A stretch of 64,000 bases of DNA from Bacillota bacterium. Lineage in GTDB: Bacteria; Bacillota; Clostridia; Christensenellales; JAEXRW01. Location of the stretch: NCBI GenBank assembly GCA_023454175.1, contig JAEXRW010000028.1, positions 2,200 through 66,199 on the forward strand, read 5' to 3'. Below are positions 1 through 64,000 of the stretch, one piece after another; position 1 is the first letter of the stretch; each line of letters starts with the position of its first letter. Both the position numbers and the translations under genes were made by a program. The notes below the pieces were generated by a model, which had not been told where the DNA came from, searched no databases, and saw nothing but the letters and a program-made list of their open reading frames with translations.

Positions 1-287
1 ATGCAGGAACTGAGCGCCGTTATGATGATCTTCACCGTCAATTCATAAGGAGAATCCGCCAGGAGCGTGAAAACGGGGATGAGGGCGCTGAGGAGGATGG
101 AAACGGCCATGGCCCATCTGAAGCCGGATTTATTGACGGAGCCTTTCCGATCGTACCAGTGTATCTGGCGGATGACCCTGTCGGTGACATAGATGCGGAC
201 ATGCTCATCCTGGATATGGCGGATATAGGCTGCAAACTCATCTTTTGCTTCATACTTTTTCCGATGCGCCATGCCATACACCTCCAT
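1..287 (-). CDS. SLATT/DUF4231-like two-TM protein, N-terminal ~95 aa only (gene continues beyond window start)
   Basis: Manual translation of - strand from ATG 287: MEVYGMAHRKKYEAKDEFAAYIRHIQDEHVRIYVTDRVIRQIHWYDRKGSVNKSGFRWAMAVSILLSALIPVFTLLADSPYELTVKIIITALSSC... A WYD-K motif followed by a hydrophobic helix is the DUF4231/SLATT hallmark. The frame is absent from the ORF track because it has no stop inside the window; the listed 38..292 ORF is a different frame. GC ~52%. Confidence 0.5.
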   Translation of the reverse strand, partial: MEVYGMAHRKKYEAKDEFAAYIRHIQDEHVRIYVTDRVIRQIHWYDRKGSVNKSGFRWAMAVSILLSALIPVFTLLADSPYELTVKIIITALSSC

Positions 288-473
288 TGCACAATTGGGG
301 TGTATTGATATGTATATGAATAATTAATACTGCATATGCCTCTATAGGGTCCCTATAATGGTCTAGTGAAAAAAGATGATTAATAAATGGGGAAGCAAAG
401 AATACCTAGGTATATGATATGAGTTTGAAGTTTATAACACTAATTGCTTATGTAATTTCATTCTGTCTTGAAG

Positions 474-1346
474 TCACCTAAGGTTATTGCCAAGCGATAC
501 ATATTCTATATTGGTACCTGTCTTAACGTCGTGAAAATTTATGCTTAAGCAACCACTCGTGCCAAAAAATTTTCCATATAAACTTGCTCGATCTTGTCCT
601 GATTTTCTGAAATCAAAAACTATATCAGGCACCCTGCATTCAAGGTTAATATGTGACGTATTTATACAGAATTTGATTTCAATTAATGATATTTTATCCT
701 CAACTAACTTTTGATTGATTAAAGAAATTACATCTCCACTTCGTTGTAATTCATCATCTAATAAACCAATAATATAGTCCAAGCTTCTACGAGAGTAGTT
801 CATTTCAAAAAATGAATTACTCTCTTTTACATCAACGCGAATCCTATTTGCACTTGCAGTACAATTAAAATCATCAACCAATTCAGGGGCAATAATAATG
901 TCATCTTCCAAGATTTGTAGTATTGGTTGGTCTTTCTCATTAAACAATAATGCATTAAGTACAACGGTCTTTGGCCTTATTTCTTTAATCTTAAAAATTT
1001 CACGACCTAACAATCTAAATGAGATATTATTCCCTAGGAATAGATTGCTTCCTGCAACGATTACCGATTGACCCAAACTCCAATGAATTTGTCCGTTAAT
1101 AGATTTTTCGAGCTTATCTTTTTTCATATTTCGAAGCTCTTGATTAGTCCATGTTCCAACATCAGCTTGTGCGTGATGTAACGGGCATAACGCAATCATA
1201 CCTTCTAGATTATGAATATGATTTGGCTCCCACGGAGGATCAAAATGGTGGTAAGCTAAAAAAGGTGACCTACAAATAGGACAACCATAGTTGACTTCTT
1301 TTCTCAATCGTTTTCGTATTATTACATTTGGTATTCTATTTTCCAT
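474..1346 (-). CDS. HNH endonuclease-domain protein with ~220-aa uncharacterised C-terminal domain
   Basis: N-terminal CPIC...YHHFDPP...N...ALCPLHH matches the HNH CxxC/HH/N/CxxHH pattern. Gene is ~31% GC inside a 58-62% GC genome. No recognisable match for the C-terminal part. Confidence 0.6.
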   Translation of the reverse strand: MENRIPNVIIRKRLRKEVNYGCPICRSPFLAYHHFDPPWEPNHIHNLEGMIALCPLHHAQADVGTWTNQELRNMKKDKLEKSINGQIHWSLGQSVIVAGSNLFLGNNISFRLLGREIFKIKEIRPKTVVLNALLFNEKDQPILQILEDDIIIAPELVDDFNCTASANRIRVDVKESNSFFEMNYSRRSLDYIIGLLDDELQRSGDVISLINQKLVEDKISLIEIKFCINTSHINLECRVPDIVFDFRKSGQDRASLYGKFFGTSGCLSINFHDVKTGTNIEYVSLGNNLR

Positions 1347-1521
1347 ATACTAATTTTATATCTTTGATAATAATCTTACAATGCTAAATAATTCAAAATA
1401 AAATATATATTACATGCAACTTCATGATGGATCGTCACTATAAGGTATCCAATACAGACAATTTACCCATAATAATATATAATGGTGATATTGATTTGAA
1501 CTGAAGAGGGGTCAAACAGGA

Positions 1522-2340
1522 ATGGACAACGAAAGCAGACTGATGGACAACGACAATAAACTGGCCGTATTGATAGACGCGGAGAACGTCTCCAGCAAAT
1601 ACCTCAAGGCGATCCTGGACGAGATATCCAAATACGGGATCCCCACGTACAAGCGCATCTACGGGGACTGGACGACGCCGCAGATGACGAGCTGGAAAAG
1701 CACGCTGCTGGAAAACGCCATCATCCCGATGCAGCAGTACAGCTATGTGAGCGGGAAGAACTCCACTGACTCGGCGCTGATCATCGACGCGATGGACATA
1801 TTGTACACGGGGAACGTGGACGGATTCTGCATCGTATCCAGCGACAGCGACTTCACGCGGCTGGCGACACGGCTGCGGGAAGCGGGGAGGCTCGTGATCG
1901 GATTCGGTGAGAAGAAGACGCCGTCATCCTTTATCTCCTCGTGCAATAAATTTGTCTATATCGAAGTGCTGCTGACGCCCGAGGAACCGGCGGCGCCCGT
2001 GAGCATCAACGGGGCCAAACCGGACACGGAGCACAAGGAAGGGACGGCGCTGGGGAGCACCAAGGGGGAGATCATGAATTCCCTGCGGTCCATCCTCAAC
2101 GACATATCGGACGACCAGGGATGGGCCCTGCTGAGCTCGGTGGGCTCCATCCTCAGCAAGCGGCACCCGGACTTCGACACGCGCAACTACAAGTGCAGGA
2201 ACCTGACGGAATTCGTGAAGAAGCTGGGGCAGTATGAGATCGACTCCCGGCCCACGAAGGACCCGAAGATACGGCATAACTACATACGGCTGAAACCGGT
2301 AACGACCAAACCTTTGGTGGCCAAGAAGGAAAAAGAGTAA
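1522..2340 (+). CDS. NYN (LabA-like) domain protein with C-terminal OST-HTH/LOTUS domain
   Basis: N-terminus KLAVLIDAENV...CIVSSDSDF is typical of NYN/LabA. C-terminus EIMNSLRSILND...GWALLSSVGSILSKRHPDFD...LTEFVKKLGQYEI is typical of OST-HTH. RBS GAAGAGGGG precedes the ATG. Confidence 0.7.
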   Translation: MDNESRLMDNDNKLAVLIDAENVSSKYLKAILDEISKYGIPTYKRIYGDWTTPQMTSWKSTLLENAIIPMQQYSYVSGKNSTDSALIIDAMDILYTGNVDGFCIVSSDSDFTRLATRLREAGRLVIGFGEKKTPSSFISSCNKFVYIEVLLTPEEPAAPVSINGAKPDTEHKEGTALGSTKGEIMNSLRSILNDISDDQGWALLSSVGSILSKRHPDFDTRNYKCRNLTEFVKKLGQYEIDSRPTKDPKIRHNYIRLKPVTTKPLVAKKEKE

Positions 2341-2466
2341 ATTAATAATTGAGAATTGAAAATTGAGAATTATCCTGCGATGAACTAGCCAAACCCCTCA
2401 GCCTCAAGCAAGCTTGAGGCAGCTCCCCTAATAGGGGCGCCATGCGACAGGCCCTGGGGAAAACAG
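2341..2466 (+). repeat. mosaic intergenic repeat element (heptads AATTGAG/AATTGAA, then hairpin, then CCATGCGAC module)
   Basis: Starts at the stop of the NYN gene: attaataattgagaattgaaaattgagaatt. Contains gcctcaagcaagcttgaggc and ggcgccatgcgacaggccctgggg, which are shared with 5495 and 32975. Confidence 0.6.
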
Positions 2467-2533
2467 TAAAGAATTAATAGTTGTGGAATTTGGGGAGGCG
2501 GGTGTGCCCTCCATTGAGTATGAATATTCATCA

Positions 2534-2570
2534 AAGAAGAACGGACGGATAACCGCCCGTTCTTCTTTGA
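2534..2570. terminator. hairpin terminator between convergent NYN (+) and S8 peptidase (-) genes
   Basis: aagaagaacggacgg-ataa-ccgcccgttcttctt followed by tga. Confidence 0.55.
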
Positions 2571-2583
2571 TACGTTTACCTGA

Positions 2584-3714
2584 TCAATGGCTCTTGTCTG
2601 CCTCCACAGCCTGGATGAAGGCGGCGGGGTCAACGACGAAAGAGCCGGACTTGTTCACCGTACGGGTATCGTAAAGGAGGTCCAGGATCTTTTCATATGT
2701 TATCCCGGGATCCACCTGATAGGCCAAAGCGCACAGGCCGGCGGTATAGGCGATGGTCCAGCTGAAACCGCCTTCGTTCCAATACCTGCAGGCAGAACTG
2801 CTTTCGTTTTCCGCTGTAGTCCTGTAATCCCCCGGAACGATGACCACCGGGAAGGGCGCTTTTTTCGCTTCGGGATAGCGGTATATGTAGTTATCCGGAT
2901 CATCCTTATCCTTGTACGGCGGGCAGCCCCCTTCAAAGAACCTGTTGCCGAGGCTGTTGGAATAATTGACGTCAATGCCCGCGGCTTTGGCCCTGGCCAG
3001 TGCGGCGCTGAAGTGCTCCCAATCGGTACCCTGCTCCTGAAGACCGTCCGAGATAGAAAGAAGCCTGATTTTTTCCCCGGCAGGCAATGCCTGATTGAAC
3101 GCGATGAGGGCGTCCATGGCCGCGCAGTAATTCTCGATGTTCATCCCGTTATCCGGCACCGCGAAATAGTAGAGCTTCACGCCGGGTGCGACGCCGCAGG
3201 TATCCCCCGCGATGATGGAGGCGCAGGCCTGGCCGTGAAAATGCAGGGTCTCAAAACTGCCTGAGATATCCTTCACGGGCATATAGACCAGCCGTCCGCC
3301 GTATTCCATATGGGTGCTATCAATGGGCTTATCAAAGACCGCAACCGATACGCCCTGACCCGTGATGCCCTGCCGGTGAAGGTCCCGGACACCCAGGCCC
3401 GGATCCCTGCAGGCATCCAGCCAGCCGGACGGGGAAAAGGACGCAGGCAGCTTCGACACATCCGGCCAGACAGTGGCGTTATCATAGACGAGGCCGGAGA
3501 GCATCTCCAGGGACGCCTTCGAAAGATCCTTTGCGCTGAGATCCAGCCCCGAGACGCCCTGGTTTTTATCCAAAGGCCCGAGAACCTCCTGGCGCTCGGT
3601 TTCTACATCCACTTCCGGATTGACCAGTGTCACAACCAGGACGGCGGCGCCCGCCAGCGCCAGGACGATGATGCTGAGCATCAGAATAAGTTTCCATGGC
3701 TTTTTCCTTGTCAT
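2584..3714 (-). CDS. S8 (subtilisin-like) serine peptidase with N-terminal membrane anchor/signal
   Basis: Catalytic triad in D/H/S order: VAVFDKPID, HGQACASIIAG, and GFSWTIAYTAGLCAL aligning to GTSMAAPHVAGAAAL. Start chosen at MTRKKPWK, which has RBS GGAGGGAG and is followed by a hydrophobic helix. Confidence 0.7.
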   Translation of the reverse strand: MTRKKPWKLILMLSIIVLALAGAAVLVVTLVNPEVDVETERQEVLGPLDKNQGVSGLDLSAKDLSKASLEMLSGLVYDNATVWPDVSKLPASFSPSGWLDACRDPGLGVRDLHRQGITGQGVSVAVFDKPIDSTHMEYGGRLVYMPVKDISGSFETLHFHGQACASIIAGDTCGVAPGVKLYYFAVPDNGMNIENYCAAMDALIAFNQALPAGEKIRLLSISDGLQEQGTDWEHFSAALARAKAAGIDVNYSNSLGNRFFEGGCPPYKDKDDPDNYIYRYPEAKKAPFPVVIVPGDYRTTAENESSSACRYWNEGGFSWTIAYTAGLCALAYQVDPGITYEKILDLLYDTRTVNKSGSFVVDPAAFIQAVEADKSH

Positions 3715-3982
3715 AGATATGATCTCCCTCCAAAACGGACCGTAACGGTCCAAATCCGCCGCCCTAACAGACATCAGAACGGCGGGAACCATTTACGGCA
3801 TCCAGCCGATGGTTAACATTACATTATATAGCTGTATTAACAGGAAATCAAGAAAATTTATGCCATAGAAACGAGTGTGGAGCGAACGGACAAGAACCAA
3901 TAATCGGCTCAGGGATGCTGCAGGCACGCGCTAACCACTGATAATCAGATCAGCTGGAATGGATCATCCCTTTGGAAGATCG

Positions 3983-4366
3983 TCATGGACTTTGGGCTGA
4001 GACGGGCGGGGCAAGCTCCCGATGCGTGATGCCCGCAGGCGAGCGGGTTTCCGAGAAGGGGTAATGCGCGGAGATATGCCGAAGGTAAAAGGCATTCTTA
4101 TTGGACGACACGTCCAAGGCGCGGTACACACCGCGCGGAACGGATGAATACAGGCGTTTCACGCCATCGGCATAGATGACGCTGAGTGTCATGGATGGTT
4201 CGCAATAAATATACAGCTCGATATGGCGCAGGAATACCAGGGTCCCTATCTCAAACACCGCCCAATCCAGTATAAATGTATGGGAAAAAAGACCTGTCCC
4301 ATGCACAAAGTTATTGATAACCTTATCCAGGCACTCTAAACAAATCCTGTGAATAAGCATGCCCAA
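3983..4366 (-). CDS. hypothetical protein
   Basis: 127-aa ORF divergent from the ligase gene with moderate GC. No recognisable motifs and a weak RBS. Confidence 0.2.
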   Translation of the reverse strand: MGMLIHRICLECLDKVINNFVHGTGLFSHTFILDWAVFEIGTLVFLRHIELYIYCEPSMTLSVIYADGVKRLYSSVPRGVYRALDVSSNKNAFYLRHISAHYPFSETRSPAGITHRELAPPVSAQSP

Positions 4367-4506
4367 AAATCCCTGATAAATGCCAGATGCAAGGTAAAGA
4401 ATGATAGTGAACCAACAATCCGGGCAACGTTACAGATGGCAGCAAACGCCACGGACGGGATGATCGTTACGAACTGGAATAATTGTTACGACGGGAGAAT
4501 GGACGC

Positions 4507-5424
4507 GTGTGGACGGAACCGATAGCACCGATGGAACCGCTGGTACGGGAGGAGCCATTTGACTCCCCACTGCACCTTTTCCAGGTGAAATGGGACGGGG
4601 TGCGGGTACTGGCGTATGCAACGGGCGAGGGGATCCGCCTGATCAACCGGCGGCTGAACGAGCGGACAGAGCAGTACCCCGAGATCACCGCGGCGCTTTC
4701 ATCATTACCCGCAGGGACTGTCATAGACGGAGAAGTGATCGCATTGGGGGCGGACGGGAAGCCGAGTTTCCCGCAGGTGATGAGGCGGGACCAGCTGCGT
4801 TCAAAAAACAAAACGGCCGGCGCGGCCGCCAGCCTGCCGGTGCATTACATGGCGTTTGACATGTTATGGCACGGCGGGAAAGATATCATGCACGAGCCAT
4901 TGACGGTGCGGCAGAAGATATTACAGGACAGCATTCAACCAAACATCACCGTGCAGCTGGTGGACAGCATCGAAACGGAAGGCATCGCGCTTTTCCGCGC
5001 CGTGGAGGCTGAGGGAATGGAGGGGGTGGTGGCGAAGGTGAAGGACAGCCGCTACCTGCCGGGGCGCAAGACGGAGCTGTGGCAGAAGATGAAATGCTGG
5101 CGGGAGATCACGGTATGGGTGTGCGGATGGGAATACGAGGGGCCGCGCATCCGCTCACTGCTCGTTGGCGCGGAGGAGGACGGGGAGATGCGCTTTGCGG
5201 GGAACGTGAGCAGCGGTATCACGCAGAAGCAGTGGAGCGCATTGAAAGAATATCTGGAGGGAGTCAATCCACCGGAACAGGAGTGCCCGTTCGGCGGAGT
5301 AAAGAAAATGCCAAACGTACGGTGGGCGAGGCCGGAGATACGGATCAGGACACGTTATCTGGAGTGGACGGAGGATTTGAAACTGAGAAATCCCAGTGTT
5401 ATGCAATTGATAATTGATAATTGA
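4507..5424 (+). CDS. ligD: ATP-dependent DNA ligase (LigD ligase-domain-like, NHEJ)
   Basis: QVKWDGVRV contains the KxDG adenylation motif I, and the overall nucleotidyltransferase/OB layout fits. Start is uncertain among GTG 4507, ATG 4531 and TTG 4483. The last six codons and the stop are encoded by the heptad repeat element. Confidence 0.75.
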   Translation: MWTEPIAPMEPLVREEPFDSPLHLFQVKWDGVRVLAYATGEGIRLINRRLNERTEQYPEITAALSSLPAGTVIDGEVIALGADGKPSFPQVMRRDQLRSKNKTAGAAASLPVHYMAFDMLWHGGKDIMHEPLTVRQKILQDSIQPNITVQLVDSIETEGIALFRAVEAEGMEGVVAKVKDSRYLPGRKTELWQKMKCWREITVWVCGWEYEGPRIRSLLVGAEEDGEMRFAGNVSSGITQKQWSALKEYLEGVNPPEQECPFGGVKKMPNVRWARPEIRIRTRYLEWTEDLKLRNPSVMQLIIDN

Positions 5425-5601
5425 TAATTGAGAATTGCGGAATGCCTGCGGCATGATCCTATTACCCTGCGAGGGGGCTCTCTCCCTCAGTCGCCATGCG
5501 ACCCCATTGTGCCGCAAGCGGCCCATTTGTCGCTTGGACGACAGCCCCTCTCGCAAACGCGCGCAACGCGCGGCAGAGGGAGCTTAGTGACCCCGCAGGG
5601 G
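5404..5601 (+). repeat. mosaic intergenic repeat element (AATTGAT heptads x4, TTGCGGAATGCCTGCGGCATGATCC hairpin, CCATGCGACCCC module, nested palindrome CCCTCT-cgcaa-ACGCGCG-caa-CGCGCG-gca-GAGGG)
   Basis: Direct reading. The heptads encode the last residues and the stop of the ligase gene. Downstream modules recur at 18350-18460 and 60690-60775. Confidence 0.7.
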
Positions 5602-5767
5602 TATTCTTCAGCCAAGCGATCCTCTTGGCCGTAACAGGATACCGCCCATTGACAGCTATACAGGTAACTATCAAACTAAAAATGTGTTGGGATAAAGAAA
5701 AAGGGTATTTGTTAATTGAAAATAATAGGTTATAAACGTTAACTTCTTCTTGAAGGGAGGGTGAAGC

Positions 5768-6649
5768 ATGAACGCCAACACCATCACGATCGAGGGGAAA
5801 GAGGTATGCATCACGAGGCCGGAGAAAATGCTTTTCCCGGCCATCGGGGCGAGCAAGAGCGACCTGATCGAGTATTATATCCGGATGGCGCGGTACATCC
5901 TGCCGTGGCTGCACAACCGGCCTTTCTCGATGGAATCCTTCCCGGATGGCGTTGAGGGCAAACACTTTTACCAGAAGCAGCGGCCGGAAGACGCGCCGGA
6001 GTGGCTGGAAGGAATCACACTGCCCTCGGAGAAGCGGGGGCACCTGGACTGGTGCTTTGTGAACGACACAGCGAGCCTGGTTTATATGGCGAACCGGGCG
6101 AATATCCAGACACACGCGTGGTTCTCCCGTGCGCCGAGGCTGGACGAGCCCGACATCGCGGTATTTGACCTGGACCCTTCCGGGAACACGGGGTATGCCG
6201 ACGCGGTGGAGGCGGCGCGGCTGATCAAGATCATCCTCGATGAGATGAAGGTGACGGCTTTTCCCAAGACTTCGGGCGCGACGGGCGTGCATATCGTGAT
6301 CCCCATCGAACCGACGCCCTTTGAGAAGGTGCGGGAGTACCTGGGGAAGGTGTGCAGGATGGTGGAGAAGGCGCACCCGGACCGCTTCACCACCGAACGG
6401 ACCATCAGCAAACGTGGGGACAAGGTGTACCTGGACGCGGTACAGAATGCCCGGGCCAAGACGATCCCCTCGCCCTACAGCGTGCGGGCCACGGCGACCG
6501 CCACGGTATCCACACCCGTGACGTGGGACGAGCTGCTCATCCAGGGGGTACGGCCCGAGATGTTCACCATTCGTAATATCGAGGAGCGGGTGAAGCGGAT
6601 CGGCGACCTTTTCGCGCCGGTGTACCAGATGAGGCAAAAAATCAGTTGA
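5768..6649 (+). CDS. NHEJ polymerase/primase domain protein (LigD Pol-domain-like)
   Basis: AVFDLDPSG and KTSGATGVHIVIP are typical of the archaeo-eukaryotic primase-like LigD polymerase domain. RBS AAGGGAGGG is present. The stop TGA lies inside the first AGTTGAG heptad. Confidence 0.75.
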   Translation: MNANTITIEGKEVCITRPEKMLFPAIGASKSDLIEYYIRMARYILPWLHNRPFSMESFPDGVEGKHFYQKQRPEDAPEWLEGITLPSEKRGHLDWCFVNDTASLVYMANRANIQTHAWFSRAPRLDEPDIAVFDLDPSGNTGYADAVEAARLIKIILDEMKVTAFPKTSGATGVHIVIPIEPTPFEKVREYLGKVCRMVEKAHPDRFTTERTISKRGDKVYLDAVQNARAKTIPSPYSVRATATATVSTPVTWDELLIQGVRPEMFTIRNIEERVKRIGDLFAPVYQMRQKIS

Positions 6650-6757
6650 GAGTTGAAAGTTGAGAGTTGAGAGTTGCGGTATGCAAAGGGATCACTCCTT
6701 CAGCCTCCTTCGTCGGCAGCTCCCTCATCTGAGGGAGCCAAGATGGCTCTGTACTAG
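6644..6757 (+). repeat. mosaic intergenic repeat element (AGTTGAG heptads x4, then TTGCGGTATGC)
   Basis: agttgagagttgaaagttgagagttgagagttgcggtatgc. The first heptad contains the stop of the LigD-pol gene. Followed by cctcatctgagggag hairpin. Confidence 0.7.
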
Positions 6758-6818
6758 TTCATTCATATTCTAATATCCGAAGATTCGTGATGTACAGTTA
6801 GAATATATAACAAATACA

Positions 6819-7712
6819 TCAATAGATATCCGCTGCATCTTTGGGAAGGGTGCGGATGCGGCGAAGATAAGCCAGGCAGTTCTGAGCCTCCACGTTATTA
6901 TATATTAACCCTAGATCTGTGCCGACCTGCTGTGCTGTTTCATCAAACAGGTCCGCCATGGTGAAGACGGAATCCCAGATATCCGGCACATCGGCACGGG
7001 GGTATGTGAGGAGGTATTTGCTCCAATCTGCCCCCGAAAGGTACCGGGGCAGGTATTTGCCGCTTTTGCCCATACCGCAGGAGAAGTCTGTCAGCTTCCC
7101 GGCATACCAGGTGAGCATCTTGAGGAGCTGCGGCCGCACCAGGGTTTCCAAAGCGTCCATCGCATAGGTGATCTCCTCACGCCAGAGCCCTTTCGCAACG
7201 TAGAGGATGACCCACCAGAATTCATTGCAGCAGCAGAAGAACAGGTCCTGCGAGGGCCTTTGTACTAAATGGCGTTTGTCCGAGCTTTCGGGGAGCGGGG
7301 GCAGGGCATGGTCCTTATCCAGCAGGACAACGGTGCAACTGTCTTCATGCAGGTGCGCCAAAGCATATTCCCTTTCCCGGATGTGGAGGTCGATCCGGTT
7401 CCCGTCGGTGAACTGCATGAGATAACCATAATCCTTATCGAAGTCATACGGATGGCCGAGGAGCTTGTCCATCTCATCGGGCAGTTGGAGGATGAACCTC
7501 TCCCCGAACACGTCGATCCACCCCGGATCCCGGATAAACGAGGCCGTCCCGGTGACCATATATACGACGTCATAATCCTGAAAGATATCCTTCGGGACGT
7601 TCTTATCGGCCCTAGAACCATTCAGCAGTACGGCGCGTATGCGTTCATCCTCGCGGGCGACGTCCAGGATCAGGGCGAACATCTCAGTTTCGCTGCGCAT
7701 GACTACCTCCAT
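6819..7712 (-). CDS. aadK: aminoglycoside 6-nucleotidyltransferase ANT(6)/AadK family
   Basis: Collinear with ANT(6): DERIRAVLLNGSRA..PKD.FQDYD, DCCNEFWWV..YVAKGL.R.E. About 290 aa. Confidence 0.7.
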   Translation of the reverse strand: MEVVMRSETEMFALILDVAREDERIRAVLLNGSRADKNVPKDIFQDYDVVYMVTGTASFIRDPGWIDVFGERFILQLPDEMDKLLGHPYDFDKDYGYLMQFTDGNRIDLHIREREYALAHLHEDSCTVVLLDKDHALPPLPESSDKRHLVQRPSQDLFFCCCNEFWWVILYVAKGLWREEITYAMDALETLVRPQLLKMLTWYAGKLTDFSCGMGKSGKYLPRYLSGADWSKYLLTYPRADVPDIWDSVFTMADLFDETAQQVGTDLGLIYNNVEAQNCLAYLRRIRTLPKDAADIY

Positions 7713-7874
7713 AAGCGATTATTGAAGAAGAGCACATACATTCATTGTACATCCTACAGGACAAATGTAAAATATATCCGGGAGCATTCGCTTTTTAAAG
7801 GCGCATTGCACGTATTTGAAACAGGGCATGAAGGAATAAATAATGCCATCCCAAACATATGGGAGGGTCAAACC

Positions 7875-8459
7875 ATGGACAAACAGGAACTGGAGGCATG
7901 CCTTTCGACGCTGGACAGGGGCGATTTCATCGAGCGGAAATACAGGGAATATGCCGTCATCGACGCGCCGCTGCGAATCGGACACGGGCAGACCATCTCG
8001 CAGCCGAGCCTGGTAAAGTACATGACGGAGCTGCTGAACCCCGAAAAGGATTCACGGGTACTGGAGGTGGGGACGGGGAGCGGATACCAGACGGCCATCC
8101 TAGCCTGCCTGTGCGATGCGGTCTACACCATCGAACGGATCGAGGAACTTTCCAAAACCGCGGAGAAGCGGCTGGCCGATATGGGATACCGCAATATCCA
8201 TTTCTTCATACGGGACGGGAGCAAGGGACTGGCGGAACACGCGCCCTATGACCGGATCATGGTGACGGCGGCGGGGGGGAGCATCCCGAAGGAATTGCTG
8301 GAGCAACTGAAGCCGGGCGGGAGGATGGTGATACCGGCGGGGCCGCGGGAGGTGCAGGACCTGTACCTCGTGACGAAGGACGGGGATGGGAGCATCCACA
8401 GGGAAGTCGTGGAGAAGGTACGCTTTGTGGAGCTGAAGGGAGAATACGGATTTAATTAA
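7875..8459 (+). CDS. pcm: protein-L-isoaspartate O-methyltransferase
   Basis: GHGQTISQPSLVKYM, VLEVGTGSGYQTA (SAM motif I) and RIMVTAAGGSIPKEL. RBS GGGAGGG before ATG 7875. The longer listed ORF 7269..8459 is a read-through extension antisense to aadK. Confidence 0.8.
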   Translation: MDKQELEACLSTLDRGDFIERKYREYAVIDAPLRIGHGQTISQPSLVKYMTELLNPEKDSRVLEVGTGSGYQTAILACLCDAVYTIERIEELSKTAEKRLADMGYRNIHFFIRDGSKGLAEHAPYDRIMVTAAGGSIPKELLEQLKPGGRMVIPAGPREVQDLYLVTKDGDGSIHREVVEKVRFVELKGEYGFN

Positions 8460-8575
8460 TAATTAATAGTTAATAATGAAGAATTTTGGTGAGCCCTTCG
8501 GGGGTGAATGCAATTGCCTTTCCGGGGCTAACTAGTTGACAGTTAATAGTTTCGGAATGCCGGGGGACAAGGGTT
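8453..8575 (+). repeat. mosaic intergenic repeat element (TAATTAA/TAGTTAA heptads, GAGCCCTTCGGGGG hairpin, second heptad block, then TTTCGGAATGCCGGGGG)
   Basis: Begins at the pcm stop codon. Confidence 0.65.
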
Positions 8576-8723
8576 ACCTTCCATTGAGCGAGCATAAAAA
8601 CTGAGGGGATTTCCCATCATGTATCACCGTTTAATGCCCGTTACCTTATGATTCTGATATAATGTGAATAAGTCTTTATTATCCATATCTGCATTTACAG
8701 GGGAACCAAGCAAGGAGACCATC

Positions 8724-9701
8724 ATGATTAAGAAAACGGTATCCCGTATAGCTGCCTGTCTTATGATAATATTGCTTGGTGTATTGCTTTTAGGATGTCC
8801 AGCCACACCAAGTTCAGACTATAATTATGTATTTGAGAGTACTCTTCAAAATGAGTACGGGATAGACTTTGACAAGACGAATCGGCGAACAGTCAAAATA
8901 ACGTACAGAATACCGGACGGAACCGAAAAGACTGCTATATTCCAACTGGATGGATATAACGCCAAGAAAAAAGTCGGATATAAACTAGTCACTTTGAAAG
9001 ATAAAACACAGTGGGAAAAAGACCGTGCCAATGGCAACCTGAATGCGCCAGATCTCAGTGACATCAAACTGATCCAGGAAGCAGCTGCAAGAAATGCATC
9101 CCACATTTTCTTTATAAGTATTTATAGTTATCAAAACGACACCGGTTACGATCAAATCATCGATGACCAAGGCAAAGTGAACGGTGATGCCAGAACGATA
9201 CTTCAAACCCCGGAAATCAAGCAATGGATTGAGGATGGGCTTTACAGCGGAGAATGGGTGAAAGATGGTATAGAACAGTATTGGGCGAAAGATTACCAGT
9301 TTGGAAAGATAAATTTCAAACATGATGATTTAAGAAATGTCATCATTGGGTATGGAGACAACCAGAAAGCAGTTTTCCGACTGGATGGATATGACCCTGA
9401 AAAGCAAATCGGTTATAAATTTGTCACTGCTGCCGATGAGAAGCGCTGGGAAGAACAAAGAAAAAGCGGAGATATTAACGCACCCTATCTTAGTGAAAGT
9501 GAACAAATAAGGACTGCTGCCTTATGGTATGATTTCCCGATCATCTTTATATATGCAAAGGACTATTGGAAGTCGAACATTATCGGAATAATAAGCAGTT
9601 CCCAAGTCATGGTTTATAAAGATAGAGCTTATGAGACCGATACCAGAAGGCGCCTGAGGGAATGGTATGATGAACACGGCTTCAAAATGTTCCGTGAATG
9701 A
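8724..9701 (+). CDS. lipoprotein with two internally duplicated ~110-aa domains
   Basis: Signal peptide with LLLGC lipobox. Repeat 1 is IFQLDGYNAKKKVGYKLVTLKDKTQWEKDRANGNLNAPDLSD; repeat 2 is VFRLDGYDPEKQIGYKFVTAADEKRWEEQRKSGDINAPYLSE. RBS AAGGAGA. Low GC. Confidence 0.5.
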   Translation: MIKKTVSRIAACLMIILLGVLLLGCPATPSSDYNYVFESTLQNEYGIDFDKTNRRTVKITYRIPDGTEKTAIFQLDGYNAKKKVGYKLVTLKDKTQWEKDRANGNLNAPDLSDIKLIQEAAARNASHIFFISIYSYQNDTGYDQIIDDQGKVNGDARTILQTPEIKQWIEDGLYSGEWVKDGIEQYWAKDYQFGKINFKHDDLRNVIIGYGDNQKAVFRLDGYDPEKQIGYKFVTAADEKRWEEQRKSGDINAPYLSESEQIRTAALWYDFPIIFIYAKDYWKSNIIGIISSSQVMVYKDRAYETDTRRRLREWYDEHGFKMFRE

Positions 9702-9770
9702 TGGAATACAACAAACAATTCAGTAAAATGCAGAACGAACATATCCAGCAACTCTCGTGAGGTAAAAACG

Positions 9771-10745
9771 ATGAAGACGTTCCAAAAAGAGATATCTATC
9801 GGACTGGTCCTTTTGTGCCTGATCGCGCTGACGGCCTGCACCGCAAGCCCGCAGGCCAGCCCCGCTCCATCGGACCTACCGCCCGCGAATACGGCTACGA
9901 CCATCCAACCATCACCGCCACAGCCGACGCCTGCACAGCCGACGCAGGCACAGCCTGCGCCGGCTGGGGAGAAATACTCCGTGGACGCGCAAAACGGGAA
10001 ATGGAGTTACAGCTGCGATGATTACTCCATCGACATTACCAAGATCCAAAGCGATAAACTGAAACTGACATACTTCCTGGCGGACATAAAGATCAGCAAC
10101 TTTGACGTGATCCAGTCGGGATTCTCCAGCAGGGCGCACCCGGGGTATTCACCGGGGAACCCGACCAAAACCGCAGCAAATTACAACGCGGTCTACGCGC
10201 AGAACGGGGACTGGTTTTACCACCCGGCGAACAAGCAGGGGATGTGCATCCGCAACGGGATCACCTTTTATGACAAGGAACAGCAGGCCGACACACTGGC
10301 ATTCCTGCCGGACCTGACCATCCAAATCTACCGCCCGGGAGAAACGACCGTACTGGACCTATTAAAATCCGGGGTAAAGGATACGATCTCCTTCGGGCCG
10401 ATGCTGGTGCGGGACGGGAAGGTGAACGAGGACCTGCCCAAATCCCACATCTACGACCCGTACGCGCGGAGCGGATTCGGCATGACTACCAAGAGCCATT
10501 TTATCGGGATCGTGACGGAAGGCTTCGGCGTGGACGACAGCCGGGGGATCACGCTGGACGAATTCGCCCAGCTATTCCTCTCCCACGGGTGCAATACCGC
10601 CTACAACCTGGACGGGGGGCCATCGGCGGCGATGATCTTCATGGGGAAGATGCTGAACAGGCACAGGCTGAGCAACGGAAAGACGTACACGGCCGTGCCG
10701 GACATCCTCATCATCGGCACAACGCCGAGCGTGAAAGGGAATTGA
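9771..10745 (+). CDS. phosphodiester glycosidase (DUF2233/NAGPA-like) family lipoprotein
   Basis: Lipobox LTAC, a Pro/Gln-rich linker, and a C-terminal CNTAYNLDGGPSAAM motif typical of the family. Confidence 0.55.
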   Translation: MKTFQKEISIGLVLLCLIALTACTASPQASPAPSDLPPANTATTIQPSPPQPTPAQPTQAQPAPAGEKYSVDAQNGKWSYSCDDYSIDITKIQSDKLKLTYFLADIKISNFDVIQSGFSSRAHPGYSPGNPTKTAANYNAVYAQNGDWFYHPANKQGMCIRNGITFYDKEQQADTLAFLPDLTIQIYRPGETTVLDLLKSGVKDTISFGPMLVRDGKVNEDLPKSHIYDPYARSGFGMTTKSHFIGIVTEGFGVDDSRGITLDEFAQLFLSHGCNTAYNLDGGPSAAMIFMGKMLNRHRLSNGKTYTAVPDILIIGTTPSVKGN

Positions 10746-10780
10746 AATACATATAATGCACTCATACATTGAGGCTAGAT

Positions 10781-11188
10781 ATGAAAAACAGCACATGGAA
10801 TTGGTATGGTGTAAAAATCATAAAACAAATAATAGTTGAAGGTGAGCCTGACGAGACATTGCTTGACGAATTTTATGAGGATGATGGCAAGCAGTGGTTT
10901 GAAGAATCCTTAATACTCGTTCGCGCACAATCTTTTGAACATGCCTATAAGATTGCTGAAATAAAGGCCAGGAAAGACAATGATTTTTATCCCAATAAAT
11001 ACGGGCAACAAGTGGCCTGGAAGTTTGTTGAAGCTGTTGATTGTTTTTTAATACTCGACGAATTAAAATCTGGAGCAGAAGTATATTCATGTTTTCATAC
11101 CACAGCAAAAGATAGAACAGCAGAAGATTTCTTAAACTTATGGTTTAATAACTCAGAGGAAGGTTGTCATAAAGCGAGACATCTGTGA
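10781..11188 (+). CDS. DUF4288 family protein
   Basis: WYGVKIIKQIIVEGEPD...ESLILVRAQSFEHAYKIAE...VAWKFVEAVDCFLILDE resembles the DUF4288 consensus as recalled. AT-rich gene. Confidence 0.5.
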   Translation: MKNSTWNWYGVKIIKQIIVEGEPDETLLDEFYEDDGKQWFEESLILVRAQSFEHAYKIAEIKARKDNDFYPNKYGQQVAWKFVEAVDCFLILDELKSGAEVYSCFHTTAKDRTAEDFLNLWFNNSEEGCHKARHL

Positions 11189-11248
11189 AACAAGAATATC
11201 AAAATAAAATATTGTTAACAGGTTCAACACCTCTTGCTGGGCAAAATA

Positions 11249-11845
11249 ATGAAGTCCATGGTGAATGCAGGAGGTGTTGTTTATTTGCGGAGAGCCAAAT
11301 GGATCGCCTTGATCGTGACAGTCTTTTTGTTCGGGACGACGGCTACGGCGTTTGCCGACGGCAACATGTCCACGATCGAACAAAAATGGCTGGACTTTCA
11401 GCGCGCGGTGATGGAGCAGCAGGTGAAGGACGGGAGCCTGAGCCAAGAGCAGGCATCCGGTTATCTGACGAACCTGGAAAAATGCCTGAACGAGAGCAAG
11501 GAAGACGTGGTCTACAAGCTCTTCAAGGACAGGCTCCAGAAGGACGGCCGGGAGCATGGAAAGCGCGGCGCTGAAACGTATGCGAAGCTGACGAACCGCA
11601 GCATAGAAGATGTGCTGAAACTGTGCAAAAGCGGCAACATAACGGTGTGGCAGCTGGCTCAGAAAGAGGGCAAGCTGGACGTACTGAAGGACGCCGTGAT
11701 GAAGGACAAGACCGCAAAGCTGGACAAGCTGGTCAAGGAAGGGCGCATCACCAGCCAGCAGCGGGATGAGATGCTGAAGCGGATGAAGGAATGGATGGAC
11801 AACAACGCCACGAAGGACAACGGAGGGGCGTGCCCAAGGGACTGA
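11249..11845 (+). CDS. secreted hypothetical protein (Lys/Glu-rich helical)
   Basis: Signal peptide RRAKWIALIVTVFLFGTTATAFA. Start is uncertain: ATG 11249, or TTG 11287 preceded by AGGAGG. Confidence 0.45.
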   Translation: MKSMVNAGGVVYLRRAKWIALIVTVFLFGTTATAFADGNMSTIEQKWLDFQRAVMEQQVKDGSLSQEQASGYLTNLEKCLNESKEDVVYKLFKDRLQKDGREHGKRGAETYAKLTNRSIEDVLKLCKSGNITVWQLAQKEGKLDVLKDAVMKDKTAKLDKLVKEGRITSQQRDEMLKRMKEWMDNNATKDNGGACPRD

Positions 11846-12214
11846 AGTCCCTCGGGATTAAAATCCCTTGGAGCTAAAGCTCCTTTGGAGTTTAACGACT
11901 TTGGGACAATAGGATCGGTTGGTTTGAACGAGGACAGACACTAAAACGAGATTCACCATGCGGCAGGGGGGAGCGGAAAACCGCTCCTTTCCATTGGGTC
12001 AAACGCGCTTCTCAGTCCGAACTGCAAATGCCAAAAAACCGGATAAATGGGCTGCGAGGAATGTAAAACACTGCGGAATGCCCTGACGGGCATTAATGTT
12101 GGTCCCAACCATGCAAAGAATCAATACTCCCTGATTGAAGAATGACTGCAACACATATATAATCAATATATACCTCCATTACCACACTGTGTTAATCACA
12201 GCCTGATTGAGGAA

Positions 12215-13411
12215 ATGAACGAACAGCAAACGCAAAAGAACCGAAATATACCCATGGACTATTTCAAGGCGTTCCTGACGGTGCTGGTGGTACTGCACCA
12301 CAGCATTTTGTCCTTCACGGTGAACGCGAAAGCGGGCATCCCCATCGCGGACAGGGCGAGCTTCATGGGATATGATTTCCTGGTCGGGCTGAATGACAAC
12401 TTCTTTATGTTCGCCTTTTTCTTCGTGTCGGGGTATTTCATCTGGAGGAGCATTCAGAAAAAAGGCGCGGGACGCTGGACGGCGGAACGGGCCAGACGTC
12501 TGGGGATACCCTTTGGCATAGGGATCCTGACGGTAAACCTCATCACCTACTTTTTAGGCGCGCTGGTCCGGATGCGGCAAACCGGCGCGACCCCGGAGGG
12601 CCGTGACCTGTGGGCGATCTTCATGCAGGGCATCGGCCAGCACGGCTACCATCTGTGGTTTTTATGGCTGCTGCTGGTATTCAGCCTGGTCATAGCTGTC
12701 ATCGTGCGGGCAATGCCAAATCCCACCCGGCCGCCGGCGGACAGCCGATTTTACCGCAGTGCGTGGGTATTCCTGCCCTGCTTTTTAGGGTTATCCCTGG
12801 TATGCTACGCCCCCATGGTCACCTTATTCGGCACAGCCTTCGTGGGATTCGGGGCGGCTGACCTGCAAATATCGCGCCTGCTGATCTATTTCCTATTCTT
12901 TTTCACCGGGTACCTTTTTGGGAAGCGCGAGCCGGGAAAAACGCTGCTGGCGAAGGAAAGCCGCTTCACAAAGGCATGGTGGGCCATGCTGCTGGCGGGG
13001 CTGGCTTCCTACGGGGCGATCTACTACTTTTACATCCTGGGGGCGATACCCCAAAGAAACCCATGGCTCGGCTACGTATTTCCCTTCCTCTCCGTATTCG
13101 CGGCAGTTTTCCTGACATTCGGTTTACTGAGCGCCTTCAACCTGTATGTGAGGAAGCCCAACAAGGCGGCGGACAGCCTGGCCAAGAATGCTTTTTCCAT
13201 CTACTTCATCCATTACGTGATCGTCACGGGCATGCTGTATGTACTGTATGATGCTGAACTGCCGGGGGTGTGGAAGGGCATCATCGTATTCGCAGCGGCC
13301 CTCCCTATTTCCTGGCTGCTGGCGGCGCTGTGGGCAAGGATCATAAAAACCATCCGGAAAAAGAAAAGCATACCTGACGGCCCAGAGGCCCACGCGCAAC
13401 AGCAATTGTAA
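12215..13411 (+). CDS. acyltransferase 3 family integral membrane protein
   Basis: About 10 TM helices. N-terminal FLTVLVVLHHSI motif of the acyltransferase_3 (OatA/OpgC-like) family. TTGAAG-17-TATAAT promoter upstream. Confidence 0.7.
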   Translation: MNEQQTQKNRNIPMDYFKAFLTVLVVLHHSILSFTVNAKAGIPIADRASFMGYDFLVGLNDNFFMFAFFFVSGYFIWRSIQKKGAGRWTAERARRLGIPFGIGILTVNLITYFLGALVRMRQTGATPEGRDLWAIFMQGIGQHGYHLWFLWLLLVFSLVIAVIVRAMPNPTRPPADSRFYRSAWVFLPCFLGLSLVCYAPMVTLFGTAFVGFGAADLQISRLLIYFLFFFTGYLFGKREPGKTLLAKESRFTKAWWAMLLAGLASYGAIYYFYILGAIPQRNPWLGYVFPFLSVFAAVFLTFGLLSAFNLYVRKPNKAADSLAKNAFSIYFIHYVIVTGMLYVLYDAELPGVWKGIIVFAAALPISWLLAALWARIIKTIRKKKSIPDGPEAHAQQQL

Positions 13412-13537
13412 AATTTACCGGATACGGCACAGCACGATTGTAGAAGCAACAGTGTATGTGATAAAATATAACAGGCAAAAATTACTTGACACAAGACGCG
13501 TGACATCTCCCCTATCAAACATTTGGAGATGGATTCC

Positions 13538-15991
13538 ATGAAGAAAAAAATCACAGCCATCCTGATCGTCCTATGCCTGGTATGCATGCTGGCGCCCACT
13601 GCCTTTGCAGATGGTGATACGACGCCTCCAAGGCTTATCAGTATTTCGGTGGACAAAACCAGCTATGTCTCGGGTGAATCCGTTACGATCACACTGGAAG
13701 CGGTCGATGATGAGAGCGGAATGGGGACGGGAATCGACGTGCCGAGCATCAGAATTCGAAAAGTCAAGGACAACAGATATGAATATTTAAGCATGCATAT
13801 GACCAAGATCGAAAATACCAATCAATACAGATGCATATTTGAAGTGAATAAGTATTTCGGGACTGGCCAGTATTACATATTTGAAGTCTGGTTAAGGGAT
13901 AATGCGAAAAATGTAAGCACCTACGAAAACGGGTCTGCAAATAGCGAAAGCGAAGGTACATTTAAAACAACCTATTTCTCTGTAACCAATACAGTCCGAA
14001 CCGATTGGGATCCTCCCATAATAAAATCGGTTTCCATTGATAAACCTATAGCCAATGTAGGAGACACCGTAACATTTGATATTAGGGCCGAAGACCCTGC
14101 AGGGCTCCAATATGCCTGTGCCTATCTAGTTTATGAAGGCATGGAATTTCCTAGCAGCGGATTCGAGTTATTACCCGTGGCAGGATCGCCAGGATTACTG
14201 CGCGGATCAATTATCGTTACCAACGATATGCCGGATGCAACCTATTTTATAAATGATTTCTGGGCAGTTGACGGATTGGGAAACGGCGGAGCAATATGCG
14301 ACGCTTCGCTCTTTCGAAATGCTACTTTTAAAATAAATAATCCGAATCTCAAACCAAACCTTCCAGACCCTATCATTACAAAAATTACATTAACCCAAAA
14401 CACACTAAAGCCCGGAGACCCTATTAATGTCAAAGTCGAAGTAAACCCAAACGGGATGAGACTGAACGAATACGCCGTCTTGTACCTGTCCAATGACAAA
14501 AGCGGAACCAGTTGCGATCTTTCCATGCTGCCCGACGGCACATACGTTTCAAACAGTGTGATAGACGCCAAAATGCAAGCGGGTACATATAAACTGCGCG
14601 TCTATATGTGGCGGCTGGATGGAAAGCACGTACAATATTTTGGGCAGTGTGGAAATTACATTTTCCCAGAAGTGAAAATCATATCAGCGTTCTCAGGCGT
14701 AGACAACGTATCGTTACCGGTAGGGTCTGTACCCTTTGATCCTAAAGCCGGCGTTAGCGCATCCAACCAATCTGAAGGTGACCTCACCAGTAAGATCGAA
14801 GTCACAGGAAACGTAGATACAAATACACCCGGACTATACCTACTGAAATACAAAATAAAAAGCAACCAATCTTACAACATGGAGGACGGGACATATTATG
14901 CCTATTACTACGAATCTCGCTGGATAGGCGTATCCGAAATGCCATCCAATCCGTCTTCGGATCCCGGCGCTCCCCTGGCTGTGACCAATGACAGCCTGGC
15001 AATCGGAGCGAGCAGCAACGATGTAAGCATCAAGAAAGACGGTAAAGCGATAAACTTTGCCAACAAGGTTTCTGCAGCAGGGGAATATACGGTATCCCTG
15101 AAAGGCACCTCAGGCAATAGCGGATCCTATGGGGCATCAGCCTACAACAGTGATACTGCCAAGGCTGTGATCGACCGGAGCGGGCCGGTGATCAGCGCCA
15201 GCTCAAAATCCATCGCCCCCAATAATTATAAAGTGATCGTGAATGCAAAAGACCCCGCGGGCGTGGCGGAAACGCGGTATATCCAGGGCAGCGGCACATT
15301 GGCCAATTGTAAAGCATACGGAAAGGCATTTTCAGGGACATTCAATGTGGGCGCCAAGGGCAAATACACCATCTACGCCAAAGACCGGTTTGGGTATGAA
15401 AGCGTGAAGGTCATAGACATCTCCAAGATACTGGTGAGCAATCCCTACCTGAACAAGATATCAGTGGATAAGGGCAAGCTGAACCGCACCTTCAAATACA
15501 ATTATTACAGCTACACAATAAAACTGGGGGAACATGAAGACGGCGTGACCATAGCACCCGTAAAGGCGGACCCAGACGCCACCATGACCATCCAGGGGAA
15601 GGCTGTCGCCAGCAAATACATCCATGTAGACAACAACAAGAGCGTGAAGGTGCCCATCCGGATCAAATCCGGGAAGCTGAGCAAGACCTATACTGTGACG
15701 GTGAAGCGCGCACCGTCCACCAACAACAACCTGACAGGGTTGACAGTATCGGTGAACAGCGAGTGGCTTACCTATAATCCGGCGACTTTGACCTATACCC
15801 TGCAACTGGACAAGGATACACGCTCCGTACGCGTGACGCCCATCAAAGCGAGCAGCCTGGCGAAAGTATACCCCGGCGCCAAGACATACACCCTGAAAAA
15901 CGGGAAGCAAACAAAGATCAGGATCACCGTGACCGCGCAATCCGGGGCGAAGAAAAAGTACTGGCTCATCATCAAAAGGGCATCAAGCTGA
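13538..15991 (+). CDS. secreted surface protein with Ig-like domains and C-terminal cadherin-like beta-sandwich repeats
   Basis: Signal peptide. C-terminal repeats such as NNLTGLTVSVN...YTLQLDKDTRSVRVTPI...KKYWLIIKRA are shared with the three giant proteins. Confidence 0.7.
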   Translation: MKKKITAILIVLCLVCMLAPTAFADGDTTPPRLISISVDKTSYVSGESVTITLEAVDDESGMGTGIDVPSIRIRKVKDNRYEYLSMHMTKIENTNQYRCIFEVNKYFGTGQYYIFEVWLRDNAKNVSTYENGSANSESEGTFKTTYFSVTNTVRTDWDPPIIKSVSIDKPIANVGDTVTFDIRAEDPAGLQYACAYLVYEGMEFPSSGFELLPVAGSPGLLRGSIIVTNDMPDATYFINDFWAVDGLGNGGAICDASLFRNATFKINNPNLKPNLPDPIITKITLTQNTLKPGDPINVKVEVNPNGMRLNEYAVLYLSNDKSGTSCDLSMLPDGTYVSNSVIDAKMQAGTYKLRVYMWRLDGKHVQYFGQCGNYIFPEVKIISAFSGVDNVSLPVGSVPFDPKAGVSASNQSEGDLTSKIEVTGNVDTNTPGLYLLKYKIKSNQSYNMEDGTYYAYYYESRWIGVSEMPSNPSSDPGAPLAVTNDSLAIGASSNDVSIKKDGKAINFANKVSAAGEYTVSLKGTSGNSGSYGASAYNSDTAKAVIDRSGPVISASSKSIAPNNYKVIVNAKDPAGVAETRYIQGSGTLANCKAYGKAFSGTFNVGAKGKYTIYAKDRFGYESVKVIDISKILVSNPYLNKISVDKGKLNRTFKYNYYSYTIKLGEHEDGVTIAPVKADPDATMTIQGKAVASKYIHVDNNKSVKVPIRIKSGKLSKTYTVTVKRAPSTNNNLTGLTVSVNSEWLTYNPATLTYTLQLDKDTRSVRVTPIKASSLAKVYPGAKTYTLKNGKQTKIRITVTAQSGAKKKYWLIIKRASS

Positions 15992-16038
15992 CACTGCGTA
16001 AGCCATAAAAAGAATGAGGCAAGTAAAATGAGCAGGGA

Positions 16039-17403
16039 ATGCTCATTTTATGTTATAGTGAGAATGGGTATACATTAAGGGGACACTATTACGCAAGAAC
16101 AGGGGACAACTGCCCGTTGAAAAACAAGGCCGTTCAAGATAAATCAAACCCGTGGTACAGGCTGGACAACGCCGCGAAGCTGTACCCGGCCATCCGGAAC
16201 CGGAAATGGATGTCCATCTTCCGGGTATCCGTATTACTAAATGAGCCTGTGAAACCGCTGGTGCTGCAGGAGGCGCTGGAGACCACGCTTGCCCGCATCC
16301 CGAGCTTCGCGCTGAAGATGCGGACGGGCTTTTTCTGGTACTACTTCGAACCCAACCCGCGCAAACCCCTGGTGCAGGAAGACGTGCAGAACCCGTGCAT
16401 GCGCTTTACCAAGGCGAACCGGGGATACCTTTTCCGCGTGCGCTACTACAACCGACGCATCGCGCTGGAAGTATTCCACGCCGTGACGGACGGGACGGGC
16501 GCGATGACCTTCCTCAAGACACTCACCGCCGAGTACCTGCGGCTGATGGGGCACAAGATCCCGGCGGGGGAAGGCATCCTGGACCCGGCCAAGGACTCCA
16601 AGGCGGGGGAGATGGAGGACGCCTTTTCCAGATACGCGCGCTTCAAGGCCCACCACAGCCGCAAGGAGAGCAAGGCCTATTCCGTGCGCGGAACGGTGGA
16701 GCCGATGCTGAACCTGAACATCACGACGGGGCTCATCCCGCTGGAGCGGATCACCCCGATGGCCAAGAAGCAGGGCGTATCCCTGACGGAATTCATCGTG
16801 GCGATGCTGCTCATATCATTAAACAAGGTCCAGCTGGCGGAGGGGAACCGCAGGCTGCGCCCCGTGAAGGTATCCGTGCCGGTGAACCTGCGCAAATACT
16901 ACGAATCGGAATCACTGCGCAATTTCTCGATGTTCGTCAACCCCGGTATCGACCCCAACTTTGGCGAATACACGCTGGAGGAGGTGTGCCAGCTGGTGCA
17001 CCACTTCCTGCGCTACGAGATGACGGAAAAGCACCTGAACGCGCGGCTGGCGCGCAACGTGCAGTCCGAACGCAACCCGGTGGTGCGGGCGATGCCGCTT
17101 TTTGCAAAGAACGCGGCGATACGGATGATCTTCCACTATACGGGGGAGAGCCGGTTCACCAGTACGTTTTCCAATATCGGTATCGTGAGCGTGCCGGAAG
17201 AGATGAAAAAATACGTGGAACGCTTTGACTTCGTGCTGGGGCCTTCCCGCTACAACCGCGTGAACTGCACGGCAACGAGCTACGGCGGGACGCTGGCGCT
17301 CACCTTTTCCCGCGTGATACGGGAGGCCATGGTGGAACGGGAATTCTTCACGATGCTGGTGAAGATGGGAGTCCCGGTAAAAATCGAGAGCAACCAGGAG
17401 TGA
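16039..17403 (+). CDS. HxxxDG-motif acyltransferase (condensation/alcohol-acetyltransferase-like fold)
   Basis: HAVTDGTG matches the HHxxxDG catalytic motif of the CAT/condensation superfamily. About 450 aa. Start uncertain (possible TTG ~16124). Confidence 0.5.
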   Translation: MLILCYSENGYTLRGHYYARTGDNCPLKNKAVQDKSNPWYRLDNAAKLYPAIRNRKWMSIFRVSVLLNEPVKPLVLQEALETTLARIPSFALKMRTGFFWYYFEPNPRKPLVQEDVQNPCMRFTKANRGYLFRVRYYNRRIALEVFHAVTDGTGAMTFLKTLTAEYLRLMGHKIPAGEGILDPAKDSKAGEMEDAFSRYARFKAHHSRKESKAYSVRGTVEPMLNLNITTGLIPLERITPMAKKQGVSLTEFIVAMLLISLNKVQLAEGNRRLRPVKVSVPVNLRKYYESESLRNFSMFVNPGIDPNFGEYTLEEVCQLVHHFLRYEMTEKHLNARLARNVQSERNPVVRAMPLFAKNAAIRMIFHYTGESRFTSTFSNIGIVSVPEEMKKYVERFDFVLGPSRYNRVNCTATSYGGTLALTFSRVIREAMVEREFFTMLVKMGVPVKIESNQE

Positions 17404-17412
17404 TATACTGAT

Positions 17413-18132
17413 ATGTCTTACTGCGTGAACTGCGGGGTGGAGCTGGACCCGACACAGAAAAAATGCCCATTATGCAGCGTGCCGGTGATCAACCCGGCCG
17501 AGAAGGCGTGCGACGAACCCAAACCGTACCCTGCCCAGCGGGACGAGCACGAAGCCGCCTTCAACAAGGACCTGTGGGTCAAGCTGCTGTCCATCATCCT
17601 CACGACGCCGGCCGTGATTTGCCTGCTGACGAACCTGCTGTACAACGGCACGGTGACGTGGGCGCTGTACGCGGTGGGGGGCATCGTGGTGGCTTGGGCC
17701 ATCGGGGTATCGCCCTTCCTCTTCAAAAAGCCCGCAGCCATCAAATGGATCATCATCGACGTGGTCGCCATCCTGGGTTACCTGAAGATGGTGGAATACG
17801 GTTTATCCCTCTACAACCCGCTTTTCCGGGAATGGTGGCTGCCCGTGGGCATGCCCATCGTACTGGGCGTGGCTTTATTCACACTGGTCATCACCATCCT
17901 GATCCAACGAAAGGTATTGAAGGAGCTGTACATCGCGGCGGCGGTATTCCTGGCCATCGCGCTGCTGCTTATCGGCGTGGAGATAGACCTGGACGCATAC
18001 TCCCAGAGCGCCATCGCGCTGGAATGGTCGCTTTTCGCGGGGGTATCCTGCGCGGCGCTTTCCATCACGTTTGTGATCCTGGAGCGGTCGAAAAAGGTCA
18101 AGGAACAGATGAGGCGCAGATTTCATATCTGA
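17413..18132 (+). CDS. zinc-ribbon plus polytopic membrane protein
   Basis: N-terminal CVNCG...CPLC zinc ribbon then about 5 TM helices. Only 9 bp downstream of the acyltransferase, so probably co-transcribed. Confidence 0.6.
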   Translation: MSYCVNCGVELDPTQKKCPLCSVPVINPAEKACDEPKPYPAQRDEHEAAFNKDLWVKLLSIILTTPAVICLLTNLLYNGTVTWALYAVGGIVVAWAIGVSPFLFKKPAAIKWIIIDVVAILGYLKMVEYGLSLYNPLFREWWLPVGMPIVLGVALFTLVITILIQRKVLKELYIAAAVFLAIALLLIGVEIDLDAYSQSAIALEWSLFAGVSCAALSITFVILERSKKVKEQMRRRFHI

Positions 18133-18480
18133 CTTTCCAGGGGGGACAGCGTGCGCTAGTGCGCCCGCGGGCAGTCCCCCCTAGATACCTCGTTGCACCC
18201 TGCGGGTGCGGCCACTCGGATACCCCCCTGCCTATAAGGTATGCCTCGCACCGCACATGTCGCTGCTCGGCATGGAATTTATAGTTGGAATTTGACAGTT
18301 GCGGTAAGTGATAAATTTACAAGTAGGAAGATCACTCTTTCCGGCGCAAAGCGACCCCATAGACCCCATAGGGCAGCTAGCGGCCCATTTACGGTTCATT
18401 TTGGGCCACATTGCGCCACTCTCCCCATAAGCGCGCGGCGCCCGAGGGAGGCAAGATGGTCCTACGGGGATGAAGCAGTC
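18131..18480 (+). repeat. composite mosaic repeat region (GC palindromes, heptad block tatagttggaatttgacagttgcggtaag, GCGACCCCAT...AGCGGCCCATTT...AAGCGCGCGGCGCCCGAGGGAGG module)
   Basis: Module order and sequence parallel 5495-5600. Confidence 0.55.
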
Positions 18481-18616
18481 AACGTTATAAAATGCAGAAA
18501 ATCCGTTTGGAATGGATTGACCGATTGACGATTTGCATAGGAGAATTACAGAACGCTTACGATCAGCATTTATTTTTTTGGATTGATTTATCCCACTGAT
18601 AACTCCCGGAGGTAAC

Positions 18617-19507
18617 ATGACGAGCCTGAAAAGCACACTGCTCAAAGCCACACTCAAGACGATATCACCACTCATCGGGAACGCGGACATCCAGATCCAA
18701 CGGCGGCAGACGGACTACCTGAGCACACTGAAAAAGTGGTACTCGGGCGTCTATATCAAACCGGCGGAGCTGGGGGAAGTGAAAGGCGAATGGTTTGACG
18801 TGGAGGGGAGCCCTGATAAACCGGTCATCCTCTACTTCCACGGAGGGGCATACGTGACGGGATCCCTGATCTCCAGCCGGGTACTGGCGGGGGAGATCGC
18901 GATGGCGGCACTCCTCAAAACGTTATCGTTTGAATACAGGCTGGCGCCCGAGCACCCGTACCCGGCCGCGCTGCAGGACGCGCTCTCGGCATACAACCAC
19001 CTGCTGGAAAGCGGGTTTGAAGCAAAAGACATCGTGTTTGCGGGGGAGTCGGCGGGGGGCGGGCTGCTGCTGGCCACCGCGATGGCTCTGCGGGAATACG
19101 GCTGCGAACTGCCCGCGGCGCTGGTATGCCTTTCGCCGTGGACGGACCTGACGTGCACGGGCAAATCCCACACCTCCAACGCCGAAAAAGACCCGATGCT
19201 GCGCCGCGACGGGCTGATGGAATCCGCAAAAGCCTATGCGGGAGAGGTATCGCTGAACCTGCACCACATCTCCCCGCTTTACGGGAAATTTGACGGGTTC
19301 CCGCCCACGCTGATCCAGGTGGGGAAGGACGAGGTCCTGTACAGCGATTCGGAACAGTTATTCAAAAAGATGAAGAAAGCGGGCGCTGACGCGACGCTCT
19401 CGAGCTGGGACGGCATGTGGCACGTATGGCACATCTGGGAGATACGGGAGGCGCACGAGGCGCTGGCACAGGTGGGGGCATTCATCCATGAGAAGACGGG
19501 GAAGTGA
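18617..19507 (+). CDS. alpha/beta hydrolase fold-3 esterase/lipase
   Basis: HGGAYVTGS oxyanion motif, GESAGGGL (GxSxG), C-terminal His. RBS GGAGG. Confidence 0.75.
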   Translation: MTSLKSTLLKATLKTISPLIGNADIQIQRRQTDYLSTLKKWYSGVYIKPAELGEVKGEWFDVEGSPDKPVILYFHGGAYVTGSLISSRVLAGEIAMAALLKTLSFEYRLAPEHPYPAALQDALSAYNHLLESGFEAKDIVFAGESAGGGLLLATAMALREYGCELPAALVCLSPWTDLTCTGKSHTSNAEKDPMLRRDGLMESAKAYAGEVSLNLHHISPLYGKFDGFPPTLIQVGKDEVLYSDSEQLFKKMKKAGADATLSSWDGMWHVWHIWEIREAHEALAQVGAFIHEKTGK

Positions 19508-19682
19508 TGATATTCACAATACATATTTACTGAGAAAAACAAGAGAAGCAGGAAATAATTGATAGAGTACATTCAAATATGATAAAATATCATTTATAGA
19601 CGATACGCGTCATTCAATACCTGGCAGGGCCGGACATCATTGCTATAACATCATGCCAAACAAAACATTCCGGAGGTCTATC

Positions 19683-22600
19683 ATGCGAAAAACGATACTT
19701 GCCGCGGCTATTTCGTTTTTCATGGTGTTCAGTTTATTGCCTGCGATCGCTTTGGCCGAAGAGGAAGGCGGATATGCCTATACCGTTTCGGATGAAAAGG
19801 CAACGATAACGGGGTATACGGGGTCCGATACGAACATCTCCATACCCGTGCAACTGGGCGGATATGCTGTGACCCAATTAGGGGACGAATCCTTTCAAGA
19901 TAAAACCACATTGAAGAGCATCACCCTGCCTGACGGCATCACCAACGTGGGCAGCCATGCCTTCAGCAACTGCAGCCAGCTCAGCAAACTCTACTTCTTC
20001 GGCGAGCAGCCTGCGTTTGGAGAAGAAGCATTTTCAGGCGTTTCATCCGATTTCAAAGTCTATTATCCTATCAGCAAATCAGAAAACTGGTCGACCTATA
20101 CCGCCTCATCCAAGCAGGCATTCTGCAGCCTCACCCTGAAAATGCTGGATGGCAGCGATGACATCATCAGCAAGGCGAACGTGGACGGCGGCTCCATCCC
20201 CGATCCCGAAGAACCTGAGAGGGATGGATACACCTTCGGAGGGTGGTATTTGGACGAGGGATGCAATACGCAGTGGACCAATGAAAACATCCAATCAGAC
20301 GTCATCCTCTATGCAAAATGGGTCCCCCAGGCCACCACGGTAACCGTAACATTCAATTCAATGGGCGGAAGCGAAGTGGATGTGGCGACCGCCGAATCGG
20401 GCTCCACCATAACCAAACCTTCAAAGCCTATAAACCCCGGGTTCAGTTTCGGAGGCTGGTACCGGGAAGAGGCATGCAGCACCGAATGGGCGTTTGACAC
20501 GGATACCGTCACTGAGAATATCACGCTCTACGCCAAATGGACAAGCAACGGCACACCCTTTACCGGGAGCGGAACAGAGGAAGATCCGTATGGCATATCA
20601 ACCCCGGAACAACTCAATGCAGTACGAGATCACCTGGATGGACATTTCATCCTGCTCAACGATATAGACCTATATGCGGCAACAGCGCCAGGCGGAGAAT
20701 TTTATAACAGCGGAAAAGGATGGACACCAATCGGAGACAACCTGACTCCCTTTACCGGTTTTTTTAACGGTGGCGGATTTGTTATCAAAAACATGCATAT
20801 CAGCAACCCGGCCATACTTTATATCGGGTTGTTTGGGAGAAATAGCGGCACGATCACGAGGTTAGGAACGCAGAATTGTGAGATTACAGCAAATGATGCA
20901 GGAGATGCAGAAATCTTTATCGGAAGCATTGCAGGTTCCAATTACGGTACGATCCGTGAGTGTTACAATACCGGGCACATCCTGGTATCATCTTATTTTG
21001 CAAAGGTAGGCGGTATAGCCGGAGGGTATGGAACGATAGAAAAATGCTTCAATACCGGCACAATATCTGCAAACGGATACTATGCATACGTGGGAGGTAT
21101 TGCAGGTTTCGCTGGGACAATCAAAGAGTGTTATAACACGGGGAGCATCACCTTCGGCAGCGAAGAAACACTCGATACTTTCGGCGCAATAGCTGGCAGC
21201 GGCAGTACAAAAGTCAGCAACTGCTATTTTTCCAATTTTGGTTTTAGAGGGGTTGCAGAAAACTATGGTGGTTCACAGACATTCAGGAAGTCTGCTTTAG
21301 AAATGACCCGGATGTCCACTTTTACCGCCTTTGACTTTGAAAATACATGGATCATGTCTTCGGATACTGACTTCCCATGCCCTATTCTTAAAGGCGTTCA
21401 TTTCTTTGCAGGTAATGAAAACACCTCGGAGTTTTCAGGTGGCGTTGGTACCATTTACAATCCATATAAGGTTGGCACACCTGATCAACTCAATAATGTG
21501 CGACATTACCTGGGTGCACACTTTGTCATGACAAACAATATTGACCTACTGGATGCTACTTCCGAAGGCGGCGAATATTACAACGACGGCGCAGGATGGA
21601 TACCGATCGGCGGGGACTATCAGGATGCTTTTTGTGGCAGTTTCGATGGCGGCGGTCATACCATTAACGGGCTAAGATGCGTCTATGCAACGACTGAGAC
21701 CAATTCGGCGCTGTTTGCAAGAAACGACGGTGAAATAACAAATCTCGGTTTGAACAATATTTATATACAAACCAGGGGTAGAGCTGCAGGGGTAGCTGCA
21801 AAAAACAGCGGGATAATCAGTCATTGCTTCGTCGGCGGTGAAATCAGCGGCGAGTACGAATGCGGGGGCATCTCTGCAGCTTCAGACGGGAAAATCACCT
21901 CCTGTTACAATACATCGACTGTTACAGCCCAAAATGTCTCTTCTTCGATCGGCGGTATCGTTGGGTACATGCGGGATAATGGAGAAGCGGGATATTGCTA
22001 TAATACCGGAAACATCCGAAATCTGATGAACAGCGGCTTGGATTCTGCGGGTGGAATCGCAGGAACAGGGTTGTACAGTGACAACACCGCGATCCATGAC
22101 TGCTTTAATATGGGAGCTGTATCCGTAGCTTATGATCAGGATTCAGCGGGAGGCATCGCTGGTGAATACATCGATGACATCAAACACTGCTATAATATCG
22201 GGAGCGTATCAGGAAGCGACTGCTCTGCCGCTATCGTATACAGTGCACCGAGCACCATAACGGATACCTATTTCCTGGACACCGGCGAACCTGGGCTGAT
22301 CGGCGCGACGGATGGCTACGACAGGGAGCTATCCAATAAAAAAACGCATATTGAGATGACACAGCGGACGACGTTCACGGCATTTGATTTTGATAACATA
22401 TGGGAAATGCCTGTTACCGGGTGCTACCTGTATCCAGTATTAAAAGGTTTGCCGCACGATCCCCTCCAAGGTGAAACCCAAAAGTTCGATGGTGGTCTGG
22501 GGACAATAGCAAGCCCATTCATCATCGCCACTCCTGAACACCTGAACAATGTCCGACTTTATGACCATAAATACTTTATTCTGGCCAATGATATCGACAT

Positions 22601-25600
22601 GTCATCTGCCACATCTGAAGGCGGTGCGTACTACAATAATGGGGCCGGATGGGAGCCCATCGGCTTTTCATCTTCGTTAAATATTCATTTTGACGGCGGT
22701 GGACATTCCATTTCAGGTCTTAAAATTAACCGTCCGGAACAAAGTAACATCGGGTTGTTTGGCCGAATTACGTCTTCTTCCATCAAAAACCTAAAAATGC
22801 TTGACGTCGATGTCACCAGTGCCTATATCTGCGGCGGGATCGCAGGATCGTGCAGCGGAGAAATCAAAAACTGCAGTGTATCAGGATCGATCACGGGAAC
22901 CAAAACGCAGACGAATTACGGCGTAGGCGGGATCGCTGGTATCATGTATTCCGGGGATATATCTTTTTGCACGAATACCGCAAAAATTTCTTCCTATGTC
23001 AAAGCGGGAGGTATCGTGGGGGATACCGAAGGCAATATATCCTATTGCTCCAATCACGGAGCCATAACAGGCCTGGGCACCACGGTCATAGGCGGTATAG
23101 CCGGAGAAACCCACGGAAGAATCCGCGATTGCTACAATACTGCAGACCTGTTTCAAACAAATCCCGACGAAGATTCAGGCGGCATTGCAGGCTGGCATTA
23201 TTACAGCGGCTATACATATACAAATTGCTATAATATCGGCCATGCAACGTATGGAATCACTGCATGCAACTGGACGAATATAACCCTATGGTCACATTGT
23301 TATTACCTGGAGGGGATGTGTGAAAAAGAAGGGAATTATGGTGATCCAAAAAGTGCAACTGCTTTACAAAGTCAATCGTCCTATGAAGGATATGATTTCG
23401 CAAATGTCTGGACTATGGCCGGTGAAACCACCTATCCTTTTGCCGAATTGCAGAACATTATACAACCAACTGTAAAGGTTCAAGGAACATTAGATCTGAG
23501 TGATTTCGGGGACAATTCCACAATCACTGTTGGAACGGTAGAAACCGGATCCAATGTGATACTGACAAATAACACTGGGGCCACGTTCAACAATGTACGA
23601 ATTGTATGCCTAGCCGGAACAACCATCACCTTAAACAATGTGAAAATTTATAACAGGGCGGGCTCGCCATATTGCTGTGCCTTGTCATTCTCCGGCACCG
23701 GCAATGAACTGATCGTGCAAGGCGAATGTTCCCTACAAAGCGGAAGCGACAGCCCGGGAATAAAAGTACAGGCAGGGACCTCCCTGGAAATACAAGGCAC
23801 CGGAACACTCGATGTCAGCGGCTGCTCAGGGATCGGTGCCTATGGCAACTACTCAGCGGGGAATATCACGATCCATAGTGGAACGATCATTGCTTTAGGA
23901 CGATGGGATGGTGCAGGCATCGGCGGTGGAGAAAATGGCTCAGGCGGCACAATAACGATAACCGGCGGCATCGTGTCTGCCAGAAGCAACGCAGATGGTG
24001 CGGGGATCGGCGGCGGCGACGGTGGTGACGGCGGGATCATCAATATCGAAGGTGGGCAGGTAACGGCACAGGGATCCTGGGCTGCAGGTATCGGTGGCGG
24101 TTATGGCGGGGATGGAGGGAGTATCACCATTTCCGGTGGAACAGTAAACGCGATAGGCTCCATGTATTCGGCAGGTATTGGCGGTGGATATGGTGGCAAT
24201 GGTGGGACTATCGTAATCAATGATGGTACGATTTATGCAGCAAGAGGCACTGATGCACCGTGTGATATCGGCTATGGAAATTTTAGAGGAACAGGATCCC
24301 TGGAAATATCGGGCAATGCTATCGTATTCCTGAAAAACGGGGTATGCGTCACACCTATAAACAATACGCACACGCTCCTGTCCACCCAAACCATCGTTAA
24401 TCATAAAGCGTTCGGACTTGAAATACCTTATCCCTGGACTACCCCGGTATATGCATACCTAAACAACGATGACGTATTTACGGCCAGATATAATATAAAT
24501 GGCGGAACAGGGAATAATCCTGAATCTATAACGCAATACAAAAACACGAAAACAATTATCCAAAGCGGGGATAAGCTAACCAAGAACAGGCTGCATTTCC
24601 TATACTGGAATACGCTGCCGGACGGTACAGGCGAGCGATATAATGCCGGCGACGAGTATACCTTTACTGCAAACATAACGCTATATGCGATATATGAGAA
24701 GCCAATTAGTGTCTCTTCAGTAACGATAAGCGGCAACAACGAGCCAATACTCTGCGGAACCTATCGGGCGCTGTGGGCAACAGTCGTACCCTCAAACGCA
24801 ACGTATCCGGAAATAACCTGGTCCAGCAGTGACAAATCAGTGGCTACCGTAGATCAGAATGGCATCGTTGAAGCCATCCAAACAGGCAAAGCATTTATAT
24901 CGGCGGCTGTGGACGGCATTACCGGTTCATGCGAAGTGACTGTGTACAGATATTTTACCGTACAGTTTGATTCACGGAGCGGAAGCATATACGATGATCA
25001 ATTCGTAAAACCAAATTCAACCATTACCAAACCGTCAGATCCCTACAAAGAAGGCCATTCATTTGAAGGGTGGTATAGGGACAATGCCTATCGCTCAAAA
25101 TGGAATTTCGAAAAGGATCCAGTATCTACAGATATGATTCTATATGCAAAGTGGACTGTCAACTCTTATAGCGTAAACTTCAACACACAAAACGGGGGTA
25201 AGATCGACAGCAAAATCACGAATTACAATACAACTATCACCAAGCCCGTAATTGATCCTCAAAAACAAGAATTTACCTTTGCAGGCTGGTACAAGGAGAA
25301 GGAATGCGTAAACATATGGAATTTCAATACCGACAAGGTGACATGCGATACAACGCTTTACGCCAAATGGCAGCCTGTGAGCGCCTATCTCTCGGGGCTC
25401 AAGTTAACACAGGGAGCAAGCATCACCCCCGCATTCTACAAAGCGAAGTACAGCTACAAAGTTCTGCTGAATGAGAACACCGGGCGCGTAACGCTGACGC
25501 CAACCAAGGAGAACAAAACGGCAACCATGACGCTGAACGGCGCGGGCGGATCCAGCCTGACGGTGGAACTGAAGAACGGCCAGACGGTAACGCGCAAGAT

Positions 25601-26240
25601 ACGGGTATACTGTGCGAGTACAACAAGAACCTATACCTTCACCATCACAAGGGAGAAATCCTCGAACAACTACCTATCCGGGCTGACGGCCAAAGGCGCG
25701 GGCATCACACCCGTATTCAGCAAGTACCAGACGGAGTACAGGGTGGAGCTGCCGGAGGGGACAGATAAAACGACGATCTACGCAACCGCCGAACGCGCGG
25801 ATGTGGCGAAGGTGTATTATTCGGTCAGGTCCTATACATTGAAAAACGGCGAGACAAGAAACATCACGATCAAGGTGCGTTCCCAGAAGGGGGTGTACCG
25901 GTACTACCATGTGACGATCCACCGCGCGAAATCCACCAACACAAACCTCGCCTCGCTGTACACGAATTCATCGAGGTGCAGGCTGTCGGCGCCGTTCAAC
26001 GCAAACATTACGGATTACACCATGACAATGCCGGCCAACCAGAGCTCCGTATCCATCTACTCAAAGGCGGCAGACCGGTTATCCAAGGTGAGCGCGAAGG
26101 TGACGATCAACGGCGTCACCAGGGCCACCAACCGGGTGAGCCTGGCCAAAGGGCAAAGCGCCGTCGTAGAGATCACCGTGACAGCCCAGTCCAAGGATAC
26201 AAAGGTCTACCGTATCACGATCACAAGAGCGACGGTATAA
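19683..26240 (+). CDS. giant multidomain cell-surface protein
   Basis: Signal peptide and RBS GGAGG. In order: BspA-type leucine-rich repeats; Listeria-Bacteroides (InlB B-repeat-like) domains (GYTFGGWY...LYAKW, several copies); about 8 GLUG-type repeats (GGIAG..G.I..CYNTG); a Gly-rich GAGIGGG.GG.GG.I.I.GG region; a Big_2 domain; four cadherin-like C-terminal repeats. Confidence 0.8.
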   Translation: MRKTILAAAISFFMVFSLLPAIALAEEEGGYAYTVSDEKATITGYTGSDTNISIPVQLGGYAVTQLGDESFQDKTTLKSITLPDGITNVGSHAFSNCSQLSKLYFFGEQPAFGEEAFSGVSSDFKVYYPISKSENWSTYTASSKQAFCSLTLKMLDGSDDIISKANVDGGSIPDPEEPERDGYTFGGWYLDEGCNTQWTNENIQSDVILYAKWVPQATTVTVTFNSMGGSEVDVATAESGSTITKPSKPINPGFSFGGWYREEACSTEWAFDTDTVTENITLYAKWTSNGTPFTGSGTEEDPYGISTPEQLNAVRDHLDGHFILLNDIDLYAATAPGGEFYNSGKGWTPIGDNLTPFTGFFNGGGFVIKNMHISNPAILYIGLFGRNSGTITRLGTQNCEITANDAGDAEIFIGSIAGSNYGTIRECYNTGHILVSSYFAKVGGIAGGYGTIEKCFNTGTISANGYYAYVGGIAGFAGTIKECYNTGSITFGSEETLDTFGAIAGSGSTKVSNCYFSNFGFRGVAENYGGSQTFRKSALEMTRMSTFTAFDFENTWIMSSDTDFPCPILKGVHFFAGNENTSEFSGGVGTIYNPYKVGTPDQLNNVRHYLGAHFVMTNNIDLLDATSEGGEYYNDGAGWIPIGGDYQDAFCGSFDGGGHTINGLRCVYATTETNSALFARNDGEITNLGLNNIYIQTRGRAAGVAAKNSGIISHCFVGGEISGEYECGGISAASDGKITSCYNTSTVTAQNVSSSIGGIVGYMRDNGEAGYCYNTGNIRNLMNSGLDSAGGIAGTGLYSDNTAIHDCFNMGAVSVAYDQDSAGGIAGEYIDDIKHCYNIGSVSGSDCSAAIVYSAPSTITDTYFLDTGEPGLIGATDGYDRELSNKKTHIEMTQRTTFTAFDFDNIWEMPVTGCYLYPVLKGLPHDPLQGETQKFDGGLGTIASPFIIATPEHLNNVRLYDHKYFILANDIDMSSATSEGGAYYNNGAGWEPIGFSSSLNIHFDGGGHSISGLKINRPEQSNIGLFGRITSSSIKNLKMLDVDVTSAYICGGIAGSCSGEIKNCSVSGSITGTKTQTNYGVGGIAGIMYSGDISFCTNTAKISSYVKAGGIVGDTEGNISYCSNHGAITGLGTTVIGGIAGETHGRIRDCYNTADLFQTNPDEDSGGIAGWHYYSGYTYTNCYNIGHATYGITACNWTNITLWSHCYYLEGMCEKEGNYGDPKSATALQSQSSYEGYDFANVWTMAGETTYPFAELQNIIQPTVKVQGTLDLSDFGDNSTITVGTVETGSNVILTNNTGATFNNVRIVCLAGTTITLNNVKIYNRAGSPYCCALSFSGTGNELIVQGECSLQSGSDSPGIKVQAGTSLEIQGTGTLDVSGCSGIGAYGNYSAGNITIHSGTIIALGRWDGAGIGGGENGSGGTITITGGIVSARSNADGAGIGGGDGGDGGIINIEGGQVTAQGSWAAGIGGGYGGDGGSITISGGTVNAIGSMYSAGIGGGYGGNGGTIVINDGTIYAARGTDAPCDIGYGNFRGTGSLEISGNAIVFLKNGVCVTPINNTHTLLSTQTIVNHKAFGLEIPYPWTTPVYAYLNNDDVFTARYNINGGTGNNPESITQYKNTKTIIQSGDKLTKNRLHFLYWNTLPDGTGERYNAGDEYTFTANITLYAIYEKPISVSSVTISGNNEPILCGTYRALWATVVPSNATYPEITWSSSDKSVATVDQNGIVEAIQTGKAFISAAVDGITGSCEVTVYRYFTVQFDSRSGSIYDDQFVKPNSTITKPSDPYKEGHSFEGWYRDNAYRSKWNFEKDPVSTDMILYAKWTVNSYSVNFNTQNGGKIDSKITNYNTTITKPVIDPQKQEFTFAGWYKEKECVNIWNFNTDKVTCDTTLYAKWQPVSAYLSGLKLTQGASITPAFYKAKYSYKVLLNENTGRVTLTPTKENKTATMTLNGAGGSSLTVELKNGQTVTRKIRVYCASTTRTYTFTITREKSSNNYLSGLTAKGAGITPVFSKYQTEYRVELPEGTDKTTIYATAERADVAKVYYSVRSYTLKNGETRNITIKVRSQKGVYRYYHVTIHRAKSTNTNLASLYTNSSRCRLSAPFNANITDYTMTMPANQSSVSIYSKAADRLSKVSAKVTINGVTRATNRVSLAKGQSAVVEITVTAQSKDTKVYRITITRATV

Positions 26241-26380
26241 CCACGGTTTTGCCTAAACCATATTCAAAGCAAAGGCATGGAACAAGCCACCCTGTTCCAT
26301 GCCTTTGCTTGTTCGCGGGCGGCTATCCTGCGGGGCTGACAGCGGTACCAAAGCAAAAAGTAAACAAAAATGATACGCTT

Positions 26381-26410
26381 TTGACAAAGCATCGTAAAAA
26401 GTACTATAAT
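26381..26410 (+). promoter_or_regulatory. sigma-A-type promoter (TTGACA-18-TATAAT)
   Basis: ttgacaaagcatcgtaaaaagtactataat lies about 110 nt upstream of the SH3b/PG-binding gene. Confidence 0.5.
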
Positions 26411-26517
26411 GCAGTCAGCCGCAATGCGGCATAACCATTGCTGTATCCAACCAACGTCTGAACCGGAACCCACGATCCAATTTATTTCAAATCCTGCTGA
26501 AGCCGGAGAAAAAAACG

Positions 26518-27966
26518 ATGCTTTCAGGAATCAAGAAGTTTATCGCCACCATGACAATATCCGCACTCGTCTTTTCGGCATTGGCCGCGGCCGTGCCCAC
26601 GGCAAGCGCATCCGCAAGCGCATCCGCAGGCGCATCCGCAAGCGCGTCCACCGCGCGGAACGGCACGATCAACACGCAGGGCGCCAATTTGCGGGAGAAA
26701 CCCGCCACGACAGCCGACGTGATCACCAAAATGGACCAGGGCACCCAAGTGAACGTGCTGGGGAACGAAAGCAACGGCTGGTACAAGATACGCTACCAGA
26801 AGAAAACCGGCTATACCCGGGCGGACTACGTGGACGTACTGGTGAGCAACCTGAGGGACCCGGCCGTGATGATATCCGACGCGACGATGACGAAGCAGCC
26901 CGACCCCGCCAGCGAGGCGATCGAATCCCTGAAAAGCGACACACAGGTGACGGTGACGGGGGCCTACGGGGCGATGTACAAAGTGGCGGACGGGCAGAAA
27001 AGCGGGTATGTGCCCAAAAGCTGCGTGCATATCTACACGATCGTTTCTATCGACCTGAAGGCGACGATCAGCTCGGGCGGCGTGAACCTGCGGAGCATCC
27101 CCAGCGCATCGGGCCAGAACCTGACGACGATGACTAAGGGCGCGAGCGTGACGGCGTACAGCATCCAGGACCACTGGGTGAGAATCAACTATTCGGGCAA
27201 GACAGGTTACGTAAGAGGGGACTTCGTCAGCTATTCATTGCCGGCGCATTCCAACATCACCACCCTCTCCCCGGGCATGAAGGGGCCGATGGTGACAAAC
27301 CTGCAGACCGTGCTGAAGAAAGCGGGATACTTCTACGCCGCCGCAAACGGCGTATACGGCAGCGCGACCAAGAAAGCGGTGGCCGATTACCAGAAATTCG
27401 CCCATATGAAAGCGGACGGGATCGCAGGCGCACAGACGCTGCTGCTGCTTTTCGGCCCGCAGGGGGCGGCCAAGCTGTGGAGCAATTACAGGTCCTCCAT
27501 GCCGGCGCAGAAGCCGAGGCAGAACGGGCGGGTATGGCTGGACGACTGGTTTGGATACATGGAAAAGACCGTGAAGAAAATGGAGCCTTTCGAGGTCATC
27601 GACGTGCGTACGGGGATCCACTGGAAGATGCAGCGCTTCGGCGGCTGGTGGCACGCGGACGTGGAGACGATGACGAAAGCCGATACGGAGGCCATGAAAA
27701 AGGCCTGGGGCGGGGAAATGAACCCATCCAGGCGGCCCGTATGGGTGCGCATCGGGGACAAGTATTATGCCGCGAGCCTCATGGGATTCATCCATAACCG
27801 GGGCACCATTTACTCAAACGGGCTGGGCGGGCAGGTCTGCCTGCACTTCCGGGGGAGCAGGATCCACGAGTCCGGGCATATCGACGAAGCCCACCAGGCG
27901 TGCGTCATGGAAGCCTATAACAAGGCGGCCAGGCTGGACGCGCTGATCGACGCGGGCAAGGTATGA
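26518..27966 (+). CDS. secreted SH3b-domain and peptidoglycan-binding-domain protein (putative cell-wall hydrolase)
   Basis: Signal peptide, (AS)n linker, two SH3b-like modules (GYTRADYV / GYVRGDFV), PG_binding_1-like helix (LQTVLKKAGYFY...GIAGAQTL). C-terminal ~180-aa domain unassigned. TTGACA-18-TATAAT promoter upstream. Confidence 0.6.
   Translation: MLSGIKKFIATMTISALVFSALAAAVPTASASASASAGASASASTARNGTINTQGANLREKPATTADVITKMDQGTQVNVLGNESNGWYKIRYQKKTGYTRADYVDVLVSNLRDPAVMISDATMTKQPDPASEAIESLKSDTQVTVTGAYGAMYKVADGQKSGYVPKSCVHIYTIVSIDLKATISSGGVNLRSIPSASGQNLTTMTKGASVTAYSIQDHWVRINYSGKTGYVRGDFVSYSLPAHSNITTLSPGMKGPMVTNLQTVLKKAGYFYAAANGVYGSATKKAVADYQKFAHMKADGIAGAQTLLLLFGPQGAAKLWSNYRSSMPAQKPRQNGRVWLDDWFGYMEKTVKKMEPFEVIDVRTGIHWKMQRFGGWWHADVETMTKADTEAMKKAWGGEMNPSRRPVWVRIGDKYYAASLMGFIHNRGTIYSNGLGGQVCLHFRGSRIHESGHIDEAHQACVMEAYNKAARLDALIDAGKV
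26605..26650 (+). repeat. 12-bp tandem repeat (agcgcatccgca x~3.7) encoding an (Ala-Ser)n linker
   Basis: Direct reading. Translates to SASASASAGASASAS inside CDS 26518..27966. Confidence 0.7.
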
Positions 27967-28015
27967 TGCGCTGCCCATGCAACCAACGTTACGAAATGAA
28001 AAGGATATGCCGTAT

Positions 28016-28819
28016 ATGAAGAAATTGATGTTATTTGTCCTGGCCATCCTATGCTCCATGGCGCTTCTGGGCGGATGCGCCAGCCCGGCCCTGGCCACAG
28101 ACGCCGGCCCATCGCCTTCGGCAACGGTTTCGGCGCCCGCTCCCACCGCCATCCCCACGGACACGGCGGCGGCATCCCCCTCCCCCAGCGGGGAGCAGGG
28201 TGGCACCGACGGCGTCACCCTGGACGGGGTGACGTACTACCTGGACGGGGAAGACGCGGCGGCGGCGAATTACGGCGAGGATGCCCCCCTGCACATGAAA
28301 AAGGCGGACGGCACGGATGACAAGGACCTGGGCGTACGGGGCTTCAACTTTGACATCATCGGCGAGTACATCTATATCGATTCCCACGACCCGGACCTGA
28401 CCGGGAGAGGGGACAGGACCTGGAGCACAACCCGGCTGAACAAGGACGGGAGCGCCAAGGTCAGGCTCGAATACGGCAGCATGTCGGACCGGCTGGTGCC
28501 CGAGGGCGGGAAGGCGTTTTATTTCACCACGATGGGGGACAGCGCCATCTACATAGCCGACTTTGCCTGTGAGACCGTGGACACCCTGAACGTCTCCCTG
28601 CCCGACAAAGGCGAACTGGATAAAAAGCTGGGCGCAAACAAGATCCTGCACGTGGGCATCGGCGAAGTGAAAGACGGGTGGATCACATTTGACGCGACTT
28701 TTTCGAACAGAGACGGCATCGCCCTGTACAACGGGACATACAAGATCACGGGGGACGGCACATCGATATCCAAGGTGAAAGGCGATTACATCACCAGCGG
28801 CGCGATGGAAAATGAATAA
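28016..28819 (+). CDS. lipoprotein of unknown function
   Basis: Signal peptide with LLGGC lipobox, followed by an Ala/Pro/Ser linker. Confidence 0.5.
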   Translation: MKKLMLFVLAILCSMALLGGCASPALATDAGPSPSATVSAPAPTAIPTDTAAASPSPSGEQGGTDGVTLDGVTYYLDGEDAAAANYGEDAPLHMKKADGTDDKDLGVRGFNFDIIGEYIYIDSHDPDLTGRGDRTWSTTRLNKDGSAKVRLEYGSMSDRLVPEGGKAFYFTTMGDSAIYIADFACETVDTLNVSLPDKGELDKKLGANKILHVGIGEVKDGWITFDATFSNRDGIALYNGTYKITGDGTSISKVKGDYITSGAMENE

Positions 28820-29172
28820 GCTTGCTGCCCATTTATTCCTAAAAATAATTATTCTTAATTGTCCCTTGAAATACGCTGAACTTAAGGTATATATCATCAT
28901 TGTTCAATAAAGTATCTGTAACGTTATGTTGATGAGTTTTGTTTTGGATACAACAATCGTAAAAGAGATATGTTTAACTTGGTGCTAAAGCAAGCGGTAA
29001 AATGAAAAGAGGTCCCCTCAAAGGACCTCTACCCGTAAAGGGTTAGTGCTGTTAATGCTTCACGCATTAGACCCGCTATGGGGTTAGTTTCCTACATTAT
29101 ACTAACAATATTAGAATTTTGCAACTAAAATATTATAACTTAAAAAGCGCAATATTCTAGTTGCTTTTTTAT

Positions 29173-29886
29173 TCACTTTTCCTGCCTAAGATATAATCGT
29201 CTTATTTTGTCGTCAATTTCGTTCAGCTTCTCTGGGGCTAATTTAAAACCTGCAAATCTGTCCGATAGTGACTTGGGAAAAACGATTCTCATTTTGCTTA
29301 GAGCACATAACTGATTAATTTTAGCAACGGAACCCTTATTTAAGTTTCTTAGCTCCCTTTCGTCCCTTTTCAATTTCTTTTCTAATATAGTCGTGTCTTT
29401 CCCCTGATTTGTTAATACTACAATCTGTTCTTTTGTTTTTGCGATCAGTTTTTGATAATCTTCGATTTCGCTCTTAAATATTCCTCTCCCTAGAAATACT
29501 CCATTATTGGGGTCGATATCTTCTTCTGACTTGTCATCGTCTAGGGAAGTTAACGGAACTACCATAATCGTTCTATTTGTCTTTGCGTTATTATTTTCAA
29601 CCACGAGGCAATAATGGAGCCCACCATCTTCGCTACCTATCTTGAATCCAAGTTCTGCCTTTAAAACATTTCCTCTTTCATAGTATATTAAGCTCTCATA
29701 ATTAAAGGATCTTTCGTTTGGAAGATATTTGCCCGCCCAATCATTTAACCAATATACTAATTTCCTAGCTACATCAAAACTTATATCATGCAACATTGTA
29801 TCTTTTAAGACTCCAAGAACCTTATCAATATTATCCTCTAATTCTTCTTGGCATGTCATTGCAGAAATCTTTGCTTGGTTGGCCAT
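29173..29886 (-). CDS. extended MazF/PemK-fold protein (237 aa) in a low-GC islet
   Basis: Core ERGNVLKAELGFKIGSEDGGLHYCLVV...NRTIMVVPLTS matches the MazF/PemK signature (RGdi..v.f...GsE..g.RPalVv...vvvPiTs). It carries an extra ~70-aa N-terminal and ~100-aa charged C-terminal extension. Gene is ~33% GC. No upstream antitoxin ORF. Confidence 0.5.
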   Translation of the reverse strand: MANQAKISAMTCQEELEDNIDKVLGVLKDTMLHDISFDVARKLVYWLNDWAGKYLPNERSFNYESLIYYERGNVLKAELGFKIGSEDGGLHYCLVVENNNAKTNRTIMVVPLTSLDDDKSEEDIDPNNGVFLGRGIFKSEIEDYQKLIAKTKEQIVVLTNQGKDTTILEKKLKRDERELRNLNKGSVAKINQLCALSKMRIVFPKSLSDRFAGFKLAPEKLNEIDDKIRRLYLRQEK

Positions 29887-30016
29887 GAGCCTACCCCCAA
29901 CAAACCATTTTCCCCAATTATATCACATTACTGGATATATTGTTATATTTTGATGGAGTGCGTATACTTTAATGGGGCAGGTAAAATTCAAGCATTTTCT
30001 ATTCAGGAGCAATAAG

Positions 30017-30124
30017 ATGGTTGAAACCATTTTAGTTCTTTGCGTCTTTATGGCGCTTCTATTATTTTTGCGGACAAGGGAACCGCAGTTTATTCCGCCA
30101 TCAAAAAACCAATTCATCGCGTGA
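30017..30124 (+). CDS. small hydrophobic peptide (35 aa) divergent from the MazF-like gene
   Basis: AGGAG RBS 7 nt before ATG. Sequence MVETILVLCVFMALLLFLRTREPQFIPPSKNQFIA. Below the ORF-track size cutoff. Confidence 0.3.
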   Translation: MVETILVLCVFMALLLFLRTREPQFIPPSKNQFIA

Positions 30125-30560
30125 TTCAGTTGGCCACATGAACGGGAATACTATAGCCGGTGATGCTATATGATCAAAAAGCAGACGATGGTGAAGCGAA
30201 ACAAGGGCGGCGTGAGCTATGTAGGTTTCATCGAAACTGAGACGAGCAGCAACGCGCCGGTGGGGAGCTATTCGGGAGGACTGGCCAAAAATGCCAAGCA
30301 CAGGTAGCCGAAACCGGTATCCAAAAAACACGTCTTTTTCAGCCTCCAAAATCGAAAGGCATTTCCATTTCATTTGGCCTGCTTACCTGGAAGCCGTCGA
30401 ATATTTGTTTATATTAGCGAAATTTGCCACGTAAATATGTTATAATATACATGTGTGAATAGCACATGCGCACACAACGTTAAAGTGCGTGCGGTCTGTT
30501 TTAACGTCATATGTATTGGCTGCAGCAAGCCATGTATTTATGTAAAGGAGGAAATGCATA

Positions 30561-31229
30561 TTGGATGCATTCTGGGCGGGACTGAACCTGTTTGAAAAGA
30601 TCTACTACTGCATCGCCCTGCCTTTTTCGGCCATCCTGGTGATCCAACTGATCCTCTCCATCGTGGGGCTCGGACACCACGGCGACGTGAGCATGGGGAG
30701 CAGCCATAGCGTTGACACACCCCATGATACTGCATCGAACGACGGGGTCTCGCACGCGGGGCCCCAGCACCATGACACGCAGCGGGAGTACGCGCGGGAG
30801 GAACACGAGTCGATCTCCACGTTCAAGATGTTCACCCTGCGCGGGTTCATCGCATTTTTTGCCATCGCAGGCTGGACGGGCGTGGCGCTGGCCAAAACCA
30901 CATTACCGATCTGGGCGGATATCGCCCTGAGCGTGGCGGCGGGGTGGGCGGCCATGGCCATCGTGGCGGCGATCTTTTCGGCGATGCTGCGGCTGCAATC
31001 GGACGGGACGCTGCGTATGGGCAACACCGTGGGCCAGTACGGCACGGTCTATATCCGCATCCCCGCGAACAGGCAGGGGAAGGGGAAGGTGCAGCTGGTG
31101 GTGCAGGAACAGCTGACGGAGCTTTTCGCCGCGACCGCGGACGAGGCACCGCTCTCCACCGGGGAGAAGATCAAGGTCCTTTCGGTGGAAGGCGGCAACA
31201 CGTTACTCGTGACAAAGGCAAACAAATAA
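30561..31229 (+). CDS. NfeD family membrane protein
   Basis: Three TM helices then a C-terminal OB-fold (GTVYIRIP...GKVQLVV...KIKVLSVEGGNTLLV). RBS GGAGGAA. Immediately upstream of the flotillin gene. Confidence 0.75.
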   Translation: MDAFWAGLNLFEKIYYCIALPFSAILVIQLILSIVGLGHHGDVSMGSSHSVDTPHDTASNDGVSHAGPQHHDTQREYAREEHESISTFKMFTLRGFIAFFAIAGWTGVALAKTTLPIWADIALSVAAGWAAMAIVAAIFSAMLRLQSDGTLRMGNTVGQYGTVYIRIPANRQGKGKVQLVVQEQLTELFAATADEAPLSTGEKIKVLSVEGGNTLLVTKANK

Positions 31230-31246
31230 CATAAACGGAGGATACT

Positions 31247-32755
31247 ATGGAAGGCGGAATCATCGCTCTGATCGTGACAGGCTCGGTCATCCTATTCATC
31301 CTTTTTATCATGTTCCTCTCGCGGTACAAGAAGTGCCCATCGGACAGGATCATGGTGGTGTACGGCAACGTGGGGCGGACGAAGGACGGCTCCCAAAGGA
31401 GCGCCAAGTGCATCCACGGCGGCGCGGCCTTCGTGTGGCCCATCGTGCAAAGCTACCGGTTCCTCTCCCTGACGCCGATCTCCATCGAAGTGCTGCTGCG
31501 CAGCGCGCTGAGCAAGCAGAACATCCGCATCGACGTGCCTTCACGCTTCACGGTGGGTATCTCCACCGAGCCGGGCATCATGCAGAACGCTGCGGAACGG
31601 CTGCTGGGACTGGCGCTGCCCGATATCCAGGAGCTGGCCAAGGACATCATCTTCGGCCAGCTGCGTTTGGTCGTAGCGACGATGGACATCGAAGAGATCA
31701 ACACCGACAGGGACAAGTTCCTGGCGGCGGTATCCAACAACGTTGAAACAGAACTCAACAAAATCGGCCTGAGGCTCATCAACGTGAACGTGACGGACAT
31801 CAACGACGAATCGGGCTATATCGAGGCGCTGGGCAAGGAAGCGGCGGCCAAGGCCATCAACGACGCGAAACGGACCGTAGCGGAGAAGGACAAGGAAGGC
31901 GCCATCGGCCAGGCCAACGCCAACAGGGACCAGCGCATCGAGGTCTCGGCGGCGAACTCCCGCGCCATCGAAGGGGAAAACACCGCCAAGATCACCATCG
32001 CAAACTCGGACTCGGAACGGCGCGAGAAGGAGGCCGAAGCCCTGCGGCGCGCTACCGCGGCGGAGAAGGTGCAGACGGCCATGGCGCTGAAGGAATCCTA
32101 CGCGGCAGAAGAACAAGCCGAATTGCAGCGTGCGGCACGCGAAAAGGCGACGCGGGAAGCCGACATCATCATCCAGGCCGAGATCGAAAAGCGCAGGATC
32201 GAGATCTCCGCGGAAGCCGAGGCGGAACAGCTGCGGCGGAAGGCGCGCGGCGAGGCGGATGCCATCTTTGCACAGATGGAGGCAAGGGCACGCGGCATCA
32301 AGGAAGTGCTGAACAAGCAGGCCGAGGGCTTCGAGGGGATCATCCATGCGGCGGGCGGAAACGCGGACGACGCGGTGCACATGATGATCGCGGACAAGCT
32401 GGAAGCGCTGGTGGAAAAACAGGTCGAGGCTATCAAAAATATCAAGATCGACAAGATCACGGTGTGGGAGAACGGGCAGAACAAGGACGGGCAGACGTCC
32501 ACGGCTTCGTTCCTCTCGGGGCTGCTGAAATCCATCCCGCCGATGAACGAGATGTTTGACATGGCGGGGATGACGCTGCCGACATACCTGGGGGAATCCA
32601 AGGACAAGGCAAAGGCGGCGGACACAAAGAGCGTCAAAATCGAAGCCGAGGCGACGGTGAAGGACGCGGAACCCGAAGAGAAGGATCCGGAGCCGGACCA
32701 CCCGGCCAAGAAGAGGCTCGTGGACCCGCCCAAAGACAAAGGCGACTGGAGATAG
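31247..32755 (+). CDS. floT: flotillin (SPFH domain) protein
   Basis: N-terminal TM, SPFH domain, and long Ala/Glu-rich flotillin repeat region. About 500 aa like FloT. NfeD-flotillin operon arrangement. Strong terminator downstream. Confidence 0.7.
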   Translation: MEGGIIALIVTGSVILFILFIMFLSRYKKCPSDRIMVVYGNVGRTKDGSQRSAKCIHGGAAFVWPIVQSYRFLSLTPISIEVLLRSALSKQNIRIDVPSRFTVGISTEPGIMQNAAERLLGLALPDIQELAKDIIFGQLRLVVATMDIEEINTDRDKFLAAVSNNVETELNKIGLRLINVNVTDINDESGYIEALGKEAAAKAINDAKRTVAEKDKEGAIGQANANRDQRIEVSAANSRAIEGENTAKITIANSDSERREKEAEALRRATAAEKVQTAMALKESYAAEEQAELQRAAREKATREADIIIQAEIEKRRIEISAEAEAEQLRRKARGEADAIFAQMEARARGIKEVLNKQAEGFEGIIHAAGGNADDAVHMMIADKLEALVEKQVEAIKNIKIDKITVWENGQNKDGQTSTASFLSGLLKSIPPMNEMFDMAGMTLPTYLGESKDKAKAADTKSVKIEAEATVKDAEPEEKDPEPDHPAKKRLVDPPKDKGDWR

Positions 32756-32765
32756 TGAATATAAA

Positions 32766-32798
32766 AAAAGAAAAACCCTGAGGGGTTTTTCTTTTTTT
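32766..32798 (+). terminator. rho-independent terminator after flotillin gene
   Basis: aaaaaccctgaggggttttt followed by ctttttttag. Confidence 0.8.
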
Positions 32799-33015
32799 AG
32801 TTGACAGTTGACAGCTAACAGTTAACAATAGCGGAATGCATAGGGAGCATACGACCCTTACGGGTTGATTGGGGTTGCCTCCCATTGGGGCATGAATTTG
32901 CAATCCTGTGGGAGTAAACCCCACAGCCGTCGTTTCGCTACGCTCACTACGGCAGCTCACCCTACAGTGGATGCGATGCACCCACTTGGGGAGCCATGCG
33001 ACGGGTCCTGGGGCG
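32799..33015 (+). repeat. mosaic intergenic repeat element (AGTTGAC/AGCTAAC heptads, then AATAGCGGAATGC, GGCAGCTCACCCTA module, GGGGAGCCATGCGACGGGTCCTGGGG module)
   Basis: Follows the flotillin terminator. Modules are shared with 58600, 52296 and 2435. Confidence 0.65.
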
Positions 33016-33318
33016 GAATAACTGGTAATTCAGATAAAGGTATAACCGGAACCAGAAGAATACATACTGGCTACACACACGGGTGAAAGCGCTCTATGCG
33101 ATGGAGAAACACCTCATCCGGCACCATGGATTCCAATTGGAGCAATTGGAATCACTATGGCGCCACCTTCCCCTCAAAGGGGAAGGCTTTGAGAGTCCGA
33201 TTTCAGGTTAAAGTTGAGAACTGCGGTGAGACCGGTGGCTGTTTCCTGATACGATGGAGGAGGCGCACTGCTGTAAAAACCCCACCCAGGCCTTTACAGC
33301 AGTGCGGCAGGGGAAATA

Positions 33319-35493
33319 TCAATATTTGAGCTCCGTGGCCTGGCCGGTGAGCTCGAAGGTGATCTCAAGCGGTTTTCTGCCTGTGAGCTTTACACTGCGG
33401 CTGTCGGGCTGGCTCCCGCCCACATAGACCCTGAACATGCCCGACTCCAGCACGCATTTACCATCATCATTTATGAGCGCCAGAAGCCTGGGGGTGAGGG
33501 TGAAGACGGCCTTTGCCTTCGCGCCGGGTTTCAGGAAGATATTCCTGATGCCCGCAAGCCGCCATTTGGGCACATCCACGGAGGCCTCCATGTCCTGCAG
33601 GTAAAGCTGCACCACCTCGCTGCCCGCATACCGCCCGGTGTTCTTTACGGTAACAGAGCATTGAACGGTCTCACCAACAGCATATTTTTCGCTGCCCAAT
33701 TGCAGGTCATCGTATTCGAACTCCGCGTAGCCCAGGCCGAAACCGAAGGGATAGAGCGCCTCGTTTTTCATATACCGGTAGGTGCGGCCCTGCATGGCGT
33801 AATCCAGGAAATCCGGCAGCTCCTCCGCCGTACGGTAGAACGTGACGGGGAGGCGGCCCGAGGGGGAGTATTCCCCGAACAGGAGGGACGCGATGGCCTT
33901 GCCGCCCTGCGCGCCGGGATAGAAGGCCTGCAGGATCGCGGGGACGTGCTCGTCGGCCCAGGACACTGCCAATGCGCTCCCGGACAGAAGTATCAGTATT
34001 ACAGGTTTACCCGTGTTACATACAGCCTCGAGCAGGTCCTGCTGGACGCCCGGCAGGTTCAGATTCAGCTTATCCCCGCTGGAATATTCATTGGACGTAT
34101 CGCCTTCCTCGCCCTCAACGAATTCATCCAGACCCAGGCATACGACGGATACATCCGCCTTTTGCGCCGCAGCCACGGCCTCGGAGAACCCGTCCCGGGG
34201 CTTTGCGAGGACCTGCAGCCTGTCCCTGTACAAATGGCAGCCTTCCGCATAGTACACACGGACATCTTCGCCCACATGATCCTGGATGCCCTCCAGCACC
34301 GTGGTGTAGCGCGAGGCGGCGCCGTGGTAATTACCCATCAGCGCAGCACGGCTGTTGGCATTGGGGCCGATGACCGCGATGGACTTCAGTTTCTTTTTAT
34401 CCAGCGGCAGGAGGTTATTTTCGTTCTTCAGGAGGACCAAAGAGCGTTTGGACATCTCCAGCGCGAAGGCGTTATGGGCCTTGCTGTCATTCTCTTCGTA
34501 CCCGATCCCTGCATACGGCACATCCGCCGGGTCGTCAAACATCCCCAGCTTCATGCGCGTGACGAAAAGCCGCACCAGCGCACGATCCAGCATCTCTTCC
34601 GTGACAAGGCCTTCCTGATAGGCCACGGTGAGCTGCGAATAAAGGCAGCCGCAATTCAGGTCGCAGCCATTTTTCAGGGCGAGCGCCACGGATTCGGCGG
34701 CATTTCTGGTGACCCTGTGCCCTTCATGGAAGTCCTTGATCGCCCAGCAGTCCGACGTGACATGCCCCCTAAAACCCCATTCCTGCCGAAGGATATCCTC
34801 CAGCAGCGTTTTGCTGCCGCAGCAGGGCTCCCCGTTGGTCCGGTTGTACGCGCCCATCACGGACTCCACCCCGGCCTCCTGCACGCACTCCTTAAATGCG
34901 GGCAGGTAGGTCTCGCGCAGGTCCTTCTTCGATACGACCGCATTGAATTCATGCCGGCCCGCTTCGGGGCCGCTGTGCACGGCGTAGTGCTTGGCGCACG
35001 CGGCGGCTTTCAGGTACCGGGGATGGTCGCCCTGGATGCCTTTGATAAAAGCCATGCCCAGCCTGCCCGTTAAAAACGGATCTTCCCCGTAGGTCTCCTG
35101 GCCCCTGCCCCAGCGCGGGTCCCGGAAGATATTGATATTGGGGGACCAGAAAGTGAGCCCCTTGAATATGTCATGATCGCCTTGCCGCTGGAATTCGTGG
35201 TATTTGGCACGCCCTTCGGTGGAGATGATGCATGCCTCCCGGTATACCATGTCTTCATCAAAGGTGGCCGCCATGCCGATAGCCTGGGGGAACATGGTGG
35301 AGACGCCCGCCCGCGCAACGCCGTGGAGGGCTTCACCCCACCAATTGTAGGAGGGGATCCCCAACCGATCGATGGCGGGCGAATCATGCAGCATCTGCGA
35401 TACTTTTTCACCCACGCTCATCCTGGAGACGAGGTCCCTGGCTCTTTCTTCAAAACTGCGGTTTTGATCCTGGTAGACGGGCAGATCAGACAT
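33319..35493 (-). CDS. glycoside hydrolase family 3 beta-glucosidase/beta-xylosidase
   Basis: SYNWWGEALHGV, GFRGHVTSDC (GH3 catalytic Asp region), and C-terminal fibronectin-like domain. 724 aa. Confidence 0.8.
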   Translation of the reverse strand: MSDLPVYQDQNRSFEERARDLVSRMSVGEKVSQMLHDSPAIDRLGIPSYNWWGEALHGVARAGVSTMFPQAIGMAATFDEDMVYREACIISTEGRAKYHEFQRQGDHDIFKGLTFWSPNINIFRDPRWGRGQETYGEDPFLTGRLGMAFIKGIQGDHPRYLKAAACAKHYAVHSGPEAGRHEFNAVVSKKDLRETYLPAFKECVQEAGVESVMGAYNRTNGEPCCGSKTLLEDILRQEWGFRGHVTSDCWAIKDFHEGHRVTRNAAESVALALKNGCDLNCGCLYSQLTVAYQEGLVTEEMLDRALVRLFVTRMKLGMFDDPADVPYAGIGYEENDSKAHNAFALEMSKRSLVLLKNENNLLPLDKKKLKSIAVIGPNANSRAALMGNYHGAASRYTTVLEGIQDHVGEDVRVYYAEGCHLYRDRLQVLAKPRDGFSEAVAAAQKADVSVVCLGLDEFVEGEEGDTSNEYSSGDKLNLNLPGVQQDLLEAVCNTGKPVILILLSGSALAVSWADEHVPAILQAFYPGAQGGKAIASLLFGEYSPSGRLPVTFYRTAEELPDFLDYAMQGRTYRYMKNEALYPFGFGLGYAEFEYDDLQLGSEKYAVGETVQCSVTVKNTGRYAGSEVVQLYLQDMEASVDVPKWRLAGIRNIFLKPGAKAKAVFTLTPRLLALINDDGKCVLESGMFRVYVGGSQPDSRSVKLTGRKPLEITFELTGQATELKY

Positions 35494-35545
35494 ATGAACC
35501 CCCTATAACGATATGATTTTATTTTTTGCCCTGCAAAGAGTCCGA

Positions 35546-35645
35546 TACCGATTTACATCAATATAGCATAAAATGTAACTAATACGTTCAATTGGTTATA
35601 TTATATCTCAAAACAGTGATAAAATAAATAGAAACCGATTTACAT
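35546..35645. promoter_or_regulatory. pair of 12-bp direct repeats ACCGATTTACAT in the GH3/TetR divergent intergenic region
   Basis: Copies at 35546-35557 and 35634-35645. Candidate operator sites. Confidence 0.35.
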
Positions 35646-35842
35646 ACGCGAGATTATTTCAACTGAAACAAAGTATGCGCAGGCCAGAAGACCAGCCATC
35701 CATCATACAGTACGGCCAATGCGTCCATACAGCCGCATCCATGGGCTTCATTCGGCAGGATAACCCAAAACTATTGGAAGAAACCGGACGTGAACCTATT
35801 TACAAAGGCGCGGGCATATTGTAATATGAAACCATCCTATAA

Positions 35843-36445
35843 ATGAACGAAGGTTTATTTATGCAATACCTCAAGGACGGGATACGGGAAAACATCGTGG
35901 CGGCGGCGCTGAAGGAATTCAAGGAGCACGGCTTCCTGGAGGCCAACATGCGCAACATCGCATGGCAGGCGGGCATCACCGTGGGCAACATCTACCGGTA
36001 TTTCAAGAGCAAGGACGCGCTCTTTGAAGAGATCATGGAACCGGTAAAGGAATGCATGATGGACCTGCTCTTCGTGGACAAACGCGAGGGCGGGTACGGA
36101 CAGGACAACACGCTGAACCTGGACGCCGTGATGGAGAGCGTGCTGCAGGTGTGCAGGCAGTACAGCCCCGAGCTATTGGTTCTCATCTATAAGAGCAAGG
36201 GCTCGAAATACGAGAACATCAAGGAGGAATTCATCTCCCTGATCGAAAAACGGATCGTGGAGGACGTATTCCCGGCGCGGTTCCTCCAGAACCAGGACAG
36301 GCCGCTGGCGTATGTGATGGCGGCGACATTCGCGGAGGGGCTTTTCATCGTATTGAAGAAATACGAACCCGATATCGAGAAGATCGACATGCTGATACGG
36401 CAGCTGGTAGCCATCTTTTTCAAGGAGAAGCTTCGAACCGCATAG
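35843..36445 (+). CDS. TetR/AcrR family transcriptional regulator
   Basis: N-terminal HTH (AAALKEFKEHGFLEANMRNIAWQAGITVGNIYRYFKSKDALF). Confidence 0.75.
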   Translation: MNEGLFMQYLKDGIRENIVAAALKEFKEHGFLEANMRNIAWQAGITVGNIYRYFKSKDALFEEIMEPVKECMMDLLFVDKREGGYGQDNTLNLDAVMESVLQVCRQYSPELLVLIYKSKGSKYENIKEEFISLIEKRIVEDVFPARFLQNQDRPLAYVMAATFAEGLFIVLKKYEPDIEKIDMLIRQLVAIFFKEKLRTA

Positions 36446-36707
36446 CTTTCCATGATGGGGTAAACGCGCATACAAGGCTGCTCAAACTCGCGCACAGCAC
36501 CGGGGCACCCTCGATGCTTACTCCGCATGTGCGTGGCCGTCCGCTCAGCCCAGAACACTCCAAAGGAGTGTTTTTTGCTTTGCGCTGCCTGCCATCATGA
36601 CGTCCGCACTCGGCTGTGGGTGCTCGACCGGAGCACACTTTGCAAGCATATTTGCCGCAACGCGGGACGACTATTGCACGGCTGCTGCCTCTGGCGGTAT
36701 CGAAAAC

Positions 36708-36770
36708 TCATATAAGCTTTTCAAAGTCTGCAAGCTGCGGACTAATCGGCAAAACGTTTATGCTATAATT
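36708..36770 (+). promoter_or_regulatory. conserved promoter cassette copy A (catataag...TCTGCAAGCTGCGGACTAATCGGCAA...17 nt...TATAAT)
   Basis: The 26-nt core is shared with 49691-49716 (3 mismatches). ACTAAT sits 17 nt upstream of TATAAT. Lies about 85 nt upstream of the GH5-like gene start. Confidence 0.45.
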
Positions 36771-36856
36771 CATTTGCCTCCATACAAGGGCAGGCAGGTC
36801 AATCAAGCCATAAATTCTGATAATACGGGAAAGCCGCGAACCGGGGAGGGGTCTTT

Positions 36857-39800
36857 TTGAAACGCGTTATATCGTCCCTGCTTGTATTCATTTTGCTGGT
36901 TCTGATCATCCCGATACAGGCGCAGGCGCATGCCGGCCAGACGCTTCAGAAGTTCCGCGTAGCGGTTGACGGCAAAGCATACCAGGCAAGCGGAACTATA
37001 GGAAGCCAGGACGGGGAGCTTTACCTTCCGCCCTCGGTCATCAAACAGCTGCTCGGCGCACTGCCCACGGCCGCCGTCAAACGGAACGAAGCGGGGTATG
37101 CCAGCCTGAAAGGCGCCTGCGATGAAATACACGCATCGTACTATGAGTATGACTCCGTCCTGAAGGCAGCTTATATATGGAAGGACCTGGGCGACAAGGG
37201 CATGGAGGAGGCCAGAATCGGCTACTATGGGCTCGGCACGCCTTCCAATCATGCGATCACATACAAACAGTTCTTTTCCATTTTGGATCATGCGGTCGAA
37301 ATAGCGGATGATACGAAACTGGCGGCATGGGAGAGCAAATTTGCGCTGGGCCGGAACTCCGATAAAGTCATGACACGCTTTGAGGGGATGATGGCTATAT
37401 TAAATGCCGCCACGCTGCTGGGGCCGGACTTCAGCGAATTCAACGCGAACTGGACCGGGCTGAACGAACGGATCGGGGAAAAAGTGTGGGACGAATTAAA
37501 CACAATACCGAACCCCTATGAATTCATCCCAAACCATTATCCTTATGCACTGGGCGGATTTCAAAACACCACATATGTTTATGACTGGGACGACTGCGGC
37601 GTGGCGTACAGGTATGCTTTCGGCCGGGTATCCCTCGTAAGCGGCAAGCTCCTTTTTGATTACGATGAGAACCGCAACTCCATGCGTCCCGCCGATACCA
37701 TGACGTTTACGGAGGCATTGAACGCCACCGCTCGTTTCCTGGACTCCCGTGAACAGCCGGACCAATATATCTCCCTTTCAAGCAACGAGGCATTAAACTA
37801 TGACCAGGCTTATTTAACGGATAATTTACTCAATAAATCCATGGCACTGCCCGGCATCTCCGACGAAAACCTTCCCCAGTGGCACGGTTTTGTGCTGCCC
37901 GGCGGGTCCTATGAGGAAACAGATATCGATACAGTGCTGTGGGACAGGAATCTGCGCAAGATCGCCGACTGGGGCTTCAACAGCGTACGATATATGCTGA
38001 CCTACCAGACATTGTTCGATGCGCATGCGACCCAGGTAAACCTGGCCAACCTGAGAAAGCTGGACATGGTAGTCGCGTCCGCGATCAAATACAACCTGCA
38101 CCTGAACATCGTAACATTCAGCCTGCCGGGAAGATGGACAAAGACGGATTTCGATACGTATACCTCCACCGGCTCCCTCGATCTCTTTACAAATACCGAA
38201 GAGCAGGAAGAAGCGAAAGCCGTATGGGCGCTGATAGCCAAACGGTACAGGAACATACCGAGCGCATCACTTTCCTTTTGCCCGCTGTGGGAAGCTACAA
38301 ATACCGATTTGAGCAGCGGGCTGCCGGTAGACCCTTATACGATCACTGATGTAAGCAAGGTCTATTGCGACCTGATCGGCGCCATCCGGGAAAATGATCC
38401 GGACAGGTTTATCGTATATGAACCCACTTGCAACAATAATTGTCCGCAGCTCATCAATGAAGCGCAGGAGATCCGCAGCGATATCGAGGACCAGTATAAC
38501 GATGTACTCATGATATCGAACTTCTGTGAGCAGCCATTTGTATACGCGGAAATGACGGCCGTCCAGGGCGAACACATCGACCACAACAACCATTCCATGT
38601 TCAAGCCTGCCTATCCGGTAACGGTATACGCAGCACAGCAGCGCATCCCAAACGGATCGCCGCTCAACCTGAACGGCGCGCTGGTGGCTGGGACGGTGAT
38701 CGACATCTATCTTTCCAAAGCGGAGGGAAGCGGCACCTTCAAAATGACGGCGGACGGCGCCGAACTGTACAGCGAAACGCTTTCGGATACCACCTATCAC
38801 ACCGATAACCCGCTTTCCAGATTCTATCCGTACGCGAAAAGCGATAAGCACATCCGCGTGACCCTGCCGTCCGATACGGATCACCTGCAGATCAGCTACA
38901 GCGGGGACGCCTTTAGCTGGAGCGGGCTGGATGTGACCCTTCCGCAGGGATACGCCGTAAACCGCTGGTGGTACATGTCTTTCTATGATGCGGATATGGC
39001 CGGCACGGAATGGGCGCCGCCGGCTTTAAAACCCACTTCCAGGATCATGATCTCCCCGTTTGACAGGATGAATGGGCGCAATATCACCATCCATCCCGAC
39101 ATCACGTATACCACCGATGAAGCCTATGACCGGGCCAATAAACAGACGGTCGAAAACTGGGGGGAAGCCATGGCGGATTTTTCCCCAAACCTTTTGGTAC
39201 GCGCCGAGCGCGCATGCTTTTGTATCGGCAGCGAATATGAATCCAGCATACAATACTATGACGATTTCCTGACGATGTGCGACGAACACGGGTTCAGCTG
39301 GTTCAGCAATGATTATATCGATATCTTCTCGAATTCGAGCCAAACGATGTATGCCGGCGCTGAAAAAGACCGGTACCAGGACGGCTACCTTTTGACGGAT
39401 ATGCTGAAAGTGTATCAGAAGCATTTGCCGCAACCCACCACGCTGGAAGCGATCCAATATCCCATATCTGCAGCCCCAAACGACAGCTCCCGCGGAAGCG
39501 TAACGGGCGGCGGAACCTATGACGAGGGCGCTACGGCGACGCTGCACGCTGAACGCAAAACGGGCTACCGGTTCGTGCGGTGGACGGAAGGGAGCGCGCA
39601 GGCATCGACCAAGGCGGATTACAGCTTTGCTGTAACGGGAGAACGAAACCTCACCGCAGAATTCGCCCCCCTAATACCGACAGGCATCCGATATTCAAAG
39701 ACAGACGCGACGCTCTACGGCGCTGCAAACGGCACCATCTCCATCACGGCATCGGGCGGGGACAGCGGCACATACCAATACTCTGCGGATGGCGGCGCAA

Positions 39801-40696
39801 GATGGCAGGCATCCAAAACCTTCAGCGTGAAAGCGGGAACATACACGGCGATGGTGCGCGACGCCGCATACCCTGAAAATACGGCAGTATGCTCCGTAAA
39901 GGTCGGCCAGCCATCTTTTATGGGCAACATCCCGGCAAGCAAGGTACCCTCAAAAGCGAATGCAGGATATGCGCTACGCATCGTTCCTTCCACACTCAAA
40001 GGCTACGTGATGAAAACAGTCACCTATGCCACCAGCAACAGGTCCGTGGCGAATGTGGACGCAGGCGGCAATGTCACATTCCTCAGCGGCGGAAAGGCCA
40101 CCATCACGATCACCACGGTATTGCAGACAGTGGATAAAAAGGGCAGGACCATCACGAAGACGGTCAAGGTCAAAAAGACGATCACGGTGTCCCAGCCCGT
40201 TGCTACGATACGACTGAACACCACCCATGCAACCATTATGAAGACCAAGAGCGTGAAGCTGATCCCGGCTTTTGCACCGTCTATGGCCAGCAACAAGAAG
40301 GTCAAGTGGACTTCGAGCAACCCCAGGGTCGCGACTGTGTCCAGTTCGGGCGTGGTCACTGGGAAGGCCGGAGGAACGGCTGTGATCACATGCACTGCAC
40401 AGGACGGGAGCAAGGTATCGGCCAGCTGCACAATCACTGTCACCCCCATTTATCCCACAGAAATCAAGCTATCAAAGACTACCTTGACGATCAGAATCGG
40501 AAAGACGGGAGCACTGAAAGCGACAATATCGCCGGGCAATACAGACTTCAAGACGGTAACATGGGCAAGCAGCAACCCGGCCATCGCATCGGTGGACAGC
40601 AAGGGGAAGATCAAAGGATGGGCAAAGGGAACCGCTACGATCACGGTAAGAACAACTAACGGATACACCGCATCGTGCACCGTGACGGTCAAATAA
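36857..40696 (+). CDS. secreted glycoside hydrolase (GH5-like domain) with InlB B-repeat-like domain and two Big_2 domains
   Basis: TTG start with RBS GGGGAGGGG and a signal peptide. GFNSVRYMLTYQ...NLHLNIVTFSLPGRW and IVYEP are GH5-like. Two C-terminal Big_2 modules (VTWTSSNP..ATV...TGKA.GTA.IT). Terminator at 40779-40815. Confidence 0.6.
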   Translation: MKRVISSLLVFILLVLIIPIQAQAHAGQTLQKFRVAVDGKAYQASGTIGSQDGELYLPPSVIKQLLGALPTAAVKRNEAGYASLKGACDEIHASYYEYDSVLKAAYIWKDLGDKGMEEARIGYYGLGTPSNHAITYKQFFSILDHAVEIADDTKLAAWESKFALGRNSDKVMTRFEGMMAILNAATLLGPDFSEFNANWTGLNERIGEKVWDELNTIPNPYEFIPNHYPYALGGFQNTTYVYDWDDCGVAYRYAFGRVSLVSGKLLFDYDENRNSMRPADTMTFTEALNATARFLDSREQPDQYISLSSNEALNYDQAYLTDNLLNKSMALPGISDENLPQWHGFVLPGGSYEETDIDTVLWDRNLRKIADWGFNSVRYMLTYQTLFDAHATQVNLANLRKLDMVVASAIKYNLHLNIVTFSLPGRWTKTDFDTYTSTGSLDLFTNTEEQEEAKAVWALIAKRYRNIPSASLSFCPLWEATNTDLSSGLPVDPYTITDVSKVYCDLIGAIRENDPDRFIVYEPTCNNNCPQLINEAQEIRSDIEDQYNDVLMISNFCEQPFVYAEMTAVQGEHIDHNNHSMFKPAYPVTVYAAQQRIPNGSPLNLNGALVAGTVIDIYLSKAEGSGTFKMTADGAELYSETLSDTTYHTDNPLSRFYPYAKSDKHIRVTLPSDTDHLQISYSGDAFSWSGLDVTLPQGYAVNRWWYMSFYDADMAGTEWAPPALKPTSRIMISPFDRMNGRNITIHPDITYTTDEAYDRANKQTVENWGEAMADFSPNLLVRAERACFCIGSEYESSIQYYDDFLTMCDEHGFSWFSNDYIDIFSNSSQTMYAGAEKDRYQDGYLLTDMLKVYQKHLPQPTTLEAIQYPISAAPNDSSRGSVTGGGTYDEGATATLHAERKTGYRFVRWTEGSAQASTKADYSFAVTGERNLTAEFAPLIPTGIRYSKTDATLYGAANGTISITASGGDSGTYQYSADGGARWQASKTFSVKAGTYTAMVRDAAYPENTAVCSVKVGQPSFMGNIPASKVPSKANAGYALRIVPSTLKGYVMKTVTYATSNRSVANVDAGGNVTFLSGGKATITITTVLQTVDKKGRTITKTVKVKKTITVSQPVATIRLNTTHATIMKTKSVKLIPAFAPSMASNKKVKWTSSNPRVATVSSSGVVTGKAGGTAVITCTAQDGSKVSASCTITVTPIYPTEIKLSKTTLTIRIGKTGALKATISPGNTDFKTVTWASSNPAIASVDSKGKIKGWAKGTATITVRTTNGYTASCTVTVK

Positions 40697-40778
40697 CGAA
40701 TGAAGAGTATAGGATCACTTATCACACAGTTTAAGATCCCGGATGGCCCGGCAACATCAAAGATCCGATACGATCAGC

Positions 40779-40815
40779 AGGGAAGGCGGTAACAACCGCC
40801 TCCCTTTTTTATTTT
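40779..40815 (+). terminator. rho-independent terminator after GH5-like gene
   Basis: gggaaggcggtaacaaccgcctccc followed by ttttttatttt. Confidence 0.8.
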
Positions 40816-40939
40816 CACGACGGCCGCTTCCGACGCTTGCAGTCATTGAGGCACATTTCGTAACCTCCTCATAATGGAAATACAAGGCGCAAGATCCGGA
40901 TGGTATACATGCGATGGGCCCATACGGGCATCATTACCG

Positions 40940-41702
40940 TCAATCCTCCTGCCATATCTGTATGCTTTTCACTTTCTCGAGATAGTAGTTTTCCTCACGG
41001 AGCATGTGGTCGGGGATGAGGGGCTTGAAAGTACCCAGCACCTGGCAGTGCTGGCGGAGGGCGCGCATCAACTCGAGGAAACGGATGAATTCACACATCA
41101 CATGCCCCACCTGGACGGTCAAATGCCTGATAGCGCCATCCCGGAGACCGGTCCGCTCCACCATCTTTGAAAGCTCCAGCGCCTTATCCCGCAATTCCGT
41201 GAAATCCTGCCGGAAGGCCTGCGCCTGGCGGATATACAGGGCCTCGGCCGGATCCAGATCGGCTGCGATGGAAGCGGCGTGGCCCGCGGCGTCCGTGAGC
41301 CAGACGACATGCAGGTGCATGACCTCCCCGGCAGGGTCATAGATCATCAGCCTGGGGGAGAGGACCGCTTCGAACTCCTCCGCCTCGTTGATCATATGGT
41401 TCAGGAAGCTGGGCGGGAGGGAGATCTCGATGCCGCACGTTAACAGCCGCTGGAGGACATCCCTCTTGAGGCCTATGAACTCTTTCAGCAGGTTCAGGAT
41501 GTAATCCGCATAGACCGGGCTCATATCCCCGGCACCTGATGCCTTTTCGCTTTCCGCGTGGACGGCGAACCAGGCATCCTTGAAATATTGCGCCCTGGCG
41601 ATGACCTCCTGTTCGGCGGGAAGACAGGGCCTCCAGCATGAATTCCGCGTGGTTTTCCATGATGCATGACCAAAAGAGGATTTCGGCCTTCAAACTGAGC
41701 AT
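40940..41702 (-). pseudogene. DUF2935 family gene with a frameshift near 41610-41630
   Basis: N-terminal MLSLKAEILFWSCIMENHAEFMLEAL (DUF2935-like start) is in one frame. Continuation PAEQEVIARAQYFKDAWFAVHAESEK...MSPVYADY... is in the -1 frame, which is the listed ORF 40940..41524. Confidence 0.45.
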
Positions 41703-41760
41703 GACGACAACACCCCCAAGAAATGTAGTACAGTATATGATACGAGTACGGGAGGTGTTT

Positions 41761-41805
41761 TTTAATTGAGAATTGAGAATTAGGTTAGGGTTGGAGGGAA
41801 AAGTC
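41761..41805 (+). repeat. short heptad block (AATTGAG x2) abutting the cytidine deaminase remnant
   Basis: tttaattgagaattgagaattaggttaggg. Same orientation as all other copies even though the flanking genes are on the - strand. Confidence 0.5.
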
Positions 41806-42072
41806 AATATTCCAGATGAGCCGACGATCCTGCTTTCGCCATTGGTGATCATGTCGGCGATGGCGTTGAGCCCGGCACACATCCCGAGTCAAGCGGTATC
41901 GATGCACACGCCGGTGAAGACATTCCCTTGAGCCGTCAATACGGCTGCCGCAACGTCCCCGGCTTCAATGAAGGGGGATATTTCTTGCGCGGATTTAACC
42001 GGTCCTTTGCCGCATCATAAAGCTTTCCCAGGTGACCATTTCATCAGCCCCCATAATGAATCCTGCTTTCAT
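41805..42072 (-). pseudogene. cytidine deaminase remnant (internal stop, 3' end replaced by repeat element)
   Basis: - strand frame reads [52 protein letters not shown]. This matches the cytidine deaminase core (FxVGAALLT..G.vf.G.NiEnA.y....CAE..Ai) but has a TGA in frame, an N-terminal frame break, and runs into repeat element 41761-41805. Confidence 0.45.
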
Positions 42073-42263
42073 ATTACCCTATAACGGATACGTATTGAAC
42101 AGCGTAACGTGACGGAATCTGCCGTCTATCCCTTCCGGGGGGTGCGCTGCAAACACGGTACGCCTATCAGCCTTCATTCGGAGGCGGTTCCCCCAACAGG
42201 GGAGCCATGCAATTGTTTATTGAAAGAACAGGCATGGCTGCCTGTTCTTTTGCGCAAGAATAT

Positions 42264-43814
42264 TCAGACCTGCCGGGAGCGGACCTGGGAGACGATGCGG
42301 TCCCTGCCCTCAAAACTCATCATGGAGAGCGCCTCCTGCGGCTGCAGGACGCCCGCGCCCAGCAGCTTCAGGGCCAGGTCGTTTTGGTATATGGTGGTAT
42401 ACGGGGTGCTCTTCTGCACCTGGACGGAGACATCAAAATCGATATCCCGCGCGCTTTCGCCTTTTCGCAGCATGGCGCCGGAGAGGACCGTGGTGCGTTC
42501 CCCCTCCTCCCCGACGATGCGGAAGGTGCGCGCCTCGGTATAGTCCTCCGCGATGAGCGCGATGATCATTTTCACCAGCTGCTCGAAACCATCATACATC
42601 TGCTCGATGAGCAGGCGGCTGCGTTTGTTGCCCGCCTCCTGCAGGGCCATGATGGCGCTGGCGGCTGTGACACCCATGCCGCCCTCCCCACGGGTGAACT
42701 GGTTCTGCCCCGACTCGTCCTTGATGGACTGGATCTTGCCGTAGAAATGCTGGAGCACGTGGGGGGAAAGGGGCGCGGGCTGGAACCAGCGCAGGGAGGC
42801 GTCATCGATACGCGAGCCCCGCACGATCTCCTTCGACCAGTCGGAAAGCGCATCCTCGTCCAACTCCGCCCCCCTATTCACCAGCAGCTTCACCTTGCCG
42901 GACATGAGCGCGTTTTTCAGGATGATCTGGTCCAGCCTGTCCGCGTAGGACTGCAGGTTCTTATAGATATCCACGATGCCGAGGCCGACGGGCTGCCCGT
43001 CCAGCGGATAGAGCGGCTCCAGCAGGAAGGGGTACATCCCGTGGGCGTACATGCCCTGGGGCCTGCCGTCCTCGCTTTTCTCCAGCAGGACCCGGCCGCA
43101 GAGGAGGGCCATATGGACGGAGGGCCTGCCATCCGTGAACGTCTTGTACCAGTACTCCATGACCATGACATCGTCCTCGTCCCGGGCGGCGTCCCCGGGG
43201 ATGTTTTCGCGCCTGTAACCATCGGCCTTTACCAGATCCACGGCATGCGGGTACCTCGCCTTCAGCCACTCGCTATGATAGAAGGCGAACTTGAAGCACG
43301 CGCGCCCGTCCTGAATGGAGGGGCATTTGGGGTCGTAGAGGAAATTCTCCACGTCCCAGCTGCGCACGCTGATATCGCCGAGGCCGCCGTACAGGTCCCG
43401 GTCCCAGTAGACCTCCTGGACACTGGCGCCTTTTTTCAGGGCGGCGCGGCATTTCGAGCGGTAGGTGGCGCGGTAATGGCGCCGCTTCAGGATGTATTTG
43501 ATGACGTCGGCCAGGCTGACGGCGAGGGCATCGTCGCCCGGCTCCTCCCCCAGCAGGACGGGCTCGGGGTAGCTGTCCATGATATCGGACAGGATGCTTT
43601 CGAGGGTAGAGAACAGTACGGGCGTTACCGGGCGCGGCTCATCCTGCTCGCGCTTCGCGACGCCGTTCCAGTGGTTGGCGCGCCAGAACTCCTCATTCTC
43701 CCGGCACTTCTGCCGGAAGGGGCGCGTGCCCTCGTAGAATTCATCAAAGAGCGTATAGGCGCGGGCGATGAACTCCTCATCCTGCACGGGCAATTTATGG
43801 TTGACAGTGGACAT
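42264..43814 (-). CDS. phage portal protein (SPP1/Gp6-like family)
   Basis: 516 aa, overall portal-like. RBS AGGAGGTATC. Monocistronic, with no adjacent phage genes. Confidence 0.65.
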   Translation of the reverse strand: MSTVNHKLPVQDEEFIARAYTLFDEFYEGTRPFRQKCRENEEFWRANHWNGVAKREQDEPRPVTPVLFSTLESILSDIMDSYPEPVLLGEEPGDDALAVSLADVIKYILKRRHYRATYRSKCRAALKKGASVQEVYWDRDLYGGLGDISVRSWDVENFLYDPKCPSIQDGRACFKFAFYHSEWLKARYPHAVDLVKADGYRRENIPGDAARDEDDVMVMEYWYKTFTDGRPSVHMALLCGRVLLEKSEDGRPQGMYAHGMYPFLLEPLYPLDGQPVGLGIVDIYKNLQSYADRLDQIILKNALMSGKVKLLVNRGAELDEDALSDWSKEIVRGSRIDDASLRWFQPAPLSPHVLQHFYGKIQSIKDESGQNQFTRGEGGMGVTAASAIMALQEAGNKRSRLLIEQMYDGFEQLVKMIIALIAEDYTEARTFRIVGEEGERTTVLSGAMLRKGESARDIDFDVSVQVQKSTPYTTIYQNDLALKLLGAGVLQPQEALSMMSFEGRDRIVSQVRSRQV

Positions 43815-44184
43815 AATGATACCTCCTTATCCCATATGAACGAAAATAGCATTCAAGCTGTGCCAGGGAACTGGCAGGGCAATACCTGCAGAGTGCCAAC
43901 ATGATACCGCCGGTCGTACGGGCAGGCGCAGGCGGCGGTTTATGCGTTGGTCACGGGTTGCATGAAGCCAGAGACCAGGAGGAGGGATATATCCGAAAAC
44001 AGGGAAAACGTAGAATATATCAACACACATAGAAACCAATGGAAACGTTGTGGATACAAATTTAAGAAATATGTCGAAAACTCGTGCTTTTTAGCAGGGA
44101 TAGATTCAAGATAACGTTTCCATGGTCCGATATTCATTATGTATGGTTATCGGTTATCGATCTATTTTGGGGGGATTTTTACAA

Positions 44185-47100
44185 ATGAGTAAAATGCGCA
44201 GACTCTTTACGCTCCTTTATGCCTTCATCATCGCTGCGGTATTATGCTTCAGCGTACCTGCAGTATCCTATGCAGCAGGCGGGCAGCGGGACATCGAGGT
44301 GCTGCTCTCGGCCGACGCCGTGAGCAACAACCTGGACCTCGCGGGATTTGCAGATAAACTGAAAAACAAACTGCAGACCACCTATTCCATCCCGGCGGAC
44401 AAGGTACATGTGACCGAGGTGGCATCACAAAGCTACAGCGGCAGCGGGTCGGGGTGGTGTACTTTCGACCATACGAACAACTCCGGCCTGGCCAAAAACG
44501 ACGCGACAAACCTGATACAGTATTACGCCGAGGGATACAGCAACCTCATCCGGGACAGGCATATCGTATTTACGAACAACAACCAATCGATCAATTTTTA
44601 TGGATACGGCGTACCGGCCTACAACGATTTCCTATTCATGCCCAATACGGACGCAAACAACAAGATATTTACCTTTTCCATGACGGAGAATTTCGATTAC
44701 CATACGGCAGTGGGCGCAGGGTTTTTATTCAACGCTAGCTATTCCTACAACGGCGGCGCCCGTACGTTATCCGGATACTTCATCCTGATCGGGCAGAGCG
44801 ATGTAATGTTATACCAACTTACCAACGTGGACGTAAATGCCTTCACACAGGGAACCAATCCAACAGGACTGGGAACACTACTGGCGGCTGTGACCAAACC
44901 AAGCCCAAGCTCGGGCAGCACCCGCTACCTGAAACTCGTCGCGTCCCCGACAAACGTAAGCCTGACTCAATACACAGACAACACGTACAGCACCGTCTGC
45001 TCAGGCGGCTCCATATTCAGCAATTACTCCCTCGCCACCAACTTCGGTTCATTTGGTTTCGGACCCATCGCCTGTTACATGCAGCACGGGTGCAGCGCCC
45101 TTTCCCAGGTGACGTTCGACAACCTGAAGATGGCGGCGGAATCCTCGGTGGGATTTGCCGACATGGTGAAAAGCACCACCTGGCAGTATGACGACTCCTT
45201 CAAGATCATCGCAAACGTGGACAACGACGGGGTGCCGGATTTCGGCAACCCGGCCAAACTCTCCACCATCCTGTACTATATGATGCTCAACAACGTACAC
45301 TACGCGGGGTGGGGACTGAACAACAGCATCAATATCGGAGGGTTCACCTCCGTAAAGGCACAAGCGGATGCATTCACCCTGCGCAACATGGGCAACGGCA
45401 CATTCATCAACCGCAGCAGCGGCAGCACGGATACGCTGGACGAGGGCGTGGACACGCTGGCCGCCTACATCGCGGGCAAACTGAGCGGGGTATCCGATGT
45501 AGAGAAACCCACAATCAGCACGCAGATCGCGGACGGACAGGTCACGTGTACAGGCCCCGACACACTGCCGGACGGCGGTGACGTGGCAGGGTACAAGTGG
45601 AGCTATATGGACGTATCGGACGGGCAATGGCATGAATCCTCCGATACCACCCAAAAGACCTTCACATTCACACCGGGAGACTACAACTTTGTATCGTTGA
45701 GCGTGCAGGACGAAAGCGGGGAGTGGAGCGAGCCCGCGACGGCTTACGTCTCCACAGACGTATCGGCGCCGCCCATCTCGCAATTCATGCTGGACGAAAA
45801 CGAACTGATGCCCGACTCCATCGACGAGCTGAAGACGGGGTCTACCGTGACAGCGACCGACCTCTCGTACCATCCCTCGGGCGCGGCGCTGACGGACTGG
45901 GAGTGGAAGGTATACGATTCCACCTTGCATGAAGTCTCAGCGCTGGCCAAAACCTATACGAACGCCACCAAACCGGCCTCCATCACGTTTGATTTCAGCG
46001 GGGTGGCGGGCGGCACATACACAATCAAGGAAAAGGTATCCAAATCCGGCATCGCGTCGGACTATTTCAGTCAGCAGGTGCTGGTGATCAAGGAAAGCAG
46101 CGACATCACCATCGCCCGTACGGCGCCGTCCCAGGGCACGCAGAGCTATACCGGTACGCTGGGCGTATCCTGGAACATCACATCCAATACCAACCCCGTG
46201 ACCGCATACCGGCTGATCAAGCTGCCCACGGGTGCAGGCTCCGCCGTGATCGGGGACTGGACGAACTGCAACAGCAAGAACCTGAACGAAAGCACAACGC
46301 TTTCCAGCGGCAGCTATAAAGTCTATGTGCAGGCCAAGGACTCCTTTGGCAACAGCAAGACGGGCCTGCTGGGCACCTATACGATGGACACCACGCCGCA
46401 CATCAGCCCGACCTCCATCAACTTCAACAAGAACACCGTTACCGCGGACTGCTCGGACAAGACCATCGCATTGACTTTGAACGGGAATACGCTCACCGGG
46501 CTGTCCTCAGGCGGGACCGACCTGCCTGCGGACAGCTACAGCGTGGACGGAACGAACGTCACCCTGAAAAAGGAATGGCTGGCGGACTGCGAAAACGGCA
46601 CGAAGACCGTCACCTTTACCTTCAGCGGGGGGACCTGTGAGCTGACGGTGAATATCAGCGACACCTCGCCAAAGGTGAGCGCAGCCAAAACCGACTTTGA
46701 CAAGAATACGACCTCCACCAACCATGCCGATTTGGCATTTGACGTGACCCTGAACGGCAATACATTCACAGGCGTGAAATACGGCAGCTCCACTTTGACG
46801 GCGGCCGACTACACCTGGGACGGCAGCAAGGCTACCATCACCAAAGAATACCTGAGCACACTCAGCCCCGGCAAGCGCGCCATCACATTCGTCTTCGCCG
46901 AGGGGAACGAACCCAAGGTGGATGTTACGATAACCGACACCACGCCGGATATCGAAAAGACCTCCGCGAATTTTGACAAGAATTTGGTGCGGCAGGCGGA
47001 TATCGCGATAGGCCTGGATCTGAACGGCAACGCCCTGACCGCCATCAAACTCGGCAGCACCACGCTGGACAAGCCCGGCGATTACACCCTCGCCGACGGC

Positions 47101-49500
47101 ACCATCACGCTGAAAAAGGAATGGCTGGCCACGCTGGAAACGGGCAAGGCCGCAAGCCTGGAGCTGGATTTCGCCGAAGGCAACATCGTGAACTTCACCA
47201 TCAATGTATCGGACACCACACCGGGCGTGGACATCACCGCGGCGACATTTGACAAGAACCCGGACAAGCAGAAGGATATCTCCATAACGGTGGATTTCAA
47301 GGATACGACGCTATCCAGCATCAAAAACGGCAGCCATGACCTGGCGGTGGACACTGAGTACTCCCTTGCGGAAAACGTGATATCCATCAAAAAAGCGTAC
47401 CTGGCCACGAAATCTATCGGGGCCACCGAGGAATTTGAGGTCGGCTTTGCAAGCGGGAATACGCAGAAGCTCTCCATCACCATCATCAATACCGCAAAAC
47501 CCGAGATCAAACTCAAGGGGGAAAACCCGCTGACCCTGGAACTCGGGAGTGCCTATACCGAGGCGGGCGCAAAAGTGAGCGATCCCTACGATGATGATAT
47601 CCAATCCAAACTGGTGATCGCGGGGGAAGTGGACACTTTCAAAACCGGCAATTACACCATCACGTACGACGCCAAAAACAAGGACGGCAACAGCGCGGAA
47701 CGGCAGGTGCGCACCGTGGTGGTGGCTGATACCATCACACCCAGGATCGACGCCCCGTCCCTCTCGCCTGCGGGCTGGACGAGCCGCAACGTAACGGTGA
47801 GCATGAAAATATCGGACCTGGCGGGTATCGACAAGGTGAAATGGAAAGCGGGCAGCGCGGAAGGCGCGGCGGTCATAGCCTCAGGCCAGGAAGCCAAGCA
47901 GGTTTCGGTCAGCACCAGCGGCGTATCCAAACCGCAGTCGGGCAAATGGTCTTTCGTGGCAACGGACAACGGGACATACACCGTGGCGGCAGCAGACGTG
48001 AACGGGCTGGTGAAGACCGCGACCGTCTCCATCTCCAATATCGATACGGTACCGGCCAGCATCATGGCCAGCCCGTCCAGCGGAGGCTGGTCGAAGAAAA
48101 TAGACGTGGACGTGGCAGCCAGCGACGGCGAATCGGACATCAAGAAAGCGGAATATGCCTGGAGCGAGGGGAGCGTCCCTTCGGCAGGCTGGAGCCTGCT
48201 GCCTGCGGACGGCAAAGTGTCCATGGCGGACATCACCGGCATCCGCCAGCTGCATGTGCGCGCAACGGACAGCGCAGGAAACCTGGCCACAGAAACCTTC
48301 GGGCCATACAAACTGGACAACACGAAGCCCGAGGGCGCTGCTACATTGACGGAAGACGCGCAGGGCGGGAAGGTGAGCATCAAATTCACTGCCACCGACG
48401 AGCACAGCGGCGTGAAGAGCATCACCCTACCCGACGGCACAGTGAAGCAGGGCGCGGAATCCGAATACACAGCCTATTTCAGCAAGGAATATCCATTCAC
48501 CGTGACAGACGCGGCGGGCAACGAAGCGATCATCCCGGTGGCGGTTACCGTCCCTGCATTGCCGGAAAAGGTGGATATCACGGGCACGATGCGCACGCAG
48601 GACGGGGCGACCGCGCCGAACGTAAAGGTGGAACTGCTCGACGAGAACGGCAAGGTCATCGCAACCACGACGACGGACGAGAACGGCCACTACACCCTGC
48701 CGCAGATCCCGCCGGGGGAATACGACATCGTGGTGGGCGGGGATACTGCTCATCCCATCCCCGTGACGATCTCCGCCGGGCAGGGGGCCAGCAGCATCAC
48801 GCAGAACGGCGTTGGATTCAACGTGGACAAGGACACCAAAGACGTGTACCTGAACCTATCAACATCGGACAAGGGGACAGCGCCCGCCAACATGAGCGAG
48901 CCGGGGATGGACGTGGACGCAAAGCTCCAGGTGAAGATGACGGATGAACAGGGCAACGCGACGCCGGGACAAACCTACGTGCTGAAGGGGCCGGATGGCA
49001 GCGTGATCGCCACGGCGACATCGGACGCCAACGGGGTGGTGACGTTTGACAACGTGCCGGCGGGGGCATATACGCTGGTATCGGTGGACGGACAGAACAA
49101 TGAGACGGGCTCGGTGAACGTGAACATCCGCGGGGGCAGCCAGGCAGCCCAGAACATGGGCGAGGGCAACATCGACTTCGTGGTGAACGAGGGGCAGAAC
49201 GTGTGCAAGGTGACCCTCTCCATGAGCGGGGGCGGGGGCATGAAACCCAAGACGGCGGAGGTAACGAGCGAGAGCAAGCTCTCCTTCTGGGTGATCGCCG
49301 CTATCGCGGGGGGCGGACTGCTGATCCTGGCGCTGGTGCTCCTCCTGATCCTGCGGAAGAAGAAGGTATACCAGGCAGGGGACAGGCCGGGCACGGGGAC
49401 ATACGCATGCACGCAGTGCAAGACCAAGCAGCGCATTGAAAACAAGGATGAAGCGCTGGCTACATGCGCAAACTGCGGAAACGATACATTCACAAAATAA
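44185..49500 (+). CDS. giant cell-surface protein with C-terminal TM anchor and cytoplasmic zinc ribbon
   Basis: Signal peptide. PKD-like domain. About 8 repeats of a ~90-aa module (TLNGNT.TG...L...Y..DG...TLKKEWLA). Prealbumin/SdrD-B-like domains. TM helix FWVIAAIAGGGLLILALVLLLIL. Tail YACTQCKTKQ...CANCGNDTF with CxxC...CxxC. Confidence 0.75.
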   Translation: MSKMRRLFTLLYAFIIAAVLCFSVPAVSYAAGGQRDIEVLLSADAVSNNLDLAGFADKLKNKLQTTYSIPADKVHVTEVASQSYSGSGSGWCTFDHTNNSGLAKNDATNLIQYYAEGYSNLIRDRHIVFTNNNQSINFYGYGVPAYNDFLFMPNTDANNKIFTFSMTENFDYHTAVGAGFLFNASYSYNGGARTLSGYFILIGQSDVMLYQLTNVDVNAFTQGTNPTGLGTLLAAVTKPSPSSGSTRYLKLVASPTNVSLTQYTDNTYSTVCSGGSIFSNYSLATNFGSFGFGPIACYMQHGCSALSQVTFDNLKMAAESSVGFADMVKSTTWQYDDSFKIIANVDNDGVPDFGNPAKLSTILYYMMLNNVHYAGWGLNNSINIGGFTSVKAQADAFTLRNMGNGTFINRSSGSTDTLDEGVDTLAAYIAGKLSGVSDVEKPTISTQIADGQVTCTGPDTLPDGGDVAGYKWSYMDVSDGQWHESSDTTQKTFTFTPGDYNFVSLSVQDESGEWSEPATAYVSTDVSAPPISQFMLDENELMPDSIDELKTGSTVTATDLSYHPSGAALTDWEWKVYDSTLHEVSALAKTYTNATKPASITFDFSGVAGGTYTIKEKVSKSGIASDYFSQQVLVIKESSDITIARTAPSQGTQSYTGTLGVSWNITSNTNPVTAYRLIKLPTGAGSAVIGDWTNCNSKNLNESTTLSSGSYKVYVQAKDSFGNSKTGLLGTYTMDTTPHISPTSINFNKNTVTADCSDKTIALTLNGNTLTGLSSGGTDLPADSYSVDGTNVTLKKEWLADCENGTKTVTFTFSGGTCELTVNISDTSPKVSAAKTDFDKNTTSTNHADLAFDVTLNGNTFTGVKYGSSTLTAADYTWDGSKATITKEYLSTLSPGKRAITFVFAEGNEPKVDVTITDTTPDIEKTSANFDKNLVRQADIAIGLDLNGNALTAIKLGSTTLDKPGDYTLADGTITLKKEWLATLETGKAASLELDFAEGNIVNFTINVSDTTPGVDITAATFDKNPDKQKDISITVDFKDTTLSSIKNGSHDLAVDTEYSLAENVISIKKAYLATKSIGATEEFEVGFASGNTQKLSITIINTAKPEIKLKGENPLTLELGSAYTEAGAKVSDPYDDDIQSKLVIAGEVDTFKTGNYTITYDAKNKDGNSAERQVRTVVVADTITPRIDAPSLSPAGWTSRNVTVSMKISDLAGIDKVKWKAGSAEGAAVIASGQEAKQVSVSTSGVSKPQSGKWSFVATDNGTYTVAAADVNGLVKTATVSISNIDTVPASIMASPSSGGWSKKIDVDVAASDGESDIKKAEYAWSEGSVPSAGWSLLPADGKVSMADITGIRQLHVRATDSAGNLATETFGPYKLDNTKPEGAATLTEDAQGGKVSIKFTATDEHSGVKSITLPDGTVKQGAESEYTAYFSKEYPFTVTDAAGNEAIIPVAVTVPALPEKVDITGTMRTQDGATAPNVKVELLDENGKVIATTTTDENGHYTLPQIPPGEYDIVVGGDTAHPIPVTISAGQGASSITQNGVGFNVDKDTKDVYLNLSTSDKGTAPANMSEPGMDVDAKLQVKMTDEQGNATPGQTYVLKGPDGSVIATATSDANGVVTFDNVPAGAYTLVSVDGQNNETGSVNVNIRGGSQAAQNMGEGNIDFVVNEGQNVCKVTLSMSGGGGMKPKTAEVTSESKLSFWVIAAIAGGGLLILALVLLLILRKKKVYQAGDRPGTGTYACTQCKTKQRIENKDEALATCANCGNDTFTK

Positions 49501-49540
49501 CGGCTGCCCAGGACGCTGCGGCACGGTAAAATGACTATAC

Positions 49541-49586
49541 GAACTGGAGGAACAGAAAAATGTTCCTCCAGTTCTGCATTTTGGTT
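49541..49586 (+). terminator. rho-independent terminator after giant surface-protein gene
   Basis: gaactggaggaacagaaaaatgttcctccagttc followed by tgcattttggttt. Confidence 0.7.
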
Positions 49587-49682
49587 TAATTTCACGATGC
49601 TCCTTTTCCTTTTGCAGCAATTCTGCAGGGAGCGCTTCATGGCTATCCCCTGCAGGGCCCTGCAGATCCTTTATATCGTTTT

Positions 49683-49733
49683 CATATAAGTCTGCAAGCT
49701 GCGTACTAATGGGTAATAAGACTATGTTATACT
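49683..49733 (+). promoter_or_regulatory. conserved promoter cassette copy B (catataagTCTGCAAGCTGCGTACTAATGGGTAA...TATACT)
   Basis: Same core as copy A. Followed by an ~185-nt leader before the Sel1-like gene. Confidence 0.45.
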
Positions 49734-49922
49734 AAATGTAATACCACTGGTTATGGCCGGCAGCGTTTTATGTACCTATCACCCGAAAGCCAAAGCAGCC
49801 CTTCCAAGAGAAATAAATACTGCGATCCCCGCAAGGCCGGGACCGGATCCAAATACAACCATACGGGAAGCAAACAAGGAAGCATTCAGCACAACAAATT
49901 GGTGAGGGGGAGGGGGAAAAAT

Positions 49923-50738
49923 ATGGGATCCGAAGTCAGTAAGCTAAACGAACATGTAAAAGGGATTGCGCTGGCCGCATATAACAAGGCCGATTACCAG
50001 ACCGCTTTCTCATTGTATGAAACTGCCGCAAACGAGGGCAACGACACCGAGGCCATGTACAATCTCGGCATCATGTGCGCGACCGGACGCGGTACGAAGC
50101 AAGATTATCTGAAGGCGCTGGAGTGGTTTACAAAGGCGCTCGGCGCCGGGGACACACAATCTGAAAAAATGTTGGATAAAGTCTCATGGGACTACTTCAA
50201 CAGCAACCTTAACAGCTGGACCGCGGAACAGGCCTTTGAAGCAGCCGCGACGATCACGCGTATACGGTATGGCAGCGGGGATATTTCGAAAGCCAAGGAC
50301 CTTCTCGAAGGCATCGGCGGCAATCTCATCCAGGGGCACAACGACTATCCCCGCGGCGCGAAGTGCTTCCGCGCGATGGCACAATATGGGGATTCGGACC
50401 CGGCGCAATTCAATATGGGCCTATTTTGTCTGAACGGCCAGGGAGTAGACGAGAATTCACTGGCGGCGCTGTATTGGTTTGGCAGGTCTTCCATCAAAGG
50501 AAACGTGCCCGCAAAAGAAAAACGAAACTGGCTGATGAACGAATACATCCGGCAGCTCGATTTTCCCGGCGCTATGGGACAAATGAATATTCTTGTGCGC
50601 AAATGCCGGGATGGCGCCGACGATATCCCCAAAGATAGTGACAGCTTTACCCTGTGGCAGAGCGTACTTACGAAGCTGACAATGCTGAACCAAATGGGAA
50701 AAATGCAAGGCGATTTCAGCTCTGTCTTGTTTGGGTAA
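49923..50738 (+). CDS. Sel1-like (TPR-like) repeat protein, cytoplasmic
   Basis: Repeats of the A.YNLG.....G.GV..D...A..WF..A form. Excellent RBS GGGGGAGGGGG. No signal peptide. Confidence 0.6.
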   Translation: MGSEVSKLNEHVKGIALAAYNKADYQTAFSLYETAANEGNDTEAMYNLGIMCATGRGTKQDYLKALEWFTKALGAGDTQSEKMLDKVSWDYFNSNLNSWTAEQAFEAAATITRIRYGSGDISKAKDLLEGIGGNLIQGHNDYPRGAKCFRAMAQYGDSDPAQFNMGLFCLNGQGVDENSLAALYWFGRSSIKGNVPAKEKRNWLMNEYIRQLDFPGAMGQMNILVRKCRDGADDIPKDSDSFTLWQSVLTKLTMLNQMGKMQGDFSSVLFG

Positions 50739-50798
50739 TATGCTTGGCAACCCGTCAACAGTTCAAAGAAACAGATCTATAAAGAAAGGGAAACCGGT

Positions 50799-51113
50799 AT
50801 GATCGAACTGAAGATAGCAATCGATGAAGTGGACTATGCAAACGTCCTGGAGAAAGCCATGCCCGAGATCCTGCCCAAGCTGGCAAAAAACAAGGGGGAG
50901 ATGGTACAGAAGATACTCCAGAGCCTGAACGGCAAACCCGGCGAGCTGGCAATAAAGGCGCTGAAATACCTGCCCAGGTCCATCCAGGACGAGATCGCCG
51001 TAAACCTGCTGTCCAACTACAAGACCAAGATCATTGACGCGCTCCATAAGCTCGCGGAAGAGCAGAATATCTCCATAACCATTTCCGATATTTCCGTGGA
51101 ATTGAAATCCTGA
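50799..51113 (+). CDS. small hypothetical protein (104 aa)
   Basis: ORF with moderate RBS and an acidic/helical sequence. No match recognised. Confidence 0.4.
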   Translation: MIELKIAIDEVDYANVLEKAMPEILPKLAKNKGEMVQKILQSLNGKPGELAIKALKYLPRSIQDEIAVNLLSNYKTKIIDALHKLAEEQNISITISDISVELKS

Positions 51114-51311
51114 GCGGCTGGGAAACACACAGGTCTAAATCAGATGATCTATGCCCCATAGAAACTCCATTTGATATTATTTTCGGAATGCTCGTATTTG
51201 CATACTGTTCAGGATAGCCCGAGAACGCATCATCATGTTCATCGTCAGACCGGAAAGGGTGGCACAAGACGGCCACCCTTTCATTTACACGACAGCCCTG
51301 CCGCTGGCTTA

Positions 51312-51731
51312 TCATTCTACGTCAAATGATTCATTGTGGAGGCCGTGGTAGTAGTTGCCTTTGCGGGCGGTGAATTTCAGGACGCTGTAGTCTTCGTCAT
51401 CGACGCCTTTGGGGTAGTACATCTCAAAGCCTTCGCGCATGAGGCGCTTTTTCAAATCCATATCCGTGGTGACCTCCATCTCGCCCGTGAGGAGGAGGCC
51501 TTTATAATCGCTTTGGTCACAGTAGTAAACGCAGGCTTTGGGGTTTTCCCGGAACCGCTGCGTCCTTTGGGCAGCGGTATTGGTGGAGAAATAGTGCACC
51601 TTCAGCCCGTCGTGCTCGAGGGCAAGCATGGCCTTGGTGGCGGGAAAGCCTTCCGGGTCGACGCAGGATACGAACGCGACCTTCGCGTTTTCCACCAGGT
51701 CATCCATCACTTTTTTCACTGACACGTCCAT
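51312..51731 (-). CDS. pyridoxamine 5'-phosphate oxidase-like FMN-binding split-barrel protein
   Basis: 139 aa. Layout AFVSCVDPEGFP..KAM...DG.KVYFST resembles the general stress protein 26/PNPOx-like family. Confidence 0.55.
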   Translation of the reverse strand: MDVSVKKVMDDLVENAKVAFVSCVDPEGFPATKAMLALEHDGLKVHYFSTNTAAQRTQRFRENPKACVYYCDQSDYKGLLLTGEMEVTTDMDLKKRLMREGFEMYYPKGVDDEDYSVLKFTARKGNYYHGLHNESFDVE

Positions 51732-51736
51732 TTCAA

Positions 51737-52114
51737 TTATTCACTCTCCTTCAAATTCTGCAGCACCCTTTGCAGATACGATTCAAACCGGATGATCTCA
51801 TCACCTGAAAACCCTTTGTAAAACTTTTCGGTCATCTCCCTGGATACCGCCTCGTAGCGGCTGTTCAAGCTCCTAGCCTCCGGGGTGAGCGTGATAAAGA
51901 CGCTGCGCCTGTCCCCACGATCGTAATTCCTTCGGACATGGCCCTGCCTCTCCAGCCTATCCAGCATGGAGGTGAGCGTGGTCTTGGCAAGGCCGGTCTT
52001 TTTCGCAAGCTCCACGATGGGGAGACCGTCCTGCTGCCAGAGGACATAGAGGATGCGGCCCTGCGCGCTATTGAACGCTTCGATCCCCTGCGCTTTCAGC
52101 AGCCTTTCAAACAC
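51737..52114 (-). CDS. MarR family transcriptional regulator
   Basis: Winged HTH (LNSAQGRILYVLWQQDGLPIVELAKKTGLAKTTLTSMLDRLERQGHVRR). Forms an operon with the downstream PNPOx-like gene. Confidence 0.75.
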   Translation of the reverse strand: MFERLLKAQGIEAFNSAQGRILYVLWQQDGLPIVELAKKTGLAKTTLTSMLDRLERQGHVRRNYDRGDRRSVFITLTPEARSLNSRYEAVSREMTEKFYKGFSGDEIIRFESYLQRVLQNLKESE

Positions 52115-52249
52115 GCGGTCCTGGATCTGCTTGATCTGGGAAACCAGGAAACCGCCCTGAACGTTTTCGATAAAACCACTTCCTTCACACCATATAGTAT
52201 AGTACTATATAGTACTAAAGTCAAGGAGAAATTTTGCAGCAGGCTGTGG

Positions 52250-52520
52250 GCGGTACAGAAAAACCCCTCCGCATGCAACCCTCCGGATTGTTTGCAGCTC
52301 ATCCTATAAACGGGTGCATCGCATCCGTTCTGGAGCGCCAAACGGATGGGAGGTATGCGACCCTGACAGGTGGGTTTGGGTGATCCTACAGGCAACGGTA
52401 AATCACGTTCAGCCGGATACCGGAGCGGGAGGCTGAAGCGGCCTTAGCAATGTGCAATGGCTCAAGGCATAGCTGGTGGCGAACAGACCGGGCCGCCGAA
52501 GGACGGCGGCCCCTACGGTA
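52250..52520 (+). repeat. mosaic repeat region containing GCAGCTCATCCTATAAACGGGTGCATCGCATCCGTTCTGGAGCGCC module
   Basis: About 45-nt near-identity with 58596-58640 (GCAGCTCACCCTATAAACGGGTGCATCGCCCGTTCTGGGGCGCC). Confidence 0.55.
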
Positions 52521-52699
52521 TCCTTCCAGTTCTGACGGACATGGAACACCGTTCAAACTATCAAAACGAAAGCCAGGACGGGAGGATCACCTCTCCGACC
52601 GATATGGATAACGTATGGGCTATTGCAGGCAATAAAAAGAATGTGCCAGCAAGCTGAAAGCTTTCCACAGTGTGCGGCAACTATCTGCACTGGTTACAA

Positions 52700-53212
52700 T
52701 CATTCCAAACCGTCGTATTTATCGGCGTCATATTTCAAAAGGACACGCGTGAGGTGCTCGGTATGGCCTTTTTCCTCGTCGGCAATGGACTGCAGGGTCT
52801 GGCGGATATCCCTCTGGGAGATGAGCTGGACCTGGTGCTCGTAGAGGATGACGGCTTCGAGCTCACCCTTTATATCCTCCCGGATATTGTTCAAAATGAT
52901 CTGCCGGTCATAAGCAGGGCGGTAGAGCTGCATGGGCGAGCGGGGGGTGGGTTTTACCTGCCGGTGCTGCAGGCAGGCGGCATATTCGGCGGGGTCGTAT
53001 TTTCGCAGGAGCGTGAGGAACATGCCGTAGTGCTTTTTTTCATCCTCCATGATGGACTGCCAGGCGGCGTTGACATCGGGCATGTCAGAATCAGCGATAT
53101 GCTCCTGATAGCCGTTGATGGCGATGAGCTCGGCGATGAGCGACTCCCGCAGCAGGTTGGACGGCGTGCGGGCGGCGCCCTGCGGCTGGCCAAGCGGATG
53201 GGTATAACTCAT
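52700..53212 (-). CDS. ferritin-like (rubrerythrin-type, two-repeat) domain protein
   Basis: Two ~55-aa repeats, each with E...E(D)EKKH / EEKGH diiron-like motifs: EDEKKHYGMFLTLLRKYDP and DEEKGHTEHLTRVLLKYDA. Confidence 0.5.
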   Translation of the reverse strand: MSYTHPLGQPQGAARTPSNLLRESLIAELIAINGYQEHIADSDMPDVNAAWQSIMEDEKKHYGMFLTLLRKYDPAEYAACLQHRQVKPTPRSPMQLYRPAYDRQIILNNIREDIKGELEAVILYEHQVQLISQRDIRQTLQSIADEEKGHTEHLTRVLLKYDADKYDGLE

Positions 53213-53529
53213 GATACATCCCCCCAGAGACCTAAGGAAACACTGATTAATTCGTACGATATCTTTGCGGTTAATTTGTCGCCTGCCTATGTCGCTAAAA
53301 ACTCCAAAATAGCGCTGCTATTCCTTCGTTTTTGTTCCTTTGGCATAAGCGCACGGCGCACGCAAATTTCCTCGCAAATCTGATCGCCCTCATTTAATCA
53401 GCGCTTCTAAAACTCCATCTACCAAAGTATTCAGGAAACACCGGGAGTGTGCCCACCAGAAGGCAGAAAAACCGGGGCCTCTTCAACCGGAAGAGACCCC
53501 GGGTGCGGGCATTTCATGCGATGCATGCA

Positions 53530-54000
53530 TCAGCATTCAAAGAATTCCCCTCTGCGTATCCCATAGTTTCTCCAGATGAAATCATCGGCGGCGGCCAACG
53601 AGTAGAAGGGCCCCGATACATAGCTGCACCCGGAGCTCCCGCTATAATCCACGGTGTAGTAACAGAGCCACCGCGACGAGTACTGGTCAAACTGCCGGCA
53701 CAGATAGACATACAAAGCACGCCGGGAGGGACCGGGCACGATGGGCACGATGGGGAATATCGGGAAGATCGGCCGTGGGAACGGACGTATCGGACGTATC
53801 GGGCGTATCGGTCGTATCGGACGAATAGGACCAGGGCCAGGACGAGGACCAGGGCCAGGACGAGGGCCGGGACCAGGACGAGGGCCGGGACCAGGACGGG
53901 GGCCAGGACCGGGGCGAAAACCGGGACCGGGACGACGCTGTGCGATATCCCCGGGCAACCCATCATCATTACCGGGCGTCCAGTCATTATTATCAGGCAT
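53530..54000 (-). CDS. proline-rich tandem-repeat protein with Cys/Tyr-rich C-terminus
   Basis: RBS GGAGG 7 nt before ATG. Repeats (RPGPGP)x5 and (IRP)x5 then (FP/IVP), followed by LYVYLCRQFDQYSSRWLCYYTVDYSGSSGCSYVSGPFY. The opposite-strand ORF 53741..54004 has no RBS. Confidence 0.5.
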   Translation of the reverse strand: MPDNNDWTPGNDDGLPGDIAQRRPGPGFRPGPGPRPGPGPRPGPGPRPGPGPRPGPGPIRPIRPIRPIRPIRPFPRPIFPIFPIVPIVPGPSRRALYVYLCRQFDQYSSRWLCYYTVDYSGSSGCSYVSGPFYSLAAADDFIWRNYGIRRGEFFEC

Positions 54001-54213
54001 ATGAAAACCTCCATTGCAATCATCTATATGTTATAGTATGCGGCAGCCCCCAAAGTGGCACTACGCATGAATGCCCTTACCTATCACACCCCCTGCTCAT
54101 GACAGACAGTGCAATGCAAGCATGAAGGAAATAATGAAGCACACAGAATTGCCGGATAAGTATAAAAGTGGTAAAATATATGCGGATCATAAACCACTGT
54201 ACGGAGGGCCCTT

Positions 54214-56856
54214 ATGAAAAATCATTCATATAAAGTCCTTTCAGCAGCGCTATGCCTTTTCCTGGTATTCAATATCGGACTCCCGGTGGCATTTGCAGCG
54301 GACACTCCCTGCACCGGCTGCACCATAACAGACCCGAGCGTGGAGGAACCATTTACCAAGGGAAGCGGGACGGCTGACGACCCCTGGCAGATCGAAAACA
54401 TCAAGCAGCTCAACCATATGGAGCAGCATCAGCAAGGATATTTCATCCAAATGAATGACCTGGACTTCGCTGATGCAGACCTGAATAAAGACAAACCCGG
54501 AAATTTTGACCCGATCAGCGCGGTGAGCGGATACGACGGGAACGGGAAAAAGATAAAAGGATTGGTCATCGATGCAGGTGAGAATCAGTATGGTGCTTTG
54601 TTTGGTTTCGTACAAGATATCGTAAAGGATCTAACACTTGAAGGCGGGACGATATGCGGAGGAGGATTCGAGAGCCGTATTGGCGGGATAGCAGGGGAAA
54701 ACGGAGGAACTATTGAAGGATGTATAAATAAAAACGATATTGCGTCCAAAGCAGGAAAGTCATATGCATGCGTTGGTGGAATTGCAGGATATAATGACAG
54801 ATTTGGCAAGATCCAATCATGCGAAAATTACGGTGAAATAGAAGGAAAGGAGAATAATTTTATCGCAGGTATTGCAGGGAACAACACAGGAAGAATAGAC
54901 AATTGTACGAATTTTGCGAATATCGGAGACATAAATACCAATACATCGGCTGCAGGCATAGCAGGGGAGAATTCAAAAGAAAACGGAGAGGATAAAGACG
55001 AGACACACGGTGTTATACAAAACTGTACAAATGAAGGTACCATCGAAGGTTACGTAGGCGTTGCCGGAATAACCGTTTTAAATTTTCATAAAGTATCTCA
55101 TTGTACGAATAATGGGAAGGTGGCAGCTGAATCAGGCGCTGCAGGTATAGTCACACAAAATTCAGGCCCTATTGAATATTGTACGAATACCGGAGAAATA
55201 ACCAGCGCAGATATCGGGGCAGCTGGAGTAGCCTCCTACAATGGTGGTGAATCAGCAATCCTTCAGTATTGCAGGAATCTAGGGAAAATAACCGGCGGAA
55301 AGCTAAATTCTGGAGATTATCAACATGTTGGAGGGTTAGCAGGAGACAACGCAGGTATAATACATGATAGCTATAATGCAGGCGAGATTAACGGCCGATG
55401 CTTTGTAGGCGGTTTGGTAGAACTAAATAGAGGCCTTCTAGAGAATTGTTTTAATATCGGCAATATCACGCTAGGCAGCGGGATAGCTGATATGAATTAC
55501 GATACGATCAAATACTGTTACAATACCGGACATGTAAGCCATGGCGGGATAGCCGGTCACAACTTTGGCACTATCTCAAAATCGTACTACAAGCAGCAGA
55601 CCAACATACCCGGAGTCTATGAGCCGTGGGGGAACGCGGGCTACAACGCGGTCTCCCTGACGCAAGAGCTGATGAAACAAGTCCCGCCGTATGCGGGGTG
55701 GGACTTCAATACAATCTGGAGCCAGGCGGCCGACAAAAACAACGGTTATCCCATCCTGCGGGCTTTCCATGCAGGCATGGCGGAGAACGCCGACCTGTGG
55801 GAGCTGAAGGTGAACGGGGAAACCGTGAAGGGCTTCAGCCCTTCCACAACCGCCTATACGGTGTACCTGCCCTTTACGGCGTGGACGGCAGCGATAAACG
55901 CCACGCCTTTATACGGTAATTCAAAAATAACGGAAGGCGCAGGAACGTTCAGACTGAACGTGGGGGAAAACCTGATCCATGTGAGCGTAAGGGCAAAGAA
56001 CGGCAGCCAGAAAACATACAGCCTCACCCTAAACAGGTCCGAAGAGAAGATCCTGCCCGGGGTAAGCATCCAGGGCATACCGATAACCCCGGTATTCAAC
56101 GCAAATAAAACCCGGTACAGCGCACATGTACCGTATACGACGACGTCCGTGCTGCTACGCTATACGCCCCTGAAAAGCGGCGAGACTTCCAAGGGGACCG
56201 GCGTAAAAAGGCTGCATACAGGATACAACACCTATAACATAAAAGTGATACAAGCAAACAAGAAGAGCAGGACCTATCAAATAAAGATATACAGGGCCAA
56301 GCCTTCGAGCAACAACAAGCTGGCTTATGTGACGGTTAATGATAAGGACGCAACCCCGTATTACAATCCCAAACCATGGCCCGGGATCAAATATGGCGCC
56401 GACGCCAATACAAATGTAGCCACCGCAAGGATACGGGCAGGCGTGGCAGACCCCACGGCCACCATCCTGAGCGGAACCGGCGATTTCCCTTTAAAATATG
56501 GCTATAATTACTTCAAAATAGTCACCAAGGCCCAGAATGGATCCAAAAGGACATTCCACGTACGGGTCTTCAGGTATTATCCTGCGGGATATAATAACCT
56601 GAAAAGCATTTCGGTATCCAAAGGCTCCCTCACCCCCAACTTTTCCGGCGATAAACCATATTATACCCTGCAGTTAAACAAGGACACATCATCTGTACGC
56701 ATAACCGCTGCGAAAGCATATACCGGACCAAAGATGACCGGCGCACCGGTCACTGTCAGACTAAAGCCCGGGCAGAGAAAAGTCGTGAAAATAAAAGTAT
56801 CATCCGGAGCGGGATATATGATCTATACCATCACAGTAAAGCGGGCAAAAGCCTGA
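54214..56856 (+). CDS. cell-surface protein with GLUG-type repeats and cadherin-like C-terminal repeats
   Basis: RBS GGAGGG and a signal peptide. About 10 GGIAG..G.I..C.N.G repeats. C-terminal repeats are homologous to those of 13538..15991 and 19683..26240. Confidence 0.8.
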   Translation: MKNHSYKVLSAALCLFLVFNIGLPVAFAADTPCTGCTITDPSVEEPFTKGSGTADDPWQIENIKQLNHMEQHQQGYFIQMNDLDFADADLNKDKPGNFDPISAVSGYDGNGKKIKGLVIDAGENQYGALFGFVQDIVKDLTLEGGTICGGGFESRIGGIAGENGGTIEGCINKNDIASKAGKSYACVGGIAGYNDRFGKIQSCENYGEIEGKENNFIAGIAGNNTGRIDNCTNFANIGDINTNTSAAGIAGENSKENGEDKDETHGVIQNCTNEGTIEGYVGVAGITVLNFHKVSHCTNNGKVAAESGAAGIVTQNSGPIEYCTNTGEITSADIGAAGVASYNGGESAILQYCRNLGKITGGKLNSGDYQHVGGLAGDNAGIIHDSYNAGEINGRCFVGGLVELNRGLLENCFNIGNITLGSGIADMNYDTIKYCYNTGHVSHGGIAGHNFGTISKSYYKQQTNIPGVYEPWGNAGYNAVSLTQELMKQVPPYAGWDFNTIWSQAADKNNGYPILRAFHAGMAENADLWELKVNGETVKGFSPSTTAYTVYLPFTAWTAAINATPLYGNSKITEGAGTFRLNVGENLIHVSVRAKNGSQKTYSLTLNRSEEKILPGVSIQGIPITPVFNANKTRYSAHVPYTTTSVLLRYTPLKSGETSKGTGVKRLHTGYNTYNIKVIQANKKSRTYQIKIYRAKPSSNNKLAYVTVNDKDATPYYNPKPWPGIKYGADANTNVATARIRAGVADPTATILSGTGDFPLKYGYNYFKIVTKAQNGSKRTFHVRVFRYYPAGYNNLKSISVSKGSLTPNFSGDKPYYTLQLNKDTSSVRITAAKAYTGPKMTGAPVTVRLKPGQRKVVKIKVSSGAGYMIYTITVKRAKA

Positions 56857-56858
56857 AT

Positions 56859-56890
56859 AAAACGAGGAGGTTGATGCCTCCTCGTTTTTT
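56859..56890. terminator. bidirectional rho-independent terminator between surface-protein gene (+) and terminase small subunit gene (-)
   Basis: aaaacgaggaggttgatgcctcctcgtttttt. A-run on the 5' side and T-run on the 3' side. Confidence 0.8.
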
Positions 56891-57428
56891 ACCCGGATTG
56901 ACCTTCAGGCACGGGCATAGACGTGATGACATTGACGACGGAGGGGGCGCCCTGGCTCCGCCGCAGCTTTTCCTCCTCGATCCTCCGCTTCCAGGCATCG
57001 GGCAGAAGGTCAAAGAAACGCTCCAGCTTTTCCAGCGCGCGGAACCGGTCACAGAGCCGCAGCCGGGGGACGCCCTGCGCGTTCAAACCGAGCTCTTCGA
57101 TGATGCGGCCGTCCACCTTGTCCGAGGACAGGAGGCGGATGAAGGCGGCGCCTTCCCCGTCGGTGCCGAACTCCAGGAAATCCGTCATATCGGAAAAGGC
57201 CATGGCCTCGTACAGCTTCAGCACGTCCAGGCTTTCGCACCAGAGCTGCTGGCGCATCAATTCTTTCTGCTCATCCAGGTACGCCTTCACATAGGGCTTT
57301 TTCATCATCTCATAGACATAATTCCGCTTGTATCCGGCTCTTGCGGCCGCCGCCCTGACATTGAACGACTGGAGATAGTACAGGCAGAAGCGCGCCTGCT
57401 TTTCATTGATCGTTTGAACCGGCATCAC
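56889..57428 (-). CDS. phage terminase small subunit
   Basis: NEKQARFCLYYLQSFNVRAAAARAGYKRNYVYEMMKKPYVKAYLDE matches the HTH/Terminase_2-type N-terminus. Monocistronic and divergent from Ku. Confidence 0.6.
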   Translation of the reverse strand: MMPVQTINEKQARFCLYYLQSFNVRAAAARAGYKRNYVYEMMKKPYVKAYLDEQKELMRQQLWCESLDVLKLYEAMAFSDMTDFLEFGTDGEGAAFIRLLSSDKVDGRIIEELGLNAQGVPRLRLCDRFRALEKLERFFDLLPDAWKRRIEEEKLRRSQGAPSVVNVITSMPVPEGQSG

Positions 57429-57612
57429 CAAACCACCCTTTCACTGCCGGGAGTTCCGGCCGCACCATTTTACAACGGCCGCGCTTGCGGCAGCCTCCCG
57501 CATAAAAACCAACGTGCAGCCGGATGGATGCCTTTCAATTCGTTCATACCAACATAAAGTTCAATGCGCGCGCAGATGCTATGAACGAAATTCAATGATG
57601 GAGGAAATGCAT

Positions 57613-58434
57613 ATGCAGACGGTATGGAAGGGCGCGATCAGCTTCGGACTGATCAACGTGCCGGTGAAAATGGGGGCGGCCACGGCGCGGGAGAGCATCG
57701 CCTTCACCACGCTGCACCGGGAATGCAACACGCCGCTGAAGCAGAAACGCTGGTGCCCCAAATGCGAGCGGGAAGTGGCTTACGAGGAAGTCGCCAAGGG
57801 GTACGAATACGAGCCGGGGAAATTTGTCATCGTGACGGAGGAGGACCTGGAGTCGGTGCCCATCAAGAGCGCAAAATACATCGACATCGTGGATTTCATC
57901 CGGATGGAGGAGGTGGACCCCATTTATTACGACAAGACCTATTACCTGTGGCCCGAGACGGGCGGGGAGAAGCCGTACCTGATCCTGCGAAACGCGATGA
58001 AGCAGACGGGGCGGGTAGCGGTGGCCAAGGTGACCATCCGGGCAAAAGAGTACCTGTGCCTGGTGCGGCTGGTGGGGAATTCGCTGGCGCTGGAGACGAT
58101 GTTTTACCCGGCGGAGGTGCGCTCTGCAAGCGAACTGGGGATAGAACGGCTGGAAACATCCGTCGAGATACGCCCCGTGGAAATGGACATGGCGACGCAG
58201 CTGGTGGAAAACCTCACGGCAGCCTTCCAGCCCGAAAAATACAACGACCGGTACAGGGAAGAACTGCTCAAGCTCATCCGCGCCAAGGTGGAGGGGCGCG
58301 AGGTGGTGGAGGCGCCGGCGGTACCCGAAAAGGCGAATGTGCTGGACCTGATGGAGAAGCTGCGCAAGAGCGTGGAGATGACGAGCGGGAACAGGCCGGC
58401 AGCGCCGATGGGGCAAAACGCAGTTGGAAGTTGA
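57613..58434 (+). CDS. ku: Ku protein (NHEJ DNA end-binding)
   Basis: MQTVWKGAISFGLINVPVKMGAATARESIAFTTLH...YEPGKFVIVTEEDLESV is a canonical bacterial Ku N-terminus. RBS GGAGGAA. The stop TGA lies inside the first AGTTGAG heptad. Confidence 0.85.
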   Translation: MQTVWKGAISFGLINVPVKMGAATARESIAFTTLHRECNTPLKQKRWCPKCEREVAYEEVAKGYEYEPGKFVIVTEEDLESVPIKSAKYIDIVDFIRMEEVDPIYYDKTYYLWPETGGEKPYLILRNAMKQTGRVAVAKVTIRAKEYLCLVRLVGNSLALETMFYPAEVRSASELGIERLETSVEIRPVEMDMATQLVENLTAAFQPEKYNDRYREELLKLIRAKVEGREVVEAPAVPEKANVLDLMEKLRKSVEMTSGNRPAAPMGQNAVGS

Positions 58435-58790
58435 GAGTTGATAGTTGAAAGTTGAAAGTTGAAAGTTAAGGTTTGCCCTGCGGGGGAGATTGAATGGACC
58501 TGCAGGGGTTTTGAAAGTTGAGAGTTGAGGTGAGCACTGCGGGGAGATTCGACAGGCCTGTGGGGAAAACCTCTCAAGCCCCATGCGACTACTGATCGCT
58601 TGGCAGCTCACCCTATAAACGGGTGCATCGCCCGTTCTGGGGCGCCACGCGGTGCGGAGCCTTCGGGGATAATCCATGCGGGGTAATTGAAACTTGATCA
58701 TTCATTGCGAAATGCCTTCGGCATGAACCAAAATAGTTGACAGTTTATAGTTGAAGAGAGCCCTGCGGATGGTTTTAATCATCGAGAATG
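58423..58790 (+). repeat. largest mosaic intergenic repeat region (AGTTGAG/AGTTGAA heptads x6, two CCCTGCGGGGGAGATT hairpin units, CCATGCGAC module, CTCACCCTATAAACGGGTGCATCGCCCGTTCTGG module, second heptad block with TTGCGAAATGCCTTCGGCATGAACC)
   Basis: Begins inside the Ku stop codon. Confidence 0.7.
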
Positions 58791-58975
58791 GGAAACCGAG
58801 AAAGATATAAAAACACGGGTAAACCCGCAGATTATACTTAAAGTTAAACATTTACCGACAAATATATACTCGGTTTAATTTGAAGGTTTGAATCCTGATG
58901 GACATAGACGAAAATACTACCTGTGATATAATGGGGCATACAAGCAGCCATATTTTATTGATATAAAGGGGAAAT

Positions 58976-59599
58976 ATGAAAACAAGGCTCATCATCGTAC
59001 GGCACGGGGAGACGGAATACAATACGCAGAAAAAGTACCAGGGGCAGAGCGAATCCCCCCTCACAGAACGGGGAAGGGAGCAGGCGGGGTGCGCGGCGGA
59101 ACGGCTGCGCAACGAGAAGATCGATATCATCTACAGCAGCCCCCTGAGCAGGGCACTGGATACGGCGAAGATCATCCGGGGCCCCAAAAACATTGAGATC
59201 ACGACCGACCGGCGGCTGGCCGAGATCAAATGCGGGGAGTGGGAAGGCGTAGTCTTCGACGAACTGAAGGAGCGCTACCCGCAGGAGATGGATACGTGGC
59301 TGAACCGGCCGACGCTGCACCGGATGCCGGGCGGGGAAACGCTGGCGGATGTGAAGGCGCGGGCGGATGAACTCCTCGCTGAAATACTGCAGAAGCACGA
59401 AGGGGAAACGATACTGATCGTGACGCATGTGATCCTCGTGCTGCTGCTGATGATCCGGTTCGCAGGGGAGAATATCGAAGATATCTGGAGCACGCCGAAG
59501 CAACTGAACGCCTCCATCAACATCGTGGAGGTCGAAGGCGGGAAGGCGACTATCATAACACGGGCGGAGCAGCCGGCGCCATCCATCGTATGGGACTAA
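58976..59599 (+). CDS. histidine phosphatase family protein (phosphoglycerate mutase-like)
   Basis: LIIVRHGETEYN is the RHG motif. 207 aa. Confidence 0.75.
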   Translation: MKTRLIIVRHGETEYNTQKKYQGQSESPLTERGREQAGCAAERLRNEKIDIIYSSPLSRALDTAKIIRGPKNIEITTDRRLAEIKCGEWEGVVFDELKERYPQEMDTWLNRPTLHRMPGGETLADVKARADELLAEILQKHEGETILIVTHVILVLLLMIRFAGENIEDIWSTPKQLNASINIVEVEGGKATIITRAEQPAPSIVWD

Positions 59600-59604
59600 A
59601 CATC

Positions 59605-59708
59605 AATAATTAAGAATTAAGAATTAATAATTTTGGTAAGCCCTACGGGGGTAATTGAGAATTGCGGAAAGCCCTGCGGGGGAGATTATATGACCCGGCG
59701 GGAATGGT
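59605..59708 (+). repeat. mosaic intergenic repeat element (AATTAAG heptads x3, GCCCTACGGGGG hairpin, AATTGAG AATTGCGGAAAGCCCTGCGGGGGAGATT)
   Basis: Begins 5 nt after the histidine phosphatase stop. Confidence 0.65.
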
Positions 59709-59772
59709 AATTTCATAAAGAACACTGGATTAACACCAGTGTTTCCTATATTAATAACACCGGTATTCTACC

Positions 59773-59795
59773 GGTGTTATAGAAAGCGCCGTTTT
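59773..59795 (-). terminator. hairpin terminator downstream of the Cys-rich gene pair
   Basis: On the - strand gcgccgttcaaaaacggcgc is followed by tttctat. Two further perfect hairpins (aacactgg..ccagtgtt, aacaccgg..ccggtgtt) lie just downstream at 59717-59760. Confidence 0.5.
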
Positions 59796-59852
59796 TGAAC
59801 GGCGCTTTCATTGGGAGAGGCGCATTTTCAACTAAGGGGCAACGCGTACGCG

Positions 59853-60140
59853 TCACCAGAAACGGCGGCCGCACCTGGAAAAAAGCAAACATGTCAGAAT
59901 GGGGAGCAACTCGTCGCAGCAGCCACAGCGCGGGACACAGCACTCCCTTTCCCAGCAGAATTCCCTGCCGCCTCCGCAGCATCCATCCCTTCCAAATCCC
60001 GGGCCAAACCCCGGGCCGAAACCCGGGCCTATACCAGGACCTATACCCGGACCGAACCTGCGACCGTCAAATACCTCGCAGCCGCACTGCGGGCAGCAGA
60101 ACGGCCTGCATCCGCGGCCCCAGCCTCCCTCGAAACCCAT
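59853..60140 (-). CDS. small Cys/Gly-rich repeat protein, paralog B (95 aa)
   Basis: Start context GGAGGGatcgttATGGGTTTC. Sequence MGFEGGWGRGCRPFCCPQCGCEVF..GPGIGPGIGPGFGPGFGPGFG..GCCGGG..ECCVPRCGCC. A terminator hairpin (59773-59795) follows on the - strand. Confidence 0.45.
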   Translation of the reverse strand: MGFEGGWGRGCRPFCCPQCGCEVFDGRRFGPGIGPGIGPGFGPGFGPGFGRDGCCGGGREFCWERECCVPRCGCCDELLPILTCLLFSRCGRRFW

Positions 60141-60167
60141 AACGATCCCTCCTCATTTGCAGAGGCT

Positions 60168-60368
60168 TCAGCATGATTTGATGCCGCAGCCCCCACCTCT
60201 TTCTCCACAGCAGCAGCACAGAAGGATGATGATCCACAGCCATTGCCCATCGCCCCCGCCTTTGCCGCCCCAGAAACCGAAACCACCTTTTTCATCACCA
60301 CAGCAGCAGCACAGGAGAAGCAATATGATCATGCACCAGCAATTGTTGCCTCCATCAAAGAAACCCAT
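60168..60368 (-). CDS. small Cys/Gly-rich protein, paralog A (66 aa)
   Basis: Start context GGAGGGtttgttATGGGTTTC. Sequence MGFFDGGNNCWCMIILLLLCCCCGDEKGGFGFWGGKGGGDGQWLWIIILLCCCCGERGGGCGIKSC, an internal duplication of the [W.W/hydrophobic/CCCCG] unit. Confidence 0.45.
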   Translation of the reverse strand: MGFFDGGNNCWCMIILLLLCCCCGDEKGGFGFWGGKGGGDGQWLWIIILLCCCCGERGGGCGIKSC

Positions 60369-60523
60369 AACAAACCCTCCTTTATGAAGTTATCCCGGCT
60401 GCTACATGATATGCTTGTGTATTTTCACTGGTGCGTATGAATCCGCGCGTCAAACCGTTACAAATACGGTATTCAAGCGTGCGCTCCTTATAAGAGAAAG
60501 GAGAGCGGGGAGGCAGGTGTATA

Positions 60524-60850
60524 ATGTACAATTTACAATGTACAATTTACAATTGCAGGATGCCCTACGGGCATGGATTTATTCATGGACAGTTGAGACA
60601 AACAAGCGGTGATGGTACCAAGCAGAAGTGAGTGTGTGCGCACACTCACCGATGAAAACACAGGTTGAAGCAGTTAGCTTTCTCTCCCCCAAGCCGCAAA
60701 GCGATCCAAAGGATCGCTTGGGGCGACAGCCCCCCTCATAAACGCGCACTATGCGCGTCAGATGGGGCTAAGATTATGGCATTGTAACAGTTAATTTCAG
60801 GGTAGAGTTGAAAGCCGAAAGTTGTGGTATGCCTAACGGCATGATCGATT
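60524..60850 (+). repeat. mosaic repeat region (GTACAAT/TTACAAT heptads x4, TTGCAGGATGCCCTACGGGCATGG hairpin, nested palindrome module, second heptad block with TGTGGTATGCCTAACGGCATGATCG)
   Basis: Module at 60690-60775 closely matches 5540-5600. The heptads here lack stop codons. Candidate TerL start codons lie in the terminal hairpin module. Confidence 0.6.
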
Positions 60851-62373
60851 CAGGCAGCGTTATGAGTATGAATGCGGCCGGCCTTGACTTGCATAGGGTG
60901 ACCAGGCGATATTTGCCTGCCAGACCCGAATCGTATCTGAAATACCAGGGGGCAAAACAATTGGAGAAGCTGGATATCCGGCTCGGATACACCCCGACAG
61001 AAAAGCAGGCGGTATTCCACCGCAGCACAGCGGATGAAGTATTATACGGAGGCGCGGCGGGGGGCGGAAAGTCCCTGGCCACGGTGATGGAGGCACTGAT
61101 ACGGTGCCTGCGGACGCCGGGGGTATGCGCGTACCTTTTCAGAAGGACGTACCGGGAGCTGGAGGATACGCTCATATCCCAGGCGAGGCGGTTCGTCCCG
61201 CCGGCGATGGGGCGGTATACCGGCTCCAACCACAGCATGGAGCTGGTGAACGGGAGCGTGATGCGCTTCCGCTACTGTGCACGCGACGACGACGTGTACA
61301 GTTACCAGGGGGCGGAAATGCACGTGCTGTGCATCGACGAACTGACCCACTTTTCCAAGAAGGCGTACGACTACCTGAAATCCCGCCTGCGGGCGAATAC
61401 GGAATTGGCCATTAAGCCCGTCGTGCGGTGCACCTCCAACCCGGGGGGCGTGGGGCATGCGTGGGTGAAGGAGCATTTCGTGGACCGGGGGGAGCCATAC
61501 ATCCTGCACGCCGTGAACGTCCGTTCGGATATCTTCAAAACCACCCAGACAAGGACCATCCAGTACATCCCGGCGAAGGCGACGGATAACCCGCACATCG
61601 GCCGGGACTACATCTTTGAGCTGGAGCAGAAACCGCAGGCGCTGCGGGACGCATTATTACACGGAATATGGACGACATTCGAGGGGCAGGTCTTCTGCGA
61701 GTGGCGGGACCAGCCGGAGCATTACAAGGACGGCAAATGGACGCACGTGATCGAGCCTTTCGCCATCCCGAAAAGCTGGAGGCGCTACCGGTCGTTTGAC
61801 TTCGGGTATGCGCGGCCTTTCTGCGTGCAGTGGTGGGCTATTGATAATGACGGACGTAGTTACCTGTATCGGGAGTGGTACGGGTGCACGGGGGAGCCGG
61901 ATACGGGGCTGAAGTTATCAGCGGATAAAATCGCGGACGGTATCCGGGAGATGGAATCGGCGGCAGGTGAGGAGGGCATGACAGGGCTGGCGGACCCCTC
62001 CATCTGGGACGGCTCGCGCGGGGAATCCATCGCAGCGCAGATGGAGAAGCGGGGCGTGCATTTCCTCCCGGCGGAGAACGCAAGGCTGCCGGGAAAGATG
62101 CTGGTGCACGAGAAGCTCGCATTTGACAGTGAGGGGCGGCCGGGGATGCAGGTATTCAAAACGTGCAGGCACTTCATCCGGACGATTCCCGCCCTTACAT
62201 ACGACCCGTACCGGGTGGAGGATGTGGACACACGGTGCGAGGACCACGCATATGACGCGATGCGGTATTTCCTGACGGTGAGCCCTAAGGCGAGGAAGGT
62301 AAAGACGGTTAAAATACCGGTGTATGATCCGCTGAAAGACAACAGGGGAGAGAAAGAAGGGTACTGGGAGTAG
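60841..62373 (+). CDS. phage terminase large subunit
   Basis: Walker A YGGAAGGGKS, Walker B LCIDELTHF, and C-terminal RNaseH-like nuclease with EDHAYDAMRYF. Start is uncertain (ATG 60841, 60862 or 60868), and the candidate starts lie inside an intergenic repeat module. Confidence 0.75.
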   Translation: MIDSGSVMSMNAAGLDLHRVTRRYLPARPESYLKYQGAKQLEKLDIRLGYTPTEKQAVFHRSTADEVLYGGAAGGGKSLATVMEALIRCLRTPGVCAYLFRRTYRELEDTLISQARRFVPPAMGRYTGSNHSMELVNGSVMRFRYCARDDDVYSYQGAEMHVLCIDELTHFSKKAYDYLKSRLRANTELAIKPVVRCTSNPGGVGHAWVKEHFVDRGEPYILHAVNVRSDIFKTTQTRTIQYIPAKATDNPHIGRDYIFELEQKPQALRDALLHGIWTTFEGQVFCEWRDQPEHYKDGKWTHVIEPFAIPKSWRRYRSFDFGYARPFCVQWWAIDNDGRSYLYREWYGCTGEPDTGLKLSADKIADGIREMESAAGEEGMTGLADPSIWDGSRGESIAAQMEKRGVHFLPAENARLPGKMLVHEKLAFDSEGRPGMQVFKTCRHFIRTIPALTYDPYRVEDVDTRCEDHAYDAMRYFLTVSPKARKVKTVKIPVYDPLKDNRGEKEGYWE

Positions 62374-62376
62374 TCT

Positions 62377-62440
62377 GAAATGTACAATGTACAATGGCGG
62401 AATGCAGGCCGAATCCTTATCCGGCACCCTGGCATGGATT
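62377..62440 (+). repeat. mosaic intergenic repeat element (AATGTAC heptads x2, then AATGGCGGAATGCAGGCCG)
   Basis: Begins 4 nt after the TerL stop. Confidence 0.6.
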
Positions 62441-62862
62441 ATATAGCCCTAAGAGTCATCTATGTGGGCATGGAGGGGATATGAAGGTCCGAGCCAAAAA
62501 GTTGGACGATCCTTCTACGAAATACTCAACCCTTACGCCCAGGCTAATTCCGAATAAACATAAGAAGTAATAAAGAACTTTACATTTTTCGACATGGGCA
62601 TTATCCTGTTAGTAGATACTGCATTATCAACCGTATTGTGGAAACCTCTATGTTATCATTGCAGCTTTTCATTAACACGCGGAAGGCACCACAGCGTATA
62701 AAGAATCACCGAAATTAACAGTAAGTACAGGAGCTTTCTTCTGTGGACAAACCAAAGTATAAGAACAAATACATATTCCGCCTGTTTTCATCTCTTATTG
62801 CATTATTCGGTTCCAGGGATACTATAAACTTCAAGAATGTCCGCCCAAAATATATAAAATAT

Positions 62863-64000
62863 ATGTTTATTTTCCCTTTGGCACCTGTTTTTGCTAATAT
62901 GCAAGGTTCGCTGTTTACCGGAAATGTCCGTTTATTCGGACTCGATGCCATGACGCTCATGGGATGTGCTTATTGTCTTGGCGCAGGCGCATTATTTGCG
63001 TTTTCCAAGGTGGGGAACATGGCCCTTGTCTCCAGAATATCGGCCATCATTACGGCGGCCGCCTTTGTACCGTGGCTGGTCATTCCGGAAAGCCATATCA
63101 GCCTGCTGCTCGCGGTGGTATTCATGTTCGGTTTGGGCGGCTGCGCAGCTTGCGCGTGCTTTTCTTATACTTTTGCACTGAATAACACAGAACGTTTCCT
63201 GGGCGCGGCAATGATATCGCTTTTCTTTGTCCTTATGCAGCTTGACTATGGCATGTCGCTGCTATCCCATCTTTTCAGCAGACTGTATATTTCGGCGCTC
63301 GTAGCCGGAGCCGTTATTTGCCTGATGCTATACAAGCAAAGAGACTTCTCCGACATATCCCCAAAGCGTAGAGCGACTTTAAATCCTCCAGTCAAATTGA
63401 TGCTCTATTTCTTTGTAGCACATTGTTTCGTGGAAATATTCTATACCTATCTGCCAGGAGCGTCTACGACCGGAGCGATAGTTTCAAACGGATTAGTGGG
63501 TATTTTGGCGATGTGCCTGTCGGTTGTGACGCAGATGATAGCCAAACGCAGCGTGTGGCACATGTGCAACCTGTTTTTCGTTGCAATCATATGTACTTAT
63601 GCGCTTTATTTCATGCCGGAGGGTTCGGCGGGCCGGGACGTCGCCCGATGGTCCCACGGGTTTGAGCAGGTGGGATATATCGCATCGTATTACCTCCTTG
63701 GCTGTGTCTTTAAAAAGCATGGCGATTTTCGTCTGTTCAAGATATGCCTTGTTATCATTTTACCGGCCAGCATGTTGTATTATTTGATTCCCGGCGTCAT
63801 TTCAGCATATGCGCCGGAGTTTTTACCACTGGCGGCAATACTTGCTTCAGGTACTTTATTCCTGGTTTTTGTACTTTTATCACCCGCCTATTCCAAACAC
63901 CTTTTCTCCACGGCCTGGTCGGACGATTTTCACCGTATCGACATGACCGGCACCCAGATGGCGGCCGAACACGCGGGCAGGCTGGAATATTTAAACCTTT
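62863..64000 (+). CDS. polytopic membrane protein (transporter-like), 3' end beyond window
   Basis: Manual translation from ATG 62863 (or 62899) is open to the window end: MQGSLFTGNVRLFGLDAMTLMGCAYCLGAGALFAFSK... About 10 hydrophobic segments. Absent from the ORF track because no stop falls inside the window. Confidence 0.4.
   Translation, partial: MFIFPLAPVFANMQGSLFTGNVRLFGLDAMTLMGCAYCLGAGALFAFSKVGNMALVSRISAIITAAAFVPWLVIPESHISLLLAVVFMFGLGGCAACACFSYTFALNNTERFLGAAMISLFFVLMQLDYGMSLLSHLFSRLYISALVAGAVICLMLYKQRDFSDISPKRRATLNPPVKLMLYFFVAHCFVEIFYTYLPGASTTGAIVSNGLVGILAMCLSVVTQMIAKRSVWHMCNLFFVAIICTYALYFMPEGSAGRDVARWSHGFEQVGYIASYYLLGCVFKKHGDFRLFKICLVIILPASMLYYLIPGVISAYAPEFLPLAAILASGTLFLVFVLLSPAYSKHLFSTAWSDDFHRIDMTGTQMAAEHAGRLEYLNL

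Follow-up and report, generated by a model that had tools for sequence, protein, structure and literature searches.

A one-way family of mosaic intergenic repeats that often begins at stop codons in a Clostridia genome

The 64-kb stretch of DNA analysed here (the window) carries a dense, previously undescribed family of mosaic intergenic repeats, which resembles the REP/BIME elements of E. coli without fitting that family. Each block consists of a run of heptads (ARTTRAN) followed by an imperfect palindrome of approximately 30 nt; blocks recur in series, interspersed with other GC-rich palindromic modules, they share one orientation, and the heptads frequently begin at the stop codons of + strand genes. 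Our tentative interpretation is that the repeats form a lineage-specific, REP/BIME- or IS200/IS605-PATE-like family of Oscillospiraceae-type Clostridia, and that a strand-specific DNA process may have spread them.

Results

A dense repeat family with a single orientation

A first-pass annotation had proposed a dense, mosaic, intergenic family with a single orientation, and had flagged positions 5404-5601 as one copy. The flagged stretch was as described, from AATTGAT x3 and AATTGAG through to the GC-rich palindromes of E2 (Table 1), and the family was recovered on the + strand only. Tandem Repeats Finder identified 12 period-7 arrays in the window, all on the + strand and built of ARTTRAN or AATKTAC heptads; the period is strictly 7 bp and copy number ranges from 2.6 to 6.6, whilst the heptad sequences vary widely (AATTGAG, AGTTGAC, AATTAAG and AATGTAC). 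An nhmmer profile of the ~30-nt unit gave 15 matches (E<2) in the 64 kb, essentially all in non-coding DNA, with none on the - strand. By blastn, the 14 regions of the first-pass annotation matched the window exclusively in +/+ orientation. Over ~75 kb of the same contig, 16 direct and two inverted module pairs were detected between intergenic regions (blastn); of the inverted pairs, one is a palindrome matching itself and the other an unrelated inverted repeat outside the window.

The pattern TTGCGGWATGC, allowing up to one mismatch, matched the window 13 times, compared with 3.3 +/- 1.7 times in shuffled sequences, and 0/100 shuffles reached 13. The unit profile found no match with E<0.4 in control loci, which comprised ~290 kb of TerL-related phage contigs and the loci of LigD relatives (nhmmer). 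Copies within the window were 72-100% similar over short blocks by blastn, with no long identical copy, an observation that counts against our preferred interpretation.

Of the copies originally listed, 51190 is doubtful (a GGAATGC match alone), 41761 comprises only heptads and 12066 is a solitary hairpin unit. Additional copies had been overlooked within the window (2474-2520, 33108-33194, 42180-42210 and 60792-60844), and others lie to its left (-2080 and -890 to -750). The first-pass annotation had named a lack of further copies as grounds for its refutation; such copies exist. It had suggested one copy per 4-5 kb; density is about one per 5 kb but uneven, as the 8 kb past the window end held no period-7 array (TRF) and no shared module (blastn).

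GC skew and AT skew are positive throughout the + strand of the window, which encodes 28 of the 45 genes. Elements downstream of minus-strand genes keep the + orientation, namely -2080 (EamA), 41764 and 42180 (portal gene) and 52250 (rubrerythrin). All copies lie on the positive-skew strand, a relationship to replication in which about four copies are informative and the direction of replication is deduced from the skew.

Table 1. Repeat elements and related features, in window coordinates
Feature	Position	Strand	Composition and context
Period-7 array starts	2347, 5405, 6644, 8453, 32799, 41764, 58422, 58511, 58733, 59608, 60523, 62379	+	Tandem Repeats Finder
E1	2340-2520	+	Heptads from TAA stop of NYN/OST-HTH gene (1522-2340); hairpin 2401-2420; GGCAGCTC, CCATGCGAC, then second short heptad plus unit-like stretch
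E2 (flagged copy)	5405-5605	+	Four heptads forming last 6 codons and stop of DNA ligase (4507-5424); AATTGCGGAATGCC-TGC-GGCAT, CCATGCGAC, GACCCCAT, nested palindrome CCCTCT..CGCGCG-CAA-CGCGCG..AGAGGG
E3	6644-6760	+	Five heptads, the first with TGA stop of LigD primase-polymerase (5768-6649); then GCGGTATGC and GGCAGCTC hairpin module
E4	8453-8600	+	Heptads with TAA stop of PCMT gene (7875-8459); CCC-TTCG-GGG unit; second heptads; GGAATGC plus long insert
Solitary unit	12066-12098	+	CACTGCGGAATGCCC-TGAC-GGGCATTAATG, without heptads; 220 nt past DUF2680 gene
E6	18133-18420	+	Directly after TGA stop of DUF6320 gene; GC-rich palindrome, CTCGGATACCCCCCTGCCTATAAGGTATGCC, long-loop unit, heptads, GACCCCAT
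E7	32799-33200	+	Heptads from last base of perfect 17-bp intrinsic terminator 3' of flotillin gene (31247-32755); long-insert unit, GGCAGCTC, CCATGCGAC, module 33108-33194 common to position -827
Heptads alone	41764-41781	+	AATTGAG x2.6, between two minus-strand genes
Module fragment	42180-42210	+	GGGGAGCCATGC, 77% identical to 32969-32999; 3' end of minus-strand portal gene
Doubtful copy	51181-51205	+	Just TTTCGGAATGC; missed by unit profile
E10	52255-52400	+	GC-rich modules alone; between minus-strand MarR and rubrerythrin genes
E11 (largest composite)	58422-58770	+	Heptads with TGA stop of Ku (57613-58434); repeated [heptads + hairpin unit] blocks, GC-rich modules
E12	59608-59747	+	Starts 8 nt past His_Phos stop; heptads, two CCC-TNCG-GGG units, two more small hairpins
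E13	60523-60845	+	Divergent intergenic region upstream of TerL; AATGTAC/AATTTAC heptads (no stops), unit, GC-rich modules
E14	62379-62445	+	AATGTAC heptads 5 nt past TerL stop; then GGCGGAATGC...GCATGGATT with 26-nt insert

Anatomy of the unit and its modules

The unit is 27-35 nt long, with the consensus ARTTG-NGGWA, a GC stem of 5-7 bp, a TNC loop and TGRATT. Its palindrome comprises lower AATT/AATT arms, an asymmetric NGGW bulge, the GC stem and the loop, which accepts long inserts and ranges from 3 nt to >50 nt on a fixed stem. Pairing in the stem is preserved through paired changes (ATGCC/GGCAT, ATGCCC/GGGCAT, ATGGCC/GGCCAT and ATCGC/GCGAT). For the GGCAGCTC stem, inspection by eye revealed T.G on the + strand in three of five copies, and a single C-G pair changed to T-A. 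MAFFT alignments of the units, and of a filled and an empty site, were not consistent with structure or indels, so pairs were counted and boundaries placed manually. The heptads resemble copies of the first 7 nt of the unit. The order of parts, with heptads leading, had been proposed as a rule; it is loosely true and not strict. The copies at 18131 and 52250 open with GC-rich modules.

As DNA, the small hairpins have low stability (-2 to -7 kcal/mol) and, taken singly, most fold no better than shuffled sequences. Folding of the CCC-TNCG-GGG units is poor in DNA form and improves in RNA form, a hint that they act at the RNA level instead; all five keep a UNCG-type loop with a free N. No consistent asymmetry was observed between the folded RNAs of the + and - strands.

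Modules recur between elements: the GCAGCTC hairpin of E10 is 90% identical to 58600-58647, and E13 carries a second copy of the nested palindrome. The repeats also distort gene calls. The second heptad plus unit of E13 (60792-60844) overlaps the annotated TTG start of TerL, and the predicted 34-aa ORF at 62380-62484 is likely to be an artefact. TerL, TerS and portal genes are present in the window, with the phage head genes scattered; no tRNA or tmRNA was found in it.

Stop codons and gene ends

The start of seven out of ten independent arrays falls within -20 to +8 nt of the stop of a + gene (p ~7e-6). The statement of the first-pass annotation that copies are + whatever the strand of the flanking gene holds for the few minus-strand cases, but masks the strongest pattern, the placement of most copies at the 3' ends of + genes. 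Element-bearing intergenic regions lie downstream of a + gene in 11 of 14 cases, and each of the 15 units reads in the sense direction of an adjacent + gene.

Eight of the ten arrays supply stops in three frames. In sequence, the leading heptads close the upstream reading frame in any frame, and they would be expected to act accordingly. Heptads encode the DNA ligase tail (MQLIIDN, then stop), and the LigD primase-polymerase is two to three residues shorter than the proteins of relatives. No conserved flank was found outside the heptads, and the sequences 5' of the arrays share nothing.

E1 and E12 sit between a stop and an intrinsic terminator, which places them inside the 3' UTR; a bidirectional terminator (2539-2562) comes after E1. 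Real terminators in the window adjoin elements and do not lie inside them, although one unit of the metagenome-assembled genome (MAG) L013 does carry a T run. The possibility that the elements are themselves intrinsic terminators was rejected: terminator-like sites in 1-20 kb were no commoner than in shuffles and did not coincide with units. Nor was a promoter role for TTGACA-type heptads retained, as no consistent -10 element occurs at the right spacing.

Insertion and turnover in relatives

The ligase and primase-polymerase genes overlap in relatives at ~65% protein identity, with no element between them, and E2 is part of a 343-bp spacer separating the same two genes in the window. The element is an insertion relative to these distant relatives. 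Closer comparison comes from an ~80%-identical relative, which keeps heptads at the Ku and primase-polymerase stops in elements of different length and modules. A 135-nt version of E11 occupies the Ku stop, and the primase-polymerase site has three heptads plus an intact unit in relative L059, compared with five heptads in the window. The 140-nt E12 is absent from the orthologous His_Phos site of the ~80%-identical relative (L094); at this one locus, aligned by hand, the filled and empty sites revealed no terminal inverted repeat and no clear target duplication. Module CTCGGATACCCCCCTGCCTATAAGGTATGCC is identical at 31/31 positions at non-orthologous loci of two lineages, whose genes are ~80-84% identical.

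Genes have been gained or lost immediately 3' of elements, with ANT present in the window only and a 127-aa gene in the relative only, and these extra genes lie on the opposite strand. Elements have been gained, lost and remodelled between close relatives. In another sample, short-read contigs have ends that fall within elements or immediately past them. An organism of 36% GC, which carries no elements, encodes the nearest flotillin homologue, at 80% identity.

Occurrence elsewhere

The family had not been recognised as a named one, and database searches agree. Rfam gave 0 matches at gathering thresholds and four chance-level matches at E<=5, none in an element; a phage collection gave no match; and literature searches by literal sequence and keyword returned just primers or unrelated papers. 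Matches in plasmids were to an unrelated (TAGTTGA)n microsatellite of E. coli IncF plasmids. Exact-pattern scans gave 16 matches in GTDB genomes, 32 in JGI metagenomes and 2 in IMG/VR, mostly at chance level; among these matches, real copies were confined to L008, L013 and L049. L020 and L025 hold palindromes that may be related, and L015 is ambiguous.

The heptad-plus-hairpin core (the GCGGWATGCC hairpin) occurs in other Clostridia MAGs from several genera of differing GC content, often as inverted unit pairs (L008, L013 and L049). In L013, where copies adjoin parAB, serS and mscL, both arms of palindromic elements give sense heptads directly after the serS and parA stops. L008 carries a tandemly repeated 15-nt version of the unit start. 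The proteins adjoining the L008 and L013 elements include no transposase, and no transposase, RAYT, HUH, TnpA/TnpB or recombinase gene was found in ~75 kb of the contig.

Because the 290 kb of TerL-related viral contigs contained neither a heptad array nor a unit, phage regulatory repeats of the promoter or stoperator type were dropped as an explanation. CRISPR, a DNA uptake sequence (TGCGGT resembles the Haemophilus USS core), Chi (AGCGG), the CodY box and the Spo0A box were set aside, as they fit only a few bases each.

Discussion

REP, BIME and REPIN elements are similar to the family in being ~30-nt GC-rich imperfect palindromes, extragenic, arranged in mosaic clusters with variable linkers and placed at 3' ends near stops. 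REPs and BIMEs are also lineage-specific and lack terminal inverted repeats and target duplications, and the units (27-35 nt; 15 in 64 kb) fall within the definition of a REP as a multi-copy, extragenic, GC-rich palindrome of 20-40 nt. Inverted unit pairs like the REPINs of Pseudomonas occur in MAGs L013, L008 and L049 only. The differences are equally clear. The REP 5' tetranucleotide GT[AG]G is absent, the conserved 5' flank being ARTTG-NGGWA with its NGGW bulge; BIMEs alternate REP orientation, whereas the window units are all direct; REPs lack the tandem heptads that precede the units here; and no RAYT (Y1 transposase, PF01797) gene is present in ~75 kb. The host is a Firmicute, whereas REP/RAYT systems have, to our knowledge, been described mainly in Proteobacteria. 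Neisseria NIME and Correia arrays share the mosaic of short intergenic modules, the high density and the association with rearrangement or insertion hotspots, but no recurring 20-bp dRS3 inverted repeats flank the window modules, which have a single orientation, and the 26-bp inverted terminal repeats and TA duplication of Correia elements are missing. The likeness to BIMEs and NIMEs drawn by the first-pass annotation is therefore fair for appearance, but does not extend to REP orientation, the GTAG-type tetranucleotide or dRS3 flanks.

Neither REPs with RAYT enzymes nor IS200/IS605-derived PATEs have terminal inverted repeats or make target duplications, and both enter one strand relative to the replication fork. 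The family shares with IS200/IS605 ends and PATEs the bulged imperfect hairpins, the absence of inverted terminal repeats and (at one locus) of target duplication, and the one-strand polarity. IS200/IS605 targets are 4-5 nt long, such as TTGAT (ISDra2) and TTAC (IS608), and the heptads end in TTGAT, TTGAG, TTGAC or TTTAC, which may represent such a target. PATEs insert 3' of a fixed tetra- or pentanucleotide; the heptads carry TTRAN, whereas the 5' flanks of the arrays have nothing in common. Unlike IS200/IS605 elements, the repeats have no definable left and right ends and carry tandem heptads, and no TnpA/TnpB gene lies in ~75 kb. We know of no tandem heptads produced by IS200/IS605 or RAYT chemistry. 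Classical MITEs, mobilized by DDE transposases, differ in that window copies have no inverted ends and the E12 indel no duplication, although inverted ends might be seen in the palindromic copies of L013 and L025. The STAR element of Staphylococcus aureus is a Firmicute intergenic repeat of short GC-rich direct repeats with recurring spacers; its sequence is unrelated, it is not known to have heptad arrays, and neither abutment to stop codons nor uniform orientation has been reported for it.

Our proposal is that each block is a non-autonomous DNA element and that a strand-specific process acting on folded single-stranded DNA moves or copies it in trans. Strand-specific entry would give a uniform orientation on the G-/purine-rich (leading-type) strand. 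If the heptad motif TTRAN were the preferred landing site, the stops of + genes (T-TGA, T-TAA) would be harmless targets; existing elements would attract new insertions and so become mosaics, and heptad number would then drift through slippage. Hairpins in or just after the 3' UTR could protect or insulate transcripts, as REPs do. We regard as unlikely the bolder proposal that the blocks are sites of an undescribed strand-specific recombination or transposition system for single-stranded DNA in Oscillospiraceae (HUH-type or integron-like), bringing its own three-frame-stop 'landing pad', homing to stops, attracting itself and creating hotspots for accessory genes.

Selection at the RNA level is a plausible competitor, though on balance it would surprise us. 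The blocks would be cis elements retained at gene 3' ends for transcript function, their orientation following the transcribed strand, with the heptads as single-stranded AU-rich sites for an endoribonuclease or a multimeric RNA-binding protein of 7-nt period and the GC hairpins with UNCG-type loops as 3' stabilizers or translational insulators. HutP reads UAG-N4 repeats, and E. coli REPs near stop codons act as 3' stabilizers or translational insulators. Such selection is consistent with the 11/14 regions downstream of + genes, the 7/10 arrays abutting stops, the 15/15 sense units, the 3' UTR location of E1 and E12, the five CCC-TNCG-GGG units with their RNA-favouring loops, the sense heptads that both L013 arms place after serS and parA, and the heptads that survive ~20% divergence at the Ku and primase-polymerase stops. 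However, elements beside minus-strand genes only (-2080, 41764, 42180 and 52250) are antisense to them, E7 follows a perfect terminator, the two strands fold as RNA without consistent asymmetry, no Rfam family matches, and wholesale remodelling at orthologous sites is unlike constrained RNA. Retention would be accounted for, but not the origin of the copies. That origin might involve no dedicated mobility at all: heptads could be ordinary microsatellites that slippage creates and expands where gene ends are AT-rich, the GC-rich palindromes could be remnants of old terminators or REP-like sequences, homogenized between intergenic regions by gene conversion, and the one-way orientation could be a product of strand bias in genes and slippage. 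We consider this improbable, because slippage cannot account for the 15:0 strand bias of a 30-nt unit, and because several genera of differing GC content share this core of heptads plus GCGGWATGCC hairpin, relatives differ by the clean presence or absence of a 140-nt block, a 343-bp element-bearing spacer stands where relatives' genes overlap, and a 31-nt module is identical at non-orthologous loci against a gene identity of ~80-84%. In its favour are the change from five to three heptads at the same site, the likeness of heptads to the first 7 nt of the unit, the tandem 15-nt version in L008, the divergence of the copies and the failure to find an enzyme gene in ~75 kb.

The bulged hairpins also recall integron attC sites, with an R-box-like lower stem, an unpaired spacer, an L-box-like upper stem and a variable terminal structure, and as folded single-strand recombination sites in direct orientation they would permit excision and reinsertion of neighbouring genes and so a shuffling of accessory genes. 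A single orientation over tens of kb, sites at ORF 3' ends overlapping stops, loops of 3 nt to >50 nt on a fixed stem, the gain and loss of ANT and the 127-aa gene immediately 3' of elements, and an accessory gene content (toxin-like, nucleotidyltransferase, acyltransferases, regulators) with scattered phage head genes all fit this scheme. It is nevertheless very unlikely: the attC core sites R''/R' (RYYYAAC/GTTRRRY) are absent and ARTTRAN heptads fit neither, units of 27-35 nt are far shorter than any attC, runs of at least four genes lack a site, the stretch includes genes as large as 2195 and 1792 aa, the extra genes are encoded on the other strand, and no tyrosine recombinase or integrase occurs in 75 kb. 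We know of no report of integrons in Firmicutes. Still more improbable, in our estimation, is that the arrays are DNA iterons, that is, cooperative sites for a small DNA-binding protein or oriented guide motifs for a DNA translocase. In inc18 plasmids, 7-bp WATCACW arrays bind the ribbon-helix-helix protein omega, and in HUH-Rep origins direct repeats adjoin a hairpin. The strict 7-bp period, 2.6-6.6 copies and one orientation would suit iterons, and the heptads next to a hairpin may be analogous to HUH-Rep origins; yet neither operators, centromeres nor origins show such a density, with approximately one array per 5 kb at gene ends, the heptad sequence is highly variable, skewed guide motifs (KOPS, SRS) also occur outside intergenic DNA, and no candidate protein was identified.

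REP-like repeats, known mostly from Proteobacteria, influence how stable mRNAs are, how translation terminates and how genomes rearrange. A dense one-way family in gut or rumen Clostridia would provide a new model for the spread of such repeats and for their tolerance by the host, with members that start at stop codons, would close a reading frame whatever its phase and flag where genes are gained and lost. In practical terms, short-read contigs of another sample have ends within or immediately past the elements, gene calls are distorted by them, and the unit profile could serve as a lineage marker. If the blocks were indeed sites of a dedicated single-stranded DNA system, they would represent cassette-like genome plasticity in Firmicutes.

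A mosaic repeat family of uniform polarity

The intergenic DNA of the window carries a lineage-restricted, fast-evolving family of mosaic repeats of uniform polarity. When the sequence at 5404-5601 was re-read, its anatomy agreed exactly with the first-pass annotation: three AATTGAT heptads and one AATTGAG, then AATTGCGGAATGCC-TGC-GGCAT, then GC-rich palindromes, the last of them CCCTCT..CGCGCG-CAA-CGCGCG..AGAGGG. Tandem Repeats Finder defined 12 period-7 arrays in the window, all of one polarity. The motif TTGCGGWATGC (≤1 mismatch) had 13 matches in the window compared with 3.3 ± 1.7 in shuffled sequences, and blastn of the 14 regions listed in that annotation against the whole window returned solely +/+ matches. 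With flanking sequence of the same contig added (2.2 kb on the left, 8.4 kb on the right), intergenic regions gave 16 direct and 2 inverted module pairs, the inverted pairs being one self-palindrome and one inverted repeat outside the family. The arrays, the blastn matches and the direct pairs confirm the earlier claim of a real mosaic family in a single orientation. The inverted repeat outside the heptad family lies beyond the window end, flanked by genes for an LRR_5 surface protein and a SleB-type hydrolase; its arms of ~50 nt are spaced 150 nt apart.

From the aligned copies we derived a recurring block of ARTTRAN heptads followed by a bulged-hairpin unit, ARTTG-NGGWA-stem-TNC-stem'-TGRATT. 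The stem occurs as ATGCC/GGCAT, ATGCCC/GGGCAT, ATGGCC/GGCCAT, ATCGC/GCGAT or a weaker CCC/GGG with a TNCG loop, and inserts of 23-50 nt can take the place of the loop with the stem unchanged. Judged by sequence, each heptad resembles a copy of the seven bases that open the unit; a tandem 15-nt version of the same unit start was found in another genome (L008, a Clostridiales MAG locus). An nhmmer profile built from 14 units gave 15 matches on the + strand, untrained copies among them, and none on the - strand at E<2; in ~290 kb of TerL-related phage contigs and LigD-relative loci, used as controls, there was none at E<0.4. Interspersed among the units are at least eight further palindromic modules rich in GC; examples are GGCAGCTC-hairpin-GCC, CCATGCGAC, GACCCCAT and the nested CGCGCG palindrome. 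The building blocks do recur as first described, though their order differs between some copies. The larger composites fold better than shuffled sequences (z about -3.3 to -3.9), near-equally on both strands, and single units fold no better than shuffles.

Positions of repeat elements and other features (window numbering; negative values lie left of the window on the same contig, and L060 is DNA beyond its right end)
Feature	Position	Strand	Remark
Period-7 arrays (starts)	2347, 5405, 6644, 8453, 32799, 41764, 58422, 58511, 58733, 59608, 60523, 62379	+	Tandem Repeats Finder
AATGTAC-type arrays	60523-60554, 62379-62396	+	ATG, not stop, in all three frames
Untrained profile match (example)	60817-60844	+	nhmmer
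Elements adjoining minus-strand genes only	-2080, 41764, 42180, 52250	+
Element after His_Phos	59608-59747		140 nt
Inverted repeat unrelated to the heptad family	~67381-67430 and 67580-67629		in L060
NHEJ genes	4507-6649, 57613-58434
Phage genes	42264-43814 (-), 56889-57425 (-), 60808-62373 (+); L060 18991-21275
TerL	60808-62373	+	annotated TTG start at 60808; in-frame ATG at 60844 / 60862
34-aa ORF	62380-62484		within an element
Coding-like sequence, no called gene	41525-42060	-	surrounds heptads at 41764
Tandem repeat	53827-53935		GGACCAGGACGAGGGCC-type
44-nt stretches	36724-36767, 49688-49731		82% identical
Giant surface-protein genes	19653-26240, 54214-56856		share internal repeat families D2, D6

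Association with stop codons

Gene calls from contig look-ups and Pfam scans describe the window as a bacterial accessory region, with 28 genes on the + strand, 17 on the - strand and no transposase or recombinase gene; GC skew and AT skew are positive throughout. The elements are tightly associated with the stop codons of + genes, and their leading heptads end the upstream frame. Of the 14 intergenic regions with an element, 11 follow the 3' end of a + gene and a single one is a divergent promoter region. In seven of the 10 independent arrays the start falls between -20 and +8 nt from a + gene stop (binomial p about 7e-6), and five of these seven enclose the stop codon. Whatever the frame, a stop is met in 8/10 arrays; the two AATGTAC-type arrays have ATG in every frame instead. 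The ligase C-terminus (...LRNPSV-MQLIIDN*) takes its final residues from the heptads where relatives carry on with unrelated tails, and the primase-polymerase falls 2-3 residues short of the length seen in relatives. Elements that adjoin minus-strand genes only keep the + orientation, and the earlier claim of one orientation whatever the gene strand is therefore upheld, on about four cases.

The annotated TerL start lies inside a unit, and either downstream ATG is more plausible; the 34-aa ORF is probably spurious. The minus-strand coding-like sequence beside DUF2935 may be a gene that has decayed or undergone a frameshift.

Comparison with relatives

A close relative (DNA identity about 80-84%; samples SRR29758288 and SRR29758290) has heptads at the primase-polymerase stop, as does the window (three versus five). 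In the relative an intact unit comes next and PCMT directly adjoins it, whereas the window has an additional minus-strand nucleotidyltransferase gene in between. Upstream of its primase-polymerase the relative has a different module set, which includes a module identical (31/31) to that at 18215 in the window. Heptads also mark the Ku stop in both, leading into a composite of 135 nt in the relative and 350 nt in the window; a 127-aa minus-strand gene follows in the relative but not in the window. After His_Phos, the window has an element and the relative has none, with homologous flanks on both sides; at this one locus, with boundaries read by hand, the filled and empty sites showed neither inverted ends nor a target duplication. 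The blocks are therefore of long standing at certain gene ends, come or go whole at others, and are quickly remodelled; they also coincide with gene gains and losses.

In the relative's locus L094, the sequence after the His_Phos terminator (2989-3059) is 89% identical to window 53263-53334 and not to the window's own post-His_Phos sequence, implying either that the DNA has been rearranged or that a ~6.5 kb segment (collagen-like, Glug, TerS, Ku, His_Phos) is arranged in tandem or as a circle. The nearby tandem repeat, collagen-like if coding, differs by 36 nt in copy number from ENA contig NODE_168.

In three genomes with ~65% protein identity, ligase and primase-polymerase overlap, Ku is adjacent, and the locus carries no element; the 343-bp spacer of the window is therefore derived. 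The NHEJ genes, contiguous in these relatives, are dispersed in the window: the spacer, with its repeat element, splits ligase from primase-polymerase, and Ku lies 51 kb away beside the small terminase.

The heptads and a GCGGWATGCC-hairpin core also occur in L008, L013 and L049, loci of other Clostridia MAGs. In L008 the core stands after the flotillin orthologue (67% identity) and forms a palindrome whose arms measure ~150 nt; L013 (Oscillospiraceae) has inverted pairs between serS/mscL and between parA/parB, with heptads straight after a stop on both arms. Palindromes in two JGI contigs (AATTGCGGAATGCGGATT...) are possibly related. The family was absent from TerL-related phages and from the collections of phage and plasmid sequences searched; the Rfam search proposed by the first-pass annotation matched no family, and literature searches by sequence and keywords found no description of it.

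Other features of the accessory region

Phage genes (portal, small and large terminase, major capsid, SU10-type adaptor) are dispersed over ~30 kb on both strands, interspersed with surface protein, Ku, phosphatase and regulator genes, and look like a broken-up prophage or domesticated set. The 44-nt stretches, each containing a small hairpin (AGTCYGCA-AGC-TGCGGACT), lie upstream of two + genes, for a cellulase-type giant and a Sel1 protein, and may be a common leader or operator. The window also encodes a 1792-aa protein whose four CBM_X2 domains point to a host that degrades fibre.

Possible origin of the repeats

The origin that we rank highest, tentatively and at somewhat less than even chance, is one like that of REP/BIME or IS200/IS605-PATE elements. 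A strand-specific process acting on single-stranded DNA would copy these non-autonomous palindromic elements, which have neither inverted ends nor target duplications, in trans, and this would explain their single polarity on the leading-type strand. Were the heptad TTRAN motif the preferred landing site, + gene stops (T-TGA or T-TAA) would be harmless targets and minus-gene stops would not. Existing elements would attract new insertions into themselves, producing mosaics. However, no enzyme gene was found in the 75 kb covered, the copies have diverged from one another, their hairpins are weak, and tandem heptads are, to our knowledge, no known product of REP or IS200/IS605 chemistry. Unlike REP, the elements lack the signature tetranucleotide and, unlike the alternating BIMEs, all point one way. 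The BIME/NIME likeness first proposed is a reasonable analogy rather than membership.

The stop-codon position and UNCG-type loops would also suit an RNA-level role in 3' UTRs, which we consider rather unlikely given the antisense copies and the one copy behind a perfect terminator. A DNA-level origin and an RNA-level effect are not mutually exclusive. Slippage with gene conversion, without mobility, is less probable again; cassette-type recombination sites, as in integron attC, are very unlikely, and protein-binding iterons are the least credible. Structured intergenic mosaic repeats are an already familiar class; what stands out in this family is its heptad leader with a 'three-frame stop', its strict polarity and its connection with genes gained and lost.

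Follow-up and report, generated by a model that had tools for sequence, protein, structure and literature searches.

Heptanucleotide repeat arrays at gene 3′ ends in a Bacillota genome supply the stop codons and terminal residues of some upstream proteins

Tandem heptanucleotide arrays in this Bacillota genome abut the 3′ ends of plus-strand genes and, at four of them, encode the stop codon together with the last codons of the protein. We interpret these arrays, with moderate confidence, as fast-changing simple-sequence repeats (SSRs) that make up the 5′ part of an intergenic repeat mosaic specific to this lineage, with the supply of stop codons as a by-product.

Position and orientation of the arrays

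Combining TRF with our own period-7 scan, we found 14 period-7 tandem arrays in the 64-kb window (the whole stretch of DNA that was analysed), all on the plus strand and each 2.5–7 units in size. The unit is ARTTRAN in most arrays and AATGTAC/AATTTAC in two. The two-unit motif RRTTRANRRTTRA matched 22 times in the window, compared with 0.46 matches expected, and did so only on the plus strand; a motif count on both strands revealed no inverted partner of the arrays in the window. Apart from short overlaps (20 nt or less) with the 3′ ends of ORFs, the arrays are all intergenic. The arrays and the hairpins that accompany them are as follows.

2340..2371, plus strand: array of AATTAAT/AATTGAG/AATTGAA, about 4.5 units, in a spacer between convergent genes; it overlaps the NYN/OST-HTH stop (TAA, 2338-2340) by that codon's last base
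5403..5439, plus strand: array (AATTGAT)x3 AATTGAG AATTGCG, closing the ATP-dependent DNA ligase gene; the stop (TGA, 5422-5424) and the last six residues, QLIIDN, are array-encoded
5440..5456, plus strand: H1 hairpin GAATGCC-TGC-GGCATGA, contiguous with the ligase array
6643..6679, plus strand: array (AGTTGAG/AGTTGAA)x5 with 3′ end AGTTGCGG, the site originally reported, encoding the last codon (agt) and stop (TGA, 6647-6649) of LigD-pol
8452..8477, plus strand: array TTAATTA/ATAATTA/ATAGTTA, encoding the last one or two codons and the stop of Pcm (TAA, 8457-8459, inside the array)
About 8490-8505: H2 hairpin GAGCCCTTCGGGGGT, 3′ of the Pcm array
8534-8552: second short array near Pcm, 3′ of hairpin GAGCCCTTCGGGGGT
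32799..32826, plus strand: array AGTTGAC AGTTGAC AGCTAAC AGTTAAC, starting right after the SPFH terminator T-tract and continuing into AGCGGAATGC and a hairpin; the SPFH/Band7 gene stop is at 32755
41764..41784, plus strand: array AATTGAG x2.5 with a T-run 5′ of it, flanked by two minus-strand genes (a portal gene and a DUF2935 gene)
58422..58470, plus strand: array AGTTGGA AGTTGAG AGTTGAT (AGTTGAA)x3 AGTTAAG at the Ku end, encoding the last three or four codons and the stop (TGA, 58432-58434)
58471..58565, plus strand: H2 hairpin modules GCCCTGCGGGGG...CCTGCAGGGG and CACTGCGGGG...CCTGTGGGG, downstream of Ku
58511-58529: second Ku array, enclosed by the H2 hairpin modules
58733..58754, plus strand: third short array, ATAGTTG ACAGTTT ATAGTTG A, in the Ku–phosphatase spacer, followed by AGAGCCCTGCGG
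59601..59665, plus strand: phosphatase region, with array CATCAAT (AATTAAG)x2 AATTAAT AATTTTG 2 nt past the His-phosphatase stop (TAA, 59597-59599), then hairpin GCCCTACGGGGG, short array AATTGAG AATTGCGG and hairpin GCCCTGCGGGGG
60518..60574, plus strand: stop-poor array AATGTAC/AATTTAC x5 with 3′ end CAATTGCAGG, located between divergent genes on the 5′ side of the TerL-like gene; hairpin ATGCCC-TAC-GGGCAT lies 3′ of it
62379..62396, plus strand: stop-free array AATGTAC x2.5, 5 nt past the TerL-like stop (TAG, 62371-62373), running into GGCGGAATGC...GGCATGGATT

Measured from the first base 3′ of the stop codon, the array start lies at −1 for NYN, −20 for the ligase, −6 for both LigD-pol and Pcm, −13 for Ku (...gga agT TGA) and +5 for the TerL-like gene; the His-phosphatase array has a degenerate first unit at +1 and its first perfect unit at +8. 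At the SPFH gene, the offset is +43 and a canonical terminator hairpin sits between stop and array. Seven arrays begin between −20 and +5 nt from the stop of a plus-strand gene, which bears out the first-pass annotation, made from the sequence alone, that the heptads abut gene ends. With uniform array position in each gap as the null, the probability that at least seven of eight arrays would lie within −20 to +8 of a stop is 5.4 × 10⁻⁷. Overlaps with the upstream ORFs are 1, 6, 6, 13 and 20 nt.

The next annotated feature is 169–563 nt from the stop that precedes an array, and four arrays lie in convergent regions with no start downstream. By gene orientation, the sites in the window are convergent (four), co-directional (four) and divergent (one), and the arrays at 41764 and 60518 have no plus-strand gene 3′ end beside them. 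Of approximately 26 plus-strand genes, 8 bear an array, compared with none of approximately 14 minus-strand genes (Fisher P = 0.034), and this absence from the minus-strand genes implies that a strand-specific process is involved. Current accounts of such repeats explain neither the tight clustering at stops nor the single-strand orientation.

Stop codons and protein C termini

The first-pass annotation had proposed that the arrays supply the stop codons of the genes that they follow. This holds for the ligase, LigD-pol, Pcm and Ku, in which the stop and one to six terminal codons lie inside the array, but not for NYN, the phosphatase and TerL, which use their own stop just 5′ of the array. 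Its three worked examples can all be read in the sequence: LigD-pol ends ...atc agT TGA, Ku ends ...gga agT TGA and the ligase tail QLIIDN* is encoded by caattgataattgataattga (5403-5424). The stretch 6636-6680 reads aaa atc agT TGA GAGTTGAAAGTTGAGAGTTGAGAGTTGCGG, and the LigD-pol ORF (5768-6649; Pfam LigD_Prim-Pol) takes as its stop the TGA of the first AGTTGAG unit.

The same annotation had also suggested that the element replaced native C termini. Comparison with orthologues supports this for the ligase, LigD-pol, Ku and Pcm. Homologues with a named source that came nearest were from MAGs of Christensenellales, Eubacteriales and Clostridia. The ligase in the window ends ...LRNPSVMQLIIDN, whereas its two closest relatives (75% identity) end ...LRNPSI(I/L)AFLS at a TGA of their own, and a Phe that is conserved across the family has become an array-coded Leu in the window. 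In the relatives L164 and L165, AATGTAY arrays lie approximately 40–45 nt past the native stop of the ligase. The native C terminus of the ligase has been replaced by the array. LigD-pol ends RQKIS* both in the window and in a 90% identical relative, compared with RQxLPxx* in most of the 60 orthologue C termini inspected; its array has 5 units in the window versus 3.5 in the relative, where it is retained in a different downstream neighbourhood. Ku has an array at the same site in a 93% identical relative, with a different junction: one protein ends ...NAVGS* (window) and the other ...AGAR*, the stop of the latter being a TAG made of a t and the AG of the first unit, and the arrays have 7 versus 5 units. 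The order array–hairpin–array–hairpin downstream of Ku is retained in the relative L166. Pcm ends ..YGFN* exactly where the conserved core ends, and its nearest homologues are 0–8 residues longer.

For the remaining genes compared, replacement was not supported. The phosphatase ends ...WD* with the array in the window and without it in L166, and TerL aligns with viral relatives up to residue 519 of 521. The relatives show that the arrays turn over fast and that they modify protein ends.

Most units contain TGA or TAA, as had been stated, and because 7 is not divisible by 3, any ORF running into such an array is closed within 20 nt in whichever frame it is read. Closure of all three forward frames, which the first-pass annotation had asserted for the heptads at large, was found in 10 of the 14 arrays; the AATGTAC/AATTTAC arrays (60518-60555 and 62379-62396) close one forward frame or none. 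Among 61 unrelated, unselected heptad arrays in other genomes, 28 carry a stop on either strand, which is approximately the chance rate, and we therefore rejected the idea that stops are a generally selected property of heptad arrays. The three-frame stop is simple arithmetic and gives no indication of having been selected: some members close at most one frame, and stops occur at a chance rate elsewhere. At the four genes with an array-encoded stop, the ORF overlaps (6, 6, 13 and 20 nt) span all three frame classes, as would be expected of unselected fusion and not of precise targeting. Supplying a stop is most probably a by-product of the array rather than its purpose.

The locus provides a clean comparative example of a simple-sequence repeat that overwrites the last residues of conserved enzymes; having stops in all frames, the repeat does so with no loss of the gene's activity. 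It bears on the annotation of genes in MAGs, in which C termini and stops may be repeat-derived and strain-variable, on the evolution of 3′ UTRs and protein tails, and on the old question of the function of heptanucleotide arrays in bacteria.

Hairpin modules and known repeat families

Each array runs into a GC-rich hairpin, in some cases with additional palindromes further on; within this intergenic repeat mosaic, the array takes the 5′ position. The junction TTGCGG(A/T)ATGC plus palindrome that follows the ligase array recurs at 6674, 8550, 12071, 32829, 58705, 60553, 60822 and 62395, and the palindrome GGCAGCTCNCC...GGGGNGCC+ATGCGAC was found again at five sites. Regions E and F align across 219 nt through shared longer modules. 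The gene 3′ flanks have recurrent ATGCC...GGCAT and GCCCTNCGGGG hairpins preceded by GCGG. The whole window gave no Rfam match at the gathering threshold. Folding of nine array regions predicted local hairpins only, with the arrays themselves largely unstructured and z-scores mostly above −1.7; the two z-scores below −3 are due to a canonical terminator (region E) and to the palindromes of region B. We rejected the array-linked hairpins as intrinsic (Rho-independent) terminators: consensus scans showed no enrichment of terminator-like sites (7 versus 6.9 expected, and 12 versus 7.5), and most of these hairpins have no T-run. Separate canonical terminators are present at the SPFH and phosphatase genes. 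A promoter consensus scan gave weak −35-like matches in the arrays (TTGAGA and TTGATA), with no consistent −10 element near them.

REP/BIME elements of Enterobacteria and BOX elements of pneumococci are mosaics of small palindromic modules, confined to transcribed 3′ flanks and intercistronic spacers; their module number varies by locus and strain, and they are potential recombination points. The elements described here resemble both in being mosaics of palindromic modules in 3′ flanks and spacers with variable module number and in being potential sites of recombination, but REP/BIME and BOX are not known to contain tandem heptads, and the canonical 5′ GTAG that defines REP was not seen here (one contig). 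Period-7 direct repeats are also read by oligomeric proteins: the omega repressor operators (WATCACW)n of inc18 plasmids and the HutP RNA sites (UAG-N4)3 comprise 3–10 such repeats, with one conserved unit and a fixed regulatory position in a promoter or leader. The arrays share the period-7 direct repeats, whereas their units vary from array to array and their position is after stop codons; unlike HutP sites, the AATTGAT, TAATTAA and AATGTAC units have no NAG. A HutP- or TRAP-like NAG periodicity was ruled out on inspection of these unit variants.

Cyanobacterial STRRs are heptanucleotide tandem repeats. Our arrays resemble the STRR/LSSR class in having head-to-tail 7-nt copies beyond chance, mainly in non-coding DNA, with unit and copy number shifting between relatives. 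They qualify as STRR/LSSR by tandem units, non-coding location and copy-number change between relatives, and differ in that members of the class are not defined by any link with stop codons or with a hairpin junction. According to Mrazek et al. 2007, as summarized in PMC4679880, tandem heptanucleotides are the commonest class of long SSR in prokaryotes, and long SSRs are mostly non-coding and lineage-specific, with replication slippage as their presumed origin.

The closest precedent is the TAACTGA heptamer, described as direct repeats in marine Beggiatoaceae and some Cyanobacteria and Bacteroidetes (MacGregor 2015, PMC4679880). Forward TAACTGA repeats carry stops in three frames, overlap upstream ORFs by up to approximately 18–20 nt and encode the peptide LITDN-; in the BOGUAY Beggiatoaceae genome, they overlap the stop of 13 ORFs (PMC4679880). 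They are intergenic, sit mostly immediately upstream of start codons and differ in copy number by 7-nt steps between strains, and in Microcystis the sets between stop codons share one chromosomal orientation (PMC4679880). Heptad arrays with three-frame stops that overlap upstream stops have thus been known since 2015, and those in the window are a lineage-specific variant. The likeness covers the tandem arrangement of 7-nt units (TAATTGA, the ligase unit, differs from TAACTGA at one position), the three-frame stops, the overlap limit of approximately 20 nt, the peptide (QLIIDN* here, LITDN- there), the intergenic location, the copy number that changes between strains and, for the Microcystis sets between stops, the shared orientation. 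Exact TAACTGA tandems were absent from the window, in which the TAATTGA copies match with one mismatch per unit. By contrast with the published repeats, which are associated with starts, those in the window abut stops, with the next gene 170–540 nt away; they comprise several unit variants side by side, one of them the stop-free AATGTAC; each array enters a conserved GC-rich hairpin junction; the host belongs to a Bacillota (Clostridia-like) lineage, not reported there; and C-terminal replacement is demonstrated here by orthologue comparison.

More widely, heptad arrays of the TTGA type turned up, in a scan of genomes, on more than 120 contigs from Cyanobacteria, Bacteroidota, Acidobacteriota, Verrucomicrobiota and others; in several other phyla, they form inverted pairs that would fold into long hairpins. 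A metagenome scan for an array plus the TTGCGGNATGC junction returned mostly unrelated, GC-rich (Acidobacteria-like) palindromic heptad elements and one clear family member, L161.

Origin and possible function

On the reading that we favour, a mosaic running from array through the junction (A/G)TTGCGG(A/T)ATGC to GC-rich palindromes would gather in transcribed gene 3′ flanks in a single chromosomal orientation, presumably being transcribed with the upstream gene. Deletion, recombination or slippage may then fuse an array to a dispensable gene end; because the array closes an ORF in any frame, the fusion would be tolerated, and the array would go on to provide the stop and up to six residues. 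Native AGT TGA or TTGA stop contexts, which are present in the ligase relatives and suggested by the ..GS* ends of many Ku orthologues, may have provided microhomology for such fusions. The hairpins could have a role in mRNA 3′-end stability. Of 109 TTGA-heptad arrays from other phyla, 37 have the end of an ORF of 100 codons or more at their 5′ edge. A purely passive model leaves it unexplained that the 5′ edge of the array is approximately 12 nt or less from the native stop in seven cases while a repeat-rich spacer of 100–500 nt persists downstream. Also against this reading, the retention of the LigD-pol array despite its new neighbourhood and the conserved 3′ architecture of Ku would fit selection for a 3′-UTR function, the minus-strand genes lack arrays, and the heptads showed no copy-number polymorphism between assemblies of one strain.

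Could the adjacency be coincidental or an artefact of ORF calling, given that AT-rich repeats close any frame? Any ORF that enters a stop-rich array necessarily ends, and a GC content of 53% makes spurious ORFs common (one is a 391-amino-acid antisense ORF at 5462-6637). However, strong Pfam domains reach the C termini of all seven upstream ORFs, the alignments of these ORFs with homologues stop no more than a few residues short of the end, the same fusions occur in independent assemblies and in relatives, and the placement probability is 5.4 × 10⁻⁷; this reading, to which we attach almost no weight, is already refuted. Another possibility, which we consider unlikely, is that the arrays would act on RNA as functional 3′-UTR modules and so govern stability or the efficiency of termination for the upstream gene, either as a single-stranded, C-poor platform of UUGA/UUAA repeats for a multimeric RNA-binding protein or as a spacer combined with a three-frame stop pad, at which ribosomes that have read through or shifted frame would halt ahead of the stable hairpins. 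All stop-abutting arrays are in the sense orientation to the upstream gene and lie between its stop and the hairpins or terminator, array and hairpin accompany LigD-pol and Ku in different species, little structure is predicted for the arrays themselves, and repair and dormancy functions are enriched among the genes (Ku, ligase, LigD-pol and Pcm). Yet the units vary (AATTGAT, AGTTGAG, TAATTAA and AATGTAC) with no single motif such as NAG kept, the same genes in relatives have the array 40 nt from the stop or none, and the arrays at 41764 and 60518 lie outside any sense 3′ UTR; moreover, Rfam gave no match, the folding signal consists of local hairpins only and the gene sample is small (n = 8).

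A mobile origin seems to us quite unlikely. REP/RAYT and IS200/IS605-type mechanisms involve a sub-terminal hairpin and insertion 3′ of a short target such as TTGAT/TTAC. Array and hairpin would be, or derive from, a non-autonomous element moved by a strand-specific single-stranded DNA mechanism of this type, with stop contexts such as xxT TGA as targets and heptads multiplying at the junction. The uniform orientation on one strand, which includes the array flanked only by minus-strand genes, is consistent with this idea, as are the conserved hairpin foot ATGCC...GGCAT with its variable loops, the TTGAT or TTAC inside the units (target sequences of IS200/IS605 elements), the phosphatase array that is present in the window and absent from L166, and the occurrence of the same modules at unrelated loci and in relatives. 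Against it, no transposase was found in the window or a 10-kb extension, where Pfam-scanned ORFs included no Y1 (HUH) transposase; elements of these classes are not known to make tandem heptads; and insertion precisely behind a stop would not give frame-random ORF overlaps. At the phosphatase, alignment of the filled with the empty site breaks down past the stop, so neither clean boundaries nor a target duplication can be defined. Distinctly improbable, in our judgement, is a bolder version in which a dedicated strand-specific 3′-end cassette, mobile or protein-bound, would have been recruited to the stops of dormancy and repair genes (Ku, ligase, LigD-pol and Pcm) as a universal three-frame stop that sets mRNA 3′-end fate and repeatedly rewrites C termini. 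Were it true, it would amount to a new mechanism tying a repeat element to translation termination in Bacillota.

Two further candidates were rejected. A phage origin of the arrays found no support in 25 TerL-related IMG/VR loci (approximately 200 kb of viral contigs), none of which had an array. Assembly artefact and within-strain hypervariability were dismissed because the array sequences agree fully between independent assemblies from ENA and Logan; the heptads are the same in the assemblies of one strain, with no copy-number polymorphism seen. The only difference between the ENA and Logan assemblies is a 36-nt coding repeat at 53855.

Heptad arrays at the ends of genes

Using Tandem Repeats Finder and our own period-7 scan, we found 14 heptad arrays of 2.5–7 units each in the window. 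Twelve are built from ARTTRAN-type units (AATTGAG, AATTGAT, AGTTGAG, AGTTGAA, AGTTGAC, TAATTAA and AATTAAG) and two from AATGTAC/AATTTAC units, which belong to the same family because the junction is common to both types in the window and in two related ligase loci (L164 and L165). The two-unit motif RRTTRANRRTTRA occurred 22 times in the window against 0.46 expected, on the + strand every time. The ORFs upstream of arrays are real genes by Pfam: NYN+OST-HTH, ATP-dependent DNA ligase, LigD primase-polymerase (LigD-pol), Pcm, SPFH/Band7, Ku, histidine phosphatase and large terminase (TerL).

Array start relative to the first base after the stop codon of the upstream gene
NYN array: -1
Ligase array: -20
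LigD-pol array: -6
Pcm array: -6
Ku array: -13
Phosphatase array: +1 (first perfect unit +8)
TerL-like array: +5
SPFH array: +43, with a canonical terminator in between

That heptads adjoin gene ends, as the first-pass annotation had claimed, was borne out: seven of the eight arrays start within -20 to +8 of the stop (P = 5.4e-7 under uniform placement of each array in its own gap). This P value and the Pfam-supported ORFs exclude coincidence or an ORF artefact behind the adjacency. The quoted junctions were also right (atc agT TGA gag ttg for LigD-pol, gga agT TGA for Ku, and caattgataattgataattga, encoding QLIIDN*, for the ligase). Array sites comprise four convergent pairs, four co-directional spacers, one divergent site (60518) and one between two minus-strand genes (41764), where the array is still + oriented. 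Arrays accompany 0 of ~14 minus-strand genes and 8 of ~26 plus-strand genes (P = 0.034). The + strand carries the majority of window genes; the window has ~53% GC and a positive GC skew from end to end. A public gene call places a 34-aa ORF at 62376-62480 (11573-11677 in L162, a metagenome locus overlapping the window end), starting inside the AATGTAC array after TerL (ATG TAC AAT GTA CAA TGG...); it is probably a spurious call made by the repeat.

C-termini and stop codons

The first-pass observation is real and its interpretation right in part. Comparison with orthologues showed that an array replaced the native C-terminus of at least the ligase, but the protein ends of the phosphatase and TerL are unchanged. 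The window ligase ends ...LEWTEDLKLRNPSVMQLIIDN*, whereas the C-termini of its two nearest relatives (75% identity) read ...LRNPSIIAFLS* and ...LRNPSILAFLS*, each closed by a stop of its own (gcg ttt ttg agc tga; ...agt tga), with AATGTAY-type arrays 40-45 nt downstream that share the AATTGCGG/GCCCTGCGGG junction. DNA homology stops at the codon preceding the window array, and the Phe of the family-wide motif PS(I/V)(I/V)xF becomes an array-coded Leu. This is direct evidence that the array took the place of 4 or 5 native residues and the stop.

LigD-pol ends RQKIS* in both the window and its 90%-identity relative L003, with an array at the same site (5 versus 3.5 units) and different downstream synteny; most of 60 orthologue C-termini inspected were RQxLPxx*, two residues longer than in the window. 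Downstream of Ku, an array-hairpin-array-hairpin order is common to the window and the 93%-identity relative L166, with 7 versus 5 units and a different junction: the proteins end ...PMGQNAVGS* and ...PMGQAGAR*, respectively, the L166 stop TAG being t plus AG of the first unit. Many Ku orthologues have a native ...GS* end. In window Pcm the stop directly follows the last residues that are conserved (..YGFN*; YGW in homologues), and its nearest homologues extend 0-8 residues further. The phosphatase ends ...SIVWD* in the window, 2 nt ahead of the array, and ...SVEWD* in L166, with no array and ~50 nt to a shared terminator. TerL aligned with viral relatives up to residue 519/521.

The proposal that heptads supply stops in every frame held for 10 of the 14 arrays, which close all three forward frames, but not for the AATGTAC array after TerL (no frame) or the AATGTAC/AATTTAC array at 60518 (one). 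ORF overlaps of 6, 6, 13 and 20 nt represent all three frame classes, which is the pattern expected from unselected fusion. In the 120 loci listed from other phyla for a TTGA-heptad pattern, 28 of the 61 heptad arrays of other unit types had a stop on one strand or the other, about the chance rate. Among the matches listed, 37 of 109 TTGA-type arrays capped an ORF (100 codons or more) at the 5' edge versus 6 at the other edge; ORF capping by stop-bearing heptads is therefore widespread, a consequence of heptad sequence.

Associated repeats and competing explanations

The window heptads are a known kind of bacterial repeat in a new form. Among the long simple-sequence repeats of many prokaryotes, heptanucleotides rank first in abundance (Mrazek et al. 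2007, summarised in PMC4679880). TAACTGA direct repeats, one substitution from the ligase unit TAATTGA, occur in Beggiatoaceae, Cyanobacteria and Bacteroidetes; forward copies have stops in all three frames and overlap the upstream ORF by up to 18 nt (13 ORFs; translation LITDN-), Microcystis sets between stop codons all share a single chromosomal orientation, and translational regulation was proposed because most sets precede start codons (MacGregor 2015, PMC4679880). Our scan found TTGA-heptad arrays in at least 120 contigs; they are common in Cyanobacteria, Bacteroidota, Acidobacteriota, Verrucomicrobiota, Ignavibacteria and others, with inverted pairs in several of these phyla among the matches listed. 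Acidobacteriota-like and Bacteroidales contigs (L061, L088, L131, L132, L145, L149, L154 and L158) carry such pairs, for example GATTGAG GATTGCG GAATGCG ... CGCAATC CGCAATC CTCAATC, which are predicted to form long hairpins just past ORF ends; window arrays, by contrast, are single-orientation. A pattern scan for an array plus the TTGCGGNATGC junction in JGI metagenomes gave one clear family member, L161.

The 3' end of each array grades into (A/G)TTGCGG(A/T)ATGC, followed by a small GC-rich palindrome, either H1 (ATGCC-loop-GGCAT(G)GAT) or H2 (GCCCTNCGGGGG); the junction is also present, with no long array attached, at 12071, 51181, 58705 and 60822. Pairwise intergenic comparison aligned regions E (32798-33000) and F (58442-58651) over 219 nt, from array through hairpins to a terminal palindrome, GGCAGCTC(A/C)CC...GGGG(A/C)GCC, then ATGCGAC, with copies at 2416, 6708, 32950, 42180 and 58600. 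A 52-nt repeat (79% identity) is common to 5536-5587 and 60721-60772. Because intergenic regions share such longer modules, the heptads count as one of the modules in a mosaic of small repeats between genes. Rfam gave no match in the window, a scan found no enrichment of terminator-like sites, and folding predicted local hairpins only, with arrays mostly unstructured.

The terminal palindrome forms a second intergenic family, GGC(A)GCTC(A/C)CC...GGGG(A/C)GCC+ATGCGAC with variable loops, usually downstream of a heptad array:
2416-2459
6708-6745
32950-33013
42180-42213
58600-58650
A further module, CTCGGATACCCCCCTGCCTATAAGGTATGCC...GGCATGGA(A/T)TT, lies at 18215-18300 downstream of a DUF6320 gene and, in the related species L003 (1-70), upstream of LigD-pol; hairpin modules therefore move between loci.

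We lean, without great confidence, towards heptanucleotide arrays that change fast and are joined to a REP/BIME-like hairpin repeat family in gene 3' flanks, which we take to be transcribed. An array fused to a dispensable ORF end would be tolerated, because arrays close every frame, and would then provide the stop. This explanation leaves unexplained the tight clustering at native stops and the strict + orientation, even between minus-strand genes. Both features keep two rivals alive: an RNA-level function of the arrays in 3' UTRs, which seems unlikely, and a strand-specific mobile element, which seems quite unlikely.

Neighbouring genes and source DNA

Structural genes of one phage type (SU10/P22-like portal, small terminase, large terminase, capsid protein and SU10 adaptor) lie dispersed across more than 30 kb, some on each strand:
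42264-43814, minus strand, window, phage structural gene
56889-57431, minus strand, window, phage structural gene
60808-62373, plus strand, window, phage structural gene
18991-20196, L162, past the window end, phage structural gene
20733-21275, L162, past the window end, phage structural gene
Cellular-type genes are interleaved with them (Ku, phosphatase, GerE regulator, giant LRR/Flg_new and cadherin-like surface proteins, and a SleB-like hydrolase). The dispersed genes may represent a prophage, either scrambled or domesticated, or else a GTA-like system. IMG/VR TerL relatives lie in ordinary 35-45 kb phage contigs, and TerL-related phage contigs had no heptad arrays. The NHEJ genes are split, with a stand-alone ligase and LigD-pol together (4483-6649) and Ku (57613-58434) at a distance of 51 kb, in the interval between the small terminase gene and the large one; the more distant relative L004 has ligase, LigD-pol and Ku next to each other. 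These three proteins have their nearest named homologues in MAGs labelled Bacillota, Clostridia, Eubacteriales or Christensenellales, and we take the source to be an uncultured, Clostridia-like bacterium.

The ENA metagenome contig NODE_168 (94 kb) was 100% identical to the window over the compared stretches, bar one 36-nt indel at 53855, and Logan assemblies were identical over the stretches compared. Within the 13.2 kb overlap with L162, this indel was the sole difference found and the heptad arrays were identical. Between the window and NODE_168 the indel corresponds to two 18-nt units of a Gly/Pro-rich coding tandem repeat (53827-53935). A 237-aa ORF at 29173-29886 (minus strand) sits where GC drops to 45% (28-30 kb). 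Its residues 70-121 match the PemK/MazF toxin domain, covering the domain's N-terminal half, and the ORF is far longer than a typical MazF.
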